DNA of 64,000 bases, taken from Naegleria gruberi. Taxonomy: Eukaryota. The notes beneath the pieces were generated by a model. The model was not told where the DNA came from. It was given only the letters and a program-made list of their open reading frames with translations, and searched no databases. A program made the position numbers and the translations under genes. The stretch lies in NCBI GenBank assembly GCA_000004985.1, contig GG738861.1; one strand, given 5' to 3'. This document shows, in pieces, positions 1 through 64,000 of this stretch. Each line of letters begins with the position of its first letter. Position 1 is the first letter of the stretch.

Positions 1-1230
1 TAATTAATAATTGGAAATTCATTTGATTTTTCCTCATGAACAAGAGTAAATTTCATCTTGTCACACAATCTAATCAAACCATACTGCAAACTCGAAATCT
101 TAATGATTATTGCTGAGGCATTTGTTTCTTTCAATAGATCCTTGATGGTCACTTCAAAGAGTTGTAAAGCTACGTGAAAATTCGGGTCGACCCATTCATC
201 TTTGGCAATATTAATGTGCTTTTTCAGAGAGAAATCAGTAATTTCAATGACACGAGCTGCATTAGTGAGATTTCTCTTTGTACTGCCACTGCAGAAAATT
301 AACTTTTCCAAAATGAATTTAGAGATGGCCAATTTTTCAACACTTCCATCCTGTTGAATTTCATATTCTAAATATTTAATATGTCCATGAACAATTTGAG
401 GTAACTTGTTGAAAACAGTCTCCTCAGAATTTTTCCAACTCTTATCAATGATTAGATATTCGGTAGAGAAGTAATCTTCATGAATGTCTTGCTTATTCCT
501 ATATTTTTCCAAATTTTTTCTCGTTTCTCTTTGAATATATCTCAGAATCCAATAATATTCAAAGAAACTCAAAGCCAACAAGAATACAGTAAATGAGAAG
601 AAAAACACCATGATATAAAATACACTGGACAAGGCAGTACTATTCCTTAAAAAACTAATGAAAAAATCCATAGTACCCATTTGTGAAATATCTCCCTTCA
701 AATTCATTTCGTTGAGGGCTCGATTTGTTATCGAATTAAACACTGAATTTTCCATAAAATCCCCAACCCAAGAAAATTTAACAAGAGCAACCATACAAAT
801 TGCATTCATTACAACCAATCCCAACAGGAATACCAACATTTTAAAAGGTCCATAATAATATTGCATCAAAGAGTAGAAATTATCAGTGTGATCAACTTTA
901 GAATTCCAATTCAGAGAAAATAATGATTGATGTGAATGTTTCCAATACTCATCTCTCGATGATTGTTCATCCTCTTCGGCATCAAGCAGAAAATTATATT
1001 GAATGCCATATTCTTGATTGTTTTTCTTCGTTCCGACCACTCCATCATTACTCTTGAACAAGATATTAGGAAATATATTGGTAGGAAGTGAATAATCAGA
1101 CAAGAAGGAAATATCCTTCAAATGCAAAGACAATTCAATTGGTAATTGTTTTTCATCTTGTTCGGAACATGATGAGAAATGAGAGAGAAACTCTTCCTTA
1201 TTCACTACTGCAACTTGACTCATTTTTTTG
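1..1230 (-). CDS. 5' part of a membrane-protein gene (partial; continues beyond window start). ATG at 1230..1228 (MSQVAVVNKEEF...), >400 codons open to position 1
   Basis: Manual translation of the minus strand from the ATG at 1228-1230 runs with no stop to the window edge. Amino-acid composition is diverse, with hydrophobic TM-like segments (FYIMVFFFSFTVFLLALSFF). Absent from the ORF track because no stop lies inside the window. Confidence 0.55.
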
Positions 1231-1483
1231 TATTTATTTTTTTTAATGTAATACAAATTGTAAACATTTAAGGATAGAGTCTTTCAAAAAGGTTAAATAA
1301 CAATTTTAAAACAAAATTAGTCTTTCTAAAATGTGAAAGAATTTACTTAGTTTTCATATTGGATTCTGGCTAGGAAAGCATGATGTGAAATATTGTTTAA
1401 CTGAATGAAATGAATCAAGTATTTATTGGAAAATCAAAAGAAGGAATGATATTCAATTAATTGGAAAATAACAAATTTTCTAA

Positions 1484-2609
1484 TTAACAACCCAAAACAC
1501 TCTTGGCCTTAATCCAGTGGTTATCACGATCTTCCTTACCATTGAAACCACCATTAATACGTTTAGTACAGGTATCAAAACCAGTTTGATCACATCTATC
1601 AGCATATTGACTCAATCCAGCACGATTCCTATATAGAAATATGATAAATATGTCAAATAATGAATATTCATTAACACTTACCAGAACCAAACAGCAGTAC
1701 GGAATCCAATATCTGGATCAGCAGCTCTAGTTGGATTATTTTCCAAATCAACTCCGAGAGCTTGACCAGCTGCACGATAATTGGCTCTACCAGTAATTTG
1801 AATTGGACCTCTTCCCTTATACTATTGTTCATTGAAATTTAGTATATTAATATAAAGAAAATGAAACTTACTCTAACACCATCACCAGGATAGATATTTC
1901 CCAAATCCTTTCTTCCTTCATAAGCAGCTCCAGAAGCAAATTCAGTAAACCCTAATCAATTAATATTAATATGAATGTTAATTATTAATATTCAGAGTGC
2001 ATAACACTTACAATTCAAATCACCAGATTCATGGGCAATTTGAGCCAAGAAGGCAGTCATTCTACAACATGTACTAATTCCTCCTTCGGCCATGGCACTG
2101 TTCAAAAAAGTAATGTATTGGATAGCCTTTGTACCGGACAAGTTTGGCATGATAGCTCTCAAACTTTGAATGCTAACAGATGCTGAGAATGAAGCATAGC
2201 TCTTAATAGTAACAAAGTTAGAGGCAACATAACCAGAACCAAATGAACCAGAAACAAGATACCTTTTTTTGATTAATCAAACCGGACGGATATGAAATGA
2301 ATGTGAAAGAACAAATAAGAAAGTGGACGGACAGGGTATTTGATTGTTGTAATCGTTCATATACTTTGTTACAGATTCATTGAAAGATTAATTTACATAC
2401 CATGTGTATCCACAACCGTTTTCCATTTGACCACCGAATTTAACTTCAACACCATGAGGGAGTGTGGTCATGAGATTATAATCGGTGCATGGACCATCTC
2501 TCACTTTTAATCCGGATGGAGCATTCACAATCAATGTGTCTCCGTTTTGCAAGCCAAAAACAGCTTGACACAATAATATGAAGGCAATTAAGGCCGTAAA
2601 CAATTTCAT
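1484..2609 (-). CDS. Secreted SH3b-domain + GH19 (chitinase/lysozyme-like) hydrolase. 5 exons approx 2401..2609, 2012..2262, 1872..1951, 1682..1821, 1484..1628 (274 aa)
   Basis: Signal peptide MKLFTALIAFILLCQAVFG. Bacterial-SH3-like segment (LIVNAPSGLKVRDGPCTDYN...GCGYTWY). GH19 hallmark blocks FLAQIAHESGDL, YKGRGPIQITGRANY, GVDLENNPTRAADPDIGFRTAVWFW. Four introns with GTATGT/GTAAGT donors and AG acceptors restore one continuous frame; summed exon length 825 nt = 275 codons. Confidence 0.75.
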
Positions 2610-3413
2610 TTTTTATATAGGCTGCTGCCAATGAATGGTGCAGCAAACAACTCCAGCTATTTGTGAATTGCATCATTATGCTTCTCATCATTGGCTGCGC
2701 TTAATTAAAGCCCCGTTGAACACCTGTGCTGCTGATTTATAGCACAAGATCTTATTGAGATTTACAGCGCCCCCTTCCAATGGAACTAATAATTGGTGAA
2801 AATAAAATCTTACAGAGTAGTCGACTGTAAAGAGGAAGGCAGGTGGGATATATACTGGTATTGGAGTCGTGGATTTTATTGAATTAATTTCTTCTTACCT
2901 TATTTCTAAAGCACACCACAATAGTTTATCAATCCACTGAAAACCAAATTGATGGAATGCGATTCATGAAGAGAAATCAACTTGCTGTTTCGGATTGGAA
3001 TGTTTAAGACAAATTGCACCAAAATTGTGTTCTAAAGAAAGGATTGATTCAAATGAAATTTTTGGAACTGAAATTTCTAACCATGATTTTCTAACATCCT
3101 TCAACTGGAAATTCGAACATCCAACCATTGATTTTAATATCTCAAATATTCATACTTGAAAGAAATTCCTCAATCAAATAATCTTTACAATATTCATAAA
3201 CATTTGCCAAGTCATTTTTTTAAAATTGAACCAGCACCAATGGTGCTAACAATAAACTATTTAGATTTTTAAAATTGATCCAATTATATAAAATCATTAA
3301 TATCATCACTTAAATTTGTATAGAAATGGAGAAAATGAAAAATTGAAATAATTTAAAATTAATTTTTTAATTCATTCCAATATTCCAATGTACTTAGTTC
3401 TTGTATCCAATAA

Positions 3414-3974
3414 TTAATAATTTCTACCACGAATAGCTTCTCTCAATTTATCATCAGTCTTAGTCTTGTTATATCTACAAATTGGATAAGTAACAAATAA
3501 TGGTAAGAAGAATGACCAAGCACCCTTCTCTATTGTTGCAGCCCATCTTTCCTTTCCCAATCCTTTAAAACGTAAATTTACAAATATCGACACAGGAATT
3601 GCAATACCTGCAGAAATTAAAGAAGCATAGGAGAAACATTTGGTTCCGAAAATCTTGTAGAATAATCGGAATGTACTAAAGTTCTTCATTTGGTCATCAG
3701 TGAGTGGTTTTCTAAATTCATTCTCTTCAAACATTTCTCCAGTTTGTGATTTTGGTACAGGTTCCACAACACTCAGATCGTTAGCAAGTTGTTCCGAAGC
3801 TGTTGATTCTTCATCCGAATTTAAAAATCCAATGAGTGAATTTTTATTTTCTTGTTCCTTTGGATCACGAATTCCTTGTTTTAATTTATAATAAATAGGT
3901 GCACGGAGTTGAAAATTCTTCTCTGGAATGTGCAATTTTGTTGTGATGTATTCCTCTATCGAATTTCTGTCCAT
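3414..3974 (-). CDS. Hypothetical small membrane protein (186 aa)
   Basis: Intact ORF starting at a true ATG. C-terminal hydrophobic segment (ASLISAGIAIPVSIFVNL, SFFLPLFVTYPI). No recognisable family. Confidence 0.45.
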   Translation of the reverse strand: MDRNSIEEYITTKLHIPEKNFQLRAPIYYKLKQGIRDPKEQENKNSLIGFLNSDEESTASEQLANDLSVVEPVPKSQTGEMFEENEFRKPLTDDQMKNFSTFRLFYKIFGTKCFSYASLISAGIAIPVSIFVNLRFKGLGKERWAATIEKGAWSFFLPLFVTYPICRYNKTKTDDKLREAIRGRNY

Positions 3975-4109
3975 TTTTTTTATATTTTGAATTTTAATTA
4001 AATTGATGTCTTTATTGGGAATAAATTAGTATTATAATGTTTGCAAATGTTAAATATTGAATTGAAATTGGCCTAGGGTTTCTTCTTTTCAGAAGGTGGT
4101 GCGAAATAA

Positions 4110-6446
4110 TTATTCTTTGTTTTTGGTTTTGGATTTGTTTTTGGATTTCTTCTTTTTGGACTTTCGAAGACCTTTCTTTCTTTCTTTGAAAGTTTGATGA
4201 CATCCAGTACAAATATATCCACATTTGGATATTTCATCAAGGTGGAAAGAGTATTCGTGGAATACTGGTGGAGTGACTTCGTATTTGGTTGCCATGTCTG
4301 GAATTGGTAAACCACACGCAACACAACTACTTCCCATATCCTTTCTCACTTTTTCATTATCTCCTTCAGTAATTTCTGGAAGGCTCGTAAGTAGGGTGCT
4401 TTTCTTGTGTGAGTAGAGCTTGTCCAGCATTGCTGTATCATCACCAAATTCTATCAATACAGTAGATTCATCAATTCTGTTGGCCTTACATCCAGTAAGA
4501 TAGAATTTGGTTATATATTTGGAACCATACCAAGTAAATTCATCCGATTCTTTGGTAAGGAAAATGGTTTTAACAGCGTCATTGACAGCAATCCTTTCCA
4601 GTCTTCCATTTCTGAGAATTTTCAGTATAGATTTGGCAAATAATGAACGTTTCTTAAAGTAAATATTTACATGGACAGCTTTCAAGTCTACAGAACTCGT
4701 CACGATAAATGTTGGATTGGTAGTGAGAATAGACTCACCATCAATACAAAGCTCCACTGTTGTAAAACGTTCAAACTCTGATATTCCCATCAAATTGTAG
4801 TTGTGTTGATCAATTCTTGAACACTTTTTCAAATCGAACATGGCATTAAACTTTAAAATGAATATTTCAAAGTCTTGAATTGCATACATATCATAAGCTG
4901 CAATGTCTAGATTGATAGCATATTCTTTTTGCCATTCATCCAATATTCCAACATGATAATCGAAATTAGAGTCCAGGTTTTTGCCAATAGTAAGTGGTAC
5001 CTCACCTGTGGCATAAATTGACGAATTAATAATCATCTCAACACCAGTAATGAGAGCACTCAATCCATCCACAGTCCAATTTAAATTAAAGTCGAATGCA
5101 TCTATATCCTTGTATTGATCTTTAAAATAACACCTTCTTTCATCGAGAATATCTTGAATACTTTCTTTTTTCAATATTTCTCTGAACCTAGTTTCAAAGT
5201 ATTTACATCTAGTTACAGCTCCAGCGAAATGGACAGTTTTGATATTCTTTTGTACAATAATTAAACAAAGGGGAACCATCATTTGGTGAAGGGCTTCTTC
5301 AATTTCTTTCTCCAGAGGCACTAGTTCTTCAATTAATGAAGAACTGTTACTCTCAAATTGACTGGCAAGAATATCCAGTGTTTCTTCTCCGTATTTGGAT
5401 TGTATTACTTTGTGTACAATAGACATTCCTCCAACCTCACCATTTTTAAATGTAATCTCTGGTATTCCATCTTCTGTAAATTCTACAACACTGATATCTA
5501 GAGTTAAATGACCTACATCGATATAAAGTGTTGGTTCTTTCACAATATCAATCTGAGAATCGCAATAGTATTTCAAGAGTACAAATTCTTCAATCACATA
5601 CAAGTGCTCAAAATCTAGGTCAACCTCAAATGATGCAAGGGCCTTCATTAGACAATTTCTGTAAACTTTCTTAATATTTTCAGTGGTACCAGTTGGACAT
5701 GTTAATATGAAGGCACTAACATTTGACAATTCGCTCACTACTTTTCCATTGACTTGTGATTTTTTAGTTATACTTTTTGTCAGCAATTCTTTAATAAAGT
5801 GATATATTGCATTGCTGACAGTAACCTTCTCGTTGTTAACTTTAATCGCCAGAGCTTCTTGAACAAGAAATAATTTCTTAATATTCTCCAATTCCTTCCA
5901 TCCATCATTTTCTGGAGCTTTTTCAGCAACAAGAAACTTGGTACTACCCGAAGTTTTACAGAAAATCCTTGATGGATAAAATTGATGGGTGTCAAATTTC
6001 ATCTGTACTGATGTCACACTAGGTTTAGATTTCGAATTAATTACTTTAAACTTTGCTCCTTTAACAAAACTAGATCCAATATCAAGGGCAATAATTGTCT
6101 TTTCCAAATAATTTCTGTAATCAAAAAAATCATTCAGTGGTGGTTTATCTTCGGTATAGTCAAGAGAATTAGAATCAATTGTGATGGAGGTATTTAGTTT
6201 AACTTCCTCACAATAATCCGTTTGTACTTTCCTCTTTTTCCGAGTCTTTGATCGTTTACTAGTATTATTTGATTCACCATTATTTTCCTCTTCCTCATTA
6301 TTATTTGCATCCGCATTAATTCTATCATCAGTTGTTGATACCGATGAGGAAGCACTTGCTTTGGATGATGAACCCGAAAAGTCATCAGCACTTCCTTCTT
6401 CCAATACTTGTGATGATGAGGAAGCGCTTGCTCTCTTCTTTGGCAT
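4110..6446 (-). CDS. Hypothetical protein with actin/Hsp70/sugar-kinase (ASKHA)-like ATPase-fold motifs, N-terminal S/D/E-rich region with basic NLS-like stretch, C-terminal Cys/His-rich cluster (778 aa)
   Basis: Long intronless ORF from a true ATG. Phosphate-1-like motif ALDIGSSFVKGAKFKV and phosphate-2-like motif LYIDVGHLTLDISVVEF. KRSKTRKKRKV basic patch. C-terminal CVACG...CGYICTGCH cluster. Confidence 0.55.
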   Translation of the reverse strand: MPKKRASASSSSQVLEEGSADDFSGSSSKASASSSVSTTDDRINADANNNEEEENNGESNNTSKRSKTRKKRKVQTDYCEEVKLNTSITIDSNSLDYTEDKPPLNDFFDYRNYLEKTIIALDIGSSFVKGAKFKVINSKSKPSVTSVQMKFDTHQFYPSRIFCKTSGSTKFLVAEKAPENDGWKELENIKKLFLVQEALAIKVNNEKVTVSNAIYHFIKELLTKSITKKSQVNGKVVSELSNVSAFILTCPTGTTENIKKVYRNCLMKALASFEVDLDFEHLYVIEEFVLLKYYCDSQIDIVKEPTLYIDVGHLTLDISVVEFTEDGIPEITFKNGEVGGMSIVHKVIQSKYGEETLDILASQFESNSSSLIEELVPLEKEIEEALHQMMVPLCLIIVQKNIKTVHFAGAVTRCKYFETRFREILKKESIQDILDERRCYFKDQYKDIDAFDFNLNWTVDGLSALITGVEMIINSSIYATGEVPLTIGKNLDSNFDYHVGILDEWQKEYAINLDIAAYDMYAIQDFEIFILKFNAMFDLKKCSRIDQHNYNLMGISEFERFTTVELCIDGESILTTNPTFIVTSSVDLKAVHVNIYFKKRSLFAKSILKILRNGRLERIAVNDAVKTIFLTKESDEFTWYGSKYITKFYLTGCKANRIDESTVLIEFGDDTAMLDKLYSHKKSTLLTSLPEITEGDNEKVRKDMGSSCVACGLPIPDMATKYEVTPPVFHEYSFHLDEISKCGYICTGCHQTFKERKKGLRKSKKKKSKNKSKTKNKE

Positions 6447-6542
6447 TTTTTTTGGTAAATTCTTTTTAAATTAAATTGTTAATAATGAAACTTCTTTTGC
6501 TGGCGCCAAATAATAATATTAATAATCGAATGTGACACAATT

Positions 6543-8336
6543 TTATTTTCTCTTGAATAATCTGGACATGAGTGAGTTGCCAGTTCTTTGCTTACAAATA
6601 TCAGAGTAGTATTTACGGAATTGTTCATTTGATATAGAAGCCGATATTCTGTTAACATCACCAATTGCTGCAATACCTGGTTGTTTACCATTGTAGAATA
6701 ATTTGTCCATCATGGCAAGGATATCATTCTTTGAAACAGAATCAATCTTTTCTACAAGGTAATCAACTCCAAAGTATTTGTCATTCCACATTAAATCGTT
6801 AACAGCATTGAGAACCAATGTTGAGTTGTCTTCCAAACTGTGAAGGACTTGGGATTTGTATTGTTGCTTGGCTTGATCCAAGAGGGCATCGTCAATATAT
6901 TCAGGCATCTTGGCCAATAAAGTTAAGATTGCAACTGGGAGTTGACCTGGATTCAATTCTTCATGATTAAGACTTGCATGGAATGAGAAAATACCAGTAT
7001 CAGAATAGGCAAAATGTTGAGCAATCATATTGTGGAATTGATAGGCAGGTAAATAATGTCTATTAATTACAGAGTAAATACCCTTTCCTGGACCTCCACT
7101 TGAGAATGAATCACCTCCTCCCAAAAGTACTTCCAAAATATTTGCAACAAATAAATTATCGCTATCCTTGTATCCAATACCTTCAAATGAAACTGCATAT
7201 GATGTAGTTGGTGGAATATTTTGTAAATAGGCAGATTGTGGTCTTTCCAAAAATTCAGTCATGACTGAAGAAGGATTCCAAACTGGTTTGGCAAAAGCAA
7301 CTGGTTCAAAATTGTTAGAGAGGGCTCCTGGTGAGAAGTCCATATACTTTTTAACAAGGGATAACATCTTGTCGTGTTCAATACCAATCGATGAAATAGT
7401 ACACCTCTTAGGAACATAGAATCTATTGTAGAATTCATAGAGCATTTCAGGTGTAGCATCTTCCTTAATGGATACTGAAGGATTTCCGAGACCTCCTTCC
7501 GAGTTGGTTCCAAAGCATGACTTTAAAATGCAATCTGTCAATACATTAGAATTTGCAGGAATTGCCATTTCAGTTTCTAAATTGTATTTCAATAACTCGA
7601 TAGCATCATCGATATCTGATTGGTAAAACTTTGGATGTAACATTGTGTCAGAAAGGAATTCAAATGCCAATTCTACCTTATCCTTTGGACAAGTGATAAA
7701 GAAGGAATGGCTTTCGTATTCAGATGTTGATTCGTATAATACCTTATCTTCCAAATTTTCCTTCACATAATCTTCGGAAAACTTTCTACTGTGAGCGAAA
7801 GTTAATCTATTGATAATTGTTGAAATTCCTCTTTCTTCTGGTTTTTCATATCTTGGACCAGCTTTGAATGTGACGCAAATATTAACCAGATTAGAATGTT
7901 TAGAAAATGTTGAAACTCTGAGACCATTATCAAGGGATGAAATTTTCAAATCTTTAGCATTAAAGTGAATTCCAGGAACAACATATTCAAGAGAAACCTT
8001 ATCACTAAATAATGATTGTGTAAGATTTGGTAATTTTGGTTTAACATTATTAAATGATGGAGCATCTCCGAGAGTCAAAATTTCCTTGTTGTTTTTCTTT
8101 TTTAAAAGGTCCTTCAATTTTTGTCTATCAAGTTGAGAAGCAGTTTCAAGAACAGGATTTTCGGAATTAATACTACTCTCCTTCAACAATAAATTATTTG
8201 AAAAGGATCTAGTACAAGTAGAAGCGGATCCACTACTCAACAAATTTCCCGAAACTATTGGATTGGTGGCCTTGATAGCCGAGGCCTTTCTATTCAACAA
8301 TTGATGCACAAGAAAATTAGCTGCTGTCTTGTTCAT
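6543..8336 (-). CDS. PMPCA: Mitochondrial processing peptidase alpha subunit-like (M16 family, non-catalytic), 597 aa
   Basis: M16 fold with degenerate zinc motif (no HxxEH; NRLTFAHSRKFS). Characteristic MPP-alpha glycine-rich loop GGGDSFSSGGPGKGIYS. N-terminal presequence-like region. Confidence 0.7.
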   Translation of the reverse strand: MNKTAANFLVHQLLNRKASAIKATNPIVSGNLLSSGSASTCTRSFSNNLLLKESSINSENPVLETASQLDRQKLKDLLKKKNNKEILTLGDAPSFNNVKPKLPNLTQSLFSDKVSLEYVVPGIHFNAKDLKISSLDNGLRVSTFSKHSNLVNICVTFKAGPRYEKPEERGISTIINRLTFAHSRKFSEDYVKENLEDKVLYESTSEYESHSFFITCPKDKVELAFEFLSDTMLHPKFYQSDIDDAIELLKYNLETEMAIPANSNVLTDCILKSCFGTNSEGGLGNPSVSIKEDATPEMLYEFYNRFYVPKRCTISSIGIEHDKMLSLVKKYMDFSPGALSNNFEPVAFAKPVWNPSSVMTEFLERPQSAYLQNIPPTTSYAVSFEGIGYKDSDNLFVANILEVLLGGGDSFSSGGPGKGIYSVINRHYLPAYQFHNMIAQHFAYSDTGIFSFHASLNHEELNPGQLPVAILTLLAKMPEYIDDALLDQAKQQYKSQVLHSLEDNSTLVLNAVNDLMWNDKYFGVDYLVEKIDSVSKNDILAMMDKLFYNGKQPGIAAIGDVNRISASISNEQFRKYYSDICKQRTGNSLMSRLFKRK

Positions 8337-8944
8337 TTTTTTTATCGAGAATTTAAAAAAATTAACTAGATAAAAATTGATTTAATATTCAATTTCCATT
8401 GTCCTAGGTAATGAAGAAGTTGATTGAATTTAGATAATTTATTAATAACAGGTTGTGTGTTGGTAAAATATGCTAAAAGTACGACTATTTGGTATTTCTA
8501 CTCACTTCAGGATGTAATAATTATTAAAATTTGAATGAAGGAATTAAACAAATGAACCTCCGTCGAGAAAAAGTGCATTCATGATTATTCAAGACCTCTA
8601 TTTTAGTTCCTCAAAAATCCTCAGAGAATAAAAACCAAATTAATCAACTTGATGTTGGCAAAATTTCAAGGTTAGGAGGTGAGTGATTGCAGAGTAAAGA
8701 ACCTCTATTACATTTATTTACAATATCAAGAATTTGCACTACTGTTTCGAATGACAAATATGATTCAAGATCATCACAAACCAGCAAACAAACTATGATC
8801 TGAGGAAGGATTACAAAAACACTTGTGGAAATTATTATTTCTCATAATTAACACCCAATTCAAAAAAGTACAAATATTCAAACTCGACATTCCAATAAAC
8901 CTAGGTCAGCCAGACAGCAATTATTTGATCATTGTGAAAAAAAT
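8337..8944. promoter_or_regulatory. Divergent intergenic region between MPP-alpha (minus) and the PL7-like gene (plus); presumed bidirectional promoter
   Basis: 608-bp AT-rich spacer flanked by two outward-facing start codons. No specific motif identified. Confidence 0.3.
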
Positions 8945-9844
8945 ATGAACAAACAAAGTGTTGTCCTCACTTTTGCAGTTATCTGCCTATTCTTCATTCA
9001 TAACCTGAATGCAATTTGGCCTTCTCAAATTATTGACCTTCGCAACTGGAAATTAACACTTCCTGTTGGTGAGCCTGGAGATGCTATGGAAATTAAACAA
9101 CCAACCTTGGATAGATACTCTCTCAATCCATATTTTGGTGCCACTACTAATAACACTGGTGTAAGATTCAGAGTGCTCATGTCCAACGTAACCGTCACAA
9201 CTTCCTCTAATACCAAATATGCAAGAAGTGAATTGAGAGAAATGGATTCTTCAAATCCTAGTAGCACTAAGGCAGCTTGGAATACCACGGTTGGTACTCA
9301 TACCATGATTATCGATCAAACCATTACAAGATTACCAACCACTAGAAAGAAGGTTATTGCTGGTCAAGTCCACGATGCAGATGAATATGTTGTAACCATC
9401 CATTTGGAAGGAACCAAGCTCTATATCAATATCGTAGGAGTTGGAACCACAACCATTTCCCAAAATTATATTGTTGGCACAAGATTCCAAATCAAGATTC
9501 AAGTTAAGAATGGAGTCACAAGTATTTATTACAATAATATGAATACTCCTATTTATTCTATTACAAAGAGTTATAAGGGAGCCTACTTCAAGGCAGGTTG
9601 TTATGCTCAATCTAATTGCGAATTTGAGGGAAGTTTATGTGGAAAATCAAATAATTATGCTGAAGTTGTAATTCATAACTTGACCATTACGCATGAATAC
9701 CCAAGCGTTCAAGCAAGAAATGGAATTCTCAATGGATGGTTTGCAAATATGATTACAAGTGATGGTGTTAGTTTTGGAACCTCTGGTTTGATTCAATTGG
9801 TGTATTCATGTTTGTTGGTTTTCTTATTTGTTATTTTTGCCTAA
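8945..9844 (+). CDS. Secreted polysaccharide lyase family 7 (alginate lyase 2 domain)-like protein with N-terminal signal peptide and C-terminal hydrophobic (GPI-anchor-like) tail, 299 aa
   Basis: The three PL7 signature blocks occur in the right order and spacing: RSELREM, IAGQVHD (QIH block), YFKAGCYAQS (YFKAG-Y-Q block). Signal peptide MNKQSVVLTFAVICLFFIHNLNA. Terminal LVYSCLLVFLFVIFA. Confidence 0.65.
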   Translation: MNKQSVVLTFAVICLFFIHNLNAIWPSQIIDLRNWKLTLPVGEPGDAMEIKQPTLDRYSLNPYFGATTNNTGVRFRVLMSNVTVTTSSNTKYARSELREMDSSNPSSTKAAWNTTVGTHTMIIDQTITRLPTTRKKVIAGQVHDADEYVVTIHLEGTKLYINIVGVGTTTISQNYIVGTRFQIKIQVKNGVTSIYYNNMNTPIYSITKSYKGAYFKAGCYAQSNCEFEGSLCGKSNNYAEVVIHNLTITHEYPSVQARNGILNGWFANMITSDGVSFGTSGLIQLVYSCLLVFLFVIFA

Positions 9845-9973
9845 ATGTTAAGAAGAATGCAATTAACAAACATGCATTGTTTGAAATTGTCTTTAATTAA
9901 AATGAAGGATTTGTGTTAAAACTAAAGAATTCATTAATGTTAATCAATATTAAATTATTTAAAAATTAAAAAA

Positions 9974-12900
9974 ATGCAAAGAGTGATAACCAGCCAATCA
10001 AAAAAGAAACTCTCCTCATCACAACAATTTATTTGGTTGTCGCTCTCTCAACAAACCTCTTCTTCTTCATCAGCTGTTGCCGCCAATTTTTCAACAAGTC
10101 AAAATTTACTTGTCGATGAGAGGGATAAGAGATTTTCACATACCATTCTTCTTCCGAAATCAAATTTTAAAACAAAGGCTTCATTGGAGGAGGAACTTAC
10201 AATACAACAAATAAGTAGAGATTATGCCTATACTAAATTAAAGGAAGATAGATTGAAGAGTGGAGCAAAAAGATTTACACTTCATGATGGACCTCCATAT
10301 GCAAATGGTACTCTTCATACTGGTCACTTTTTGAACAAGGTATTGAAGGATATTACAAATAGATTTAAACTTCTTACTGGTCACTTGGTTGAATTTATTC
10401 CAGGTTGGGATTGTCACGGTTTACCAATTGAAAGTAAAGTATTCCAAGAAATTAAGAAGAAGAAAAAAGGAACTGAAGGAATTACAATTTCTGGAACTAA
10501 AGATCCAATTATTAGAAAATTAGCTAAAGATTTTGCTGAACAAGCAATTCAATCACAATTGAACGATTTTAAACGTTGGGGTGTTATGGGAGAATGGGAT
10601 AATCCATACAAGACTATGAATCCAACATTTGAAGCCCAACAATTGAGAATTTTCCTTGACATGTTAAATAAGAAATATATTTTCAGAGGAAAGAAACCTG
10701 TTTATTGGTCTCCATCGAGTGGAACTGCATTGGCTGAATCCGAATTGGAATATCCAGATGTACATATATCAAAATCATGTTATGTCTTATTCCCAATTAC
10801 TACATCAAATACTGAAATGTCTCAAAAGTATGGTGAATTATTTGCCACTGTGTGGACAACTACTCCTTGGACATTGATTGCCAACGAAGCCATTTCCTAC
10901 AATCAAGATATAGAATATTCAATTATTTATGACTCTGAAAAACATAGAAGACTTATTATTGCCTCAGAATTAATGAAAAGCGTTTGTGAAAAGACTGGTA
11001 TTAAGAATTTCACTGTTTTACAAGCTATGAAAGGAAAGGATCTCTTTGTTAATAATGATATTTTAATGGGAGATAAGGTGTCATCCTATGTTAATCCATT
11101 GACTTCCTCCGTTACAGATAAGAAACTTCCATTTTTGAATGGATCTCATGTTACAACTGAAGTTGGTACTGGTCTCGTTCACACAGCTCCAAATCACGGT
11201 ATTGAAGATTTCCAAGTTGTTAAAGATAATAGCTTACCAATTGGACCTTGCTTTGTTGATGAATATGGTAAATATAATTCTCAAACTCCACTCCCACACT
11301 TGATTGGTCTTCCTGTATTGAGTGTTGGTAATGAAAAGGTTGTTGAAATGTTGCAAGGAGATTTGTCACAATATTTGCTTCTCAAAGAAGATTATTCACA
11401 CAGATATCCATACGATTGGAGAACTAAACAACCAATTCTCATCAGAATGACTGAACAATGGTTTGCTGAATTGAAAGATTTGAAGAATGTTGCCAAGGAA
11501 TATGTCGATGAAAAGATTGAAATGATTCCAAGTTCAGGAAGAAATCGTCTCAAGTCCTTTGTTGAATCTAGAGATGAATGGTGTATTAGTAGACAAAGAA
11601 CATGGGGAGTTCCTATTCCAGTATTCTATAAGGAAAATAATCCTTCAGAATATTTAGCAACAAGTGAAAGTATTGAACATGTGATTAGTCTTGTTGAAAA
11701 GCATGGTACTGATTGTTGGTTTGAAATGAGTGAAGATCAACTGCTGTCTCCTCAATACAGAAATCAAGGATGGAAGAAGGGAACTGATACACTCGATGTA
11801 TGGTTTGACAGTGGTACAACCTGGTTTGGTGTTGTAAAGGCCTCTGGTATTCCTCTTCCAGCTGATGTTTATTTGGAAGGTTCTGATCAACATCGTGGTT
11901 GGTTCCAATCGTCACTTCTCACAAGTTTGGCCTATCAAGGTGTTCCTCCATACAAGAAGATTGTTACTCACGGTTTCGTTACTGATGAGGCTGGAAAGAA
12001 GATGAGTAAATCAATTGGTAACACAATTGAACCAGAATCAATCATTAGTAAGCAAGGTGTTGATGTATTGAGACTTTGGGTAAGCCATAGTGACTTTTCT
12101 GTAGATGTTTCAATTGGTAAGAATGTCATTGAAAAAGTTTCTACCAATTTGAAAAAGATCAGAAATACTGCCAAATTCATGTTGGGTGTATTGGAAAATT
12201 ATGATCCAAACTTGCCAGTCTCAAAGGAACAACTTGTTGAAGTTGACTATTATATTATCAATAGAGTTAAACAATTCTGTGATCAAATTACGGAAAGCTA
12301 TGAAAACTTTAACTATTACAAGGTTAATCAACTTTTAATGACATTTACTTATGAACTCTCTTCATTTTACTTGGATATTGTTAAGGATAGACTCTATTGT
12401 GGAGAGGAAGAGGCAAGAAAACCTTCTCAAAAAGTTATTCATTACATTTTGGATTGCTATACAAAGGCTCTCTCCCCAATCATTTGTCACACTGCTGAAG
12501 ATATTTATCAATCAATGGAATTCAAGAAGAATAAGAGTATTTTCGAAGAAGGGTGGTTCATTAAGCCAGAAGATTTCTTCCAAGGCATTGAACTCCCTCA
12601 AGAAGAAAAAACAACTGAAATGTTTAATCAAGTTATTGAATTGAGACAAGAAATATTCAAATTGATTGAAAAGGCAAGAATGGATAAGGTTTTCAGAACT
12701 TCCAACGAAGTCAAAGTAACCATCGAAAGTGTAGAATCAGAGAAATTGATTCAAGCCATTCAACCACTTCTCTCGCAAAGTACAAAACAAAATAAGAATA
12801 CTCAACTCGAAGATATTATGATGGTTTCATCAGTAGAATGGTTGAAAGGAATTAATCCTAATCCTCTCTACACTCTCCAATACGAAACCAGTTTAGATTC

Positions 12901-13036
12901 TAAAAAAGTTTCACTTTCCATTTCTAAGGCAGACCTTCATAAATGTCCTCGTTGTTGGAGGTTTGCGAGTGTTGTAGAGAATGAGCCTTGTGGAAGATGT
13001 GCTCATGTTTTGGAGCACAATCACCAATACCATTAG
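9974..13036 (+). CDS. Isoleucyl-tRNA synthetase, organellar (bacterial type 1) form with N-terminal targeting extension, 1020 aa
   Basis: HIGH motif region PPYANGTLHTGHFLNK. KMSKS motif KKMSKSIGN. C-terminal zinc knuckle CPRCWRF...CGRCAHV typical of bacterial/mitochondrial IleRS. S-rich N-terminal presequence. Confidence 0.9.
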   Translation: MQRVITSQSKKKLSSSQQFIWLSLSQQTSSSSSAVAANFSTSQNLLVDERDKRFSHTILLPKSNFKTKASLEEELTIQQISRDYAYTKLKEDRLKSGAKRFTLHDGPPYANGTLHTGHFLNKVLKDITNRFKLLTGHLVEFIPGWDCHGLPIESKVFQEIKKKKKGTEGITISGTKDPIIRKLAKDFAEQAIQSQLNDFKRWGVMGEWDNPYKTMNPTFEAQQLRIFLDMLNKKYIFRGKKPVYWSPSSGTALAESELEYPDVHISKSCYVLFPITTSNTEMSQKYGELFATVWTTTPWTLIANEAISYNQDIEYSIIYDSEKHRRLIIASELMKSVCEKTGIKNFTVLQAMKGKDLFVNNDILMGDKVSSYVNPLTSSVTDKKLPFLNGSHVTTEVGTGLVHTAPNHGIEDFQVVKDNSLPIGPCFVDEYGKYNSQTPLPHLIGLPVLSVGNEKVVEMLQGDLSQYLLLKEDYSHRYPYDWRTKQPILIRMTEQWFAELKDLKNVAKEYVDEKIEMIPSSGRNRLKSFVESRDEWCISRQRTWGVPIPVFYKENNPSEYLATSESIEHVISLVEKHGTDCWFEMSEDQLLSPQYRNQGWKKGTDTLDVWFDSGTTWFGVVKASGIPLPADVYLEGSDQHRGWFQSSLLTSLAYQGVPPYKKIVTHGFVTDEAGKKMSKSIGNTIEPESIISKQGVDVLRLWVSHSDFSVDVSIGKNVIEKVSTNLKKIRNTAKFMLGVLENYDPNLPVSKEQLVEVDYYIINRVKQFCDQITESYENFNYYKVNQLLMTFTYELSSFYLDIVKDRLYCGEEEARKPSQKVIHYILDCYTKALSPIICHTAEDIYQSMEFKKNKSIFEEGWFIKPEDFFQGIELPQEEKTTEMFNQVIELRQEIFKLIEKARMDKVFRTSNEVKVTIESVESEKLIQAIQPLLSQSTKQNKNTQLEDIMMVSSVEWLKGINPNPLYTLQYETSLDSKKVSLSISKADLHKCPRCWRFASVVENEPCGRCAHVLEHNHQYH

Positions 13037-13922
13037 ATGATGGTGGTGGAGGACAATTTCTTACTCATATTGATTTAATACAACCGGTGTTGCCCTGAGG
13101 ACAATGTCGTGAATAGTACTAATAAATCCTCTATCAGAACAAAATAACCCAATTGCCTATTTTTCAAAATAGAACACAACGTTGATAATAGTGGTGGTGT
13201 TTATTGGTGAATCAGTTTAATTGAAGATAATATGGATTTATTGTTTTCTAAAGCAACTGATTGTATTAACCCTTGAAGACCCTCAATATTATTGAATACA
13301 AAGTAAGATAATTGGAAATGTTTCAATCACCTCTTCGATATCCTTAGAGTTACTTGGAATTTCTTTGTATTTAAAGAAATAAAAGATTCTTTTGCTTGGA
13401 AATTGGATAGAAAAAACCTTCCACGGATACCGCATCACTTTGAATTATCCCTTCCATTTTCAAGCTTCATTTTTGTGACGAAAAACGATAAAATTTTCGC
13501 TTGATTTTTTTCCAGCCCCGAGCTTGCAAAGTGAGAGGACGGCTTCTAATTTACTTTCTATTTCGATGCCCCAGTCTTACGCTTGTCCACCAGCTACAAA
13601 CCTTTTTCAATAGCAAACTTGAACAATAAACAGAAGAAAAAAACTCAATATTATCCAATGATGTTGTGATAAAGCAATTTATTGTTAGTTTTTGTTTTCA
13701 TGAAGTAATAATAAGTTATTGCTCTAAATTGTTTTCTTGCTTACTACCACCATCACGAATATTTTTTATTGTTGTGATGATCGAATTAGAAGTTGAAATG
13801 GAAGCTGTCCTCCCACTTTGCCAGCTAGCCGGTGGAAAAAATTCTGATGGTGAAAAGTGGACAAAAAGTCTCCAGCGATTTTGGAAGGGATACTTTGAAT
13901 CATCATTTATTATTAAAAAAAA

Positions 13923-15200
13923 ATGACCAACAAGAGAAATTCAAAGAGACTCTCCCAAGTCGATGAATCAGCAAATAATGGTGGTGCTTTAGGAGAAACA
14001 TATTTTGGTTCTCGTATTTGGTTGAATAATGTTGGAAAAGATGGACGTGCAACAAACACTGCAAGTGGAGGTGGTTACTTGTTTACCAATGAAGAAGAAA
14101 TTAAAGAACAACGTAAAGGTGTATGGGACATGGTCAAAAAACTCGGTGGAGCTTTATTGGAAGGAAAAGATCTTGTTTCCGTCTCGTTGCCAGTGTACAT
14201 TTTTGAACCTCGTAGTTTCTTGCAACGTTTGCCAGATATTTGGGCTTTCCACAGTCTTTTAACTGACGCTGCTGACCAAAAAGATCCTGTTCAAAGATTT
14301 ATTAGAATAATCGCTTTTGGTATTGCCGGATTACATCAAACGTGTGTCCAAAAGAAACCATTTAATCCAATTCTTGGTGAAACATTTGAAGGATCATTTA
14401 GTCACAGTAGTGATCCATCGAAGGATATTCATCTTTTTGTTGAGCAAACTTCTCATCACCCACCTATCACAGCTTATGAAGCTCAAGGAAAAGATTTTAG
14501 ACTCCACGGTTATTGTGGATACCAGGCTAGTATTAGAGGAAATGCATTGAAAGGAGGTCAAATAGGACCAACATTTATTGAATTTGAATCTGATGGTGCT
14601 GTTATTCAATATTCTCAACCACTCTTGTGGTTGAAGGGTATTTGTTGGGGAGACAGAGTTCTTGAATATTATGACAAGATGAGTTTTACTGATGCTAAAA
14701 ATCAATTAACTTGTGATATTCAATTTAATCCTGATCAAAAGAGTTTTCTTGGATCTTTCTTTAGTAGTCAAAAAACACCAGTTGATTATGTGAAAGGAGA
14801 AGTTAAGAAAGATGGTCAAGTTATCGGAGTTATTGAAGGAAGTTGGTTGGGAAATGTCTATTATTTACCAAATCAAACTTCTGATTCACTCTCATCAATG
14901 AAGGAAAAGGAAAAATCTGAATTAGAGAAATTAGAATTATTCAATATTGCAGCCCAAATGCCAAGATATTTAAGACCTTCTGATAATCCACTTCCATCCG
15001 ATGCTCGTTTCAGAGAAGATGCTGTTGCTCTTCGTAATGGAGATCAAGAATTGTCTCAATTAAAGAAGGAAGAATTAGAAAACAAACAAAGAAAGGAAAG
15101 ACAATTGAGAAAGACTGGAAGTAGCAAAACCAGCTTATCAAGTGCTAATTCTCAAAGCGGAACTGATTTAGTGACTGCTATTAATAACAACCAAAATTAA
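13923..15200 (+). CDS. Oxysterol-binding protein-related protein (short ORP, ligand-binding domain only), 425 aa
   Basis: OSBP fingerprint EQTSHHPPITAYE. ORD-domain length. ATG start. Confidence 0.85.
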   Translation: MTNKRNSKRLSQVDESANNGGALGETYFGSRIWLNNVGKDGRATNTASGGGYLFTNEEEIKEQRKGVWDMVKKLGGALLEGKDLVSVSLPVYIFEPRSFLQRLPDIWAFHSLLTDAADQKDPVQRFIRIIAFGIAGLHQTCVQKKPFNPILGETFEGSFSHSSDPSKDIHLFVEQTSHHPPITAYEAQGKDFRLHGYCGYQASIRGNALKGGQIGPTFIEFESDGAVIQYSQPLLWLKGICWGDRVLEYYDKMSFTDAKNQLTCDIQFNPDQKSFLGSFFSSQKTPVDYVKGEVKKDGQVIGVIEGSWLGNVYYLPNQTSDSLSSMKEKEKSELEKLELFNIAAQMPRYLRPSDNPLPSDARFREDAVALRNGDQELSQLKKEELENKQRKERQLRKTGSSKTSLSSANSQSGTDLVTAINNNQN

Positions 15201-15488
15201 GTCACTCCCGAGTCATTTTGTTCATCAAACTCTAATCTGTTCGATGAACTATCCAGCTTTGTACAGTAAAAATTTAAAATTATTTATTTAGTTTCTAATT
15301 ATTAATATTAATTATTAAATTATTAAGAAGATATTTGAATTTATTATTTATTCTAGCATGTTAGAATAATATTTCTTTTACAGAGTTTTGTGATTGGCGG
15401 GAAAATATCTACAAAATGTGTGTGGATCAATTTGAAGGAACAATCTAAGCACCAACTATTGATAACTTGCACAAAGAATACAAAAAAA

Positions 15489-16678
15489 ATGGGCAAGAAG
15501 AAACAATCCTCCAATCAAAAGAACAAGACCAAAGATGAAGATTCATCATGGGATGAAGTGGCACAAATGGCTGCTCGTAATGAAGTAGTAGAACAACAAG
15601 GAAAGAAAAAACAAAAATCATCTTCCGAACAATCCAATAATACAACAGCAACAAATAGTTCATCCAACAATACAACAGGTATACCTTTCACTGATCAACA
15701 AATTCGTCATCTTGTTGAAACTTTATCAGCTCGTTTGAAGAATGAAGAGAAGGCTGAATTGGAAACAATTGAACAAGAAACTGTAAAAACAATTTCCGAT
15801 TTAAAGCTTGAAGTAATGCAAAAGCTTGGAATGGATTCTTCTCAATCCGATAAATTAAAGACAGTAACTCAAGTTTTGGATAAACATTTTGATGGAGTTG
15901 CAAAGCAAAATTCAGAATTAAAACGTGAAAATGCTATTTTGACACTCCGATTGCAAACAAGTGAAATCAGAGGTGTAGAAGGTATGTAATTTAACAGATC
16001 TGTTGAAAGATTATTCACACAAAATTGATTTAATTAGTTGACAAACAACTTGCTACCGTAAAGGAACAAAAGGACAAACTTCAACAAATGTGCAATCTTT
16101 TACATGAAAATAATCAAGATATTCTCAATGCTTATGAAACAACAAAGAAGGAACATTCTGAAAAGTATGATTCATTGGCTAAGAAATTTTCTGATGCATT
16201 GGAAGATATTCGTGTAAAGATGGAAGCTCAAGCTGAGGAAAGAATTCAAGTCGAAAAGGAAAAGGAAACTCTTCATTATCAACTTGAAATTTACAAGCAA
16301 CAAATGGATCTAGTTGCAAGACAAGGTCAAAATGAAACAAAGAAGGTTTCCTTAGAAAAGCAATTATACGAGGCTAAATTTGAAGAATTGTTGGACTCCT
16401 TAACCAAGAAAGAAAAGGAAAATTTAACATTGAAAAAGAAAGTCGAAACAGCCAACCATGAAAGAAATATCATGTCCAAACAACTCAAAACATCACAATC
16501 CAAGATGGACGAATTCACAAAAACTGTCCAAGAAACCAAGAATAGTTTTGTTACATTCCAAAATAGGATTAATCATTTGGAAGAAGAGAATAAGGCATTG
16601 AGAGAAAAATTAAAGAAAACTCTTGGTTTAGATCAAGAGGTTAAAAAGAAAGCCACACCATCTGTACAAAATCAATAA
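15489..16678 (+). CDS. Coiled-coil protein (K/E/Q-rich, taxilin-like architecture?), 2 exons approx 15489..15981 and 16038..16678 (~377 aa)
   Basis: Track ORFs 15390..15989 (GTG-started) and 16088..16678 join through a GTATGT...TTAATTAG intron (15982..16037, phase 1). The junction reads ...IRGVE-V-DKQLATVKEQKDKLQQMCNLL... First true ATG at 15489 (MGKKKQSSNQ). Heptad-rich sequence throughout. Confidence 0.6.
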
Positions 16679-16687
16679 ATTATTAAC

Positions 16688-19600
16688 TTATTTATTCTTT
16701 TCATCTGAGAATAGCAAGATATGCAAGAGATCTTCATTTCTAACGTGGGCAAACTCGTTTTCATTAGAAATTGGAAACTTGAATGTACCATGCTTTAGAA
16801 CAAACACTTTGTGTACTTCATGACCTGTTTTGAATTTGACAATTTCTTTAAACTGGTCAAGTGTTGATGAGGATGGATAGTTAAGAATGAAATTGTCCTT
16901 AGTGTCATTATCAATGACCACATAGACACACTTGTTATTGTTTGGAACTGGCATAAGTTGTTGGTTAACCTTATTCCAATCAATATCCTTTCCAAACACA
17001 AAATTACCAAACATTTCAACATCATTAGTGGTAATTGGGTTGTCAAAGTTTGTTGTTTTGAGTGGAATTTCTGTTGCATGTGTTTGGAATACTTGTAATA
17101 ATTCACAAACAAAGTCAAGTTTTGGCCTCTTGGAAGGAGTTAATTGAATCATTGAAATTATTAATCTTTGAATCAAGTTTGGATAACCCAATTTTTGAAG
17201 AGTTTGGGCAATAGCAAAATGAGTCAGCGTTTCATTGGAAGAAACAGCTTGGTGGAATAGATATTTCTTTGAGCCTTCCTCTTCTTCTATGCTTACATCC
17301 AATTTAATTTCAATATCCAATGTTAGCAATTCAAATAAAACACAACCAAAACTGAAAATATCCACAGAGGTATCAAAAGAGGCTGTCTTTTTAACAATGA
17401 AAGCCATTTCAGGAGCAATAGTGATAGGAGAACCTCTGGCTGATACTGATTTGTCGTAATTCCAATTTCGCATCAGACCAAAATCACCAATTTTTGCAAT
17501 TTCTTTTCCATTCTTCTCAATATCTAATAAAATATTATCAGCCTTCAAATCTCTGTAAACAAAACATTTTGAATGCATATGTCGAATGCCATAAGCAATT
17601 TCTAATGCAATATTAAAAGCATTAGGTACAAATAAATTGCCTTGTTCTCTCAACTTGTCAATTCTGTCTCTCAAATTTTCCTTATATAAAGGCATGACAA
17701 TATAACACTGGAAGCCAACATTTGCCTGATCATAACCATAATCAATGTAAGGAACTAAATTATTGTGTTCTCCCAATTCTTGAACACATTTCACTTCTGT
17801 TAAAAAGTTATTCACGTCGTTCTCGAAATACACCAAGTGCAAAGTTTTGATAGCAAATTTCTTGGCAGTATCTCTATCAATAGCTTCATAGACTGTTCCT
17901 TGACCACCTTGTCCAACTCTACCACAAATAGTGTACTTGCCAATATTTCTCTCTTTTTGTCCATCGTTCAGGATCCAAATAGTCTGCTCTTGGAAACATT
18001 CCTTTGCAAGATATTCAATAATTATTTCAGGAAGTAAATTGTGGTGAAGAGAAACTTTGGAAAGGGATTCAATGAGCATATCGCCAAGTCTACGATATTC
18101 ACTTTTGATTAATAGTTTCAGTTCAAGTTCTTTTTGCTTTCTTGTGGCTCCAGACTTCATGTCCATTCTGGTAAGTTTGGCTTTGAATAATACAGAAATA
18201 ATTTCATTTCTCAAAATATCCATTACTGAACCTATCATTTGTCTTTCATTGGTATCATACACTACACTTGGATTAAATGTAAACATAGTTGGATTTTTCT
18301 TATATCTCTTAAAGAATAAGACATCCAGAGTTGAAAGTAGGACCACAACTAAAAACATGTCGACGACCATCGGGTCTGATTTAAGAAACATGGTTTTGAA
18401 TTTTCTTGCAAGAGAATACTTGTTATTGATACCGAACCAAGAAGTATAAATACCAATCAGTTGGTCATAATTGTCTGGAACTGACATTAGTTCAATTTTC
18501 CTCTCAATAACATGAATGCAGTTAGGTAATTGATGAAGTCTCAGAGATGGCATAGTTTGAGGTGCAGTTGGTAACTGATGTCTGTACATGTAATGATATA
18601 GAGATTTGGCAAAGAGTGTAAGCTTGTATTCGTCAAGAACAGAAATGAATTGCATGGAAAATAAGTGAGATTCGTTTTCCCTGAAAAATCCAAAGTTCCA
18701 ATGCATATCCTCTCCATTACCTAAACAATGGATATAGAATTCGACCATTTTTCTACATTCCTTTTTCTTTTCCATTTTCAATGAAGTTTTTTCAGTCATT
18801 CTGTTATCTGTAAAGTTCAAATAATTGTAGAATCTACTTAATTCATCCTTTACACCCAAATAATAATTCTCTGTTTGCTCAATTCTATCAATAATCTCTC
18901 CAAGAATGGTAACTTTTAATTCCTCTCCAATGTTTCTAATATTTCTCTTGTACTTGATTGAGTTACAAATAAAGGAAAAGTTTGGTTCCATATCCTTGAT
19001 CTTGAAATATAAATATCTCAATATGAAGGAGAATGGAATATAAGTCTCATCTACAGTAATTGTTTGTGTGTGTTTGTAACCCTCGAAAAATCTAGTGATA
19101 TCTCTGCATACTACCACAGATTTGTCCTTACAATGTACTCTCAAGAGATTGTGTACAAGTATTGATCTATTCGAGCAGGAACTAACTAGAGAAACTGAGG
19201 AGGCTACTTTCTCTGGTTTAGAATGTCTCCTTCCAAATAAGTAAACATCTTGAAAATCTGATACTAAATATACACAATCACTCTTATACCATCCACCTTC
19301 TGAGTCTGCTGTTAGTACATCAACAATCAAGTGGCTGTCTGTATTAATCAAAACAGGAATGTCACTATTTACACAAGCACCAGAAATGTAGACCTTATCA
19401 TTGGTAGTAAGAAAGCAGATATTGTCTTGAGTTGGATGAAGTGAGGTCACTCTATTCTTTTCCTTCTCAAAGAATGTTAACTCAACGGGTACACCCTTTA
19501 CATCTTCCTTATGCCCAAGACCCAGTTGGCCTCTATCATTCTTTCCATAAACCAAAATAACTCCCTTTCGTGAGAGCATGTAGAAACTGCTCGAAGATGC

Positions 19601-21361
19601 TTTCAGTTGGGCTATTGAATCATTTCCATCAAGAATTTCAAATATTCCAGGAAGTTCTGTTGGTTGTGAGATACATTCCTCAATAATATTTAAATTCAAA
19701 GAATCTGCAATAGCCTTGGAATAAATATCAGATAAATTTTCTCTATTGGATCTGTTTTTACCACAGACTAACACTCTACCTTCAGAAGTTAAAAATAATG
19801 TCCAATCATAACCACAATGCACATCAATAATCTTATCATTTTCTAAAGTAAAAATGAATTGAGGAGTTCCAATACCATGATTTTTGTTGTACAATCCCAA
19901 AGCGAGCTCACCATGTGAGTTACTGCCACAACCATACACTCTTCCCTCTCTCGTTAGAAACATAATGTGCCTATAACCAATGGAGACTTTGGTTATGTGT
20001 TCATTATCAAAGTTGAATGGAATTTTAGTAGGAATTGTTGGAGGTAGATGTTTAGTCTCTTCTTGAGCTGAGAGCATGGAACAGAATGTTGACTGGGCAA
20101 TATCTGATACAGAGTGAGCATATGATTTTGGACCTTCATCGAATCCTGTCAATGTGGCCTCCGAGGTCATGAATCCTAGAGATTTGAGAGATGTTTGCTG
20201 TTTATCGGCAGCAGAAATTGCAGATTTTGTCTTTCCATTTCCAATAAACTCTATTGGTGTTCCCTCAAAGATGAATTCATCTGTATGACCAACTCCCAGC
20301 ATTCCTCTCTCGTTAATTCCACAAGCCCAAACTTCATTATCATTAAGGACCATTACTGTACATGATTGAGCTGTTGCTATTATTCTACAATCTTCCAAAT
20401 TAAATTTGAAATCTTTCTTATTATTTACATTACTCTCAGGATCGAGATATTCGATTTGATTATCCTCTTGATGTTTTGATGTATTGTCCTTCTTCAATTT
20501 TAATCGAGCATAATTCTTAACCAAGTATTCCTGTTGATATTGAGGTATAAATGTCGAAGAGGCTGAAGAATTTGTTGAGGCCAAGCTTTTTACAGAGTTT
20601 CTTCTTGAGCTACTATTGGATCCAGTAAAAGTATTGGAGGAAATTGAGCTATTTGTGGCACGATCATCAAACACTGCATTTGATCCATTTCCCAAGAAAA
20701 AACATTCTTGATTTTGGTTAAATCCCTTACATAAAAGAAGAGGATAATCTACACCAGGTCCAGAGAAGTGAATTCCACCCTCGGAACCTGTACTAGAAGA
20801 TGATTGGGTTGATTCATTACCCTTCTTTTTTGAACTCTTACCAATTTTCTTCTCCGACATGTCTGGTAGCTTTTGAGATGGTACAAGTTCGAAAAGAGAA
20901 GGAAAATCAGCAAGTCTACTACGTGTTGATGAGTGTGGGTGTTGAAAGAAGGGAGTCATACTAGATGTTGATTTTGGACCTATAGATGAATTCGTCCTCA
21001 GTGTAGCATCCATATGATAATGAAATTGACCAGCTTGTTGTTGTGCTTGAGAATAATTCATTCCTCCGAACGTACTAATATTACTACTATTATTCGTTAT
21101 CGTCGTCGACTTGAATTTTCCTCCATCATTGTTCATTGAATAATTTGCAAAATTCATTGAAATATTGTGATGATTAACAATATCACTCGCACTCGATGTT
21201 GACAACTCATCGGACGTACTGGTTGCTGTTGTTGCAGTTGTTGTATTGCAATTGTTGGTGGATAGCATTGGTGAGAAAAGGTAAGAAATCCTCCACCGTA
21301 TGAAAAGATACTTTTTTTTGCTATTATGATTTGAACACATCGTAGTAAATGCTTCGTTCAA
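16688..21361 (-). CDS. Large multidomain protein: N-terminal S/T/N-rich region, several RCC1-like beta-propeller repeats, C-terminal Ser/Thr protein kinase domain (1557 aa)
   Basis: RCC1-type repeats (GINERGMLGVGHTDE, GCGSNSHGELALG, GKNDRGQLGLGHKED). Kinase subdomains GQGGQGTVYEA...AIK, HRDLKADNILLD (as VYRDLKADNILLD), DFG (IGDFGL), APE (IAPEMAF). True ATG start. Confidence 0.8.
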   Translation of the reverse strand: MNEAFTTMCSNHNSKKKYLFIRWRISYLFSPMLSTNNCNTTTATTATSTSDELSTSSASDIVNHHNISMNFANYSMNNDGGKFKSTTITNNSSNISTFGGMNYSQAQQQAGQFHYHMDATLRTNSSIGPKSTSSMTPFFQHPHSSTRSRLADFPSLFELVPSQKLPDMSEKKIGKSSKKKGNESTQSSSSTGSEGGIHFSGPGVDYPLLLCKGFNQNQECFFLGNGSNAVFDDRATNSSISSNTFTGSNSSSRRNSVKSLASTNSSASSTFIPQYQQEYLVKNYARLKLKKDNTSKHQEDNQIEYLDPESNVNNKKDFKFNLEDCRIIATAQSCTVMVLNDNEVWACGINERGMLGVGHTDEFIFEGTPIEFIGNGKTKSAISAADKQQTSLKSLGFMTSEATLTGFDEGPKSYAHSVSDIAQSTFCSMLSAQEETKHLPPTIPTKIPFNFDNEHITKVSIGYRHIMFLTREGRVYGCGSNSHGELALGLYNKNHGIGTPQFIFTLENDKIIDVHCGYDWTLFLTSEGRVLVCGKNRSNRENLSDIYSKAIADSLNLNIIEECISQPTELPGIFEILDGNDSIAQLKASSSSFYMLSRKGVILVYGKNDRGQLGLGHKEDVKGVPVELTFFEKEKNRVTSLHPTQDNICFLTTNDKVYISGACVNSDIPVLINTDSHLIVDVLTADSEGGWYKSDCVYLVSDFQDVYLFGRRHSKPEKVASSVSLVSSCSNRSILVHNLLRVHCKDKSVVVCRDITRFFEGYKHTQTITVDETYIPFSFILRYLYFKIKDMEPNFSFICNSIKYKRNIRNIGEELKVTILGEIIDRIEQTENYYLGVKDELSRFYNYLNFTDNRMTEKTSLKMEKKKECRKMVEFYIHCLGNGEDMHWNFGFFRENESHLFSMQFISVLDEYKLTLFAKSLYHYMYRHQLPTAPQTMPSLRLHQLPNCIHVIERKIELMSVPDNYDQLIGIYTSWFGINNKYSLARKFKTMFLKSDPMVVDMFLVVVLLSTLDVLFFKRYKKNPTMFTFNPSVVYDTNERQMIGSVMDILRNEIISVLFKAKLTRMDMKSGATRKQKELELKLLIKSEYRRLGDMLIESLSKVSLHHNLLPEIIIEYLAKECFQEQTIWILNDGQKERNIGKYTICGRVGQGGQGTVYEAIDRDTAKKFAIKTLHLVYFENDVNNFLTEVKCVQELGEHNNLVPYIDYGYDQANVGFQCYIVMPLYKENLRDRIDKLREQGNLFVPNAFNIALEIAYGIRHMHSKCFVYRDLKADNILLDIEKNGKEIAKIGDFGLMRNWNYDKSVSARGSPITIAPEMAFIVKKTASFDTSVDIFSFGCVLFELLTLDIEIKLDVSIEEEEGSKKYLFHQAVSSNETLTHFAIAQTLQKLGYPNLIQRLIISMIQLTPSKRPKLDFVCELLQVFQTHATEIPLKTTNFDNPITTNDVEMFGNFVFGKDIDWNKVNQQLMPVPNNNKCVYVVIDNDTKDNFILNYPSSSTLDQFKEIVKFKTGHEVHKVFVLKHGTFKFPISNENEFAHVRNEDLLHILLFSDEKNK

Positions 21362-21517
21362 ATTTGGTAAGCGGTATTTTAGTTTACAAGCTAGTATTTT
21401 TCTGTTGGAATTAGAGTGAGTTTATTGCAATGTTAAAATCAACTTATTCTCCATCATACACATTTGTGGATATCGAAAATATATTAAAATTTAAATTGAA
21501 AAGTAATTTTTAATAAA

Positions 21518-22258
21518 ATGCCAAAAACACCAAAGAAGACGCCAAAGAAAAAGTCAAAAACTGCTGCAGAAGTCACTTCATCATCTTTAACGGAAGAAAC
21601 TTTAACAATACCGAATGATCATTTGACTAGTACTGTGGTGGTGGGATCAATGACAAAAACAAAGAGAAAACCAAAAACGCCAAAACCAAAAACACCTAGG
21701 AAAAAGGTTGCACCAAAGAATGAAAATCGAGAATTGTTGGATAGTGATTCGGAATCGGAGGTGGTTGATGGATCATCTAGTAAAATATCATCAAAGGATG
21801 CTAAAAAATTGGAGGCCATGAGAGCTAGAATGGACCTTTTGGAAAGAGACAATTATATTGGAACTGGAGGACGTACCTTTAGTGTGAATTTTGATGATAA
21901 TGAAGAGTGGAACAATACAGAGGTAATTTCTTCTCCAAAGAAGGGAGGAACAAAACGAAAGAAGAAGGATGATGATGATGAACCAAATTCAAAAAAGAAG
22001 AAAACTGAGACTGGAAAAAAGTCACGTTCAGTCAAATTTACCAGAAGAAAATTTGATCAAGTTCTGAAAATGGATAAGATTGAATCCTCTTCAAGTCCAA
22101 ATTATTTCACAATACTTTCTCAACCATCGATTTTACCTCAAAGAAAATTCTGTTCCATTACTGGATTCAAAGCTAATTATACATGCCCACACAGTGGAGC
22201 TCATTATTTGAGCGTGGAGGCCTATGGTCACGTGAAAAAGAACTATCAACTTGAATAG
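21518..22258 (+). CDS. YL1_C-domain protein (INO80 complex Ies6 / INO80C-like), basic K/P-rich N-terminus, 246 aa
   Basis: C-terminal FCSITGFKANYTCPHSGAHYLSVEAYGHVKKNY matches the YL1 C-terminal domain pattern (C-I/A-ITG-x-A-x-Y-x-P-x-S/TG-x-Y). Lysine/proline-rich N-terminal half. Confidence 0.6.
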   Translation: MPKTPKKTPKKKSKTAAEVTSSSLTEETLTIPNDHLTSTVVVGSMTKTKRKPKTPKPKTPRKKVAPKNENRELLDSDSESEVVDGSSSKISSKDAKKLEAMRARMDLLERDNYIGTGGRTFSVNFDDNEEWNNTEVISSPKKGGTKRKKKDDDDEPNSKKKKTETGKKSRSVKFTRRKFDQVLKMDKIESSSSPNYFTILSQPSILPQRKFCSITGFKANYTCPHSGAHYLSVEAYGHVKKNYQLE

Positions 22259-22349
22259 GTTTTCACCAGCAGCTCAGTATTCATCTAAGCAACATTTTCA
22301 CACGATAAGAATTTTCGCCCCTATAGCCGAGTGTAATAACAAAGATATT

Positions 22350-24972
22350 TTATCTTCTTCTGTTGTTTGTTGGTTTGCTTTCAGCAAGTTTTGCCTCAAG
22401 TTCTTGTTTCTCCTTATCCTTGTCTTCCTTGGTCTTCTTCCTGTATTTGAGTGGAAGTTTTTGAGTGAATTGTTTCATCTTCAAGTCATCTTGTTTGTAA
22501 ATTGGATCAATTTTGGAAAGTGGTGAAATGAATTCCTCCAACTCTATAGGGCGTTCAATGATTTTTTTAAGCCTTCTTTCATTCAATACAGAATCGCAAA
22601 TAAGTTTGATATTGGAAACTGTATAGTTGGTTGCAATATGTGCAAGAGTGTGCAAATCAAAATCTTCCCTCAATGGTTTACCAATTCTCTCCTCGATAAA
22701 TGCTTTCCAAATCATTCTGTATGATGCATAATCTGGTAAGGTTGTATAGACCATCTTATCAAAGAATTCATCGAAAAGGGCTGGATCAGCATCCCAAGGT
22801 TCATCCATAGATCCAACAATAAGAATTCTGTCCTCAGGAGCCAGTGCCTTCATTTGAGTGACGAGTGGCTTTCTGAATCTCTTCATGTTTGGTTTAGTTT
22901 TACCCTTACCCTTTCCCTTAATCACTGTGTCAAAATCATCGATATAGATAATGGCAGGTTGCATTTCCTTGGCAACACGGAATATTTTTGCAATCATTGT
23001 AGTGGTCTCGCTCTGTTCGGTATTAATGTTTTGTGTAATTGCAGGTGACAAATCAAAGAATAAAGCTCCCAACTCGTGAGCGATTGAGTGTACCAAGCTT
23101 GTCTTGCCTGTTCCCTTATGTCCATAGAACATGACCGATCTTAAAAGTGGTGCTAACTTGTGAACATTTGGAGTAGACATGTACAAGACAATTTCCTTGC
23201 AAAAGTTTCGTATTTGGAAAATAGAAGGTTCTTCCCACTCAAGAATAGAACCTATCAATCTATTTTCTCCAATGTAAGAATCGAGCTTTTTAGGTGGAAC
23301 CTTATTAATAATGCCTAGAGAAGCAAGCTCAGAGAAGAAGGCTTCAGAGTTTGGCACCTTAACAGGTTCTTTTTCAGGTTTCGTTGGTTGAGGTTTTCCA
23401 GGCTTAGTTTCCCTCTTTGGAGGGTTTTCACTTTCCAATTGCATTCTGATATTTTCCAATTCTTCACGAATTTGTTTGTCAACCTTTTTTCTTATTTCCT
23501 CCTCAATACCAGAATCACCCTCCATCAACTCTTTTCTCAAAAGTAAAGGATCATATTTTTGATCAAAATCGAGTGATGAATATCTATCTCTCCACTTTTC
23601 CACAAATGATTTCAAAATATTTGCAATATTGGCAATAAACTTCGATTCGTCCTTAAATTTTGGTTCCTCTTCAACAGGTCCCTCTTTTCCTTTTGTTGGT
23701 GGTTTTGGCTTTGGTTTTGGAGGAGCTTTTTGATTTCCTTTTGGTTTTGGTTGATTGGCTTGCTGCTTTTGTTCTTGGAGAAGTTTCTTTTGTTCCTCAG
23801 TGGCATTCATAATGTTTTGCATGAAAGCTTTAGAACCTCCTTCAGCCTCAGAAGGAAAACTTGGTATTCCTCCATCACCTTCTTGTCTGTACAATAGGAT
23901 TTGTTCCATTAAAGCATCATGCATCTCTTCCATCATATGAGGACCTTCATCTTCAAGAATTTTAGCTCTCAATCTAACTCTTTGTTCCTCCAATTCTCTC
24001 TTATTGTCTGCTTGTTTGATTTTTCTCTTGGCCCTTCCCAAATTTTCAGCATTTACAATTTTAACTTCTCGGGTTTCTTCATATTCAATGGTTGGTGAAG
24101 AGTCCTCAACTGAAACATCCTTAGCTTTCTTTTTTGTTTGTTTTGGTTCCTCAGTTGACATTCCAATAAATTTTGCTTCCTCTTGCTTTTCCCTAGCAAC
24201 TCTCTTTCTCCAATAATAACCACGAAAAACTTTTTGAATTTTGACGGCAGCTTCATCTATCAAAGATTCAGATTCTTCCTTTTTTTGATGTTGTTTTCTT
24301 TCTTCTGAGAGTTTTTGGTCATACTTGCTTCTTGCCAACTTTCTTCCCTGTCTTGCTCTTTCATTGGTTTGGATGATGAGGATGGCTTGATTTATAGTCA
24401 TGGCTGGTTGAGATTTCTTTGTATCGATAACTGGCTCACTTCTATAATCACCATTTGAGTTTGGTCTTTTTCTCAAAACATCCAACAAGATTTCTCTTCT
24501 CCTTTTTTCCTTATCATTATCTTCAATGATGAAATGAGGAGTTCTTAATTCGAGGGCAGTCGGATCCAATTTCAAATCAATTAATACATCATCAAATTCA
24601 CTGTACTCCCCGAGTAGCGTATTTACAAGGGCTTTAACTTCAAGTATTCTTCCCATAACATGTTCCAAAACAACCTTCAGGTCTTCTCTTTTTTGAGGTT
24701 GAAGGAGTTGATCATAACATTCCTAATGATGACGATTGATTGGTTATCACAACTATAATACTATTATCGAAATACCATACCTCTAACTTGTTGTATAGAT
24801 TAATATATTTTACATAGAGAGACTGGTAGTGCTGATTAAATACATGTTGTTGCTCGATAGGATTTTTTGGAAGATTGGCTTTTGATGATACCTGAGTTTC
24901 TCCAATTAAAATCAAGTCTCTCAATTCTACAAGCACTTCCGAGAGTTGTCCCTCATAATAATTGTTTGACAT
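22350..24972 (-). CDS. IQCA1: IQ-motif + AAA ATPase domain protein (IQCA1 / dynein regulatory complex DRC11-like), 2 exons approx 24781..24972 and 22350..24722 (~855 aa)
   Basis: Track ORF 22350..24668 starts at TTG. It extends upstream in frame to the acceptor cattag|GAATGT and joins ORF 24712..24972 (true ATG) via a GTATGG...TAG intron (24723..24780, 58 nt, phase 0). IQ motif IQKVFRGYYWRKRVAREKQ. AAA Walker A GHKGTGKTSLVHSIAHE. Long E/K-rich coiled region. Confidence 0.75.
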
Positions 24973-25065
24973 TCTTTATTTTTTAAATTCTGTAACTTTT
25001 GTTGGCGCCAATTAAACTCATTCTCCATCAAATTGATGAAATAGGAGAATAAATTCAATTAAAAA

Positions 25066-25770
25066 ATGCAACAACATGTGGCATCAGCACCTAGAATTGT
25101 GATGGGCATATTCACAGTATTTGCTGGTGTTCTGTATGGCCACACCGGATTTGATGTTTTTATCAATGGATATAAATCTAAAAATTGGAAACAAACAATC
25201 GGAACTGTTGTTCAAGAGGAAGGTGAAACTTATAACCCATACGATCCGAACAAACTGATAGTGCCAACAATTCAATATAATGCCGATCAAAAGGTGTTAG
25301 ATCCAGATACCAATCAACAAGTAACAATTCATAGACAATTTATCAATAGAAATTATTCATATTCTTTTTTCGGATTATCGAGGAAAGATGTGAAGGAATT
25401 GAAATTGACCGATCACCTCATACCAAATACTAAAGTTAAACTTTTCTATGATCCACAAGATCCAAAGGAAAGTGTAGTAGTTCCAGGAATGTCATATGGT
25501 ACTTTACAAACAAGTGCTTTGGGAATTGGTTGCATACTTTCAGGATTGACTTTTGGATTGGCTAAGGAGGATATTTTGAGTTGGAGTGGATTAAGGAAAA
25601 ACAAATTGGCAGGTGGAATTTTTGGATTTTCAATGTTGCTAATGCTATCGAGTTTCTCAATTCCAGTATTTGTGAAACGACAAGTTTTTGAGGGTACTGA
25701 AGAAGAGAGAAAAGCTAGGTGGATAGATCCATACATTGTAAAGGCAGAAGAGACTTCCAGTAATAAGTAA
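25066..25770 (+). CDS. Hypothetical membrane protein (N-terminal TM plus C-terminal TM pair), 234 aa
   Basis: True ATG. Hydrophobic segments IVMGIFTVFAGVLYG, LGIGCILSGLTFGL, GGIFGFSMLLMLSSFSIPVFV. Confidence 0.45.
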   Translation: MQQHVASAPRIVMGIFTVFAGVLYGHTGFDVFINGYKSKNWKQTIGTVVQEEGETYNPYDPNKLIVPTIQYNADQKVLDPDTNQQVTIHRQFINRNYSYSFFGLSRKDVKELKLTDHLIPNTKVKLFYDPQDPKESVVVPGMSYGTLQTSALGIGCILSGLTFGLAKEDILSWSGLRKNKLAGGIFGFSMLLMLSSFSIPVFVKRQVFEGTEEERKARWIDPYIVKAEETSSNK

Positions 25771-25857
25771 GACAATTCATATAATCAACACTGGTTACTT
25801 CAATTTTGTAAAAGGCTTGTAAATTAATTCAGTTATAAAAATTCAATTTAAAACAAA

Positions 25858-27216
25858 ATGCCTTCAAGTGGAAGTCTCTTTCGCACAGTGAAAAACAATT
25901 TTTGTAGTAACATTGCAAAACAACACTACCAAGGCAGTAGAAATATTCTGAAAAAACGCTCACAAGGTTCCGATTATTATCAATCTTGGAGATTTTATTC
26001 TACTACCACTAGAACTTTATCGGAATTAAATAATAATGTACAACAAGAGAATGAAATTTATGTTTGGGGATCAATAGGAGAACAATCCATCCCTAAACCA
26101 ATTAGAGTTTTCGAAAATAATCCAGAGAAGAATCGAGTGTTTTTTGATGGTCAAAAGATTGTTGATGTGGCCTGTGGATCGGAACATGTATTATTCTTGA
26201 GTGAGAGTGGAATGTTATATGCATTAGGAGGGAATCAGTATGGTCAATGTGGAAAGAGTCCTAGTTCGGAACAATTTGTACGAGAACCAACTAGAATTAA
26301 AGTTGTGGATGAATCCAACCAGGAAATGACATTCAAATCGATATTTTGTGGAAGAGATTCAAATTATGCAATCAGTAGTGATGGAACAAGCCTTTGTGTA
26401 TTTGGATTAAATGATACTGCTCAGTTAGGATTGGGATTTAGTAAGATTGGATTTTCGTATGTTCCTAGATTTGTTAAATTGCCAAAATCCAATGAGGACG
26501 ACCAACCAAGAATTATGAATGTTTATTGCGGATCTAGGCACATGTTTATTAGGTGTAAATATGAACAATCTAATGTTGAGAAACTATTTTGTTGGGGTGG
26601 AAATCAGTTTGGTCAATTGGGATTAGGTCACTTATTTAATCAGAATGATATTGTACAGATGCAATTGCCAACAGACCTAAAAGTGCCAGAAACTAGCATT
26701 TCCAGTGGAATGTCGCACACAATAGCATATTCACAGAGTAAGGCTTTCAGTGTTGGAAGAGGAACAGAGGGTCAACTTGGATTTACTGCTAAACAAGCAC
26801 CAATGTGGAGAGAAATTTCAGATCTCTCAGGACTCCATATTAAGCATATAATAAGTGGAGTGAATCATAACATGGCAAATGTGAGCTCAGAAAAACTGGG
26901 CGGTGAACAAATAATTGGTTGGGGAACAAACATTTTCTATGGATCTCAATGCACTCCAGAAATTATTGACATTCCTTCGTATGGAAAATTTGCACCAAAA
27001 AATTCAATTGACTTGATGACAAGTGGTTTATTTCATTCATTGTTGAGAGTGGATGGAGAGAAACTGTATGCTATTGGAAATGGTCAAAGCTTTCAGTTGG
27101 GACAAAATGAACGAAGCAACTCTGAATCTAAGCTAGTTCAAGTACTGCATCCAAATGTTAGAGGAATAAGAAAAATAGCCTCTGGATTTTCACTAAATAT
27201 TACCATTGGTGAATAA
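25858..27216 (+). CDS. RCC1-repeat (beta-propeller) protein with mitochondrial-presequence-like N-terminus (RCC1L/WBSCR16-like?), 452 aa
   Basis: At least five RCC1-like repeats (VWGSIGEQ, GGNQYGQCGKS, FGLNDTAQLGLG, WGGNQFGQLGLGH, GRGTEGQLGF). N-terminus is rich in R/K/S and has no acidic residues (MPSSGSLFRTVKNNFCSNIAKQHYQGSRNILKKRSQ). Confidence 0.75.
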   Translation: MPSSGSLFRTVKNNFCSNIAKQHYQGSRNILKKRSQGSDYYQSWRFYSTTTRTLSELNNNVQQENEIYVWGSIGEQSIPKPIRVFENNPEKNRVFFDGQKIVDVACGSEHVLFLSESGMLYALGGNQYGQCGKSPSSEQFVREPTRIKVVDESNQEMTFKSIFCGRDSNYAISSDGTSLCVFGLNDTAQLGLGFSKIGFSYVPRFVKLPKSNEDDQPRIMNVYCGSRHMFIRCKYEQSNVEKLFCWGGNQFGQLGLGHLFNQNDIVQMQLPTDLKVPETSISSGMSHTIAYSQSKAFSVGRGTEGQLGFTAKQAPMWREISDLSGLHIKHIISGVNHNMANVSSEKLGGEQIIGWGTNIFYGSQCTPEIIDIPSYGKFAPKNSIDLMTSGLFHSLLRVDGEKLYAIGNGQSFQLGQNERSNSESKLVQVLHPNVRGIRKIASGFSLNITIGE

Positions 27217-27255
27217 ATAATTAATTCTTTAATTTTAAAAGATTTCAAATTAAAA

Positions 27256-27501
27256 ATGAGTAAACGAAAAATTGCGAATGAATCACGAACACTGCTCGAG
27301 TCTGCCAAAGATTACTTCCGAGAGATTTTCAAAGGAGACTGGCTCCGACCAAATAATTCCAATCTTTCTTTATTAACTCCACAACAACGTATTGAACAAC
27401 GAGAATTTACAAGAAAAAGACTTACATGGATGGTTTGGGGAATTTTGGGATGTGCTGCATTTGGAGCTCCTCTAGCAAAAAGATGTATGTATAATATTTA
27501 A
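27256..27501 (+). CDS. Small tail-anchored protein candidate (81 aa)
   Basis: True ATG. Single C-terminal hydrophobic segment WMVWGILGCAAFGAPLA. No family recognised. A possible additional micro-gene or 3' exons follow at 27506..27726 (MIIGVTLLVYIDMGSDED | RLKYQSN...DDDEYEE via GTAAGT...TTTCAG). Confidence 0.35.
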   Translation: MSKRKIANESRTLLESAKDYFREIFKGDWLRPNNSNLSLLTPQQRIEQREFTRKRLTWMVWGILGCAAFGAPLAKRCMYNI

Positions 27502-27836
27502 AAAATGATTATAGGAGTGACACTTCTTGTCTATATAGATATGGGATCGGATGAAGATGTAAGTGTGTGGAAAATTATATAATTTATTTATTGATGATTA
27601 ATATTTCAGAGATTGAAATATCAAAGTAACACCCTCTTGTCAAAGGAAGAAAAAGATGTTGATAAATTGAAGGAAGAAATTGCACAACTCAAGAAACAAC
27701 TCGATGATGACGAGTATGAGGAATAATTTGAAACAGTTTCAAATTTCACTTTGTAAATAAATCAAGACTGACTTCCTTCAATTACTCGAACTAACGGAAA
27801 CTTTCCCCGCTCAAATTTAAAATCAAAAATAATAAA

Positions 27837-30800
27837 ATGCCACCAGTAAGTAAATCGTTCTCTCTCTGAAATAATTTTTACACCTTTGAAATTCTAGAAA
27901 CCTGCTCCGGGAACGCAAAAGATTACATCCTTCTTTTCTGTGAAGAAACCAACATCTTCATCAACAGATAAATCACCAAAAAAGCCCTCAGCAAGGTTTG
28001 TTATTTTAATTTAAATTTAAATTTACAATCAAATGCAGCAGTAGCAATGGCAATATTGAAAATCCAAACAAACGTAAAAGAGAGTCTGTCACCCTTGAAT
28101 TGAGTGATGATTCTGATGGATGTGCATCACCAATTCTTACCAGGTCTCAGAGAGCAGAACAAGTTAAATCTCCATCATCATCCACACCTTCCAAATCAAC
28201 AACAAGCACAACACCAACCAAATCTACACCAACTAAATCATCAGCATCTAAAACAACCACCAGTAGTACTAGCAGCAGTAGTAAATCAACCAAATCTACA
28301 CCAACTAAATCCACTGTCACACTCAAGAAGCAACCAACAAGTGTAAAAGATGAAGATTGGAGTGATGATGAAAGAGATTTTGGTAAAGACAAGATAGTGT
28401 TGAATAAGGCAACACCAACCAAGTCTCCAGTAGTAGCTCAAAAGAACACAAAGATTATATTGGATGATGATGCGCTCAGTAGTCAAGATGTTGTTTCATC
28501 CCCTTCCACTAAAAAGAGAAAGACTAGCTCTCCATTCACCAAATCGCCAAGAAAAGTCAAAGAAGAGGAAGTTGAGGAGAAACCTAAAACAACACCAAAG
28601 AAGGAGGTTAAAAAAGAGGAAAAGAAAAAAAAGAATGATGACGACGATGAAGAGAAACCAGCCGAAACCAAAAAGAGAAACTTTTATGATAAGACACAAC
28701 ATCAAAATCAGCAAAAAGCTAAAAATCATGGATGTAAAACTGTGCCTGTCGGAAAAGCAAATTGTCTCAAAGACAAATCTTTTGTTATTACTGGTCAAAT
28801 GGAATCACTCGATAGAGATGAAATGGAAGACCTCATTAAGCAATATGGAGGTGTGATTCGTGGAAATGTTTCTGGAAGAACCAGCTTTGTTGTAGTTGGT
28901 GATGGGCCTGGAGAAAGTAAAATGAAAAAAGTTAGAGAACACAAAACTAAGCAACTTTCAGAGGATGATTTGTTGGAAATGATTGCAAAATCAAACCCAA
29001 GTGGAAAAGATTCTATGGATGAAACAGATGATGATGTCAGTCCTCCACCACAAAAGTTTATTCCTCCTTCAAAACCAAACTCTGTTGGTGCTTCCACCAC
29101 TCAAGTTATCAAATCCAAAAATGCTGACGATCAACTTTGGGTTGAAAAGTACAAACCATCCACGTCTTCGCAAATTATTGGACATAATAAGGAATGTGGA
29201 CTTTTACTTAATTGGTTAAAGGAGTGGCATGCGAATCTTGACAAGGAAATTCAAGCTGCCTCAACGCAAACTAAGGGAAGAAAGAAAGCAGCAACTGAAT
29301 GGAAGAGAGCAGCCTTCCTATCTGGTCCTCCAGGTATTGGTAAATCAACTTCAGCAGCTCTAATTGCCAAGGAGGCTGGGTTTACAAATATTGTAGAATT
29401 GAATGCATCTGATAGTAGAAGCAAAAAGGCAATGAAGGAACAAATTGTAGAATCTTGTCTCTCCAATAATATTTCCAATTATTTCCAAAAGAAGGGTCAA
29501 CCAAAACCTAAAGATGACAAACAACGAACTATTGTTATCATGGACGAAGTTGATGGTATGTCGAGTGGTGATAGAGGTGGAGTTGTTGAGCTTGTTCAAA
29601 TTATCAAACAAACTCGTGTGCCTGTCATTTGTATTGCCAATGATAGATCTAAAATCTCCTTGAAAACTCTCATTACTCACTGTTTGGATCTCAAATTTAG
29701 CAGACCTAGCAAGGCTACAATTACCAAAAAATTATTGGAAGTCTGTAAGAAGGAAAATCTCAGCATTGACAATAATGCTTTGGAATATATGGTTGAATCT
29801 CTGAACAATGATATCAGAAGTGTGTTGAATAATCTCCAACTCATCAATAGATACAGTGCTAAAGATCATATTGGCTATTTAGACGCCAAGAGTAGTGACT
29901 TGACAAAAACCAGCTCAACAGACGGTATTTTTGATGTTGTAAAGGATGTACTTGGGCAAAACAGCAAAAAGTACAATGAAAGACTTGAAGACTTTTACTT
30001 TGATCCAATGCTTGTACCTCTGTTCGTTGAACAGAACTATATTAATATAAGGCCACCTGGAGATGATAAGGAGAGAATTCAAAGAATTTCATATGCATCT
30101 GATTCCATTTCTATGGGTGATATTGTTAATTCCAAGATTAGAAAGGAAATGTCATTTGGTCTCATGAATTCTCATGCATTCTACAGTACCATGTATCCTG
30201 CTTACTTTATTCGAGGTTCTTTCCAAGCATTGAGAGGTTATGACAAGTATTATCAATTCCCAGCCGTTTTGGGTAAAGGAAGTACAACAACAAAGAACTA
30301 TAATGCTCTTAAGACTATTCAAAAGACTACATCACTCAAAGCTAGTGCCGACACTTTGGAAATGTTAGACTACCTTCCACTTCTTTCTAAAACTCTTCTC
30401 AATCCTCTTTTGGGTGGAGACAAAGATGTTCAGGAAACAATTGAAGCAATGGATGAATATCAAATTTCTCGTGATGATTTAGAGTTTATGTGTGAATTAT
30501 CAACATTTAAGGGAAAGAATTCATCTGACCAAAATAAGGATTGGTTCTCTGAGATTGATACTAAAACCAAGACAGCTCTTACTAGACAATATAACAAAGC
30601 TCACAAGGGATTTAACAAGGTTAGTGCAGCAGCTGCCCTCTCAAAGGTTGAAGACGAGGAAAATCCTGAAGCAGAGGAAGAGGACGAAGAAGAAGATTTA
30701 AAGGCTGATAAGTTTGTTACCAAGATGAAGAATATTGCCAAACTTGAAGCATTTGAAAAGAAACGAGAAAAGGCTGAAAAAGCTGAAAAGAAGTCAACCA

Positions 30801-30916
30801 AAAAGACAACCAAGAAGGAGACAACAAAGAAAGAGTCAACCAAAAAAGAGTCAACTAGCAAAAAGGAAGTTAAAAAAGAGACTGAAAAAAAGCCACTTGT
30901 GCTTAAAAAGAAATAA
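27837..30916 (+). CDS. RFC1: Replication factor C large subunit (RFC1), 3 exons approx 27837..27845, 27898..27995, 28039..30916 (~995 aa). N-terminal PIP box encoded in the micro-exons
   Basis: Track ORF 28100..30916 begins at TTG; its frame stays open upstream to the acceptor AAATGCAG at 28037-38. Exon 1 is ATG CCA CCA | GTAAGT. Exon 2 encodes KPAPGTQKITSFFSVKKP... (Qxx[I]xx[F][F] PCNA-interacting motif) and ends AG|GTTTGT. BRCT domain (KSFVITGQMESLDRDEMEDLIKQYGG). AAA+ clamp-loader core (LSGPPGIGKST, IVIMDEVDG). K/E-rich C-terminus. Confidence 0.85.
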
Positions 30917-31123
30917 TTTATTAAGAGCTTGTGAAGATGTGAAATTTTCATAAATTCTATTAAACATTTAATTTTGCCTTATTGTATCACTATTTCCTTT
31001 TCTTTGAAACTGCTGTTCAATTCCTGCTTAAGCCAACACTAATTTTTTTAGCAAGCATCAAACAAATGTTTGGCTTTTTCAACCAGGAAAGAGGATTTAT
31101 TTTTAGACAACAATTAGAAAAAA

Positions 31124-31992
31124 ATGTATTTTGATACTCATAAACTTTTCCACGAGGATGCTCCAAAGCCAAACCAAAATGTTTTCCCATACGAACATTT
31201 AGTCATCAATGAAGATGCTAAGAAACATACACAGTATGTATTGTAATTTTGTATATTTTTCCTGATCGTAAAATCAATAATAATTAATTCATCATGATCT
31301 TGTTTGATGATGAATAACCTTGATACAACAATCCGAATAGAGACCCAATCGTTACTGGTACATCCATCTTGGGTATTAAATATAAAGGAGGAGTAATGTT
31401 GTGTTCTGATACTCTTGGATCATACGGTTCTCTTGCTAGATTCCGTTCTGTTGAAAGACTCAGAAAGGTTGGAAATAATACTCTTATCGGAGCTTCAGGC
31501 GAATACAGTGATTTCCAATATATTGTTGATTTATTAGAAAAATTAGTTGATAAGGATTTCTGTGCTGATGATAAGATTGAAACTCAACCAAAGGCAATTT
31601 TCCAATACTTGGTGCGTATTATGTATAACAGAAGAAACAAATTTAATCCATTGTGGAATACACTGATCGTTGCTGGTGTTAAAGATGGTAAATCATTCTT
31701 GGGTTATACTGATTTATTAGGATCAAACTTTGAGGATGACACTATGGCATCAGGTTATGGTGCTTATTTGGCCAAGCCAATTCTCAGAAAGTTCCTCGAT
31801 GAAAAGGGAGGAGATGTAAATAATATCACTGAACAAGAAGCCAAGGATGTTTTGGAAAAGTGTATGAAGGTTCTTTACTACAGAGATGCTAGAAGTATTA
31901 ACAAGATTCAAATTGCTACTGCCAACGAAACTGGACTCAATGTTACTGAACCTTACTCACTCCAAACAGAATGGGCTTTCAAAGGTTTTTAA
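31124..31992 (+). CDS. PSMB4: Proteasome subunit beta type-4 (beta7), 2 exons approx 31124..31233 and 31341..31992 (~253 aa)
   Basis: Strong match to the PSMB4 core (GGVMLCSDTLGSYGSLARFRSVERL...GASGEYSDFQYI...PLWNTLIVAG...GYGAYLA...RCMKVLYYRDARSINKIQIA). Track ORF starts at TTG. Upstream exon (MYFDTHKLFHEDAPKPNQNVFPYEHLVINEDAKKHTQ) joins via CA|GTATGT...AATAG|A (phase 2), giving ...TQDPIVTGTSILG, which parallels the animal propeptide/mature junction. Confidence 0.85.
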
Positions 31993-32200
31993 TTGTATAA
32001 ATCAAAAATAAATTTACAATTGTATTTTAGAGATCTTGGTTTACAATATTTTTAGGAGCGGAAAGAAATCCAAAGCATATGTCAAAATATTACTTTTTTT
32101 ATTTCGAAAGGAGCCCAGCTCAATATTTGGAGACAATTTGTAAAGAAAGGTATCAGCTTATTATTTTGCCAAAGCAACACAATAGGACAGCCTTAAAAAA

Positions 32201-35034
32201 ATGTCTACAAAGGACGAAAGTGAATCACCACAAATTTCTGAAGAAAATACAGCTTCACCGCAAGCAACAAACTCTACCTATCAGAGAAGAATAGAATCTC
32301 TTCATCAGGAGCACAATAACGGCATCAAAAACTACTTAATTACTTTGGATCCTGCCGAATATAAATGTTGGTCAACAGAGGAAATATGTGCATTGTTGGT
32401 GTCGAGCAAATGTTTAGTGCTAGAAGATGTGCAACCACTACTTCAAGCCAAATTTAGAGGGGGAAGTATTGATAACATTATAATCGATATAAAACAAAAA
32501 GCTGGAAACTTAGAAGCAATATACGAAATAGAGCATAGATCCTTCCCCTCTGTTCCAATAGACACCCTTAAAAGCGTCGTAAATTGGATCAACTTTAATC
32601 TGATTCCAAACCTGTATCACAAATGGAGTGTTGCCCAAGTGAAAGAACTTTTGTGTTCAAATGGTGGATTGAGCGAACAAGAGTACTTGCCATTATGTGA
32701 GATCTCAGGTCAAGACTTGGTGAAAATAGTTCCATATGTAATTGATTGTCAACATGTATATATTAGGGAAAAGAAAATAGAATTATCCCCAAAAGCTTGC
32801 AAGAGAATTATTAGTACCCAATTCCACACTTTCCCAATAGAAAATTTACTATTTCAGTATGACATTGCTGGTCAAGAAAATAGACTCCTAAGACTAAAGA
32901 AACTTGGAATTGTGTGCTACGACAAGAAAATGTTGGGTTGTGTTCATGATTTGCTGATACTCTTAGAAAAATTAGAAATTGCAATCCAAGAATATGAAAA
33001 AAGAAAAACAAGTTCAATATCTGTATTTAATGAGCAAATGGACAAGTTGGGTTTGAGCAAGTCAGATTCTTATATTTATTTATACCCTAAACTTGATTTT
33101 GAAGATGAAGATGAAGAAACCTCTTTTTCTTGCGAACACGTTGTGTGCTCATTTGCTCCAACATTTCCTTACAATAAGTATGAGGATAGAGAAACTTATT
33201 TAAAGAGAAGAAATGTATTGACATTTACAGAACCTCCAGGAACAGGAAAAACTCATTCTGCTTTTCACTTAACGAGTTGTGGGAGAATGGTAATTCCTGT
33301 ATCACCAAAGCATATTTCCAGATTATTTCAACAATTATCCTTTTGTGGTGATTCACGTTTTGATTTGGACAGAATCACCCAAAAATTCACAGAGTTTTAT
33401 CACAGATTGGGTTGTTTTTTGATCAAGTATGCTGAATTGTATGTAAGGGAGACTAATCCACTCTCTTCATCTTCCATAATGCAATATATTTTGAGATTCC
33501 TTTGGAGCGGTGGGGGAAACTGGATTGGTGAGCAAGATTTGAGACTTTTTCTTCTATTTTTCCTCAACCTCAGTATAATAGAACTGTTTGGATTTTAGAT
33601 GAGGTTCAATGTATTGATTATGAATGTGGTTTAAAGGTACCCCGTCGTGATGCTGAAAGTGGTGACGGTTCCTTGTTGACCTTACTAGTTTCTTGGCTGA
33701 GATTAAAGGGTGCAGTGGTGCTTACTACAACAAATTTCTCTGCAGTCAAAGGTAAAATTGAAAGATTAATTTCATCAGATACTGGAAAAGAGGTTTTGGA
33801 AAAGTGTTCATACGAATTCAAATTACTTCCACTGCTTAATCCAAAGCAAGTCATTGAGTTTTTGAGGTATTTCATTACGGTAGACTCAAGAAGATTGTGG
33901 GTTTATGTTTCCTTCTTTTTACAAGGCACAATAAGAAATGTTGAATCTTTCTTGCAGAAATTGTATTTTAAAGCAAGTGAAGAAAAAGCTGCAGGTTTAG
34001 GTGATGACTTTATATTGAGTGTTCTTCATTCTTTTTGTAGAGACAAGGTTTCACTTAAATTGAGTAGAAAGGAAGAAATGGGTTCAACATTTCCAAATTT
34101 TGAATACATATTTTACAAACTAGCAATAGCTGGGGAAGTTAATCTGCAAGAGTTAAATCTCACTGAAGAACAATGCGAACTAACCAAATTTTTAATTTGT
34201 AACGGAGTGAGCTTTATCTACATGCAAGAGTCTTATACATACAAGTTATCAAGTTGCCTTGAAAAAGGAAGAATGTTGAATTATGTATTTGACAAGTTTA
34301 CAAAGAAAAATTGGGTTGCAGAAATATTTACAATTTTAGTTAATAACAAGAATTCTACTTCCCAAGACATCTCATTGCTTGCAGAAGTATTTCTTGTAGA
34401 TATACTTATTAATCACTTTGGTTCATTAATTGCTCCACTTGTTAAAGGTTCATATGTCGACTCGTATGAATTACTGGCGAAGCACTATTTTGAAGATCCT
34501 CAATCATCTACCATCGATAAAGATAATGTTAAGATGTCTTCATTGATGATCGAATATCTTGCTGTCCAGACAAAGAGCAAGTATGACACAATCTGTCAAT
34601 TTTTGTCTCGCACAGGACAGTTTGCTGAAATTGACATACTGGGAATATTGTCAACAAAAGATAGCAAAAATTGTTTACCAAGCGCTATTCCACTAACTGT
34701 AGCCATTTCCAGAAGTAACGACAACCAGTCCAAGAAATTGAAAAAAGACTTTGCCAGTTCAATGTACAGAAATAACTCGACCAAAAGGAAGAGTGTAAGA
34801 ATGTTATTTCATCCTAATTGCTCATATTCAAAGAGTTTAAATGACAGAATTACTGAGGGAACGTTTAATAATGAAACAGAGAAGGTAACAATCAAACAGG
34901 TCCTTACAGACTATTCTGTAATTACTGGAGATGATCAGTGTGTTATTGAGATTAGTTCTGGAATTGAAAAACAATGGCCTGAATGGAAACCATTTATGGA
35001 CAGTTGGAGAAAGCTTTTTGTTGAGAATCAATAA
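32201..35034 (+). CDS. Tandem SAM-like domains + P-loop NTPase + large alpha-helical C-terminal region, 2 exons approx 32201..33527 and 33599..35034 (~920 aa). Novel signalling NTPase candidate
   Basis: Track ORFs 32201..33598 and 33673..35034 join by a GTGAGC...GATTTTAG intron (33528..33598, 71 nt, phase 1). The first ORF's tail (LFLLFFLNLSIIELFGF*) is intron read-through and the second ORF has no ATG. SAM-like segments WSTEEICALLVSS...LEDVQPLL and WSVAQVKELLCSNGGLSEQEYLPLCEISGQDLVKIV. Walker A TFTEPPGTGKTHSAF. hhhTTN sensor-like AVVLTTTN after the junction. Confidence 0.6.
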
Positions 35035-35152
35035 ATATTGACACCTTAATAGTTGAAAGGGTTTATTGTGATAAACAAATCTGATATCTCCAAGTTAGTT
35101 AAAAAAATATAATTCAAATAACTAATAAATTTATTAAACTCGACTATTAAAA

Positions 35153-36592
35153 TTAAGCAATTTCGAGACCTTCAATCTTTTCATCAATAATCTTGGTTTC
35201 AGGAAGAAGAATCTTGTTGGTAGCAATGTCAAATACCATAATGTAACTTCTAATGGCATCATCAGTTTCTTCTGACTTGACAGCAACAATTTCATTTGGT
35301 CTACCAGGAATAAATTTCACACTAGAGAAACCACGAGCTGGTGAAATAATCTCACCAATTTTTGTCACTGTAATATCACTGAAATCTTCAGAGGCAGAAA
35401 TGACATGATTGGAACCTCTTTGTTCATCCTTCTTTTCGTCATAGGTTTCGAAAGAAACTCTTCTTGGAAGGAAGAACCATCTCTTATGGAAGTCGCTCCA
35501 TTCAGCAGCTTCATGAACCATATATCCAGTAGTCTTAATTCCAACAGCTCTGAGCATCTTTTTATAATTTGAAACCCAATTAACATGTTCAACATGACCT
35601 CTATTATCAATAGTCTTAATATACATTGGATCATGATTGAGAATTTTACCTTCACCAGTTGTCCATTCCTTACCAATACTACCAATATATAACTTGTTAT
35701 CCTTAACAGTTGCCCATTCACATTTGAAACCTTTAGCAGTTGTTTCTCCATTACCATCCGGTAAAATGTGACGAGCAATGGCTCTAACTTGAACATTTCC
35801 ATCACTTCCCTTTGAGGTAATCAATTGATAAACAATACCAGTACGATCATCAGCAGAATATAATTTTCCATTGAACATTTTCAATTCAGAAAGTTCCATA
35901 CCACGTGATCCTTCAACTAAAAGACCATTAATTTCCCATGGTTTTTCATTAAATGAAACTGAATAAGCTCCAGTTTGTTCATTTCTCTTCAAAAGCCCTT
36001 TCAATAAGACACTCTTCCATTGGGTTCCCTTCTTATCATCAGTAACTTTACTTGCCTTATCTCTATCGGCAACAAGTAAAATTGGGAATTCAAGTCTTGA
36101 ACTTTGTTGAGAACTAATTGATGATTTTGGCACCTTTCCAAAGAGAGTAGAAGCATCAGAAGAAGATGAAAGTTGGTTAACATTGAGAGTACTATCAGGA
36201 TTCGATGAATAAAAAGCTACAACTGTAATACCAAGAGTAATCAATACCAAGGCAATAAAAACAGGATATAATATACGTTTGTTCTTCAACACAAAAGCAA
36301 AAAGTGAAGAAGTAGAGGACTTAGAGCCAGTATTATTGGCTTGACCATTTTCAAGATCGGACGATAACATTTCTGTGAGTGATTCTTCTGAAGAAAAGTT
36401 TGAATTGGTTTGATAAATAATAGGGGATTGGATAATAGAGGAAGATGTTGCAATGTTGAGAGGAGATGTGATGGTGGTGGTTGTATTGGTTGGAATATTA
36501 ATTGATAAATTGGCAAGTGGATGAGAATGGTTATTGTGTTCCTCTGATAAAAGATTGGTCAATGATTGAGTGGAGAATGTTCTCTTATGCAT
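35153..36592 (-). CDS. CANT1: Calcium-activated nucleotidase / apyrase (CANT1 family), type II membrane protein, 479 aa
   Basis: Extended collinear similarity to the CANT1 nucleotidase domain (MELSELKMFNGKLYSADDRTGIVYQL..., GFKCEWATVKDNKLYIGSIGKEWTT, VNWVSNYKKMLRAVGI, WSDFHKRWFFLPRR, GFSSVKFIPG, SYIMVFD, LLPETKI). N-terminal signal-anchor (ILYPVFIALVLITLGITVVAF). Confidence 0.85.
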   Translation of the reverse strand: MHKRTFSTQSLTNLLSEEHNNHSHPLANLSINIPTNTTTTITSPLNIATSSSIIQSPIIYQTNSNFSSEESLTEMLSSDLENGQANNTGSKSSTSSLFAFVLKNKRILYPVFIALVLITLGITVVAFYSSNPDSTLNVNQLSSSSDASTLFGKVPKSSISSQQSSRLEFPILLVADRDKASKVTDDKKGTQWKSVLLKGLLKRNEQTGAYSVSFNEKPWEINGLLVEGSRGMELSELKMFNGKLYSADDRTGIVYQLITSKGSDGNVQVRAIARHILPDGNGETTAKGFKCEWATVKDNKLYIGSIGKEWTTGEGKILNHDPMYIKTIDNRGHVEHVNWVSNYKKMLRAVGIKTTGYMVHEAAEWSDFHKRWFFLPRRVSFETYDEKKDEQRGSNHVISASEDFSDITVTKIGEIISPARGFSSVKFIPGRPNEIVAVKSEETDDAIRSYIMVFDIATNKILLPETKIIDEKIEGLEIA

Positions 36593-37124
36593 ACGTTATA
36601 TATATACTATTTTGAGAGTGCACACAATTATATAATAATAATGGGAATCTTATTCTGTAAATTATTCCAATTATTATTATTAAATAGTTGTACAATCAGT
36701 GTTGTTGTGATGATTGTTGGTTATATATTATTACAATACAGATAAATATTGGGTCCAACTGTGTTGATGATGATGATAATTGTGTATTGATCCTCTCTTC
36801 CGAAATAAAGTTTTTATATTAATATCAACAACCACACTTTGATTTTAAACTGTTCAGGCTATGTGCAGTTGAAGTGTGTGGAGAGAATTTTTTCGTCACA
36901 ACTTTTAATTCGTGTCACCCAACGAATACCAACAACCATTTTCAACCTTGATTGCTTAGTTAAATTGACAATCAAAAGAGAAAACAAAATCTAGATATTA
37001 AAAAATCTGATGTTCTATAGTGTAATAATTCAAATCAGTTCATTTGCATTTAATAATATTTAATTGATTAATATTCAAAGTGAAACTATTCAATTTTTGA
37101 GAGAATATAAGATTACAGTAATAT

Positions 37125-38503
37125 TTATTCTAATTTGAGGAAAGGATTGGAGGTATTGACAGTAATTAAGACATAAGGAGCCCATTCCATACCATAAGTA
37201 CTCAACATCATGGCAGCAGAACCCAAAGATGAAGTATCAATGTCTTGAGAATATGATTGATCTTCCAAATGTCCATAGTTGTCACGGAAGTATTTGTGAA
37301 CCTTCTTTTCATTCTTCTTAATCTTCAACAAGGTTACTGTATAATTTGGTGGTAAACCATAACGTAAAATTGATTCAACATAAACACGAATAACCTTCAA
37401 GTGAATCCAAGCAGTAAAACATTCAGAGAAAGCCATGTTACACCAATCAATCAATTCATGCTTTGTTCTATCGAGTTTTTCAATCATTTCTTCCTTTTGC
37501 AATTTAGACAATTCAGCCTTTTCCTTATCATAACTAAATTCTCTAACGACATACTTCTTCTTTAAACAATTACTCTTAAAATCATCTGCAATCTTCTTCA
37601 AAACAACAACATTGTACAAAGCAGAGTCATTGTCTTCATAAATAAGTTCAGCAGAATCTGGAACAACAAAATCGGTCAATTCAGTGTAAGTAGTTTCCCA
37701 ATCCTTTTGCAAAGATTTTGGAATAACAACAAAGATTGTTTGCAAATATTCAGTATCTAAAACATGATCCTTTTGAATGATACCATCAAGACTACGAACA
37801 GTAAGGTTACCAGATATCTTTCTTTCAAGTTGTTGAACGTTTTGCTTCAAGTTGGTATATTCAGAAATCTTGAAACGAAGTTCTTCGTCAAGTTTGGCAG
37901 TCTTTTTGTGAATGTTATCGGCAATATCTCTAATTGGCTTGGTAACAAGGTATTGAGAGTCATCCCATTGGAAAAAGTCAAGATAGGTTTGGACTGGGAC
38001 AAAAGTATCTTCCTTCAAGATAATTTGTGGAACAAAATCACTAGTTTCAGTGAGTTCACCTAAAATTGTGTCAATTTAAACTAGAAATTAATAAATACGT
38101 ACTAGTATCAGCCAAAGTCTTTAAGGCTTTCATGGTAACTTGTTCACAGCTGCTGTCATACTTGTTGAAATCATCACTGAGTTGCAACAATTGATCAACT
38201 GTTCCGACCTTCAATCTTGGGAGTTTAATTTCAACGCATTCACAAGCGTTTTGTTGATGCTGCAGACTATTCTTGATTCTTCTAAAGGTTCCAGAAGCAT
38301 CTTCGGAAGGTTCATTAGGAACAGAAACAAGCCAATATACCTATTATCCACACATCATCATCCGAACAATTCAGTCCACAAAAATTTGTATAAATTCATC
38401 ATTATAAAATCATAATCATTAAAGGTGTTGTTGTTCAATATAAAAATATCAAGAGAGAATATGTAAATATTTCTGTGCTATTTTCAAGCTGAAAACTCAC
38501 CAT
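37125..38503 (-). CDS. ATP6V1C: V-type ATPase subunit C, 3 exons approx 38501..38503 (ATG only), 38103..38340, 37125..38059 (~391 aa)
   Basis: Track ORF 37125..38018 (TTG-started) matches the C-terminal 2/3 of V-ATPase C (FQWDDSQYLVTKPI, AWIHLKVIRVYVESILRYGLPPNYT). The upstream exon encodes VYWLVSVPNEPSEDASGTFRRIKNS...LKVGTVDQLLQLSDDF, matching the V-ATPase C N-terminus. It is joined by A|GTACGT...TTTTAG (43-nt intron) and preceded by ATG|GTGAGT...AATAG (160-nt intron). Confidence 0.8.
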
Positions 38504-38774
38504 CTTTGCTGCTACAAAAAAAACGGTGGGAAAGCTGTGGATATTTTTTTAAAATAAAATATTATTAATATTTTAATATTTTTATCATCTCCGGAGTTTA
38601 AAAACGGAAGACAGGCCAAAATAATTTTCTACTTTTTTCACTCCACTCCTGTCAATAAATATATTTAATAATAAATGTAATTTTCTTTGTAAAGCCAATA
38701 ATATCTATCTGACAATTTGTTCAGAGAATAATTTATGAAATTAATGTTAAAAAATCAATAAGTTTAGAATAAGG

Positions 38775-39962
38775 TTATTTATTCTTCTTTTCTTCAAAGG
38801 TTTCTTCCAAAGAGGAGGATTCTGTATTATTATTGAAATCATCGTCATCATCCTTTTCCCTATGGAAATATAAACGCTTATTTCGATTACTTGAATTGGA
38901 AGTCTTTTTAGTTGGGGTTGAATTCTTACTGCTAGTTTTTGTCATTCCATATCCACTTTCTGAGGCAATACCCTCGAGAACACTGATTGTAAGATTGAGA
39001 TCATTCTCTTGTTTTTCCAAACTTTCTTGAATTTCAATATCTTCCTCCAAATGTTCAGGTCTTTGTAAATGAGGTGGTAAAATCATTATTGAGGAGGGAA
39101 AATATTCCCTTCTCTTTTCATCAATACATTCATCCATAATTTGTACATCAGTATCGTCCACACTTGATAATTCATTTTCTCCCATTGAAGAATAAAAGGA
39201 GAGAGTTTTCATTGAGGATTCATTATTTTCATGATCCTCTTCGAGATGTTCTTGTTGTGTCGAGTTAAAATCGTTGGGTGTTGATTTTTGATAATCCTCC
39301 ATAATGGATGGTGGAATGGTGCTGCTGTTGGTGGTATTGTTGGAATCTTGATCCTCGTAGGCCTCTGGATTTTCACCTTCTGATGATTGTTGATCCTCTG
39401 CACCATTACTCATTTTCATTGCTGTTGGTGAGATAGTATCCAAATGGTATTGTGAAAATTCATGTTGTTGATAGTGTTGATTTGACAATTTGATCAATTT
39501 CAATGTATTCGGATTGAATTGAATATGAAATAAATATAAAGACATATTCAGACCATAGATATAATCACTGGCAAAATGTCTCTTTTGCTGAGTGAAAAAG
39601 TGCATAATCAGAAACAAGACAATCAAGAAAAAGGCAACTGCCGATATCAAATTACTCTCATATTGTTCCTGCTCAAGTTTAGCCTTTTCCAAATCTTTTG
39701 CTGTTGTACCACTCGGTTGAAATCTAACACAATTTTCGTGCCTTGTCGGAGATGATTTTGGCTTGGCTTGTTGCTGCTGATGATGACTTGAAGGATACTC
39801 GAATAGGCTATTGTTGTCATTATTGACTGAATTATTATTTGGTATTATTACATTGGTGCTATTGGTATTGGTGCTGTTATTGTGGATGAGAGAAGTGGGA
39901 CTCTCCACAATCTTGTATTTGTAATAATAAAAAGTGAAAAATCCTAGAATGAACAGTATCAA
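38775..39962 (-). CDS. Hypothetical low-complexity (N/S/Q/E-rich) membrane protein. Track start is a TTG, so the true 5' end is unresolved
   Basis: 395-codon open frame with two hydrophobic segments (LFILGFFTFYYY, AVAFFLIVLFLIMHFF) and long polar low-complexity tracts. No in-frame ATG at the start of the ORF. Confidence 0.35.
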   Translation of the reverse strand: MILFILGFFTFYYYKYKIVESPTSLIHNNSTNTNSTNVIIPNNNSVNNDNNSLFEYPSSHHQQQQAKPKSSPTRHENCVRFQPSGTTAKDLEKAKLEQEQYESNLISAVAFFLIVLFLIMHFFTQQKRHFASDYIYGLNMSLYLFHIQFNPNTLKLIKLSNQHYQQHEFSQYHLDTISPTAMKMSNGAEDQQSSEGENPEAYEDQDSNNTTNSSTIPPSIMEDYQKSTPNDFNSTQQEHLEEDHENNESSMKTLSFYSSMGENELSSVDDTDVQIMDECIDEKRREYFPSSIMILPPHLQRPEHLEEDIEIQESLEKQENDLNLTISVLEGIASESGYGMTKTSSKNSTPTKKTSNSSNRNKRLYFHREKDDDDDFNNNTESSSLEETFEEKKNK

Positions 39963-40351
39963 TATGGAATGATGTATAACTGTATATTAATTTCCGATGA
40001 TCGTTATTGATAATTATTATGATGATTAATATGAATACAATATATATTTAATACACTACATATCCACAGTCGTTGTACTCGCAATTTATCGGAATATCGT
40101 TGTGAGATGTGTCTTTCAAAGGTTCGTAAATCTAATTTGAAGATAATACTCTTGTTAATTTTCTAATATATTCCTATTTACCTCTTTTCCGCTCTTTTGA
40201 TAATTGTATTGTCATTGGTTGAGTGATTGAGTCTTGTTCAAATATTTTTTTTGTTTGTTAATTTGTGTGCTCCTCATAAGCAGCTTTGGGGTTTTTGAGT
40301 TGTCAAACAAAAGGAAAATTAAATGTTTTTAAGGTTTTATTATTATCAAAA

Positions 40352-42457
40352 TTATTCGACAGCAACATGGGTTGCCTTTCTATTCTTTGAGAGGATGGCA
40401 TAGGCTTCATCGAGAGTAAGTCCCTTTTCCTCCATACATTTGAGTAATTCATCTTTTGGTACATTGACCTTCTTCTTGACAAAGAATGTCAAAATGAAAC
40501 TGAGAATACCAGTACCACCAATAATATAAAAGACAAAACGATGGTCAATTGGGAAGCCAATTCCACTTGAAACAATTGAGGCAAATGTAATACCAATGAA
40601 AAGTGGACCAATCATTCTTGCAATTGATACCAAGGATTGAGCAGTACCATTCAAAACACCTTGAGCACTGTTGGTAACAGAATTTGAGGTGAAAGTGAAT
40701 GAGCAAGAGAACATGAGACCAATACCAATTTGTCTAACCAAGAGAGTAATACTCATAAAGCTCCATAATACAATAGTTTTCCATAATTGATAATCTTCTG
40801 GATCATTTCCAAACCAGCAAACTTCTGGGAATGCAATAAGGGCAGCAGTGTGAATGACTAAACCAACACGGAAAGCGTTCAATGAACCCAATCTTGACAT
40901 GAGCAATGGAACGAATACCAATTGATTAAGGAAAATAAATCCACCAGTAATGGCACCAACAACTTTTTGAGAATTAATATTACTAAAATAATTAAGAATA
41001 CTTACTACCAACTATTAGTATTTGGGATATTATTCAACATGTTAAAAAAATGTTTAGAAATAGCTCAGTTTTAAAAAAATCAAAATAGATCCACTTACTT
41101 TCATAAGGTGTAAAATTCAAGCCATTGTCAGAGATTGGTAACATGGCATAGAGAGGGAAAACTTCATCAAACATGACTTGCATGAAACCAACAGACATGT
41201 ACAAGACACATGTCAAAAGAGGATCAAAACCATGGAAAATTTCATGTTTGAAGAATGATTTGAGTTTTCCCTTTGTAGTTACAGGTTCTTCATCAAGACC
41301 TGCCTTTGAAGCAAGTGATTTCTTAGATTCCTTTTCAATTTCTGCAATTTCAGAAGCAGGTTTTTTAGATAAAACATATTTTCTATAATATGAACTGTTG
41401 ACATTGGTTTCCTCCAAGAAAAAGTATCCCAAAACAACAGCAAGCAATCCCAAAACAGTGACAAGGATATTTGGAATCAAGTAAGGGAAAACTTCACACC
41501 AATCATAAATCCACTCAGGGAACAATTTCATAAATTCAGGATATTGAATGTTAGGTCTAGAGAAGACACCACCAACTACAAATTGTTCTAATCGGGCTGA
41601 AAGATAATTGAAAAAAACTTACTGAGCGGACCTACTACAGCAGCCAAACCAAAAGTAACACCTACTACACTGAAAGCTCTTCCTCTATTCGAACCATCTG
41701 TAATTTCAGTCAGATAACTCTTTGTTACACCAAGATTACCATTCAACAAACCAAATAAGAAACGTGAAAGAATAGCCCACCACAACCATTTAGAAAATCC
41801 GAATAGACCACATGATAATGAACCCAAAGTAACACCAATAAGCAAAATTGGTCTTCTTCCTATTTAATATTTTCCACAAGAATAATTTAATGAATTATTT
41901 TGATTTGAATCTCTAATAATTAGAGAGCTGACAACTTACCAATTTTATCACTCAAATATCCCCAAAAGAAACTAGAGAACAATTGAGAAAGATAATAGGA
42001 TGAAGCAATAATACCAGCAAAATAACCCAATTGTTGTGTATCCTCTATAAATAATTATTCAATAGAAATTACATAATAATTGCAATATTCACCAAGTTGA
42101 ATAAAGATGAAGAATGGTATTATTATTATCAAGATGACAAAGACCAAGTAAAAACATACCAACAATATGAAAGTCGGCAACCATAAATCCGATGTATGCA
42201 AAAATTGAAGTAATACTCAAACTATCTACTAGATAAATAAAGAAAACAATAGAAATTTGTTTCCAAGGTAATGGTGTTTCTTGTTTTGGTGCATTTGTTG
42301 CAGCACCATTGGCATCATCACTTGGTGTTAATTGCAAATTCTTTTTCTTTGCATTAATTTCCTCCAACTCGATATCGTGCATTTCATCCGAAGGGCTGGG
42401 CTGATGAGCAGAATGTTGTGTATTTGTATCTTCTTCATCTTCTAATCGTAGAGACAT
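40352..42457 (-). CDS. Major facilitator superfamily transporter, 5 exons approx 42160..42457, 41940..42044, 41623..41859, 41099..41575 (alt 41596), 40352..41004 (~589 aa)
   Basis: Four track ORFs on one strand (42089..42457, 41588..41845, 41034..41531, 40352..41011) join through GTATGT/GTAAGT...TAG introns, all in phase 1. MFS motif A GYLSDKIG-RRPILLIGVTLGS. Multiple TM helices. True ATG at 42457. Summed exon length 1770 nt = 590 codons. Confidence 0.75.
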
Positions 42458-43356
42458 TTTTTGTTATTATTATTATTTGGGTTATGATTGTTGGTGAAGG
42501 TTGGTGAATAAAAGAAGGAATTGAGTGACTCTGCCTTTTTCTTATCGAAGAAATATTTGATGATGGTCGGGAGAATGGTTTTTTTGCAATTCGGTTTTGT
42601 TATTCCTCCCACGAACAGCATTCCTCCTTCAAATAGATACCTGCCTCAAATCACACACATTGACATGTGAGGAATTGGCAAGAGAGCAATACCTTCCCTT
42701 TTGAATAACATCGTGGCCATAGCATGAGATTCGGCAATGTATGATTAAGCAACGCATTTGCATGACAACCATTCAATCAGTCATTTGTTTTATGAAAGAA
42801 GTGAAATCTTGTTAAGGTTAAAGAGATAATGTTATTTTCTTTACTACTATTAAAACTCTCAATCATAACATTCTCATCAAATCTGAGAGACGGATTGGAT
42901 TGGAGTGAAGACATTTTTCTTTTTGCTTTCTCAATCTTTAGGAGTTCTTATGATGGAGTGGTGGAGTAATTGGAGGAGTTTCCATGAGTTCAGTCAATGA
43001 AATACAGGTTTGATGGAATAGTGTGTTGCTATTCACATTCTAGGATTGTAAAAGCTTCTTTTTATTGAACTTGTACAGTAAGAATGAGAAGTATTCAACC
43101 TCCTTGGAATTGGGGAGTGAGATGAATGCTTTCACCATTCTTTAAGCCAGTGTCGATTATTGAGGAATCGTCTGGGAGAATCTTTCCATTCGAGACTAAT
43201 CACACTGTTAGGTCATAGTTATATCATAACCGTGTTCAAATGAGTGGAAACTATTGTGTAAATCGGAATAATTCCATTATACACTCACTCGGGTGAAATT
43301 ATGTTAACTCGCGCTTGATTCATAACTGGTCCTTAAATGAGAAAAATTAATTTTAT

Positions 43357-44103
43357 TCAACAATAACTGTGGCCACTACAAAATTCAGAAATTGATTGAG
43401 AATCAACCATTTGCTCCATTAAGGTGATACCACACAGTGATTTTGTTGAAAGTCTGCAAGCGAGCCCAACAGAGTGAAGCCCATCATTGAATGGAGAGCA
43501 AATATCCTTCATCGAGTCCGAGCACCTCATTGTTGAATCGACAGTCCTCAATGCTTTCAAATATTGAACTGCTCCTTTGCAAACGGCACAGGCTGTTGTT
43601 GAAGATTTCACATCAAAATCCGAATAGTTATTGATACAGGTAGTTTTTGCTGTATCCGTAGTTTCTAGTCTACAATTACATCTCAGTTTGTGATCCAAAT
43701 ACATGGAAAATTGAGCAATACCTTTGGCAAATTGATATTTTGCCTCCGTCAGGTTTGTCTTGATTGTAATAGCTGTTACTTGTGGAACGATATTATATTG
43801 AATGACCGAGTCTTGAAAATCTGATAACATTGCAGAGAGCTATTATAAATTGTTGATGATCAGAAATTAATACATTATGTTTTGTTGTAGTTATTATTAA
43901 CATAGTTTAACGATTTGTGATGAAAATTATTTAAAAGGTTATTTCATGTTCCCGTCATTACATGATTAAGGACGTGATATATGACCAAAACCTACCTCAC
44001 TTATTGACTGTCCATTAACTTTTCCTCCCTTAAAAGAACTCAATAATCCAATCATAACAAAAAATATCATCACCAATACCACCATAACCTCATTCCTCAA
44101 CAT
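43357..44103 (-). CDS. Secreted cysteine-rich protein, saposin-like (SAPLIP) candidate, 2 exons approx 43996..44103 (signal peptide) and 43357..43839 (~196 aa)
   Basis: Exon 1 (MLRNEVMVVLVMIFFVMIGLLSSFKGGKVNGQSISE) ends in GAG|GTAGGT and joins in frame at ATAATAG|CTC to track ORF 43357..43830. Cys spacing is consistent with a saposin-like fold: TTACAVCKGAVQYLKAL...CSDSMKDICSPF...GLACRL...LCGI...FCSGHSYC. Confidence 0.5.
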
Positions 44104-44123
44104 TGAATTTTTCCTTCTTATTG

Positions 44124-46260
44124 ATGAAGAACAACATGACGATGAAAACAACATCTTCCCAGCAGCTTTCAAAAAATCAAAACTTTCTCCAACAGAGTAA
44201 TCCGCTATTTTTAAAAAAGATAGAATATTTAAAAATGCCCTCTTGTACAGCAGGCAACAACAGCTTGAGCTGCAACAGTAGTACAACAACAACCACGAAC
44301 GAAGCCTCACCTCGACAACACAATGTGATACCTTCAGCAAACTATAATAGTAGTAGGTCCAAGTTGACTATTGTTTCCTCTCTCACACAACAATTAACTC
44401 TTCCATTGAATGGTATTATTGGAAATATTTCGAATAATGGGCATAATGAACACGATGGAGTGAATAAGGAACATTCTCAAACAAAAACAACAACTACAAC
44501 AGTGAACAATACTTCTAATAATAATAATAATAATAATCAACATTCAATTGTTGATGATCATCAACAAAATAATCAACCACAACAACCGAAGGAACATCAA
44601 AATAGAGATTTTACAAAATTAGGACTAAGAATATCAATGGACAAAGTTAATGGATGTGATAATGCTGCCGATGATGAGGTTGCCAATGTAAATAGTTTTA
44701 AACAAAGCCATGTAATTCCGATTGGACAATCGGATAATGATTCGAAATTTTTTGGATCACCATCACAATCACTCTTTGTCTACTCTGATTCTACTGTTTG
44801 TGAGTCGTACAGTAAGAGATTATTGAGTATTAAATCACCTAGATATGGATCGGATTTTAAAATTACAGAGGAGGGAATCAAAATCAAGGGAATGAGTGTA
44901 TTGGAGTATAGAAAGTTTTGCCAACCAGAATCAGTTTCAGTTCCAGTTGGCGATAATAATGTTGTTTCCTCATCGACTACGGTAGCAACATCTCCTTCCG
45001 TTAATTTTCCTCTCAATTTCAATGTATATAGTGTTGATGAGTTTCACAACTTTCCAATGAAAGGTAAGTGTTAAAAGTAGTACCAAATATATTGAAAATT
45101 ACAAATATGGATAGAGCTTGGAAATGGTTCATTTGGAAGTGTATATAGAGTAGCAATTGCTAATCCAAAAACCAATGAAAAACTCTTTTTTGCAGAGAAG
45201 CGAGTAACAGACACCTCGCAAAAACAATTGGATTTAATATTTAAGGAGGTGAAGACTATTTTCGAGTGTGATTCACCTTACCTTGTTAAGTTACACGAAT
45301 GTTTCTACAAGGAATGTACATATTATAGTAAGTTGAAGTTAATTATTTGAATTTGTTACCAATTATTAAAAAAGTGTAAGTATTTAAAGTTCTAATCTCA
45401 AATATAATATATAATAGGATTATGGATTTCATGTCACTAGGATCCCTCCACAAAATGTATACAAATTACAAGAAATATCTAGCTCAAGTAGAAAAGAAGA
45501 ACTACTCAATGCCAGAGCCTGTAATTAGTGTTATTATCAGTAAGACATTGAAAGGTTTGATTTATTTGCATGTTAAAAAACATATCATTCACAGAGATTT
45601 GGTAAGCTTCAATTTTCTTTAACATGTTTACATTTAAAATAATTAAGAAACCAGCAAATATATTAATTGATGACAAGGGATATGTCAAAATTTCAGATTT
45701 TGGACTTGTTGGAATTAAAGAAGGAAGTGAATATTCTAAAAAGTCCCACGACACAGCTCTTACTATATGGGATACATTTACAGGATCTGTTACTTATATG
45801 AGTCCAGAAAGATTGAATAATGAATGTATGTATAATGTTTCATTTACTAATTTTTAATATTATATAGCTTACAGTTATAACAGTGACATTTGGTCAATTG
45901 GTATTATTACAGTGGAACTTTTCCTTGGACAGTAAGTTTTTCAAATGAATTTATTCCAACCACTTTTCTAGTCATCCACTTTCGAATGAGAACTTTTTCA
46001 GTTTGGGATCCATGACAAGGGAGGAAATTCATGATCAATGCATTAAAAAAATTAGGGATGCTGGTGCTAGCGAAGATTTGTGCTCCTTCATTGATACATG
46101 CTTATTGAAATATAAGGATTTAGGTGAGAGACCTGATATTAATGGTATCATTCTTAAACATCCCTTCATTAAGAATCATGAACAGTTCCAATTTAGAAAT
46201 TGGATAAAGAATGAATACATTTCCAAGTTGTACCAAAAATCTTCCCAAAATAAGAATTAA
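44124..46260 (+). CDS. MAP kinase kinase (MEK/STE7)-like protein kinase with N/S/T-rich N-terminal region, ~6 exons (approx 44124..45063, 45115..45327/45331, 45418..45600, 45648..45826, 45875..45931, 45985..46260)
   Basis: Kinase motifs are spread over successive exons: ELGNGSFGSVYRV (Gly loop), AEKRV (VAIK), HVKKHIIHRDLKPANILID, SDFGLVG, GSVTYMSPERL (MAP2K-type activation segment), YSYNSDIWSIG. Exons are linked by GTAAGT/GTATGT...YAG introns. First ATG at 44124 (alternatively 44235). Confidence 0.7.
44517..44538 (+). repeat. (AAT)7 trinucleotide microsatellite encoding a poly-Asn tract within the MEK-like gene's N-terminal low-complexity region
   Basis: Sequence ataataataataataataat at ~44517-44538. 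Translated as NNNNNNN in ORF 44103..45074. Confidence 0.7.
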
Positions 46261-46680
46261 ACACTGTTTAATAAAGTTATGCAATGAGTTGGGAGCAGTT
46301 TGTCCAACACACATGTAATGGTAATCATTGTTTTGGTCAATGACAATTCTGTTATTACACAAGGTTTTTAATGGTTACCATTCTAATAATATGAGTGAAA
46401 TTGCCAAGTTTATTCTTACACAATATTTTCAATACCAACCCTTTCATTTTCTAATTCTTCCTTTAGTTGACTATTAATCTCCAAAGCTCTCTTGTAAGCG
46501 ATTTGAATTTCATTCAGAATTTGTTTTTTTTCTCTTTGTTAATAATGCTGCTCTTGTCTCTACTGTTTTCTCTAAAACATTATCTGATGCTTCTATCACT
46601 AAACCAAGATCTTCGCTTTAATATCAATCAACTCGAGGTTGGCAATGCTAGTTTCCCTTTCCCTCCTCACGACAGGAAGG

Positions 46681-47570
46681 TTAAGACAAACAATAGCACT
46701 TAACATGTTTTTTAGTGGTGAAACCTTCTAATGCTCTTGGAACCCAAGCATCGATTGGAGATGAAACTCTTTTATTGAGCCAGAGTTTATCACCTTTGAA
46801 AGATTTTTGCATTAGGTTAAAATAACAAATGCAGTGGGGAGAATTGACGTTTTCATTGGGAGCAGAAACTCCCAGCGTTAAATATCTACTATTCGAATCT
46901 TGGAGTTGTTCAATTCTTGAAAGAAGAAGCTGAGCAAGTAATTGGATCTTTTCTTGATTACTTGAGAGAATTAGCAAGCAAAAAGCACCAAGAGGAATGT
47001 TGACAGCCATTTTCTTATTACCTTCATCCTTTAGAATGGCATTTCCACTTGCAAACTGATTATCCTACATATTCGAGAGAGAAACGCACACTCTTCATAC
47101 GATCCAACATGCCAATGAAATGCACTTCCCTTAATATGTCCATAGAAAGTTGACCTTTCATTAGCCAATGAAAATTCATGTAATAGCACGACAAGTTGAG
47201 TGAGATGTTGGAATGAGAATTTAGATGTGTCGAATTGAGAATAGATACTTCTTTCAAATTCTGATCTTGGATCTAACGTGCTTCTTCGTCTTAATCTTCC
47301 AACTTTGGAAATTCTTGGAATTGATTTGGAGAAATATTTGAATAATTCGAAATGATAACAGAAAAGTTGGCCCGAATGTTGGATAAAACTATCCTTGCAA
47401 ATGAATAAATCACTTTCCCATTTGAAAAAATCAGAAAGGAATAGTCCATTAAACATTCCCTTCCAGATACAATCATTTTCAAGAATGAAAGATTGGAAGA
47501 CTTGGATACTAGTTGAGTAATAAATCTGGAGGAGGAATGAAGGAGAGAATAATGCAAATTTCCTGATCAC
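46681..47570 (-). CDS. Unresolved (probably multi-exon) protein-coding locus; domain not recognised
   Basis: Two adjacent minus-strand ORFs (47031..47570, 46681..47010) have protein-like composition (W/C/H/D present) but incompatible frames across a 20-nt gap. The + strand has only low-complexity junk ORFs. Exon structure could not be solved by eye. Confidence 0.3.
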
Positions 47571-47817
47571 ACAATTTTGAGAGATTCATTTCGAATAGTT
47601 TTTTTCAAAACATAACTTAAAGTTCAACAATGTATGTAATATATTAATTTTCATCAAACTTGAACACTGAACACTAGCTATTCCAATATTAATGAAAATC
47701 AACTGTTAATCCAAATTCAAAGTAACCCAAACAAATTTTCATGTTTCCCGCCAAATACAATCTATCCAAATTTAAAAACACTTCCAGTAAAAATTAGAAG
47801 TGTAACAAGAAAAAAAA

Positions 47818-50742
47818 ATGCCCAACAATAACCAGGCATCATCTTCATCACAACAGACGATTCCAATCGGAAGAACACTCAATCCGGAGATGATTGCTTG
47901 TCTGGAGGAGGAACTACAAAGATGCTCCAAAAACACAAGGAATAATGGTGCCAAGCATTATGTTTTGGGGTTACGGAAGGCAATATCTTCCTTGGAAAAG
48001 TATCCAAAGAAATTGTATAATGGAAATGAAGCTAAAACTCTGAAGGGAATTGGAGATAAGATGGCCTATAGAATTGATAAATATTTGAAGGATAATAATA
48101 TTGATTTGGGGACTCCACCTCCGAATGCTGGAAATAATAGTAATCATAATAATAATAATGGAGGTGAAACAGATGGACAATCTGTGTCACAAGATGAATC
48201 GAATAATGATCAAACAGCAAAGAAGAGGAAAAGAACAAATAGAAAATACATTCCGAAATTTAAAACTGCTGCCTGGGCGATTATGATATCACTGTACAGA
48301 CATATTAAGAGTAGTGAAAAGGATTATGCTACAAAAACACAATTGATTGCTCTATGTGAAACACTGACTGATGTACCTATGGAACAATCAACCAATGCAT
48401 CTAAATATACTGGCTGGAGCTCAATGAAAACTCTAATGGAAAAAGAATTGATAACCTCAGAGAAGAAGGGAAGATCGAATGGTTTCATGCTCACTCCTAG
48501 AGGTAGAAAACTGGCAAGAAAACTTCACACAGCTGAGAAGGAAGTATCTGAACTTGAGTTTGAATGGGAAGAATCAGAGGAGGAAATGTCATCTGAAGAG
48601 GAACCAGAAGAACCAAAAGAAAAACCAAAAAAGAAAAAGAAACAACCAGTTAGCTCAGCAGAATCAGAGTCTCTTTCAAACTTTGAAGCAAGTCAATCCA
48701 GCCAACAATCAGACAGTGAAATAATTAGTCGTAGTTATGATTCCGATCCAGAGCTATGTGAAGATATATTCACTCAACTTGGATTTTCACAAAGAAAAAA
48801 CAATCCACCATCAATAACCAATGAACTCTCTCAATCATCACAAACAAGCTATAGTGAGCTTAGTGATGACGATGATGATATTCTACTCCACGAGAAAGAC
48901 GCCTCCCCAAAGCCCTCCATATCATCCAATACTTCATCTCAGAATCCTGTATATATGATCCTTTCAGATGATGAAGATGAGGATGTTGCATTTGATTATA
49001 GTAAGCTTCCTCTCAAATTCAGCTATATGGACAAACTAGATAAACCGGTCAATCGAATAGAGGATGCCAAGTTTCATTTCAGTACTTCAGCTGGTGAAAT
49101 AAGAATCAAGGTTCTACTCAAAAGTCCTTTGAAAAATGAAGAGACCCTTGCTGATCTATTTGATGAAATAATCGAAAAGAAGCGTGTAAATAATGAACTA
49201 ACAGTCACTGGCTTCATAAAGGAGTCGAGATGTGTACCTTATGCGAGCAATTTAGCTAAAAATCTGATTATTGATCCAGCTATTTTCAAATTCTATTCAA
49301 CAAATGAGATTGAGAACACTAGCAACAAGAAGAAATCATCAAAGGATAATATCAGTAGTGCTACCATATTTAATACAGATTTACAGACATGTAATCCTAT
49401 TGAGCGCGCACCATCCAGAGCCATCCAGCCATCCAAGCCAACCGTTGTACCTCTCGATATTGAACTAAGTGATGACGAAGATGTAACACTTGAGAAACCA
49501 GTCACTCAGAAAAAAACAAAGAAAAAGAAACACCTAGCCGAATCTTCAGAACCCTCTTCCTCCCAACAACAAACACAATATCGACCAGCAATTCCTGTGC
49601 CTAGACCAAGAGAAATGATGAGATCTATAGATTTTTCAATGCCACCACCATCCTTTGTTCCAGCCAGAAGTCTTGTTACTAACAACCAAATTAGCTCGTC
49701 CTCTACCTCCACAGCAAGTACATCAAGTAGTTCTCAATCCATACCGAATAGCACCCAAATTACCACCTCTAACCACATACCAACGAATCCAGTAATTCTC
49801 CAATCCAATAGACAACCCAAGACAATTGTAAACCTAAAGAGCTTTTTAGAAAATCCAGAACCTAATCCCTCCTTCGCCTTTTCAGCTGCTGACAGCAATA
49901 CTACCTCCACAAAATCAAATGATTTACCAAAAGTACCTTACAAGATTCACCTTATTATAGATCAAAGAGAGAGAACAGGACATAATGATAGAAAATCATT
50001 CTGTGACACACTTAAAAAACGAGGTGTAGATGCACTGATTTCACAACTTGGAATGGGAGATGTTATTTGGACACTCACAACTGAAGAGAGATCATATGTG
50101 TTGAATTATGTTTTGGAGAGAAAGGATATTAATGATCTAGCTGGAAGTATTAAGGATGGAAGATATAAGGAACAAAAATTCAGAATGAACAATTCTAATT
50201 GTTCCAATATTTTTTATTTGATTGAAAGAGGTTTCAAACACCAAGATCAACTCTCTCAGTCTTCACTTGAAACCTCCATTAGAAAGATTTTAACAGATGG
50301 CATTTGTGTAAAACATACTGCATCATTGGAAGCATCCATTAATTTTCTTGTCATCATGAACTCTCTCATTATAGAATTAGTTGAAAGAGATGGCCTTACA
50401 CCACACCAACTACTCATTCCACACGAAATTACTGGCGAAATGTACAATCCCTCACTCGAACAGTACAATGTTCTTTTCAAAAAGAATAATGACATTTCCA
50501 AGAATGAATTATTTGGCAGACAGCTCACTACCATCCAAGGTGTATCCTCTCAAATAGCAGAATCAATCATTAAGAAACATCCAACACCAACCTCCCTGTG
50601 TCAAGTCTTTCTGGACTCATCAACACCTCATGACCTGGCTCTGAAAAACTTTGCCATCGAATCATCAGTTGAAGGTGTTTGCACTCGTAAAATTGGAGCG
50701 AAACTCTCCCAGAAAATTTATCAATACTTTTTCCAAGATTAA
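47818..50742 (+). CDS. MUS81: Crossover junction endonuclease MUS81 (ERCC4/XPF-family nuclease), 974 aa, intronless
   Basis: N-terminal Mus81 helix-hairpin-helix region (LRKAISSLEKYPKKLYNGNEAKTLKGIGDKMAYRID). ERCC4 nuclease domain with the ERK motif region (IDQRERTGHND...GDVIWTL...VLERKDINDLAGSIKDGRY). C-terminal HhH2. Acidic S-rich linker. Confidence 0.85.
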   Translation: MPNNNQASSSSQQTIPIGRTLNPEMIACLEEELQRCSKNTRNNGAKHYVLGLRKAISSLEKYPKKLYNGNEAKTLKGIGDKMAYRIDKYLKDNNIDLGTPPPNAGNNSNHNNNNGGETDGQSVSQDESNNDQTAKKRKRTNRKYIPKFKTAAWAIMISLYRHIKSSEKDYATKTQLIALCETLTDVPMEQSTNASKYTGWSSMKTLMEKELITSEKKGRSNGFMLTPRGRKLARKLHTAEKEVSELEFEWEESEEEMSSEEEPEEPKEKPKKKKKQPVSSAESESLSNFEASQSSQQSDSEIISRSYDSDPELCEDIFTQLGFSQRKNNPPSITNELSQSSQTSYSELSDDDDDILLHEKDASPKPSISSNTSSQNPVYMILSDDEDEDVAFDYSKLPLKFSYMDKLDKPVNRIEDAKFHFSTSAGEIRIKVLLKSPLKNEETLADLFDEIIEKKRVNNELTVTGFIKESRCVPYASNLAKNLIIDPAIFKFYSTNEIENTSNKKKSSKDNISSATIFNTDLQTCNPIERAPSRAIQPSKPTVVPLDIELSDDEDVTLEKPVTQKKTKKKKHLAESSEPSSSQQQTQYRPAIPVPRPREMMRSIDFSMPPPSFVPARSLVTNNQISSSSTSTASTSSSSQSIPNSTQITTSNHIPTNPVILQSNRQPKTIVNLKSFLENPEPNPSFAFSAADSNTTSTKSNDLPKVPYKIHLIIDQRERTGHNDRKSFCDTLKKRGVDALISQLGMGDVIWTLTTEERSYVLNYVLERKDINDLAGSIKDGRYKEQKFRMNNSNCSNIFYLIERGFKHQDQLSQSSLETSIRKILTDGICVKHTASLEASINFLVIMNSLIIELVERDGLTPHQLLIPHEITGEMYNPSLEQYNVLFKKNNDISKNELFGRQLTTIQGVSSQIAESIIKKHPTPTSLCQVFLDSSTPHDLALKNFAIESSVEGVCTRKIGAKLSQKIYQYFFQD

Positions 50743-50899
50743 ACAGTATTCAAATTATTCAGATTCCATATTATTCCAACCCAGTCATTCTCTCCATCAT
50801 GGTGAATTTTTAAATTTATTATCATCATAGCATCGGAAGAAAATTATTGCAATGTGATTCATCAATTTGTTTGATTTTTAAAAATTGAAGTAGAAAAAA

Positions 50900-52714
50900 A
50901 TGACCCAAACATCATCAACACCATCCAAACTCAAGAACTTGTTGAAGAAGGTGAAAGCAAAGGCTGAAGAAGAACCTTCAACAACAACAACTTCTGAAGA
51001 AGCCACCAAGAATGTAGTAGTTGAAGAAACCAAGAATATTGAAGAAAATGAATCATCCCGAGAAGAACCAACAACAACAACTACTAACGAATCAAAATCA
51101 AGTGATAATAATGATTACTATAAGAGCTATGGATATACTATTGAAGATACAGCAGTTTCATCAAAAACATCAACCACTTCATCTTTTTTAACCAATGTAC
51201 ACATTAACAAACTTGCTTTATGCGAACCACTCACAAAAGCATTGTCAAATGAAGATTCTGGACTTTCCTTTGAATATATGACACCTATCCAAGCTCGTTC
51301 TATTCCAATTGCTTTGGCAGGTAAGGATTTACTTGCTCAAGCTAAAACTGGTAGTGGTAAAACATTGGCATTCCTTTTGCCATGTTTAGAGTTATTATAC
51401 AGAGCTGAATTTAAACCTAGAAATGGTACAGGAGTTATTATTTTGAGTCCAACTAGAGAATTGGCTATTCAAACCTATGCTGTTTGTAAATCATTAATGA
51501 CATTTATGAAACAAACTCATTGTTTGTTGATTGGTGGTCAATCTAAACATCAAGAAGGAGAAAAACTTGTTAAGGGTTGTAATATTGTCATTGCCACTCC
51601 AGGTAGATTGTTGGATCACTTACTTCACACAAAAGGATTTGTTTATTCTAATTTGATTTCACTTGTTTTGGATGAAGCTGATAGAATGTTGGATGATGGT
51701 TTTGAGGAAGAATTGAAAGCTATTGTTAAATTATTACCAACTAAAGGAAGACAAACTCTCTTATTCAGTGCCACTCAAACAACAAAGGTCGCTGATATTG
51801 CCAGAGTTAGTATTAAAAGAGATCCAGTTTTTGTTGGAATTGAAGATTTGAATAAGATTACCAAGACTGAAGAAACTGAAGAATATTCAACTGCTACAAA
51901 TTTGGAACAAGGATATGTTGTTGTTCCAGCAAGTGAAAAATTTGTTCTCCTCTATTCATTCCTTAAAAAGACAATGGCAACAACTCCTGGAAAGAAGGGA
52001 AAGAAGATTATCGTCTTTTTCAGTAGTTGTGCTGCTGTTAAATATTATTCAGAATTATTGAACTATATTAACGTTTCAGTGACACCTCTCCATGGTAAAA
52101 TGAAGCAAAATAAGAGAACACAAGCATTTATGAACTTTTGTGGTGCTGAAAGTGGTGTGTTACTTTCCACTGATGTTGCTGCTAGAGGTTTGGATATTCC
52201 AAAGGTTGACTGGATTGTTCAATATGATCCACCAGAAGCTCCAAAAGAATATATTCACCGTGTTGGTCGTACTGCTCGTGCTGGAAATGTTGGACGTGCT
52301 TTGCTCTTCCTCCTTCCATCTGAAACAGGATTTTTGAAATATTTGAGTGAATCAAACATTCCATTGAATGAATTGGATTTCCCTCGAACAAAGATGTCAA
52401 ATATTCAAGATCAACTCGAAAAGATTATTTCTTCCAATTACTATTTATTCAAGAATGCTGAAGAAGCATTCAAAGGTTTTATCAAATCGTATGCTTCACA
52501 TCCATTGAAGGATATTTTCTCATTCCAATTATTAGATGTTGCTGGTATTACCAAATCATTTGGTCTCAAGAATACTCCATATGTGGATTTGAAGAGTTTA
52601 GAAGTTGGTGCTTCAAGTGCCATTGAAAAGAAGAGAAAGAGCGACAATAAGTGGATTAAGAGTGGTGTTTCTCAAAAGAAGAAGGAAGATAAAAAGAAGA
52701 GAAAGACTGAATAA
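50900..52714 (+). CDS. DDX18: DEAD-box ATP-dependent RNA helicase (Has1/DDX18-like), 604 aa
   Basis: Q motif (FEYMTPIQARSIP). Motif I AKTGSGKTLAFLLP. Ib/PTRELA (SPTRELAIQ). DEAD (LVLDEADRMLD). SAT. Motif VI HRVGRTARAG. K-rich C-terminus typical of the Has1 subfamily. Confidence 0.9.
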   Translation: MTQTSSTPSKLKNLLKKVKAKAEEEPSTTTTSEEATKNVVVEETKNIEENESSREEPTTTTTNESKSSDNNDYYKSYGYTIEDTAVSSKTSTTSSFLTNVHINKLALCEPLTKALSNEDSGLSFEYMTPIQARSIPIALAGKDLLAQAKTGSGKTLAFLLPCLELLYRAEFKPRNGTGVIILSPTRELAIQTYAVCKSLMTFMKQTHCLLIGGQSKHQEGEKLVKGCNIVIATPGRLLDHLLHTKGFVYSNLISLVLDEADRMLDDGFEEELKAIVKLLPTKGRQTLLFSATQTTKVADIARVSIKRDPVFVGIEDLNKITKTEETEEYSTATNLEQGYVVVPASEKFVLLYSFLKKTMATTPGKKGKKIIVFFSSCAAVKYYSELLNYINVSVTPLHGKMKQNKRTQAFMNFCGAESGVLLSTDVAARGLDIPKVDWIVQYDPPEAPKEYIHRVGRTARAGNVGRALLFLLPSETGFLKYLSESNIPLNELDFPRTKMSNIQDQLEKIISSNYYLFKNAEEAFKGFIKSYASHPLKDIFSFQLLDVAGITKSFGLKNTPYVDLKSLEVGASSAIEKKRKSDNKWIKSGVSQKKKEDKKKRKTE

Positions 52715-52876
52715 ATCTTATATAAGATTCTTTCAAGATGAATTTTGATCTTTTTGTAATTTTTCACACCTGACTTTAAAAACATGTGATGACATAAATA
52801 GTGATCCAATACTTTCTTGATTAAATAACAACAAATATTAATATTCAAACAATAATGAAATAAATTAACAATCTAT

Positions 52877-53656
52877 TTAAAATCTCTTCTTATTTTCCGA
52901 CCATTCCACACTCAACAACAAGTGGTTCAAACTGAATCTTTCGAATTTTTCGATAGCTTCTTCAGCTTCTTCGACTGTGCTATATGTGATGAGAGCAAAA
53001 CCTCTATTTCTTCCTCTGTCTCCAGGAACGAAAACTTTGATAATTCTACCAACTTGACCGAACAAGAGTCTCAAATCTTGTTCTGTTGCCTTTACATCAA
53101 GATTACTAACCTTGATTGTTGTATTGACTTCACTATCGGTACGACCACCTCCGAATCCTCCTGTTGTTCTATTCTTCATACTTGGTGGAACGTAGGCATT
53201 AGAGCTTGGAGCCTTAAGTTTGTTTTCATCTTCTTCGGTATTTTCTGGTGTAGTTTCTTGTTCAGTTGCTTCTGTAGCTTCTTTGGCCAATTGCATTTGA
53301 ATTCTGTTGAGTAAGACTTCTTGTTCATCCATTGCTGTTTGTGTGGTTGTTGTAGACTTCTTATTATTTGTATATTCAAAGTGAATTGGTTCTCCTACTG
53401 ATGTAACATCAGGTAAAAGTCCAGCTTGTCCAGCTTGTCCAAACTTCTTCCATTTACGACGTTCTTCAACAATTGGAATATTCTTCTTTTGTACTTTAAC
53501 AGTTTTAACTTTCTTTGTGATTCTAACTTTCTTTCCGTCTTTTATCTTTTCTTCAACAATTGTTTTTATTCCATTTTCTTCGCTGACTTGAACAATGGTG
53601 CCGTCTTGTTCTTCTTGTTGGTCGGCCCAGGATTTGTTTGATGATGTTGCGAGCAT
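52877..53656 (-). CDS. EIF3G: Eukaryotic translation initiation factor 3 subunit G (eIF3g), 259 aa
   Basis: C-terminal RRM with RNP motifs (IKVSNLDVKATEQDLRLLFGQVGRIIKVFV, RGFALITY). N-terminal eIF3g-type segment (KVRITKKVKTVKVQKK...VEERRKWKKFGQAG). Confidence 0.8.
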   Translation of the reverse strand: MLATSSNKSWADQQEEQDGTIVQVSEENGIKTIVEEKIKDGKKVRITKKVKTVKVQKKNIPIVEERRKWKKFGQAGQAGLLPDVTSVGEPIHFEYTNNKKSTTTTQTAMDEQEVLLNRIQMQLAKEATEATEQETTPENTEEDENKLKAPSSNAYVPPSMKNRTTGGFGGGRTDSEVNTTIKVSNLDVKATEQDLRLLFGQVGRIIKVFVPGDRGRNRGFALITYSTVEEAEEAIEKFERFSLNHLLLSVEWSENKKRF

Positions 53657-53922
53657 ATTTTTTAAAGATTCAAAAATAAAATATTTTTATTTAAATTTAT
53701 CTTTTTTCAAACAACTCAATGATGGAATTGATATCAAGCCATTATTATTATTAATAATAAGAATACAAAATCACTCAAGATTGAATTTTTTAATATTCCA
53801 TCCAGATCGAAATAAACTATTTGATCATCGTCCGATTACTTGAATTTCATCAATTTTTAATAATAAAAAAAATTTCAAAGCCTAATTTCTTCAAAAGCTT
53901 CAAATAATTGATAGAAGAGAGA

Positions 53923-55866
53923 ATGTTTTCTAGTTTCGGAAATTCAGGGGAAGGTATTTCATTTGATGATTTCTTTGGATTTTCAGAGGATACATCATCA
54001 ACAGCAGCAACATCATCTACTCTGAATGTTGTTGTTCAGCAACAATCTGTCGCAGCTTCAATTGTTAATACGAATGAGAAGAAACAAGCTCAACCTTTGT
54101 TGCCTAAAAACAAGACACTTACTCATCAGCAACAACAGCAGCCATCTGTTGCTACTATGCCAAAGAAACCAGCAAAGGAAGTCATCGGTAGCAGTGAGGA
54201 AGAATCATCTTCCGATGATGATGAGGAAATGAAGGATAAGGTACAGCCTGGTGATGATTCCGATGAAGATGAAGAAATGAAAGAGAAGGAATATTCTTCT
54301 TCCTCCTCGAGTAGTGAGAGTAGCCAAGATGAGATTGAGGATATATCAATTCGGAAATCAACAAATATTGGAAAGCAAATTGTAAATGGTAATAAGGAGA
54401 ATCATAAACAATCAGTGAATACTGTGAAAAAAGCTCCTCCAAAGCAATCTAATATTCAACACATTTTGAATAAGGTGCCATCATCATCTAGTTCAGTACC
54501 GCAAATTGGAACGAAAAAGAAATTGTCACCACTCAAAGAAAAGAGAAATATCAAGGAAAAGACCGATAATTCAAAAAGAAAATTTATTCAAACCAAACTG
54601 GATAAGAGCATGTTTGAAAGGAGAGTTGAGCAGACACCTATGGATTCATCACTCTTTTGCATGTGCTGCAATACATTTGTTGCCTTAACAGGTGCATCAT
54701 CTCAAAACTCAGCAAAAAGAGTAAAGAAAGGTTCTTCTAAATATGAAGAATGGGATAAACATATAGAAAGTGAGGACCACTTGTTGAGGAAGGAGAGGCT
54801 GCAAAGACTCAATGTACTTTGCTTTATGAATAGCCCAACAAATAAGAGGTTTCATCATTTTGTAAATTCATTCTGTCTAATGTTTTTCCACCGAATTGAA
54901 ACACTAGCTATTGAATTTGCAAAAAAGAATAGAAAGAGAAAGTTTGAAATTTATGAGGAACATGAGGATTATATTCTGTTGGACTATGTCATTAATTTTA
55001 TTTATGCTCGAGTTGCAAATTTGCAATACGCAACCGATTTTGAAAAGATTTTGAAACAATTCTTAAATAATATGAGACAAGGCTCATTAAAGATTGCCAC
55101 CACAATTTGGGAACAATATAAGGAATTTTATTCCAAGATGAATGATGATGAGTTTGGTTATTTGCTCTCTGATATTGTACATCGAGCTTGGGATTGCATG
55201 AGACATTTGGCTTACTTTGGGAAAATTCAGGATCCAACTCAATTATTCATTGACGAGCCATTGGAATTCAAAGATTTTAAGAGTGAGAAAAAAGAATCAA
55301 GAGATGAAAGTGATTCTAGCTCCGATGATGAAGACTATGAAGAGCCAGAATATGACGAAGATGAGGAAGAGGAGGAGGACATTTTCAATGGTCAGCATCC
55401 TTACTTTGAAATGTTTATGAAAATGTACATTCAACACTTCTTATTTTTAAAGCCAATTGAGAAAATAATAAGTGAAGCTCTCGAACAATACAAATCCATT
55501 CTAGAAAAGGAGACCTTTTTCAATGAGTGGGAAGAAGAAATAGTGAAGAGAAAGAAGCTATTAATTTCACAGCAACAGATGTCAAGTAATGGCGGTAGTG
55601 CTGTAGATGATGAATCAAGTGATGAGAGTCCAACAATACCTCCACCAAAACCACAAGCTCCAAAGCAAAAATCAATTGAAGATTTGCTGTTTGGTTCAGC
55701 AGCCAACAATACCTTTGAGAGCTTCTTTTCTGTTAATACTACACCTCAAAAGGTAACAACTACAATCCAAACTCAAAGTAAGAAGAAGGCAGGAATATCA
55801 ACGCACGAGAATGAAACAATGGAAGAGGATGAAATGTGGAATTTACTAAGAAGAGATAATATTTGA
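53923..55866 (+). CDS. Hypothetical acidic/S-rich protein (track ORF starts at TTG 53908; first ATG 53923), ~647 aa
   Basis: Long open frame. Acidic serine clusters (SSEEESSSDDDEEMKD, DESDSSSDDEDYEEPEYDEDEEEEED). A central ~250-aa region of ordinary composition with no recognised domain. Confidence 0.45.
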   Translation: MFSSFGNSGEGISFDDFFGFSEDTSSTAATSSTLNVVVQQQSVAASIVNTNEKKQAQPLLPKNKTLTHQQQQQPSVATMPKKPAKEVIGSSEEESSSDDDEEMKDKVQPGDDSDEDEEMKEKEYSSSSSSSESSQDEIEDISIRKSTNIGKQIVNGNKENHKQSVNTVKKAPPKQSNIQHILNKVPSSSSSVPQIGTKKKLSPLKEKRNIKEKTDNSKRKFIQTKLDKSMFERRVEQTPMDSSLFCMCCNTFVALTGASSQNSAKRVKKGSSKYEEWDKHIESEDHLLRKERLQRLNVLCFMNSPTNKRFHHFVNSFCLMFFHRIETLAIEFAKKNRKRKFEIYEEHEDYILLDYVINFIYARVANLQYATDFEKILKQFLNNMRQGSLKIATTIWEQYKEFYSKMNDDEFGYLLSDIVHRAWDCMRHLAYFGKIQDPTQLFIDEPLEFKDFKSEKKESRDESDSSSDDEDYEEPEYDEDEEEEEDIFNGQHPYFEMFMKMYIQHFLFLKPIEKIISEALEQYKSILEKETFFNEWEEEIVKRKKLLISQQQMSSNGGSAVDDESSDESPTIPPPKPQAPKQKSIEDLLFGSAANNTFESFFSVNTTPQKVTTTIQTQSKKKAGISTHENETMEEDEMWNLLRRDNI

Positions 55867-55894
55867 ATATTTTCCAATAATTTTATTGAACTTG

Positions 55895-57184
55895 TTACCA
55901 ATCTCCATCTCTTACATCATTTGGATTCCAAACAGTTTTTGTTGTAATGACATTATTAATCTTTACAGATTGATTGTTTTGGGTTGAATAGCCATACTTT
56001 TGGATATCAACTTGCTTGACACTCTTTACATTGGAAAGAATGGAGCTTTCTCCAATAGTTCCCAAATTTTCATTATAGTGATCAAACCATGGATATTTGT
56101 ATGAAGAATAAGTCTTTGCACTGATTGGACATGGAGGGGCTTTTTCTCCTGTTATTTGTTGATACATGTCAGAGTTGACAATATGTACAAATACTCTTGA
56201 CTTGGTTCTTTCATCCCAAAATGATGGGCCATAAGGATCTTTAGCAATATCTTGTTTCATTTTACCTCCTGCTGCCAATCCCAATTCTTGTGCATTGCTG
56301 GATTGAGATCTACTTCTTTTTTCTTCACATTTAAGACTTGAAAGTGAACTTCTTGGCATTGCTGGTGAGCAACATTTCATTTGTGGAATACTTGCGGTTG
56401 AAGAAGTTGAAAACATTGTTGGTATTGGATAAGCTTGAGAAACTGGAGGAGAGTATGCAACAATGGATTTCTTTGTTGGAATGATTGAATGTTTCTTCTT
56501 TGGAGATGACCATGTTGTTTCATTCATTTCTGGAAACATTGATTTTGCCTTTTCTGAGAATGGATTGTAACAAATAATTTGAGCACCTCCTACTTTATCT
56601 TCTCCAGTAACCTGTGATTCGACAGTATATCCTTGTCCAAGTGGCATGGCAATGAATTGTTTGATTGTTCCATTTCCATTATTAATACCATCTAACCATT
56701 TTTGAGCTGGAGTGACACAATAATCTTGAACTTTTCTTGATTTGATTTCTTCATCCCATTGTTCTCCACTTAAAGCATTCACTTTACCAACAGCAACTTT
56801 GAGAGCATGAGGATTTGTGGAATTTTCAAATTCCATCCACATGGCTTCACGTTGGTGTAAACAAACAAATACACCACCTTTTTGTTTCCAGCTTTCAGGG
56901 ACTTTGTTAATATAATCATCTACTCTTTTGATTGGGAAGGTCCCCAAAGATGGAGGCAAGGGATAGATTTTCCCATCGTCAGGTATTCTTAAAGTTCTAT
57001 GTAATTTGATTTTCAATTCGTTTTTAGAGGTTTTGGCACTGTAAAATACAATCGAGTCATTGACAACCTTAATGGAAAGTTTGTTAGTTGGTTCTGAACT
57101 TGGAGGTTCGATTGGAAATTTAGGTGGACAATAAGTTGAGTTGGCATGCATAGGAGGACATGAAATTGGTATTCCAGTAAACAT
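55895..57184 (-). CDS. Hypothetical conserved-looking protein, 429 aa, no family recognised
   Basis: True ATG. Non-repetitive composition with segments such as RTLRIPDDGKIYPLPPSLGTFPI and KDPYGPSFWDERTKSRVFVHIVNSDMYQQITGEKAPP that look like a globular domain. S/T-rich linker. Confidence 0.5.
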   Translation of the reverse strand: MFTGIPISCPPMHANSTYCPPKFPIEPPSSEPTNKLSIKVVNDSIVFYSAKTSKNELKIKLHRTLRIPDDGKIYPLPPSLGTFPIKRVDDYINKVPESWKQKGGVFVCLHQREAMWMEFENSTNPHALKVAVGKVNALSGEQWDEEIKSRKVQDYCVTPAQKWLDGINNGNGTIKQFIAMPLGQGYTVESQVTGEDKVGGAQIICYNPFSEKAKSMFPEMNETTWSSPKKKHSIIPTKKSIVAYSPPVSQAYPIPTMFSTSSTASIPQMKCCSPAMPRSSLSSLKCEEKRSRSQSSNAQELGLAAGGKMKQDIAKDPYGPSFWDERTKSRVFVHIVNSDMYQQITGEKAPPCPISAKTYSSYKYPWFDHYNENLGTIGESSILSNVKSVKQVDIQKYGYSTQNNQSVKINNVITTKTVWNPNDVRDGDW

Positions 57185-57484
57185 TTTTGTTGAGTTGTTT
57201 GATTTGTTGATCAGGTTGTTTTTTTTGATATTGTTATTACATGATTTTCAAGCCTTTTTATTTAATAAAAAAAGGAGAAAAAAGGGAGTTCTGTGTTCTT
57301 CCTTTTGTCTCTTGATAAAAAAGGCAAATAACAATATTTAGTACAAGTGGTTAAGAAATATTAACAATCTCGTCTGATGCAACAACATTTTAAAGGATTC
57401 CAAAACTTTTGTGCAATAGATTCAAACAAAAATTACAAAATACTCCAAAAAGACAAAAGAATTAAATTTCAATAAGTAGAAAAT

Positions 57485-60400
57485 TTATCTAAATTTTGGT
57501 TTTTCGTCAACTTCTGTTGGCTTGACCTTCTTAGTTGAAGATTCTGTTACATCAGCATCAAATAATGCTGAAGTTTCGTTTGGATTGGAATCACCAATAT
57601 TCCTTCTCTTTCTGTTTCCTCCAAACAATGACGATGTATTCAAAGAAGCAGTTTGAGGTGTTTTCAGTTCTTCAACATTTTCCTTATCTACTGGAGAAAA
57701 GTTTCTTGTTGTAATATTGGAAACTAACATCTTGGATCTTCCCATAATTGGTCTATCTTTGGTGAGGGCCGATTGGTTGAGATTGAGTGGAGTTGGAAGT
57801 GAAGCTGATTCACTTGTTGTTGGTCCTCGTTTAATGTAGAATGAGGTTCTGTCTCTGAGAGGTACTTCTGTTGGTGAGTGATTCTTCTCAAAATTGGTAT
57901 TTCCAAACAGAGCTGGTCTTGGTGGAGGATTAAATTGTCGTTTCATATCAGAAAGTTCTTTTTGAGCTCTTTGTAATTCATCCCTCAATTCATCATTTTC
58001 TCTCTTAATCTTTAATTGATATTGAATCTTTTGCTTGTGATTGTTGTGTCCAATTATCTTTTCATGATCTTTTCTTAATGATTCAAGCTCTTCCTTTAGA
58101 CTATTAACTTCAGTGACACTATCTGCATACTTTTGTCTCAAGCTTTCCAATGAAGCCTCTAATTGGTTCTTTTCCGATTTGTATTTTTCTTTCAACTTTT
58201 TCAATGTCTCTTCGTGAATCATTTGTTGTGAGAGGCTTCGTTTTTCGAGGGTAGATAATTGTTCTTTGCTCTCATCATAGTTATTTCTCAAATCGTTAAG
58301 GTCAGACTCTTTTCTCAAGAGGGTTTCTCTTTCAGTTTGAAGAGTTTTGACCAGACTTTCACACTTCTTTTCTACAGTGTTTAATTTTTCAGTCAATCTG
58401 GTGAATTCTTCTCCTGATTGCAATGAACGAATAGATTCCAATTGTTGTTCAATTTCATTTTGCTTGGATTTGATTTGATCTTCTAGAGATTCAATTGTGC
58501 TCAACAGCTTGATATTCTCATTGGAAGCACCATCACTTGAGGTTTTCAAAGCTTCTAATTGTCTTAGAGTTGAATTGAGTTTTTGATTGCTATTGTTCAA
58601 CTCTTGGCCTTTGCTATCGAGCTCAGTCTCGAGGTTAGACACTTGTTCTTCGAGTTTTTGCACTTCCTGTTCACGTTCTTGCAACTTTTCAATGCTCTCT
58701 TCAGCGAGTTGTGTAATGCTTTCATTGTGTTGTTGTACCTCAGAATACTTGCGCTTGAAACTTTCAAGTTCAGAGGTCAAATTAGAGATTTCTGTTTCCT
58801 TCAATTTGAGTTCAATATTTTCATTGATTAATTTATCGTTCAATTCTCTGAACATGGAGTCCTTTTCAGAGGAAATATTGTTGACAAGTTGAACTTGTTT
58901 CTCAAGAGCCAAGGTCAGTTCAGAAATTTGATCGGTGAATTGTGATTTGGATTGTTCCAATTCTTCATTGAGAATCTTGTTTGCTTCCATATTTTCGCCA
59001 AGTTCGAATTTCAATGCCTCAATCAATTCTTGAAGAGAATTGATTTGTTCCTCTCTTTCTCTTCTTAACTGTTCTTCGTTTTCCAATAGTTGTTTCTTTT
59101 CTTCCTCGGAGGTATTACCCATAGAGCTCAAGTGTTGTAAAAGGTCATCATTTCGTTCTTGTTCCAGAGCTAAGCATTGTTTAAGGTTGTTGATAGCATC
59201 TTCATGGGTTGATTTGATGGTTTGGAGAGTATTGAGGGCACTTTGATATTTTTCAGTCATTTCAATCAATTCCCTTTCCGATACTCGAGCACATTCCTTT
59301 AGTTTTTCATTTTCTTCAATGTAGGTAGTGATTTTACCGTTCATGGTTTGAATTTCTTCTACAAGTTGATTTTCACGATCTTGTAACTTGACAATACTTT
59401 CTTCAGCAAGTTGTGTAATACTTTCATAATTTTGCTCTGATTCAGAGAAGTTAATCTTAAGGGTCTCAATTTCGGAGGTTAGCTTTGATAATTCTGCTTC
59501 CTTCATTTTCAGGATTATATTTTCATTGTGAAGTTTTTCATTCAATTCTCTCAGTGTGATATCTTTTTCAGAGGAAATATTGTTGACAAGTTGAACTTGT
59601 TTCTCAAGAGCCAAGGTCAGTTCAGAAATTTGGTCGGTGAACTGTGATTTGGATTGTTCCAATTCTTCATTGAGAATCTTGTTTGCTTCCATATTTTCGC
59701 CAAGTTCGAATTTCAATGCCTCAATCAATTCTTGAAGAGAATTGATTTGTTCTTCGCTTTCTCTTCTAGATTTATCCTCGCTTTCAAGGAATTCTTTGTG
59801 AATTGTGTTGAGCTGTTCAAGTTCGTCGATTGTACTTTGGTATTTATCTTTCATTTCTGCCAAGTCTCTTTCAGATACTTGAATAGAATCCTTTAGCTTA
59901 TCATTGGCTTCACCATAGTGTTTGATTTGTTCAAAGGAGCTCATCAAAGCCTTCTCCTTCTCATCAAGTGCAGACATAAGCATACACTTGGTTGCCACTT
60001 CCTGTTCTAATTGAGAGGATAGAACAGTTTCCTTTTGTTGAGTTTGTTCAGCAAACATTGATTCTTTAGATTTGACTTCTTCAAGTTGAGACTTTAAAGA
60101 TTCAATGCTGGCATCTCTTTCAGATATAGATAGAAGTAACTCTTGCTCTCTGAAAGACAAAGTATCAATACTGGTATTAAGAGTTTCTATTACTACTTTC
60201 AGTTTGGATATTTCCTCATTGGATTGTTCATTCTCCTGCATAGATTCTCCAAATAGCTGTTCTGTGCTTTCTAACTGTTGTTTGAGAGCTTCAATCTCTT
60301 GGTGTGCGAGTATTAATTTAGACTCTGCCTCGTGTTTGGCCATTTCCTCACGTTCTCTCATTTCCTCCAACATTCTAATAGTTTCTTCTTGACCTTTTTG

Positions 60401-62773
60401 GACCATTTGTTGGTTTTCCAAACCTTCCAACATTGCTTCAATTTGAGTCCTCTCCTCTTTTAATTTGATATTTTCTGAAAGCATATTCTCCTTATCAGAT
60501 GCTACTTGTTCTAAAAGTTGCTTGATGCTCTCAAGCTCGCTCCATGCCATTTGCTCCTTTTCTTGGCTTTGTGTTATATCCTTCTTAAGTGAGGCAATAG
60601 TTTCCAAGGATTCCTCATACATTTGTTCTAACCTTGTTATTTCTCCTAACAGTGTTTGATTTTCACTGATTGCTACTTGTTCTTGGAGTATTGAAGAGTT
60701 TCTTCTGTGGCTCTTTTCCATGTCTTGAATTTTGTTGGCAAGTTGTTCCTTTTCGCCAGTTAAATGTCTGATTGAAAGCTCTAAACTTTGAATGTAGGAA
60801 TGTAATTCCTTAAACAACTCCTTGTTAGCTCCAAATTGCTTGGAAAATTGGGATTCATATGAATTAAGTTGATCTTTCAGTTCCATATTTTCAATCTTGA
60901 GCTGAATAACATCTGGATGTTGTTCAGGTGAGAGGGCCTTTTGGAGGGCACTGTCGGCTATAGAGAGGAATTGTTCTTCATTATCAAGTGTGAAATTTTC
61001 AAAATTGAATTTGGAAAACTTTTGTGGTGATTGTGGTCTATCAAAGTCAAAATCTAAACCAGAGACAAAATCTTGTTTTGGATTTTTCACTGATTTTCCA
61101 GTGAGTCTAGCGATCTTTGCCTCTCGCAATCTTAGCAAAAATCTAGTTGATGTTAATAAGCGATCCTTTGAGGATGCAACCTTCTTGAGCTCTTCAACAC
61201 GATGAGTAAGAATGGAATTCTTCTCCTCGTGTTCATCTGTCTGAGCAGAGAGATATACATGTTGTTGTTGTAATGCTATAATATATTGTTCCTTTTCATT
61301 TTCATCCATAGAAAGTTGTGGAGTAGGAGTTTGTGGAACTTCTGAAACTCGTTTGTTTGCCTCCAATAACTGTTTCCTCAGGAGTTTAATTTGTTCTTGC
61401 AAAAATGTAATACTTCCAGATGTCTCTTCATTGATTTTAGCTTCATTCTTAATTCGTTTAGCTCTTTGAGCAAATGTAAGAGTTGACAAGGATTCTGATA
61501 ATGAATTAATGGCAGGACTAATGTTCGCAATAACACAAGTCTTAGAATTCCCTCCAAGAGAATCCTTAAGTAAGAATGTTAATTTGCTATCTCTGTATTG
61601 TACATGCCTAGAAATACCATTAGCAACGTCAACTAGATCCTTGATAACTTTTCCTAGAGTAGAAAGAGACTTATTGATAGAACAAGCTTCTTTCAATCTG
61701 TCTCCTTCGGTATTAGATGTTGATTGTCTTTCCGAACCAGCAAGATCGATAAGATTAAGCCTAGATGTACGCGTTTTTGTTCCTCCCTCTGATGTTTCTT
61801 GTGATTTCATATAGATGGTAAAAACAGAATGAGAACGTGATGATTGATTATTCATAGATGTTGAGCCAACATGTCTATTTGATAGACCCTTCTTCAAAAT
61901 GGCTAAAGCTTCAACTGGTGTTGCAATATCCTCATGAATTAATTGTTCAACATAAACTCCAGATTTGATATCCTCTCTTAAATTTAAACTCTTGGATACA
62001 GTACCACCATTAAAAAGAGGTAATTTAGGTGTTGAATCCAATAAATCTGTAATTCTTTCGTTGTAAATTTCCAGAAATGAGCAACTGACAATAAACTTGA
62101 TTTCTTTTTGTTGTCTTTTCTTTTCAATTTCTGAAAATATGTATGATAGAACTCTTGGTATTAAACCTGCAGATGAAGGCAAGTGTAAATTGTGCATTGA
62201 TGACAACAAGTCATCTTCCATTACGTCGTCATTGTGTGACGTTCCCATAGTAAAAGTTTTACCACTTCCTGTTTGCCCATAACAAAAGATTGTACCGTTA
62301 TATCCAGCTAGATAACTATCCACTATTGGTTTGCCACAAAACTCGAACATATCTTTTTGTGTTGTTGTTGGGCTTGCTACGTGGTCGAAAGTAAAGGTTT
62401 TTGGTTTCTCTTTTGGATTATTGCTAATAACTTGAAGTGATCTTTTTGTTGCTGGATCTACTTGGATGCAATTTTGTGTTTCATTGTCAAAGAGTGGTCT
62501 AACTCTTACTACCACTCTCACACTCGATTTATCGTCATCATCTTTTGAAAATATTTCTGTCCTGTTGGTTGCAGACAGAGTTTCGTCATCACCTAAAGAA
62601 GGAAGAGGTGAGAATAATCCTCCTCTTGAGACTATTGGAGACACCATAAAGGATGGAGTTTGAATGTTTTGTCTTCTTGTTGTGAAGGAACTTGTTGTTG
62701 GAGAGGCAAGCATTCGTTCCAAATCTTGGGACGGAGAAAACACGCCACTCAAATTATTTAAATTATTCCTCAT
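57485..62773 (-). CDS. Kinesin-like protein with N-terminal motor domain and ~1300-aa coiled-coil stalk containing internal duplications (CENP-E/kinesin-7- or kinesin-12-like), 1762 aa
   Basis: Motor motifs GQTGSGKTFTMG (P-loop), SSRSHSVF (switch I), LIDLAGSER (switch II). Neck followed by continuous heptad-rich E/K/L/Q sequence. Intronless from a true ATG. Confidence 0.9.
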   Translation of the reverse strand: MRNNLNNLSGVFSPSQDLERMLASPTTSSFTTRRQNIQTPSFMVSPIVSRGGLFSPLPSLGDDETLSATNRTEIFSKDDDDKSSVRVVVRVRPLFDNETQNCIQVDPATKRSLQVISNNPKEKPKTFTFDHVASPTTTQKDMFEFCGKPIVDSYLAGYNGTIFCYGQTGSGKTFTMGTSHNDDVMEDDLLSSMHNLHLPSSAGLIPRVLSYIFSEIEKKRQQKEIKFIVSCSFLEIYNERITDLLDSTPKLPLFNGGTVSKSLNLREDIKSGVYVEQLIHEDIATPVEALAILKKGLSNRHVGSTSMNNQSSRSHSVFTIYMKSQETSEGGTKTRTSRLNLIDLAGSERQSTSNTEGDRLKEACSINKSLSTLGKVIKDLVDVANGISRHVQYRDSKLTFLLKDSLGGNSKTCVIANISPAINSLSESLSTLTFAQRAKRIKNEAKINEETSGSITFLQEQIKLLRKQLLEANKRVSEVPQTPTPQLSMDENEKEQYIIALQQQHVYLSAQTDEHEEKNSILTHRVEELKKVASSKDRLLTSTRFLLRLREAKIARLTGKSVKNPKQDFVSGLDFDFDRPQSPQKFSKFNFENFTLDNEEQFLSIADSALQKALSPEQHPDVIQLKIENMELKDQLNSYESQFSKQFGANKELFKELHSYIQSLELSIRHLTGEKEQLANKIQDMEKSHRRNSSILQEQVAISENQTLLGEITRLEQMYEESLETIASLKKDITQSQEKEQMAWSELESIKQLLEQVASDKENMLSENIKLKEERTQIEAMLEGLENQQMVQKGQEETIRMLEEMREREEMAKHEAESKLILAHQEIEALKQQLESTEQLFGESMQENEQSNEEISKLKVVIETLNTSIDTLSFREQELLLSISERDASIESLKSQLEEVKSKESMFAEQTQQKETVLSSQLEQEVATKCMLMSALDEKEKALMSSFEQIKHYGEANDKLKDSIQVSERDLAEMKDKYQSTIDELEQLNTIHKEFLESEDKSRRESEEQINSLQELIEALKFELGENMEANKILNEELEQSKSQFTDQISELTLALEKQVQLVNNISSEKDITLRELNEKLHNENIILKMKEAELSKLTSEIETLKINFSESEQNYESITQLAEESIVKLQDRENQLVEEIQTMNGKITTYIEENEKLKECARVSERELIEMTEKYQSALNTLQTIKSTHEDAINNLKQCLALEQERNDDLLQHLSSMGNTSEEEKKQLLENEEQLRREREEQINSLQELIEALKFELGENMEANKILNEELEQSKSQFTDQISELTLALEKQVQLVNNISSEKDSMFRELNDKLINENIELKLKETEISNLTSELESFKRKYSEVQQHNESITQLAEESIEKLQEREQEVQKLEEQVSNLETELDSKGQELNNSNQKLNSTLRQLEALKTSSDGASNENIKLLSTIESLEDQIKSKQNEIEQQLESIRSLQSGEEFTRLTEKLNTVEKKCESLVKTLQTERETLLRKESDLNDLRNNYDESKEQLSTLEKRSLSQQMIHEETLKKLKEKYKSEKNQLEASLESLRQKYADSVTEVNSLKEELESLRKDHEKIIGHNNHKQKIQYQLKIKRENDELRDELQRAQKELSDMKRQFNPPPRPALFGNTNFEKNHSPTEVPLRDRTSFYIKRGPTTSESASLPTPLNLNQSALTKDRPIMGRSKMLVSNITTRNFSPVDKENVEELKTPQTASLNTSSLFGGNRKRRNIGDSNPNETSALFDADVTESSTKKVKPTEVDEKPKFR
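58863..59070. repeat. Intragenic direct repeat copy 1 (~210 bp, ~98% identical to copy 2) inside the kinesin coiled-coil coding region
   Basis: ttttcagaggaaatattgttgacaagttgaacttgtttctcaagagccaaggtcagttcagaaatttg...gaattgatttgttc is shared with 59565..59772. It encodes the duplicated peptide REREEQINSLQELIEALKFELGENMEANKILNEELEQSKSQFTDQISELTLALEKQVQLVNNISSEKD. Confidence 0.8.
59565..59772. repeat. Intragenic direct repeat copy 2 (period ~702 bp relative to copy 1)
   Basis: Near-identical to 58863..59070, with 3-5 mismatches (atcggtgaattg vs ggtcggtgaactg; ttcctctcttt vs ttcttcgcttt). Flanks are diverged but still paralogous at protein level. Confidence 0.8.
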
Positions 62774-63539
62774 TATATTATTAATAATATACTATATGGT
62801 TGTTGAAAAAGCTTGTATGTACACAAAGGAATGGTGAGAGAATGGTTAATTTTGTGGTGTGATGTTTTTTTTTAATTTTTTTAAAGAACAAAATTTTGGC
62901 GCCATCTAACAGACTAAAATTGGCGCCAAGATTTAGGTTCTTCACAAATTTCAAAACAATAACAAGCATTTTAAAAATAAGAAAATCTCGTTAAATTCCT
63001 TCAATTTCATAATATTAATGATTGTGTTATAATTCTCTCAAAGCTGCTATTCATCTACGCTAAGAATTATCTGGTAGTGATCTTTCCTGTTTGATAAAAT
63101 ACTTCTCACATGGGATTCGCTTCCAGAACAAATTATTAAGTAATTTAAATTAAGCACAACTGCATACCTTAAACATGGAGATATATTAATACCAGAACCA
63201 CTTCTGAACAGGAAATTGATTATCTCCTTTCAAATTTCCATCTCTTCTTCTCAGACAAATTACTCGAGTTAATAAACACTTGCAGGTTGTGAATGAAGCA
63301 AGGCTATAATACCAACAAATTGTCATAATATCCAATTCAGAAAGAAGATATTTGCCAAATTACATTAAATAATTATCTTGGTCATCTACATTCCAATTTT
63401 GTTAAAAACCAAATTGTCTATTCATAACTCACAGTTTTGATCCTCAAATACATTACATACTCAACCCAGAGATAATTTAGTCCTTTTTCAGAATCGGCGA
63501 AAAATTAATTCGCCAACAACATTAGAAAAAATAGGCAAA

Positions 63540-64000
63540 ATGTACCCACACAGTGGAAGTATCAATACACCTGCTCATGATGAGTTTAATGATGATGAAT
63601 TCGACCGACTGGTGGGCCTATCACTGAATAAAATGTCTACGCTGACACCCAATAACAATAATAATCAACAAAATCAGTGGTATTTCTCTGATAATATGTT
63701 TGGAGATTTTAATTTAGGAGGAATGAATAATGGTGGTGTTACTAGTAGTTTGGATACAAGTCAGTTGGCTTTTACTCCACTCATTGAACAACATCGAAAT
63801 AATGATGATTGTTGCCAATTGAATACTACTAGCACTTTTGATATTGATAATGATATTGATGCCATGACAAACAAAACTACACCAACAACTCAAGGAAAAT
63901 CAAAGGAAAAGAAAAAGCCAAAGATTGCATGCGTTTATTGTAACAAATTGCACAGTATGTACTAGTCACAATATGAAATTCCTTAAACATTCAATTTTTC
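63540..64000 (+). CDS. 5' part of a gene encoding an N/D-rich protein ending in a Cys-containing motif (…KIACVYCNKLHSM); probably continues past a GTATGT donor at ~63955 and beyond the window
   Basis: True ATG at 63540. The 141-codon ORF ends where CACA|GTATGTACTAG provides a consensus donor immediately before the stop. Partial. Confidence 0.4.

What the first reader, a model, noticed from the sequence alone, without database searches (positions are those of the whole stretch)
32201..35034. Tandem SAM-like domains fused to a P-loop NTPase: unusual signalling-NTPase architecture split across two track ORFs
The N-terminal ~200 aa contain two segments with the SAM-domain consensus (W-x-x-x-hV-x-x-LL ... 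GL-x-x-x-EY ... F-x-E-x-x-I-x-G-x-x-L). A Walker A P-loop follows (EPPGTGKTH). After a 71-nt intron there is a hhhTTN sensor-like strand and a ~450-aa helical C-terminal region. SAM domains oligomerise, and in SARM1 and SAMD9/SAMD9L they gate large immune/death effectors. A SAM-SAM-NTPase of ~920 aa is not a standard housekeeping architecture and could be a STAND-like innate-immunity or stress switch in this protist.
Basis: partly seen in the sequence, partly recalled or inferred. Interest (0 to 1): 0.7.

Follow-up and report, generated by a model that had tools for sequence, protein, structure and literature searches.

The report
SAM-like AAA+ NTPase gene, frame-broken
This is one Naegleria gruberi gene for an amoeba-specific ATPase with two N-terminal SAM-like modules. 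Its two reading frames are separated by a one-base frame break just before the Walker B motif, not by the proposed 71-base intron.

Summary

An AAA+-type P-loop NTPase follows, with GTGKT, TVWILDEVQ and LTTTN motifs. The C-terminal half matches no curated family or solved-structure sequence.

Detectable relatives exist only in Naegleria and Willaertia species and in unnamed environmental contigs. There the same SAM-like module heads at least five different NTPase cores, and decayed copies are common.

The splice claim fails. Homologues are colinear with the DNA across the junction. The closest relative stays homologous five codons past the proposed donor. The proposed intron would delete the Walker B strand. 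The RefSeq 143-nt intron is also refuted, because it deletes a conserved helix. No canonical intron fits 33542..33582, so the best reading is a one-nucleotide frame break: an assembly error, an allele or a young pseudogene.

An immune or STAND-type role remains an inference.

The parts
32201..35034 (+). Whole gene NAEGRDRAFT_66156, from the ATG to the TAA stop. It reads as about 944 aa if the frame break is repaired.
32342..32602 (+). SAM-like unit 1 (aa 48-134). It is a degenerate copy: it has SSKCLVLEDV where the family consensus has GGAGLS.
32600..32836 (+). SAM-like unit 2 (aa 134-212). It is weaker and lacks the C-terminal VVNWV helix motif.
   Evidence: 24.7 bits, E 1e-9; best of 500 shuffles 6.0 bits; jackhmmer
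32837..33229 (+). Linker with a long predicted helix and the conserved pre-NTPase block (FNEQMDKLGL..IYLY..SFAPTFPYNKYE).
   Evidence: alignment A2; secondary structure of the low-confidence model
33230..33256 (+). Walker A P-loop, EPPGTGKTH (GTGKT at 33239..33253).
   Evidence: G.GKTH is conserved in every aligned homologue that covers it
33439..33541 (+). Conserved coding segment YVRETNPLSSSSIMQYILRFLWSGGGNWIGEQDL. The RefSeq intron 33439..33581 deletes all of it.
   Evidence: Real 455.0 bits against shuffles 434.6 +/- 3.5, 0 of 300 reaching it. YILRFLW is identical and WIG.QD[LF] conserved in L005.
33542..33582 (+). Interval that must contain the net one-nucleotide frame break. It holds T5 runs at 33546-50 and 33557-61. 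Its only GT is at 33573.
33528..33598 (+). Not supported.
33583..33609 (+). Walker B, TVWILDEVQ (hhhhDE). D and E are invariant in the family.
33712..33735 (+). Sensor-1-like strand AVVLTTTN. L, T and T are invariant in the family.
   Evidence: It aligns to the VILTTSN sensor-1 strand of TRIP13, but not significantly.
33913..33954 (+). FFLQGTIRNVESFL helix motif (family consensus FLQGP.RR.E.FL). It resembles the GxP motif of STAND and Arch_ATPase lids.
   Evidence: Invariant F, Q, G, E, F and L. The GxP analogy is an inference.
33955..35034 (+). C-terminal helical plus alpha/beta region of unknown function. It carries the conserved block AEIDILG..IPLTVAIS..KKLKKDF..VRMLFHPN (34624..34818).
   Evidence: no Pfam or PDB sequence relatives

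Best explanation
32201..35034 is a single protein-coding gene of Naegleria gruberi. It encodes a multidomain ATPase found only in heterolobosean amoebae. The domain order is two SAM-like helical modules, a helical linker, an AAA+-type P-loop NTPase (Walker A GTGKT, Walker B TVWILDE, LTTT sensor strand, helical lid) and a roughly 400-aa C-terminal region of unknown fold.

The two ORFs are not exons joined by an intron. Coding sequence runs straight through, and the frame is broken by a net one-nucleotide change between 33542 and 33582. This is either an assembly error or allelic indel in a T-rich stretch, or a very recent inactivating mutation.

Inferred mechanism for the intact protein: a nucleotide-dependent switch that oligomerises through its AAA+ core. 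The SAM-like modules would supply homotypic contacts that cluster or recruit partners, and the C-terminal region would act as the input or sensor. This parallels SAM-bearing immune and death switches such as SARM1 and SAMD9.

The architecture and the junction reading are shown by the evidence. The switch, oligomerisation and conflict-related role are inferred.
For: Identity: 97-100% match to the N. gruberi predicted protein.

Repeats and SAM-like fold. The best of 177,635 PDB sequences for the repeat profile is helix 1 of liprin-beta SAM, although not significantly (E 0.82).

NTPase:
- Invariant GKT, DE and LTTT motifs.
- The best PDB sequence match is TRIP13, aligned over Walker A, Walker B and sensor 1 (E 0.11).

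Junction:
- Every homologue is colinear with the DNA. For P0002, a 12-aa gap in the protein corresponds to a 35-nt gap in the window.
- A family HMM built without the query scores no-intron models at 446-460 bits.
- The closest relative, L005 (about 49% identity), reads on as WIGLQDFNNKSV... and has no donor at the equivalent site.
- Four homologous genes have no intron at this position.
- The N. fowleri model P0002 shows a spurious intron bridging an indel in this same family.

Family behaviour:
- The exhaustive search gave only 27 hits. Every hit that carries a species name is from Naegleria or Willaertia.
- The module heads at least five NTPase cores that show no specific similarity to this one.
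- Decayed copies are frequent.
Against: - There is no transcript or independent genomic data, so the frame break cannot be classed as artefact, allele or real mutation.
- Retention of the segment between 33542 and 33597 is only weakly supported by residue order (18 of 300 shuffles reach the real score). Most of the score gain comes from avoiding a gap.
- Foldseek gives no significant PDB hit for the unit (best E 1.2). The Nab2 N-domain, which I recall to be PWI-like, also appears among the hits.
- HHalign covers only SAM helices 1-3, with probability 79%.
- The full-length model is poor (pLDDT 49), so the AAA+ clade is unresolved.
- No effector domain, no repeat-type sensor and no PADLOC, NCBIfam or Pfam hit above threshold.
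- The neighbouring genes checked are mostly housekeeping.
Confidence: 0.6

Rival explanations
1. A 71-nt GT..AG intron (33528..33598) joins the ORFs into a 920-aa protein whose Walker B is GNWIDE.
For: GT..AG boundaries restore the frame without a stop. A pyrimidine-rich tract precedes the 3' end. The family HMM prefers this model to the RefSeq one by 9 bits. Short introns of roughly 45 nt do occur in relatives.
Against: - It deletes TVWIL, the hydrophobic Walker B strand present in every homologue that covers the region.
- It deletes GEQDL, which is conserved as GLQDF in the closest relative, where no donor exists.
- It scores 12-26 bits below no-intron models.
- It leaves only 5 residues between the WSGG helix and DE, against 26-38 in homologues.
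- The donor GTGAGC differs from the GTATGT/GTAAGT seen in three confirmed introns.
- No homologue has an intron here.
Confidence: 0.08
2. The RefSeq/JGI model. A 143-nt intron (33439..33581, GTATGT..TAG) gives the 896-aa protein XP_002678512.1.
For: It reproduces the database protein exactly. The donor GTATGT matches confirmed Naegleria introns. It keeps the canonical TVWILDE Walker B.
Against: - It deletes 31 conserved residues, including YILRFLWSGG. Real 455.0 bits against shuffles 434.6 +/- 3.5, 0 of 300.
- That motif is identical in L005 and present in every homologue that covers this region.
- It is the second-lowest-scoring of the 26 junction models tested, 425.1 bits.
Confidence: 0.04
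3. The locus is a recently inactivated pseudogene. The frame break is real, translation stops at 33598, and the product (SAM-like units plus a P-loop without Walker B) is non-functional or absent.
For: - No canonical intron fits the frame break.
- The family is full of decayed copies. L006 has three in-frame stops. NAEGRDRAFT_67763 is an internally deleted remnant in N. gruberi itself. N. fowleri P0004 lacks Walker B. P0002 is frameshifted relative to P0028.
- The N. gruberi copy has degenerate SAM-like motifs and lacks the GPD motif and about 30 aa of the C-terminal block.
Against: There is only one disruption in 2.8 kb. The downstream frame stays open for 500 codons in a 34% GC genome, so any inactivation is very recent. 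A consensus or allelic indel in a T-rich stretch explains the data equally well.
Confidence: 0.3
4. Non-canonical expression. Either a 50-nt GC-AG intron (33532..33581) giving ...GGGNWIGE|TVWILDEVQ, or a -1 ribosomal frameshift in the T-rich stretch.
For: The GC-AG model keeps both conserved flanks and scores 439.8 bits, the best of the intron models. The required shift is -1, and the interval contains CTTTTTC and ATTTTTC.
Against: - The GC donor context GA|GCAAGA is weak.
- The GC-AG model deletes the QDL conserved in L005 and scores 6-20 bits below no-intron models.
- Read in the ORF1 frame, the interval has no canonical X XXY YYZ slippery heptamer (sequence). No downstream RNA structure was examined.
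Confidence: 0.06

Closest known systems
SARM1 / TIR-1 (ARM - tandem SAM - TIR)
   Different: There is no TIR or other enzymatic effector and no ARM domain. Here the SAM-like units precede an AAA+ NTPase. The units are about 85-90 aa with six predicted helices and match no Pfam SAM model.
SAMD9 / SAMD9L (SAM - AlbA - SIR2-like - STAND-like P-loop - OB)
   Same: An N-terminal SAM-type module on a large P-loop NTPase. The known architecture is taken from PMC5445408.
   Different: The exhaustive phmmer search found no sequence relationship to any metazoan or bacterial protein. No AlbA, SIR2 or OB module was detected. The NTPase core is unrelated at the sequence level.
ORC/Cdc6-like and Arch_ATPase (PF01637) / AAA_16 / AAA_22-type AAA+ NTPases, and STAND NTPases (Apaf-1, MalT, Avs)
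   Different: This orthogroup reaches no curated threshold (nSTAND3 12.8-14.7 bits against a cut-off of 27.2). There is no TTR sensor arginine, no LRR, WD40 or TPR sensor, and the clade is unresolved.
Kidins220/ARMS (ankyrin - KAP P-loop NTPase - SAM)
   Same: A SAM-type domain combined with a P-loop NTPase in a eukaryotic scaffold protein. This comparison rests on my own knowledge.
   Different: The domain order is reversed, the KAP NTPase carries transmembrane inserts, and no homology was detected.

Membership tests
SAM domain superfamily | Compact helical bundle with the SAM fold | tested here: met
SAM domain superfamily | Match to a curated SAM profile (Pfam SAM_1, SAM_2 and related) at the gathering threshold | tested here: not met
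   No SAM family was reported at the E-value limits used (10 for the window protein and its segments, 1 for homologues) for the protein, its segments or 14 homologues.
SAM domain superfamily | Profile-profile similarity to bona fide SAM domains | tested here: inconclusive
   HHalign of the 27-unit profile against a validated 11-sequence SAM profile gives probability 79% and P 1.5e-5, but over only 38 columns, SAM helices 1-3. The best hmmsearch hit in the PDB is liprin-beta-1 SAM, E 0.82.
SAM domain superfamily | Homotypic or heterotypic oligomerisation through the mid-loop and end-helix surfaces | not testable with these tools
   This needs multimer modelling or biochemistry.
AAA+ P-loop NTPases | Walker A GxxxxGK[ST] | tested here: met
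   PPGTGKT at 33233..33253. GKTH is conserved in every homologue that covers it.
AAA+ P-loop NTPases | Walker B hhhhDE | tested here: met
TVWILDE at 33583..33603 in the ORF2 frame, with D and E invariant.
AAA+ P-loop NTPases | Sensor-1 polar residue and AAA+ fold with a helical lid | tested here: inconclusive
STAND / NLR-like NTPases | Curated STAND NTPase profile (NACHT, NB-ARC, AAA_16, nSTAND) at threshold | tested here: not met
   nSTAND3 scores 12.8-14.7 bits against a cut-off of 27.2, and covers the P-loop only. PADLOC gave nothing for this protein.
STAND / NLR-like NTPases | Sensor-1 arginine (hhhTTR), GxP helical module and winged helix | tested here: inconclusive
   TTT is followed by N, F, Y or E, never R. 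An FLQG[PTR] motif resembles GxP. A winged helix cannot be resolved in the low-confidence model.
STAND / NLR-like NTPases | Tripartite layout: N-terminal adaptor or effector, central NTPase, C-terminal repeat sensor | tested here: inconclusive
   The N-terminal adaptor-like module and central NTPase are present. The C-terminal half has no detectable LRR, WD40 or TPR repeats and no PDB relatives.
SAMD9/SAMD9L family | Sequence homology and AlbA-SIR2-P-loop-OB core | tested here: not met
   The exhaustive phmmer search of 1.84 billion representatives returned only 27 hits. Every named hit is from Naegleria or Willaertia.

The most novel reading that the evidence does not exclude
Heterolobosean amoebae (Naegleria, Willaertia) may carry their own NLR-like repertoire. 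In it, a divergent SAM-like module would serve as the shared homotypic adaptor on at least five unrelated or highly diverged NTPase cores. Some of these cores are close to NACHT or Arch_ATPase types, and some may carry nuclease-like C-termini, which I judged by eye and did not test. The repertoire evolves by rapid duplication and decay. NAEGRDRAFT_66156 would be one member of this independently assembled protist innate-immunity or self/non-self system, for example against giant viruses or intracellular bacteria.
Probability: 0.2. Interest if true: 0.75.

Novelty: new variant of a known kind. Interest (0 to 1): 0.42.

Why it matters
The gene and all its relatives are annotated only as hypothetical or predicted proteins, and none carries a Pfam domain. 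This work gives the family a defined domain architecture: an unrecognised SAM-like module on AAA+ NTPases.

It also shows that the module is shuffled among several NTPase families in amoebae that include the human pathogen N. fowleri. That makes a protist NLR-analogue hypothesis testable.

Any structural or functional work on this protein should start from a re-sequenced junction.

Tried and rejected
- Word-index homology searches returned only the query itself or nothing.
- Exact-product look-ups for P0001, ORF1 and ORF2 found no independent contig, so the frame break has no second source.
- Two JGI metagenome scans, one with a protein profile and one with a conserved DNA probe, found nothing.
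- The afdb50 fold library was unavailable.
- Full-length AF2 with 8 sequences gave a poor model (pLDDT 49). I used it only for the coarse AAA+ assignment.
- Profile searches of the NTPase core and the C-terminal half against PDB sequences gave nothing significant.
- PADLOC and NCBIfam gave nothing meaningful.
- HHalign of this NTPase core against the four sister-family cores showed only local P-loop or Walker B matches. I therefore dropped the idea that all SAM-like NTPases share one core.
- Other splice combinations either hit stop codons or fit the family poorly. Donor 33528 with acceptor 33581 or 33573, and donor 33439 with acceptor 33598, give stops. Donor 33510 with acceptor 33598 gives a poor model, 424.4 bits.
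- A PD-(D/E)xK reading of the C-terminal GPD..IPL..AV[ST] block was considered. The catalytic (D/E)xK position is not conserved, so it stays speculation.
- No paper mentions the gene's accession numbers.
Full report
**Source and locus**

The window is eukaryotic and AT-rich, about 34% GC. That entry is NAEGRDRAFT_66156 / XP_002678512.1 / UniProt D2VBB4, and no paper in the library mentions it. Of the flanking ORFs scanned, six match housekeeping-type families and one (38775..39962) has no Pfam match. They include RFC1 at 28100..30916, a proteasome beta subunit at 31369..31992, an apyrase at 35153..36592 on the minus strand, V-ATPase subunit C and an RCC1-repeat protein.

**Family**

Pfam, the PDB sequence search, PADLOC and NCBIfam give no hit above threshold. 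The only recurrent hit is nSTAND3, at 12.8-14.7 bits against a cut-off of 27.2, and it is confined to the P-loop. An exhaustive phmmer search of 1.84 billion representatives with P0001 returned 27 proteins. Every hit that carries a species name comes from N. fowleri, N. lovaniensis, N. gruberi or Willaertia magna, and each is annotated as hypothetical or predicted protein. The remainder are unnamed ENA, Logan or SRA contigs. Seven hits are relatives over most of the length: P0002, P0028, P0003, P0004, P0005, P0006 and P0008. The others share only the N-terminal 37-220 region.

**N-terminal repeats**

Iterated profile searches find a unit of about 90 aa. It is present twice in this protein and one to three times in relatives. 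A profile built without the query still finds aa 48-134 (59.3 bits) and aa 134-203 (24.7 bits, E 1e-9). The best of 500 shuffles of unit 2 scored 6.0 bits. The tandem repeat is therefore real.

The family consensus is [YF]xxW[ST]xEQVCSLLC..GGAGLSxExVKPLYDAGFDGTSLxNIV...VVNWVxNLL.

An AlphaFold model of unit 1, built on the 27-unit alignment, is confident: pLDDT 93.4, pTM 0.82, six helices. Evidence on its fold:
- Foldseek gives no significant E-value. SAM domains still dominate its list, with TM-score up to 0.70 for Scm. The Nab2 N-domain, which I recall to be PWI-like, also appears.
HHalign of the unit profile against this profile gives probability 79% and P 1.5e-5 over SAM helices 1-3.
- The best of 177,635 PDB sequences for the unit profile is helix 1 of liprin-beta-1 SAM, although not significantly (E 0.82).

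These are highly divergent, extended SAM-like modules that curated SAM profiles do not detect.

**NTPase**

In the alignment of the core, the GKTH of Walker A, the D and E of Walker B, an LTTT strand and an FLQG..E.FL helix are conserved or invariant. In window coordinates these are:
- Walker A at 33230..33256
- Walker B TVWILDEVQ at 33583..33609
- AVVLTTTN at 33712..33735
- FFLQGTIRNVESFL at 33913..33954

The C-terminal half has conserved motifs but no relatives in Pfam or among PDB sequences.

**Junction: candidate models**

- The RefSeq model uses a different intron, 33439..33581. It is 143 nt (GTATGT..TAG) and reproduces P0001 exactly.
- Neither model agrees with the homologues.

**Junction: evidence against both introns**

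1. In tblastn, every homologue aligns in the ORF1 frame up to 33532 (...YILRFLWSGGGNWIGE). Each then aligns in the ORF2 frame from 33547-33589 (...PQYNRTVWILDEVQ). For P0002, a 12-aa gap in the protein corresponds to 35 nt in the window, which means colinear coding with a net one-nucleotide defect.
2. A family HMM built without the query scores no-intron, one-base-repaired models at 446-460 bits.
3. Shuffling the 31 residues that the RefSeq intron removes lowers the score from 455.0 to 434.6 +/- 3.5, and none of 300 shuffles reaches the real value. That intron deletes genuine coding sequence.
4. The closest relative is ENA contig L005, at about 48-50% identity. It reads ...KQYILRFLWNRGGDWIGLQDFNNKSVNMLVDSSP in one open frame to the end of the contig. 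The window reads ...MQYILRFLWSGGGNWIGEQDLRLF.
5. The homologous genes in N. fowleri, N. lovaniensis, W. magna and contig L004 have no intron between the WNGG helix and Walker B.
6. With a one-base repair, the sequence aligns with the family across the junction with only a one-residue gap.

**Junction: conclusion**

Coding must run in the ORF1 frame to at least 33541 and in the ORF2 frame from 33583 at the latest. The intervening 41 nt hold two T5 runs. The only GT in that interval is at 33573, so no canonical intron fits. The best reading is a net one-nucleotide frame break.

I cannot tell whether this is a consensus or allelic error or a real, very recent mutation. Both halves are otherwise intact, and the downstream frame is open for 500 codons.

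A precedent exists in the same family. The N. fowleri model P0002 has an "intron" that merely bridges a one-base indel relative to its near-identical paralogue P0028. Genuine introns in relatives are about 44-49 nt, with GTATGT or GTAAGT donors, and they lie inside Walker A. N. gruberi has no intron at that position.

**Wider pattern**

The same SAM-like module heads at least five NTPase groups with different P-loops and Walker B contexts. HHalign finds no specific relationship between those cores and this one. Some of them hit AAA_22 above threshold, and ATPase_2, AAA_16 or NPHP3_N just below it.

N. gruberi itself has at least one more SAM-like NTPase, NAEGRDRAFT_48169. It lies on a scaffold of the same length (507,294 nt) as the one carrying this gene, and is probably the same scaffold. 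N. gruberi also has an internally deleted remnant, NAEGRDRAFT_67763.

Recent duplicates and decayed copies are common:
- Clusters of copies at >= 90% identity in N. fowleri.
- L006, which carries three in-frame stops.
- P0004, which lacks Walker B.

This birth-and-death pattern and the module shuffling are typical of conflict-related STAND/NLR-like repertoires. That is circumstantial evidence and not a demonstration.

**Mechanism and verdict**

The following are shown:
- One gene, with two SAM-like units, an AAA+-type NTPase with intact catalytic motifs across the family, and an unknown C-terminal region.
- A frame break at the junction rather than an intron.

The following are inferred. The intact protein would be a nucleotide-driven oligomerising switch. 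Its SAM-like modules would mediate homotypic assembly or recruitment, as the tandem SAM domains of SARM1 do by established knowledge, and its C-terminal region would be the input.

The finding is a real, previously unannotated architecture. It is a variant of a known theme rather than a new kind of system.

Noticed in passing
window 31124..31992 (+): The proteasome beta-subunit gene upstream appears to have a 107-nt intron at 31234..31340 (GTATGT...AATAG). It would join ...KKHTQ to DPIVTGTSILG. I used it as a local example of a Naegleria donor.
   Followed up: partly
L001 3850..3925 (N. fowleri VFQX01000016.1, gene FDP41_012640): The annotated 76-nt "intron" just after Walker A is read through as coding sequence in the near-identical paralogue FDP41_012661 (P0028). 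P0002 differs by a one-base indel, so the intron looks like an annotation device bridging a frameshift.
   Followed up: partly
L006 19..717 (ENA ERZ27254845 k141_2042801): A 40%-identical relative of aa 504-750 carries three in-frame stop codons, one of them inside the VVLTTT strand. It is apparently a pseudogene copy in an environmental Naegleria-like genome.
   Followed up: no
P0011 = NAEGRDRAFT_67763 (N. gruberi, on another scaffold): A 124-aa predicted protein joins a match to aa 280-345 of this gene (54% identity) directly to a match near the KMSSLMIEYLAVQ segment. It looks like an internally deleted remnant paralogue lacking the whole NTPase.
   Followed up: no
L005 about 629..672 and L002 about 1901..1946: Two relatives, an ENA contig and N. 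lovaniensis, share a short intron of about 44-49 nt that splits the Walker A motif (G|KTH). N. gruberi has no intron there, which suggests intron loss or gain within the family.
   Followed up: partly
window 28100..30916 (+) and 22350..24668 (-): Ordinary AAA+ genes lie nearby. One is an RFC1 homologue with BRCT, AAA and RFC1_C domains. The other is a classical AAA-domain protein. Neither is related to the finding.
   Followed up: partly
C-termini of sister-family proteins P0013, P0018, P0020, P0021 and P0030: Their C-terminal regions show D...QxK patterns, such as SDILIFG...HIQCKW and GIDGF...VVQNKF. These recall PD-(D/E)xK nuclease cores. I judged this by eye and ran no test.
   Followed up: no

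What the first reader, a model, noticed from the sequence alone, without database searches (positions are those of the whole stretch)
58863..59772. Near-identical ~210-bp direct repeat 702 bp apart inside the kinesin coiled-coil
The stalk contains a ~215-aa duplicated module whose flanks have diverged, but a ~69-aa core is identical in protein and ~98% identical in DNA. That pattern points to recent gene conversion or unequal crossing-over within the gene. Such repeats predict length polymorphism of the stalk between strains and are assembly-collapse hotspots.
Basis: seen in the sequence. Interest (0 to 1): 0.55.

Follow-up and report, generated by a model that had tools for sequence, protein, structure and literature searches.

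The report
Gene-conversion patch in duplicated kinesin stalk
A Naegleria gruberi KIF15-like kinesin carries an old tandem duplication of a ~200-aa piece of its coiled-coil stalk, and a ~200-bp patch inside it has recently been copied from one repeat to the other; this is real but an ordinary kind of gene evolution.

Summary
The window is Naegleria gruberi. The gene at 57485-62773 (minus strand) is the annotated 1762-aa kinesin D2VBC5, whose motor is closest to KIF15 (kinesin-12).

The stalk holds two head-to-tail copies of one module: copy 1, aa 949-1146, and copy 2, aa 1147-1380.
- The copies are 702 nt out of register over their last two-thirds.
- Most of the module has diverged: 70% DNA identity, dS 0.9-1.7, dN 0.22-0.39.
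- An internal 188-nt tract (58863-59050 versus 59565-59752) differs at only 2 synonymous sites.
- Extended to 203 nt, the tract is 98.0% identical.
- The boundaries are sharp on both sides (binomial P = 3e-26; 0 of 200,000 permutations).

Unequal crossing-over alone would not give a two-sided patch.

The orthologues in N. lovaniensis, in a Logan-assembled relative and in Willaertia have one module and no DNA repeat, so the duplication is specific to the N. gruberi lineage. Copy 2 is the ancestral-type copy; copy 1 lacks a conserved 36-aa segment.

Strain length polymorphism and assembly correctness could not be tested. This is an ordinary example of a known process and of low interest.

The parts
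57485..62773 (-). Intron-less 1762-aa kinesin gene of Naegleria gruberi (D2VBC5_NAEGR), KIF15/kinesin-12-like
   Evidence: Single ORF. 100% identical over its full length to the NCBI/UniRef N. gruberi 'kinesin'. The best hits outside Heterolobosea are named KIF15.
61451..62506 (-). Kinesin motor domain (aa 90-441)
   Evidence: Pfam PF00225, E = 1.7e-109. The best solved-structure hits are four KIF15 motor entries at about 333 bits; the next family scores 260 bits.
59336..59929 (-). Stalk repeat copy 1 (aa 949-1146, 198 aa), the derived copy lacking the 36-aa segment
   Evidence: Local protein alignment of the two modules. BLASTP of copy 1 against copy 2 gives 235 bits; coiled-coil background is about 50 bits. 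Alignment with the orthologues.
58634..59335 (-). Stalk repeat copy 2 (aa 1147-1380, 234 aa), collinear with the single module of the orthologues
   Evidence: It scores 159-172 bits against one site each in N. lovaniensis and the Logan orthologue, and 117 bits in Willaertia.
59565..59767 (-). Near-identical core tract in copy 1 (strict tract 59565-59752); encodes aa ~1003-1070
   Evidence: Offset-702 identity profile and mismatch list.
58863..59065 (-). Near-identical core tract in copy 2 (strict tract 58863-59050); encodes aa ~1237-1304
   Evidence: 2 mismatches in 188 nt and 4 in 203 nt. The left boundary is sharp, with 8 mismatches in the 13 nt at 58850-58862.
59096..59203 (-). 36-aa segment (aa 1191-1226, EDAINNLKQCLALEQERNDDLLQHLSSMGNTSEEEK) present only in copy 2. 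It is conserved in all single-copy orthologues and contains the predicted helix break MGNTS.
   Evidence: Alignments. AlphaFold2 single-sequence model breaks at aa 1218-1222.
59021..59045 (.). Perfect 10-nt-arm palindrome with a 5-nt spacer inside the core (copy 2). Its twin lies at 59723-59747 in copy 1.
   Evidence: These are the only such palindromes in the gene; 0.07 are expected per gene from codon shuffles. The significance is marginal because the two are copies of one sequence.
57938..58216 (-). C-terminal coiled-coil segment with the IGHNNHKQKIQYQLKIKRENDELRDEL motif (aa 1520-1612), a sub-threshold match to HMMR_C
   Evidence: Pfam PF15908 scores 19.7 bits, E = 0.0011, below the 28.6-bit cut-off. 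The same family is pre-computed on most KIF15 hits.

Best explanation
The coiled-coil stalk of the N. gruberi kinesin-12-like motor contains an old, lineage-specific tandem duplication of one stalk module.

Origin of the two copies:
- Copy 2 keeps the ancestral layout.
- Copy 1 later lost a 36-aa segment.
- The two copies then diverged to about 70% DNA identity, with saturated synonymous divergence.

The conversion event:
- More recently, a tract of about 190-200 bp in the middle of the module was overwritten in one copy, using the other copy 702 bp away as template.
- This is intragenic non-allelic gene conversion. The likely route is repair of a break or stalled fork by synthesis-dependent strand annealing on the same chromatid, the sister chromatid or the homologue.
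- Since then, 2 to 4 point differences have accumulated.

Shown versus inferred:
- Shown: the duplication, its extent, the two-sided patch, and the drop in synonymous as well as non-synonymous divergence.
- Inferred: the repair mechanism, the direction of transfer, and whether homogenisation was one event or recurrent.

Likely functional consequence (inferred): the stalk is about 29-35 nm longer (198-234 residues at 0.1485 nm per residue) and displays the conserved LQELIEALK-containing segment twice.
For: - Repeat geometry and identity profile.
- Codon-level contrast: core dN = 0 and dS = 0.14; flanks dN = 0.22-0.39 and dS = 0.92-1.73.
- Mismatch positions show sharp boundaries on both sides.
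- Statistics: binomial P = 3e-26; 0 of 200,000 permutations reach the observed run; Fisher P = 2e-4 for identical-codon use at conserved residues.
- The flank identity of 70% is far above the in-frame background of 30%, so the flanks really are homologous and old.
- The orthologues hold one module each, collinear with copy 2, and have no DNA repeat of 50 nt or more.
- There is no other copy of the tract in the 64-kb window, no Rfam match, and the mRNA fold of the core is unremarkable, z = -0.66. Nucleotide-level selection or a mobile element is therefore not indicated.
Against: - There is only one genome sequence and no read-level data, so a consensus artefact cannot be formally excluded.
- The orthologues have only one module. 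The classical phylogenetic test, in which the copies group by species in the tract but by position in the flanks, cannot be run.
- Flank identity of about 70% offers little homology to start strand invasion. A single late event would need the core to have stayed similar already, which fits recurrent conversion rather than one event.
- The core begins with the motif best conserved among orthologues (LQELIEALK), so purifying selection contributes to the identity at the protein level.
Confidence: 0.85

Rival explanations
1. Assembly or consensus artefact: reads from the two repeat units were mixed in the core, so the reference shows an artificially homogenised tract or a wrong copy number.
For: No independent sequence of this gene from N. 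gruberi could be found. The protein cluster has 1 member on 1 contig, and the metagenome scan was empty. Direct repeats are known trouble spots for assemblers (general knowledge).
Against: - The two cores still differ at 2-4 sites, all at third codon positions. The reading frame stays open through both copies for 1762 codons.
- The tract is only about 200 nt and is embedded in flanks that differ at 30% of sites. Any read longer than about 300 nt is anchored unambiguously.
- From my own knowledge, not verified here: the reference was assembled from Sanger reads, which are longer than the tract.
Confidence: 0.05
2. Recent duplication with rapid divergence of the flanks: the whole module duplicated recently, and relaxed or positive selection then changed everything except a strongly constrained core.
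For: The core has dN = 0 and includes the motif most conserved across orthologues.
Against: - Selection on the protein does not change synonymous sites, yet flank dS is 0.9-1.7 against 0.14 in the core (about 0.05 in the strict tract).
- Even at residues identical in both copies, the flanks use the same codon in only 45 of 68 cases, against 60 of 65 in the core.
- The 36-aa indel and further small indels also indicate age.
Confidence: 0.03
3. Nucleotide-level functional constraint: the ~200-nt tract is a cis-acting element needed twice, for example an RNA structure, an antisense transcript or a binding site, so both copies are held identical by selection on the DNA or RNA.
For: Each core contains a perfect 10+10-nt palindrome, with 0.07 expected per gene. 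A 101-codon ORF on the opposite strand (58587-58892) overlaps one edge of copy 2.
Against: - No Rfam family matches at E <= 0.1.
- The mRNA fold of the tract is not more stable than shuffles, z = -0.66.
- The opposite-strand ORF has a TTG start, covers only 30 nt of the tract and has no counterpart at copy 1.
- The orthologues have the region only once.
Confidence: 0.04
4. Insertion of a mobile or dispersed repeat into both modules.
For: None beyond the sharp boundaries of the tract.
Against: - The tract is in frame and collinear with the homologous flanks at exactly the same offset of 702 nt. It encodes the part of the module that aligns with the orthologues.
- There is no further copy in the 64 kb.
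- There are no terminal repeats or target-site duplications at the boundaries.
Confidence: 0.01

Closest known systems
Non-allelic (ectopic, intragenic) gene conversion between tandem paralogous repeats: concerted evolution of internal repeats, as described for many repeat-containing genes
   Same: Old paralogous units carry an internal tract of near-identity bounded on both sides. Synonymous divergence drops in the tract. The tract length of about 200 bp lies in the usual range of tens to hundreds of bp (range from general knowledge).
   Different: There are only two units, and only about one third of the unit is homogenised. No species comparison with both copies is available, so concerted evolution over time, as opposed to one event, is not shown.
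Kinesin-12 / KIF15 (Xklp2) mitotic kinesins
   Same: N-terminal motor closest to KIF15 (333 against 260 bits). The stalk is very long and proline-free. The C-terminal IGHNNHKQKIQY... motif resembles the HMMR_C/KIF15 tail.
   Different: - At 1762 aa the protein is longer than animal KIF15 (about 1390 aa).
- The HMMR_C match is below Pfam's cut-off.
- The internal 198/234-aa duplication is absent from the other heterolobosean orthologues and is not a family feature.
- The function in Naegleria is untested, and I found no paper that mentions it.
Independent expansion of the same stalk module in an unnamed heterolobosean orthologue (P0004, ENA ERZ27315067, locus L001)
   Same: The homologous HQELIEALK..ELETQ segment is repeated, with 3 copies at L001 5263, 5560 and 6019. 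This segment is again the best-conserved part of the repeat at the DNA level, up to 83% identity.
   Different: The unit length and register differ (spacings of 297 and 459 nt). The copies are 63-83% identical, and there is no near-identical tract.

Membership tests
Intragenic non-allelic gene conversion tract | Two paralogous sequence units with demonstrably homologous flanks | tested here: met
   The flanks are 70% identical over 244 nt; in-frame background is 30 +/- 3.7%. Protein alignment of the modules scores 235 bits.
Intragenic non-allelic gene conversion tract | A contiguous tract of much lower divergence, bounded on both sides and longer than chance allows | tested here: met
   188 nt with 2 mismatches. 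Binomial P = 3e-26, and 0 of 200,000 permutations reach it (maximum 99 nt). Boundaries are at 58862/58863 and 59050-59066.
Intragenic non-allelic gene conversion tract | The drop in divergence affects synonymous sites, not only amino-acid-changing sites | tested here: met
   dS is 0.14 in the core against 0.92-1.73 in the flanks. The same codon is used at identical residues in 60/65 cases against 45/68.
Intragenic non-allelic gene conversion tract | Phylogenetic incongruence: in the tract the copies group by species, in the flanks by position | not testable with these tools
   All available orthologues have a single module. No closer relative of N. gruberi was found.
Kinesin-12 (KIF15/Xklp2) | N-terminal kinesin motor domain that groups with KIF15 motors | tested here: met
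   PF00225 covers aa 90-441. The top four solved structures are KIF15 at about 333 bits; the next family scores 260 bits. Non-heterolobosean database hits are named KIF15. No formal phylogeny was made.
Kinesin-12 (KIF15/Xklp2) | Long alpha-helical coiled-coil stalk | tested here: met
   There is no proline between aa 621 and 1615, and the composition is rich in E, L, K and Q. The AlphaFold2 model of aa 940-1400 is helical throughout except for two short breaks. Dimeric coiled-coil formation itself was not tested.
Kinesin-12 (KIF15/Xklp2) | C-terminal HMMR_C-type leucine-zipper tail (TPX2-dependent spindle targeting in animals) | tested here: inconclusive
   PF15908 scores 19.7 bits, E = 0.0011, below the 28.6-bit cut-off, over aa 1520-1612.
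Kinesin-12 (KIF15/Xklp2) | Spindle localisation and plus-end-directed motility | not testable with these tools
   This needs experiments. No paper on this Naegleria protein was found.
Variable-number tandem repeat (length-polymorphic coding repeat) | Head-to-tail repeat units | tested here: met
   Copy 1 ends at aa 1146 and copy 2 starts at aa 1147.
Variable-number tandem repeat (length-polymorphic coding repeat) | Copy number differs between individuals or strains | not testable with these tools
   No second N. gruberi sequence of the gene is available.
Mobile element / dispersed repeat | Additional copies elsewhere and element termini | tested here: not met
   No other copy lies in the 64-kb window. 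The tract is in frame and collinear with the orthologues. The rest of the genome was not searched.

The most novel reading that the evidence does not exclude
The core is not the product of one accidental conversion. It is kept identical by recurrent conversion because the motor needs two identical copies of a partner-binding stalk segment, the part that starts with the conserved LQELIEALK motif. Alternatively, the palindrome-bearing tract is a recombination hotspot that generates in-frame one-, two- and three-module stalk-length variants among N. gruberi strains, which would tune spindle geometry.
Probability: 0.08. Interest if true: 0.4.

Novelty: new member of a known kind. Interest (0 to 1): 0.2.

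Why it matters
The finding matters little beyond this gene.

- It is a clean, small example of a gene-conversion tract inside a coding tandem duplication, in an organism whose recombination and sexual cycle are poorly documented.
- It marks a 702-nt unit that could be lost or gained in frame. That could be used as a strain marker, and it is a place to treat short-read assemblies with caution.
- It records that the Naegleria KIF15-like kinesin has a lineage-specific stalk extension.
- The same module expanded independently in another heterolobosean, which suggests that this part of the stalk tolerates length change.

Tried and rejected
- A stalk-only protein search for fragments of the gene from other N. 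gruberi assemblies returned nothing, not even the protein itself. Coiled-coil words probably saturated the word index, so this negative result is uninformative.
- The scan of JGI metagenome contigs with peptides of the module, including ENMEANKI from the core, gave 93 pattern matches. None was confirmed as a relative.
- Literature searches found no paper with both Naegleria and kinesin-12. Two Naegleria microtubule papers do not mention KIF15 or kinesin-12. A search for intragenic conversion in coiled coils returned only plant NLR and other unrelated papers. The N. gruberi genome paper is not in the library, so my statement about Sanger sequencing rests on my own knowledge.
- RNA-element explanations were tested and not supported: no Rfam match and an mRNA fold z-score of -0.66.
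- The opposite-strand ORF 58587-58892 was dismissed as a by-product of the skewed composition. It has a TTG start, no counterpart at copy 1 and only a 30-nt overlap with the tract.
- A tree-based conversion test was abandoned because the orthologues have only one module.
- The donor copy could not be identified, because the two cores encode the same peptide.

Full report
**What the window and gene are.** The window has about 34% G+C throughout. The region of the finding lies inside one uninterrupted ORF on the minus strand, 57485-62773, of 1762 codons. Its product is 100% identical over its full length to the protein that NCBI and UniRef call 'kinesin' of Naegleria gruberi, D2VBC5_NAEGR, so the window is N. 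gruberi nuclear DNA.
- Pfam finds a kinesin motor domain at aa 90-441, E = 1.7e-109.
- Among solved structures the four best matches are KIF15 motor domains at about 333 bits; the next kinesin family reaches 260 bits.
- Outside Heterolobosea, the best database hits are proteins named KIF15.
- The stalk has no proline between aa 621 and 1615 and is rich in E, L, K, Q and S.
- A single-sequence AlphaFold2 model of aa 940-1400 is helical throughout except for two short breaks.
- The C-terminal IGHNNHKQKIQYQLKIKRENDELRDEL region gives only a sub-threshold match to HMMR_C, the tail family pre-computed on most KIF15 hits: 19.7 bits against a cut-off of 28.6.

I therefore call it a kinesin-12/KIF15-like motor. 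The tail feature is inconclusive and no phylogeny was made.

**Check of the observation.** A direct repeat with a start-to-start spacing of exactly 702 nt is found by the repeat finder, by alignment and by an ungapped identity profile at that offset.
- The mismatch list defines a strict tract, 58863-59050 versus 59565-59752. It is 188 nt long with two differences, at 58931 and 58940. Both are third-position synonymous transitions.
- At the protein level the identical run is 65 aa, aa 1007-1071 = 1241-1305. It is 69 aa if one S/R difference is allowed.
- On the low-coordinate side the boundary is abrupt, with 8 mismatches in the 13 nt before 58863.
- On the high-coordinate side there is a 15-nt transition zone, and dense mismatches begin at 59066.

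**Extent and age of the duplication.** A local protein alignment shows two head-to-tail modules, copy 1 at aa 949-1146 (window 59336-59929) and copy 2 at aa 1147-1380 (window 58634-59335). Copy 2 contains a 36-aa stretch (aa 1191-1226) that copy 1 lacks. The modules are therefore 198 and 234 aa long, not about 215 aa each.
- Outside the core, the ungapped block at offset 702 is 70.1% identical over 244 nt.
- In-frame 188-nt comparisons elsewhere in the same stalk give 30% +/- 3.7%, with a maximum of 54%. The flanks are truly homologous but old.
- Nei-Gojobori estimates are dN 0.22-0.39 and dS 0.92-1.73 in the four flank segments. In the 65-codon core they are dN 0 and dS 0.14.
- At residues that are identical in both copies, the same codon is used in 60 of 65 cases in the core and 45 of 68 in the flanks, Fisher P = 2e-4.
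- At the flank mismatch rate, the probability of at most 2 mismatches in 188 nt is 3e-26.
- In 200,000 permutations of the mismatch positions, the longest stretch with at most 2 mismatches never exceeded 99 nt.
- No other direct repeat of 80 nt or more exists in the 64-kb window.

**Comparison with relatives.** Four full-length orthologues at 40-47% identity were retrieved:
- N. lovaniensis (P0002);
- a Logan assembly of run SRR29240419 (P0003), close to N. lovaniensis;
- an ENA metagenome contig (P0004);
- Willaertia magna (P0005).

BLASTP with each N. gruberi module finds a single strong site in N. lovaniensis, P0003 and Willaertia. Copy 2 scores 159, 172 and 117 bits there, against a coiled-coil background of about 45-65 bits. 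The alignment shows these single modules to be collinear with copy 2, including the 36-aa segment with its conserved S-[MI]-G-x-x-[SG]-EEEK motif. The DNA of these three orthologues contains no direct repeat of 50 nt or more.

From this I conclude three things:
- The duplication arose in the N. gruberi lineage after its separation from the N. lovaniensis group.
- Copy 2 is the ancestral-type copy.
- Copy 1 is the derived copy, which lost the segment holding the only predicted helix break within copy 2 (aa 1218-1222).

The metagenomic orthologue P0004 has multiplied the homologous HQELIEALK..ELETQ stretch on its own. It has three copies at 63-83% DNA identity with different spacing. This part of the stalk has therefore changed length more than once in the group.

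**Mechanism.** An old duplication with a young internal patch that has two boundaries and affects synonymous sites is the expected product of non-allelic gene conversion between the two units. This is the explanation I commit to, with confidence 0.85.
- A single unequal crossover would alter copy number or give a hybrid unit that is identical up to one end. It does not produce an internal patch.
- The repair pathway (synthesis-dependent strand annealing after a break, using the other unit on the same or the sister chromatid), the direction of transfer and the number of events are all inferred.
- The flanks, at 70% identity, offer little homology for strand invasion. It is therefore likely that the core never diverged far, and repeated conversion seems more likely than a single late event. 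That cannot be decided here.
- Because 702 = 3 x 234, loss or gain of a unit by unequal exchange within the 200-nt tract would stay in frame.

**Rivals.**
- (i) Assembly artefact, 0.05. The two cores still differ at 2-4 third-position sites, the frame is intact, and the tract is short and flanked by sequence that differs at 30% of sites. Misplacing reads longer than about 300 nt is therefore unlikely. That the reference was made from Sanger reads is my own knowledge and was not verified. No reads and no second N. gruberi sequence were available.
- (ii) Recent duplication with fast flank divergence, 0.03. This is contradicted by the saturated synonymous divergence and the indels of the flanks.
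- (iii) Nucleotide-level constraint, 0.04. There is no Rfam match, the mRNA fold z-score is -0.66, and the opposite-strand ORF barely touches the tract. The one oddity is a perfect 10+10-nt palindrome in each core (59021-59045 and 59723-59747), with 0.07 expected per gene. It counts as one event and is only marginally unusual.
- (iv) Mobile element, 0.01. The tract is collinear and in frame with the orthologous sequence, and there are no other copies.

**Novelty and verdict.** I found no paper that mentions this protein or a Naegleria kinesin-12, so the repeat is probably undescribed. The phenomenon itself is textbook.
- Novelty rating: new member of a known kind.
- Interest: 0.2.
Conversion is supported, some numbers are corrected, unequal crossing-over alone is insufficient, and the polymorphism and collapse predictions are untested.

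Noticed in passing
window 59021-59045 and 59723-59747: A perfect 10-nt-arm palindrome with a 5-nt spacer (AATCAATTCT TGAAG AGAATTGATT; it encodes QINSLQELIE on the minus strand) lies inside each copy of the converted core, near its promoter-proximal boundary. These are the only such palindromes in the 5.3-kb gene, with 0.07 expected from codon shuffles. It could be a break-prone site, but the two are copies of one sequence.
   Followed up: partly
L001 5263-5338, 5560-5635, 6019-6094 (ENA ERZ27315067 contig k141_2142091): An unnamed heterolobosean orthologue (P0004) has independently repeated the homologous HQELIEALK..ELETQ stalk segment three times. The copies are 63-83% identical in DNA, with spacings of 297 and 459 nt. 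A second repeat family lies at L001 5881 and 6181.
   Followed up: partly
window 59096-59203 (aa 1191-1226): A 36-aa segment ending in SSMGNTSEEEK is conserved in all single-copy orthologues. It contains the only predicted helix break within copy 2 and is absent from copy 1. It may be a hinge of the stalk.
   Followed up: partly
aa 1067-1087 of the kinesin (window ~59513-59575): The AlphaFold2 single-sequence model has a low-confidence, partly non-helical stretch at the C-terminal edge of the core in copy 1. The equivalent position in copy 2 (aa 1301-1321) is confidently helical. This may be an artefact of the monomer model folding back on itself.
   Followed up: no
window 16688-21361(-), 9974-13036(+), 28100-30916(+), 47818-50742(+), 50900-52714(+): The neighbouring long ORFs are ordinary eukaryotic genes: an RCC1-repeat protein kinase, a class I aminoacyl-tRNA synthetase, the RFC1 large subunit, the MUS81 endonuclease and a DEAD-box (SPB4-like) helicase.
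   Followed up: partly
window 53908-55866(+), 55895-57184(-), 4110-6446(-), 63540-63965(+): These long ORFs next to and elsewhere around the kinesin gene have no Pfam family at E <= 1e-5. They were not examined further.
   Followed up: no
window 58001-60000: This interval has the strongest AT skew of the window, -0.30 on the plus strand. It probably reflects the A-rich (E/K/Q/N codon) coding strand of the coiled-coil stalk on the minus strand.
   Followed up: no
(tool behaviour): A protein search with the 438-aa stalk-only query returned no hit at all, not even the source protein. The word-index pre-filter appears to be saturated by coiled-coil words, so negative results for such queries carry no weight.
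   Followed up: no
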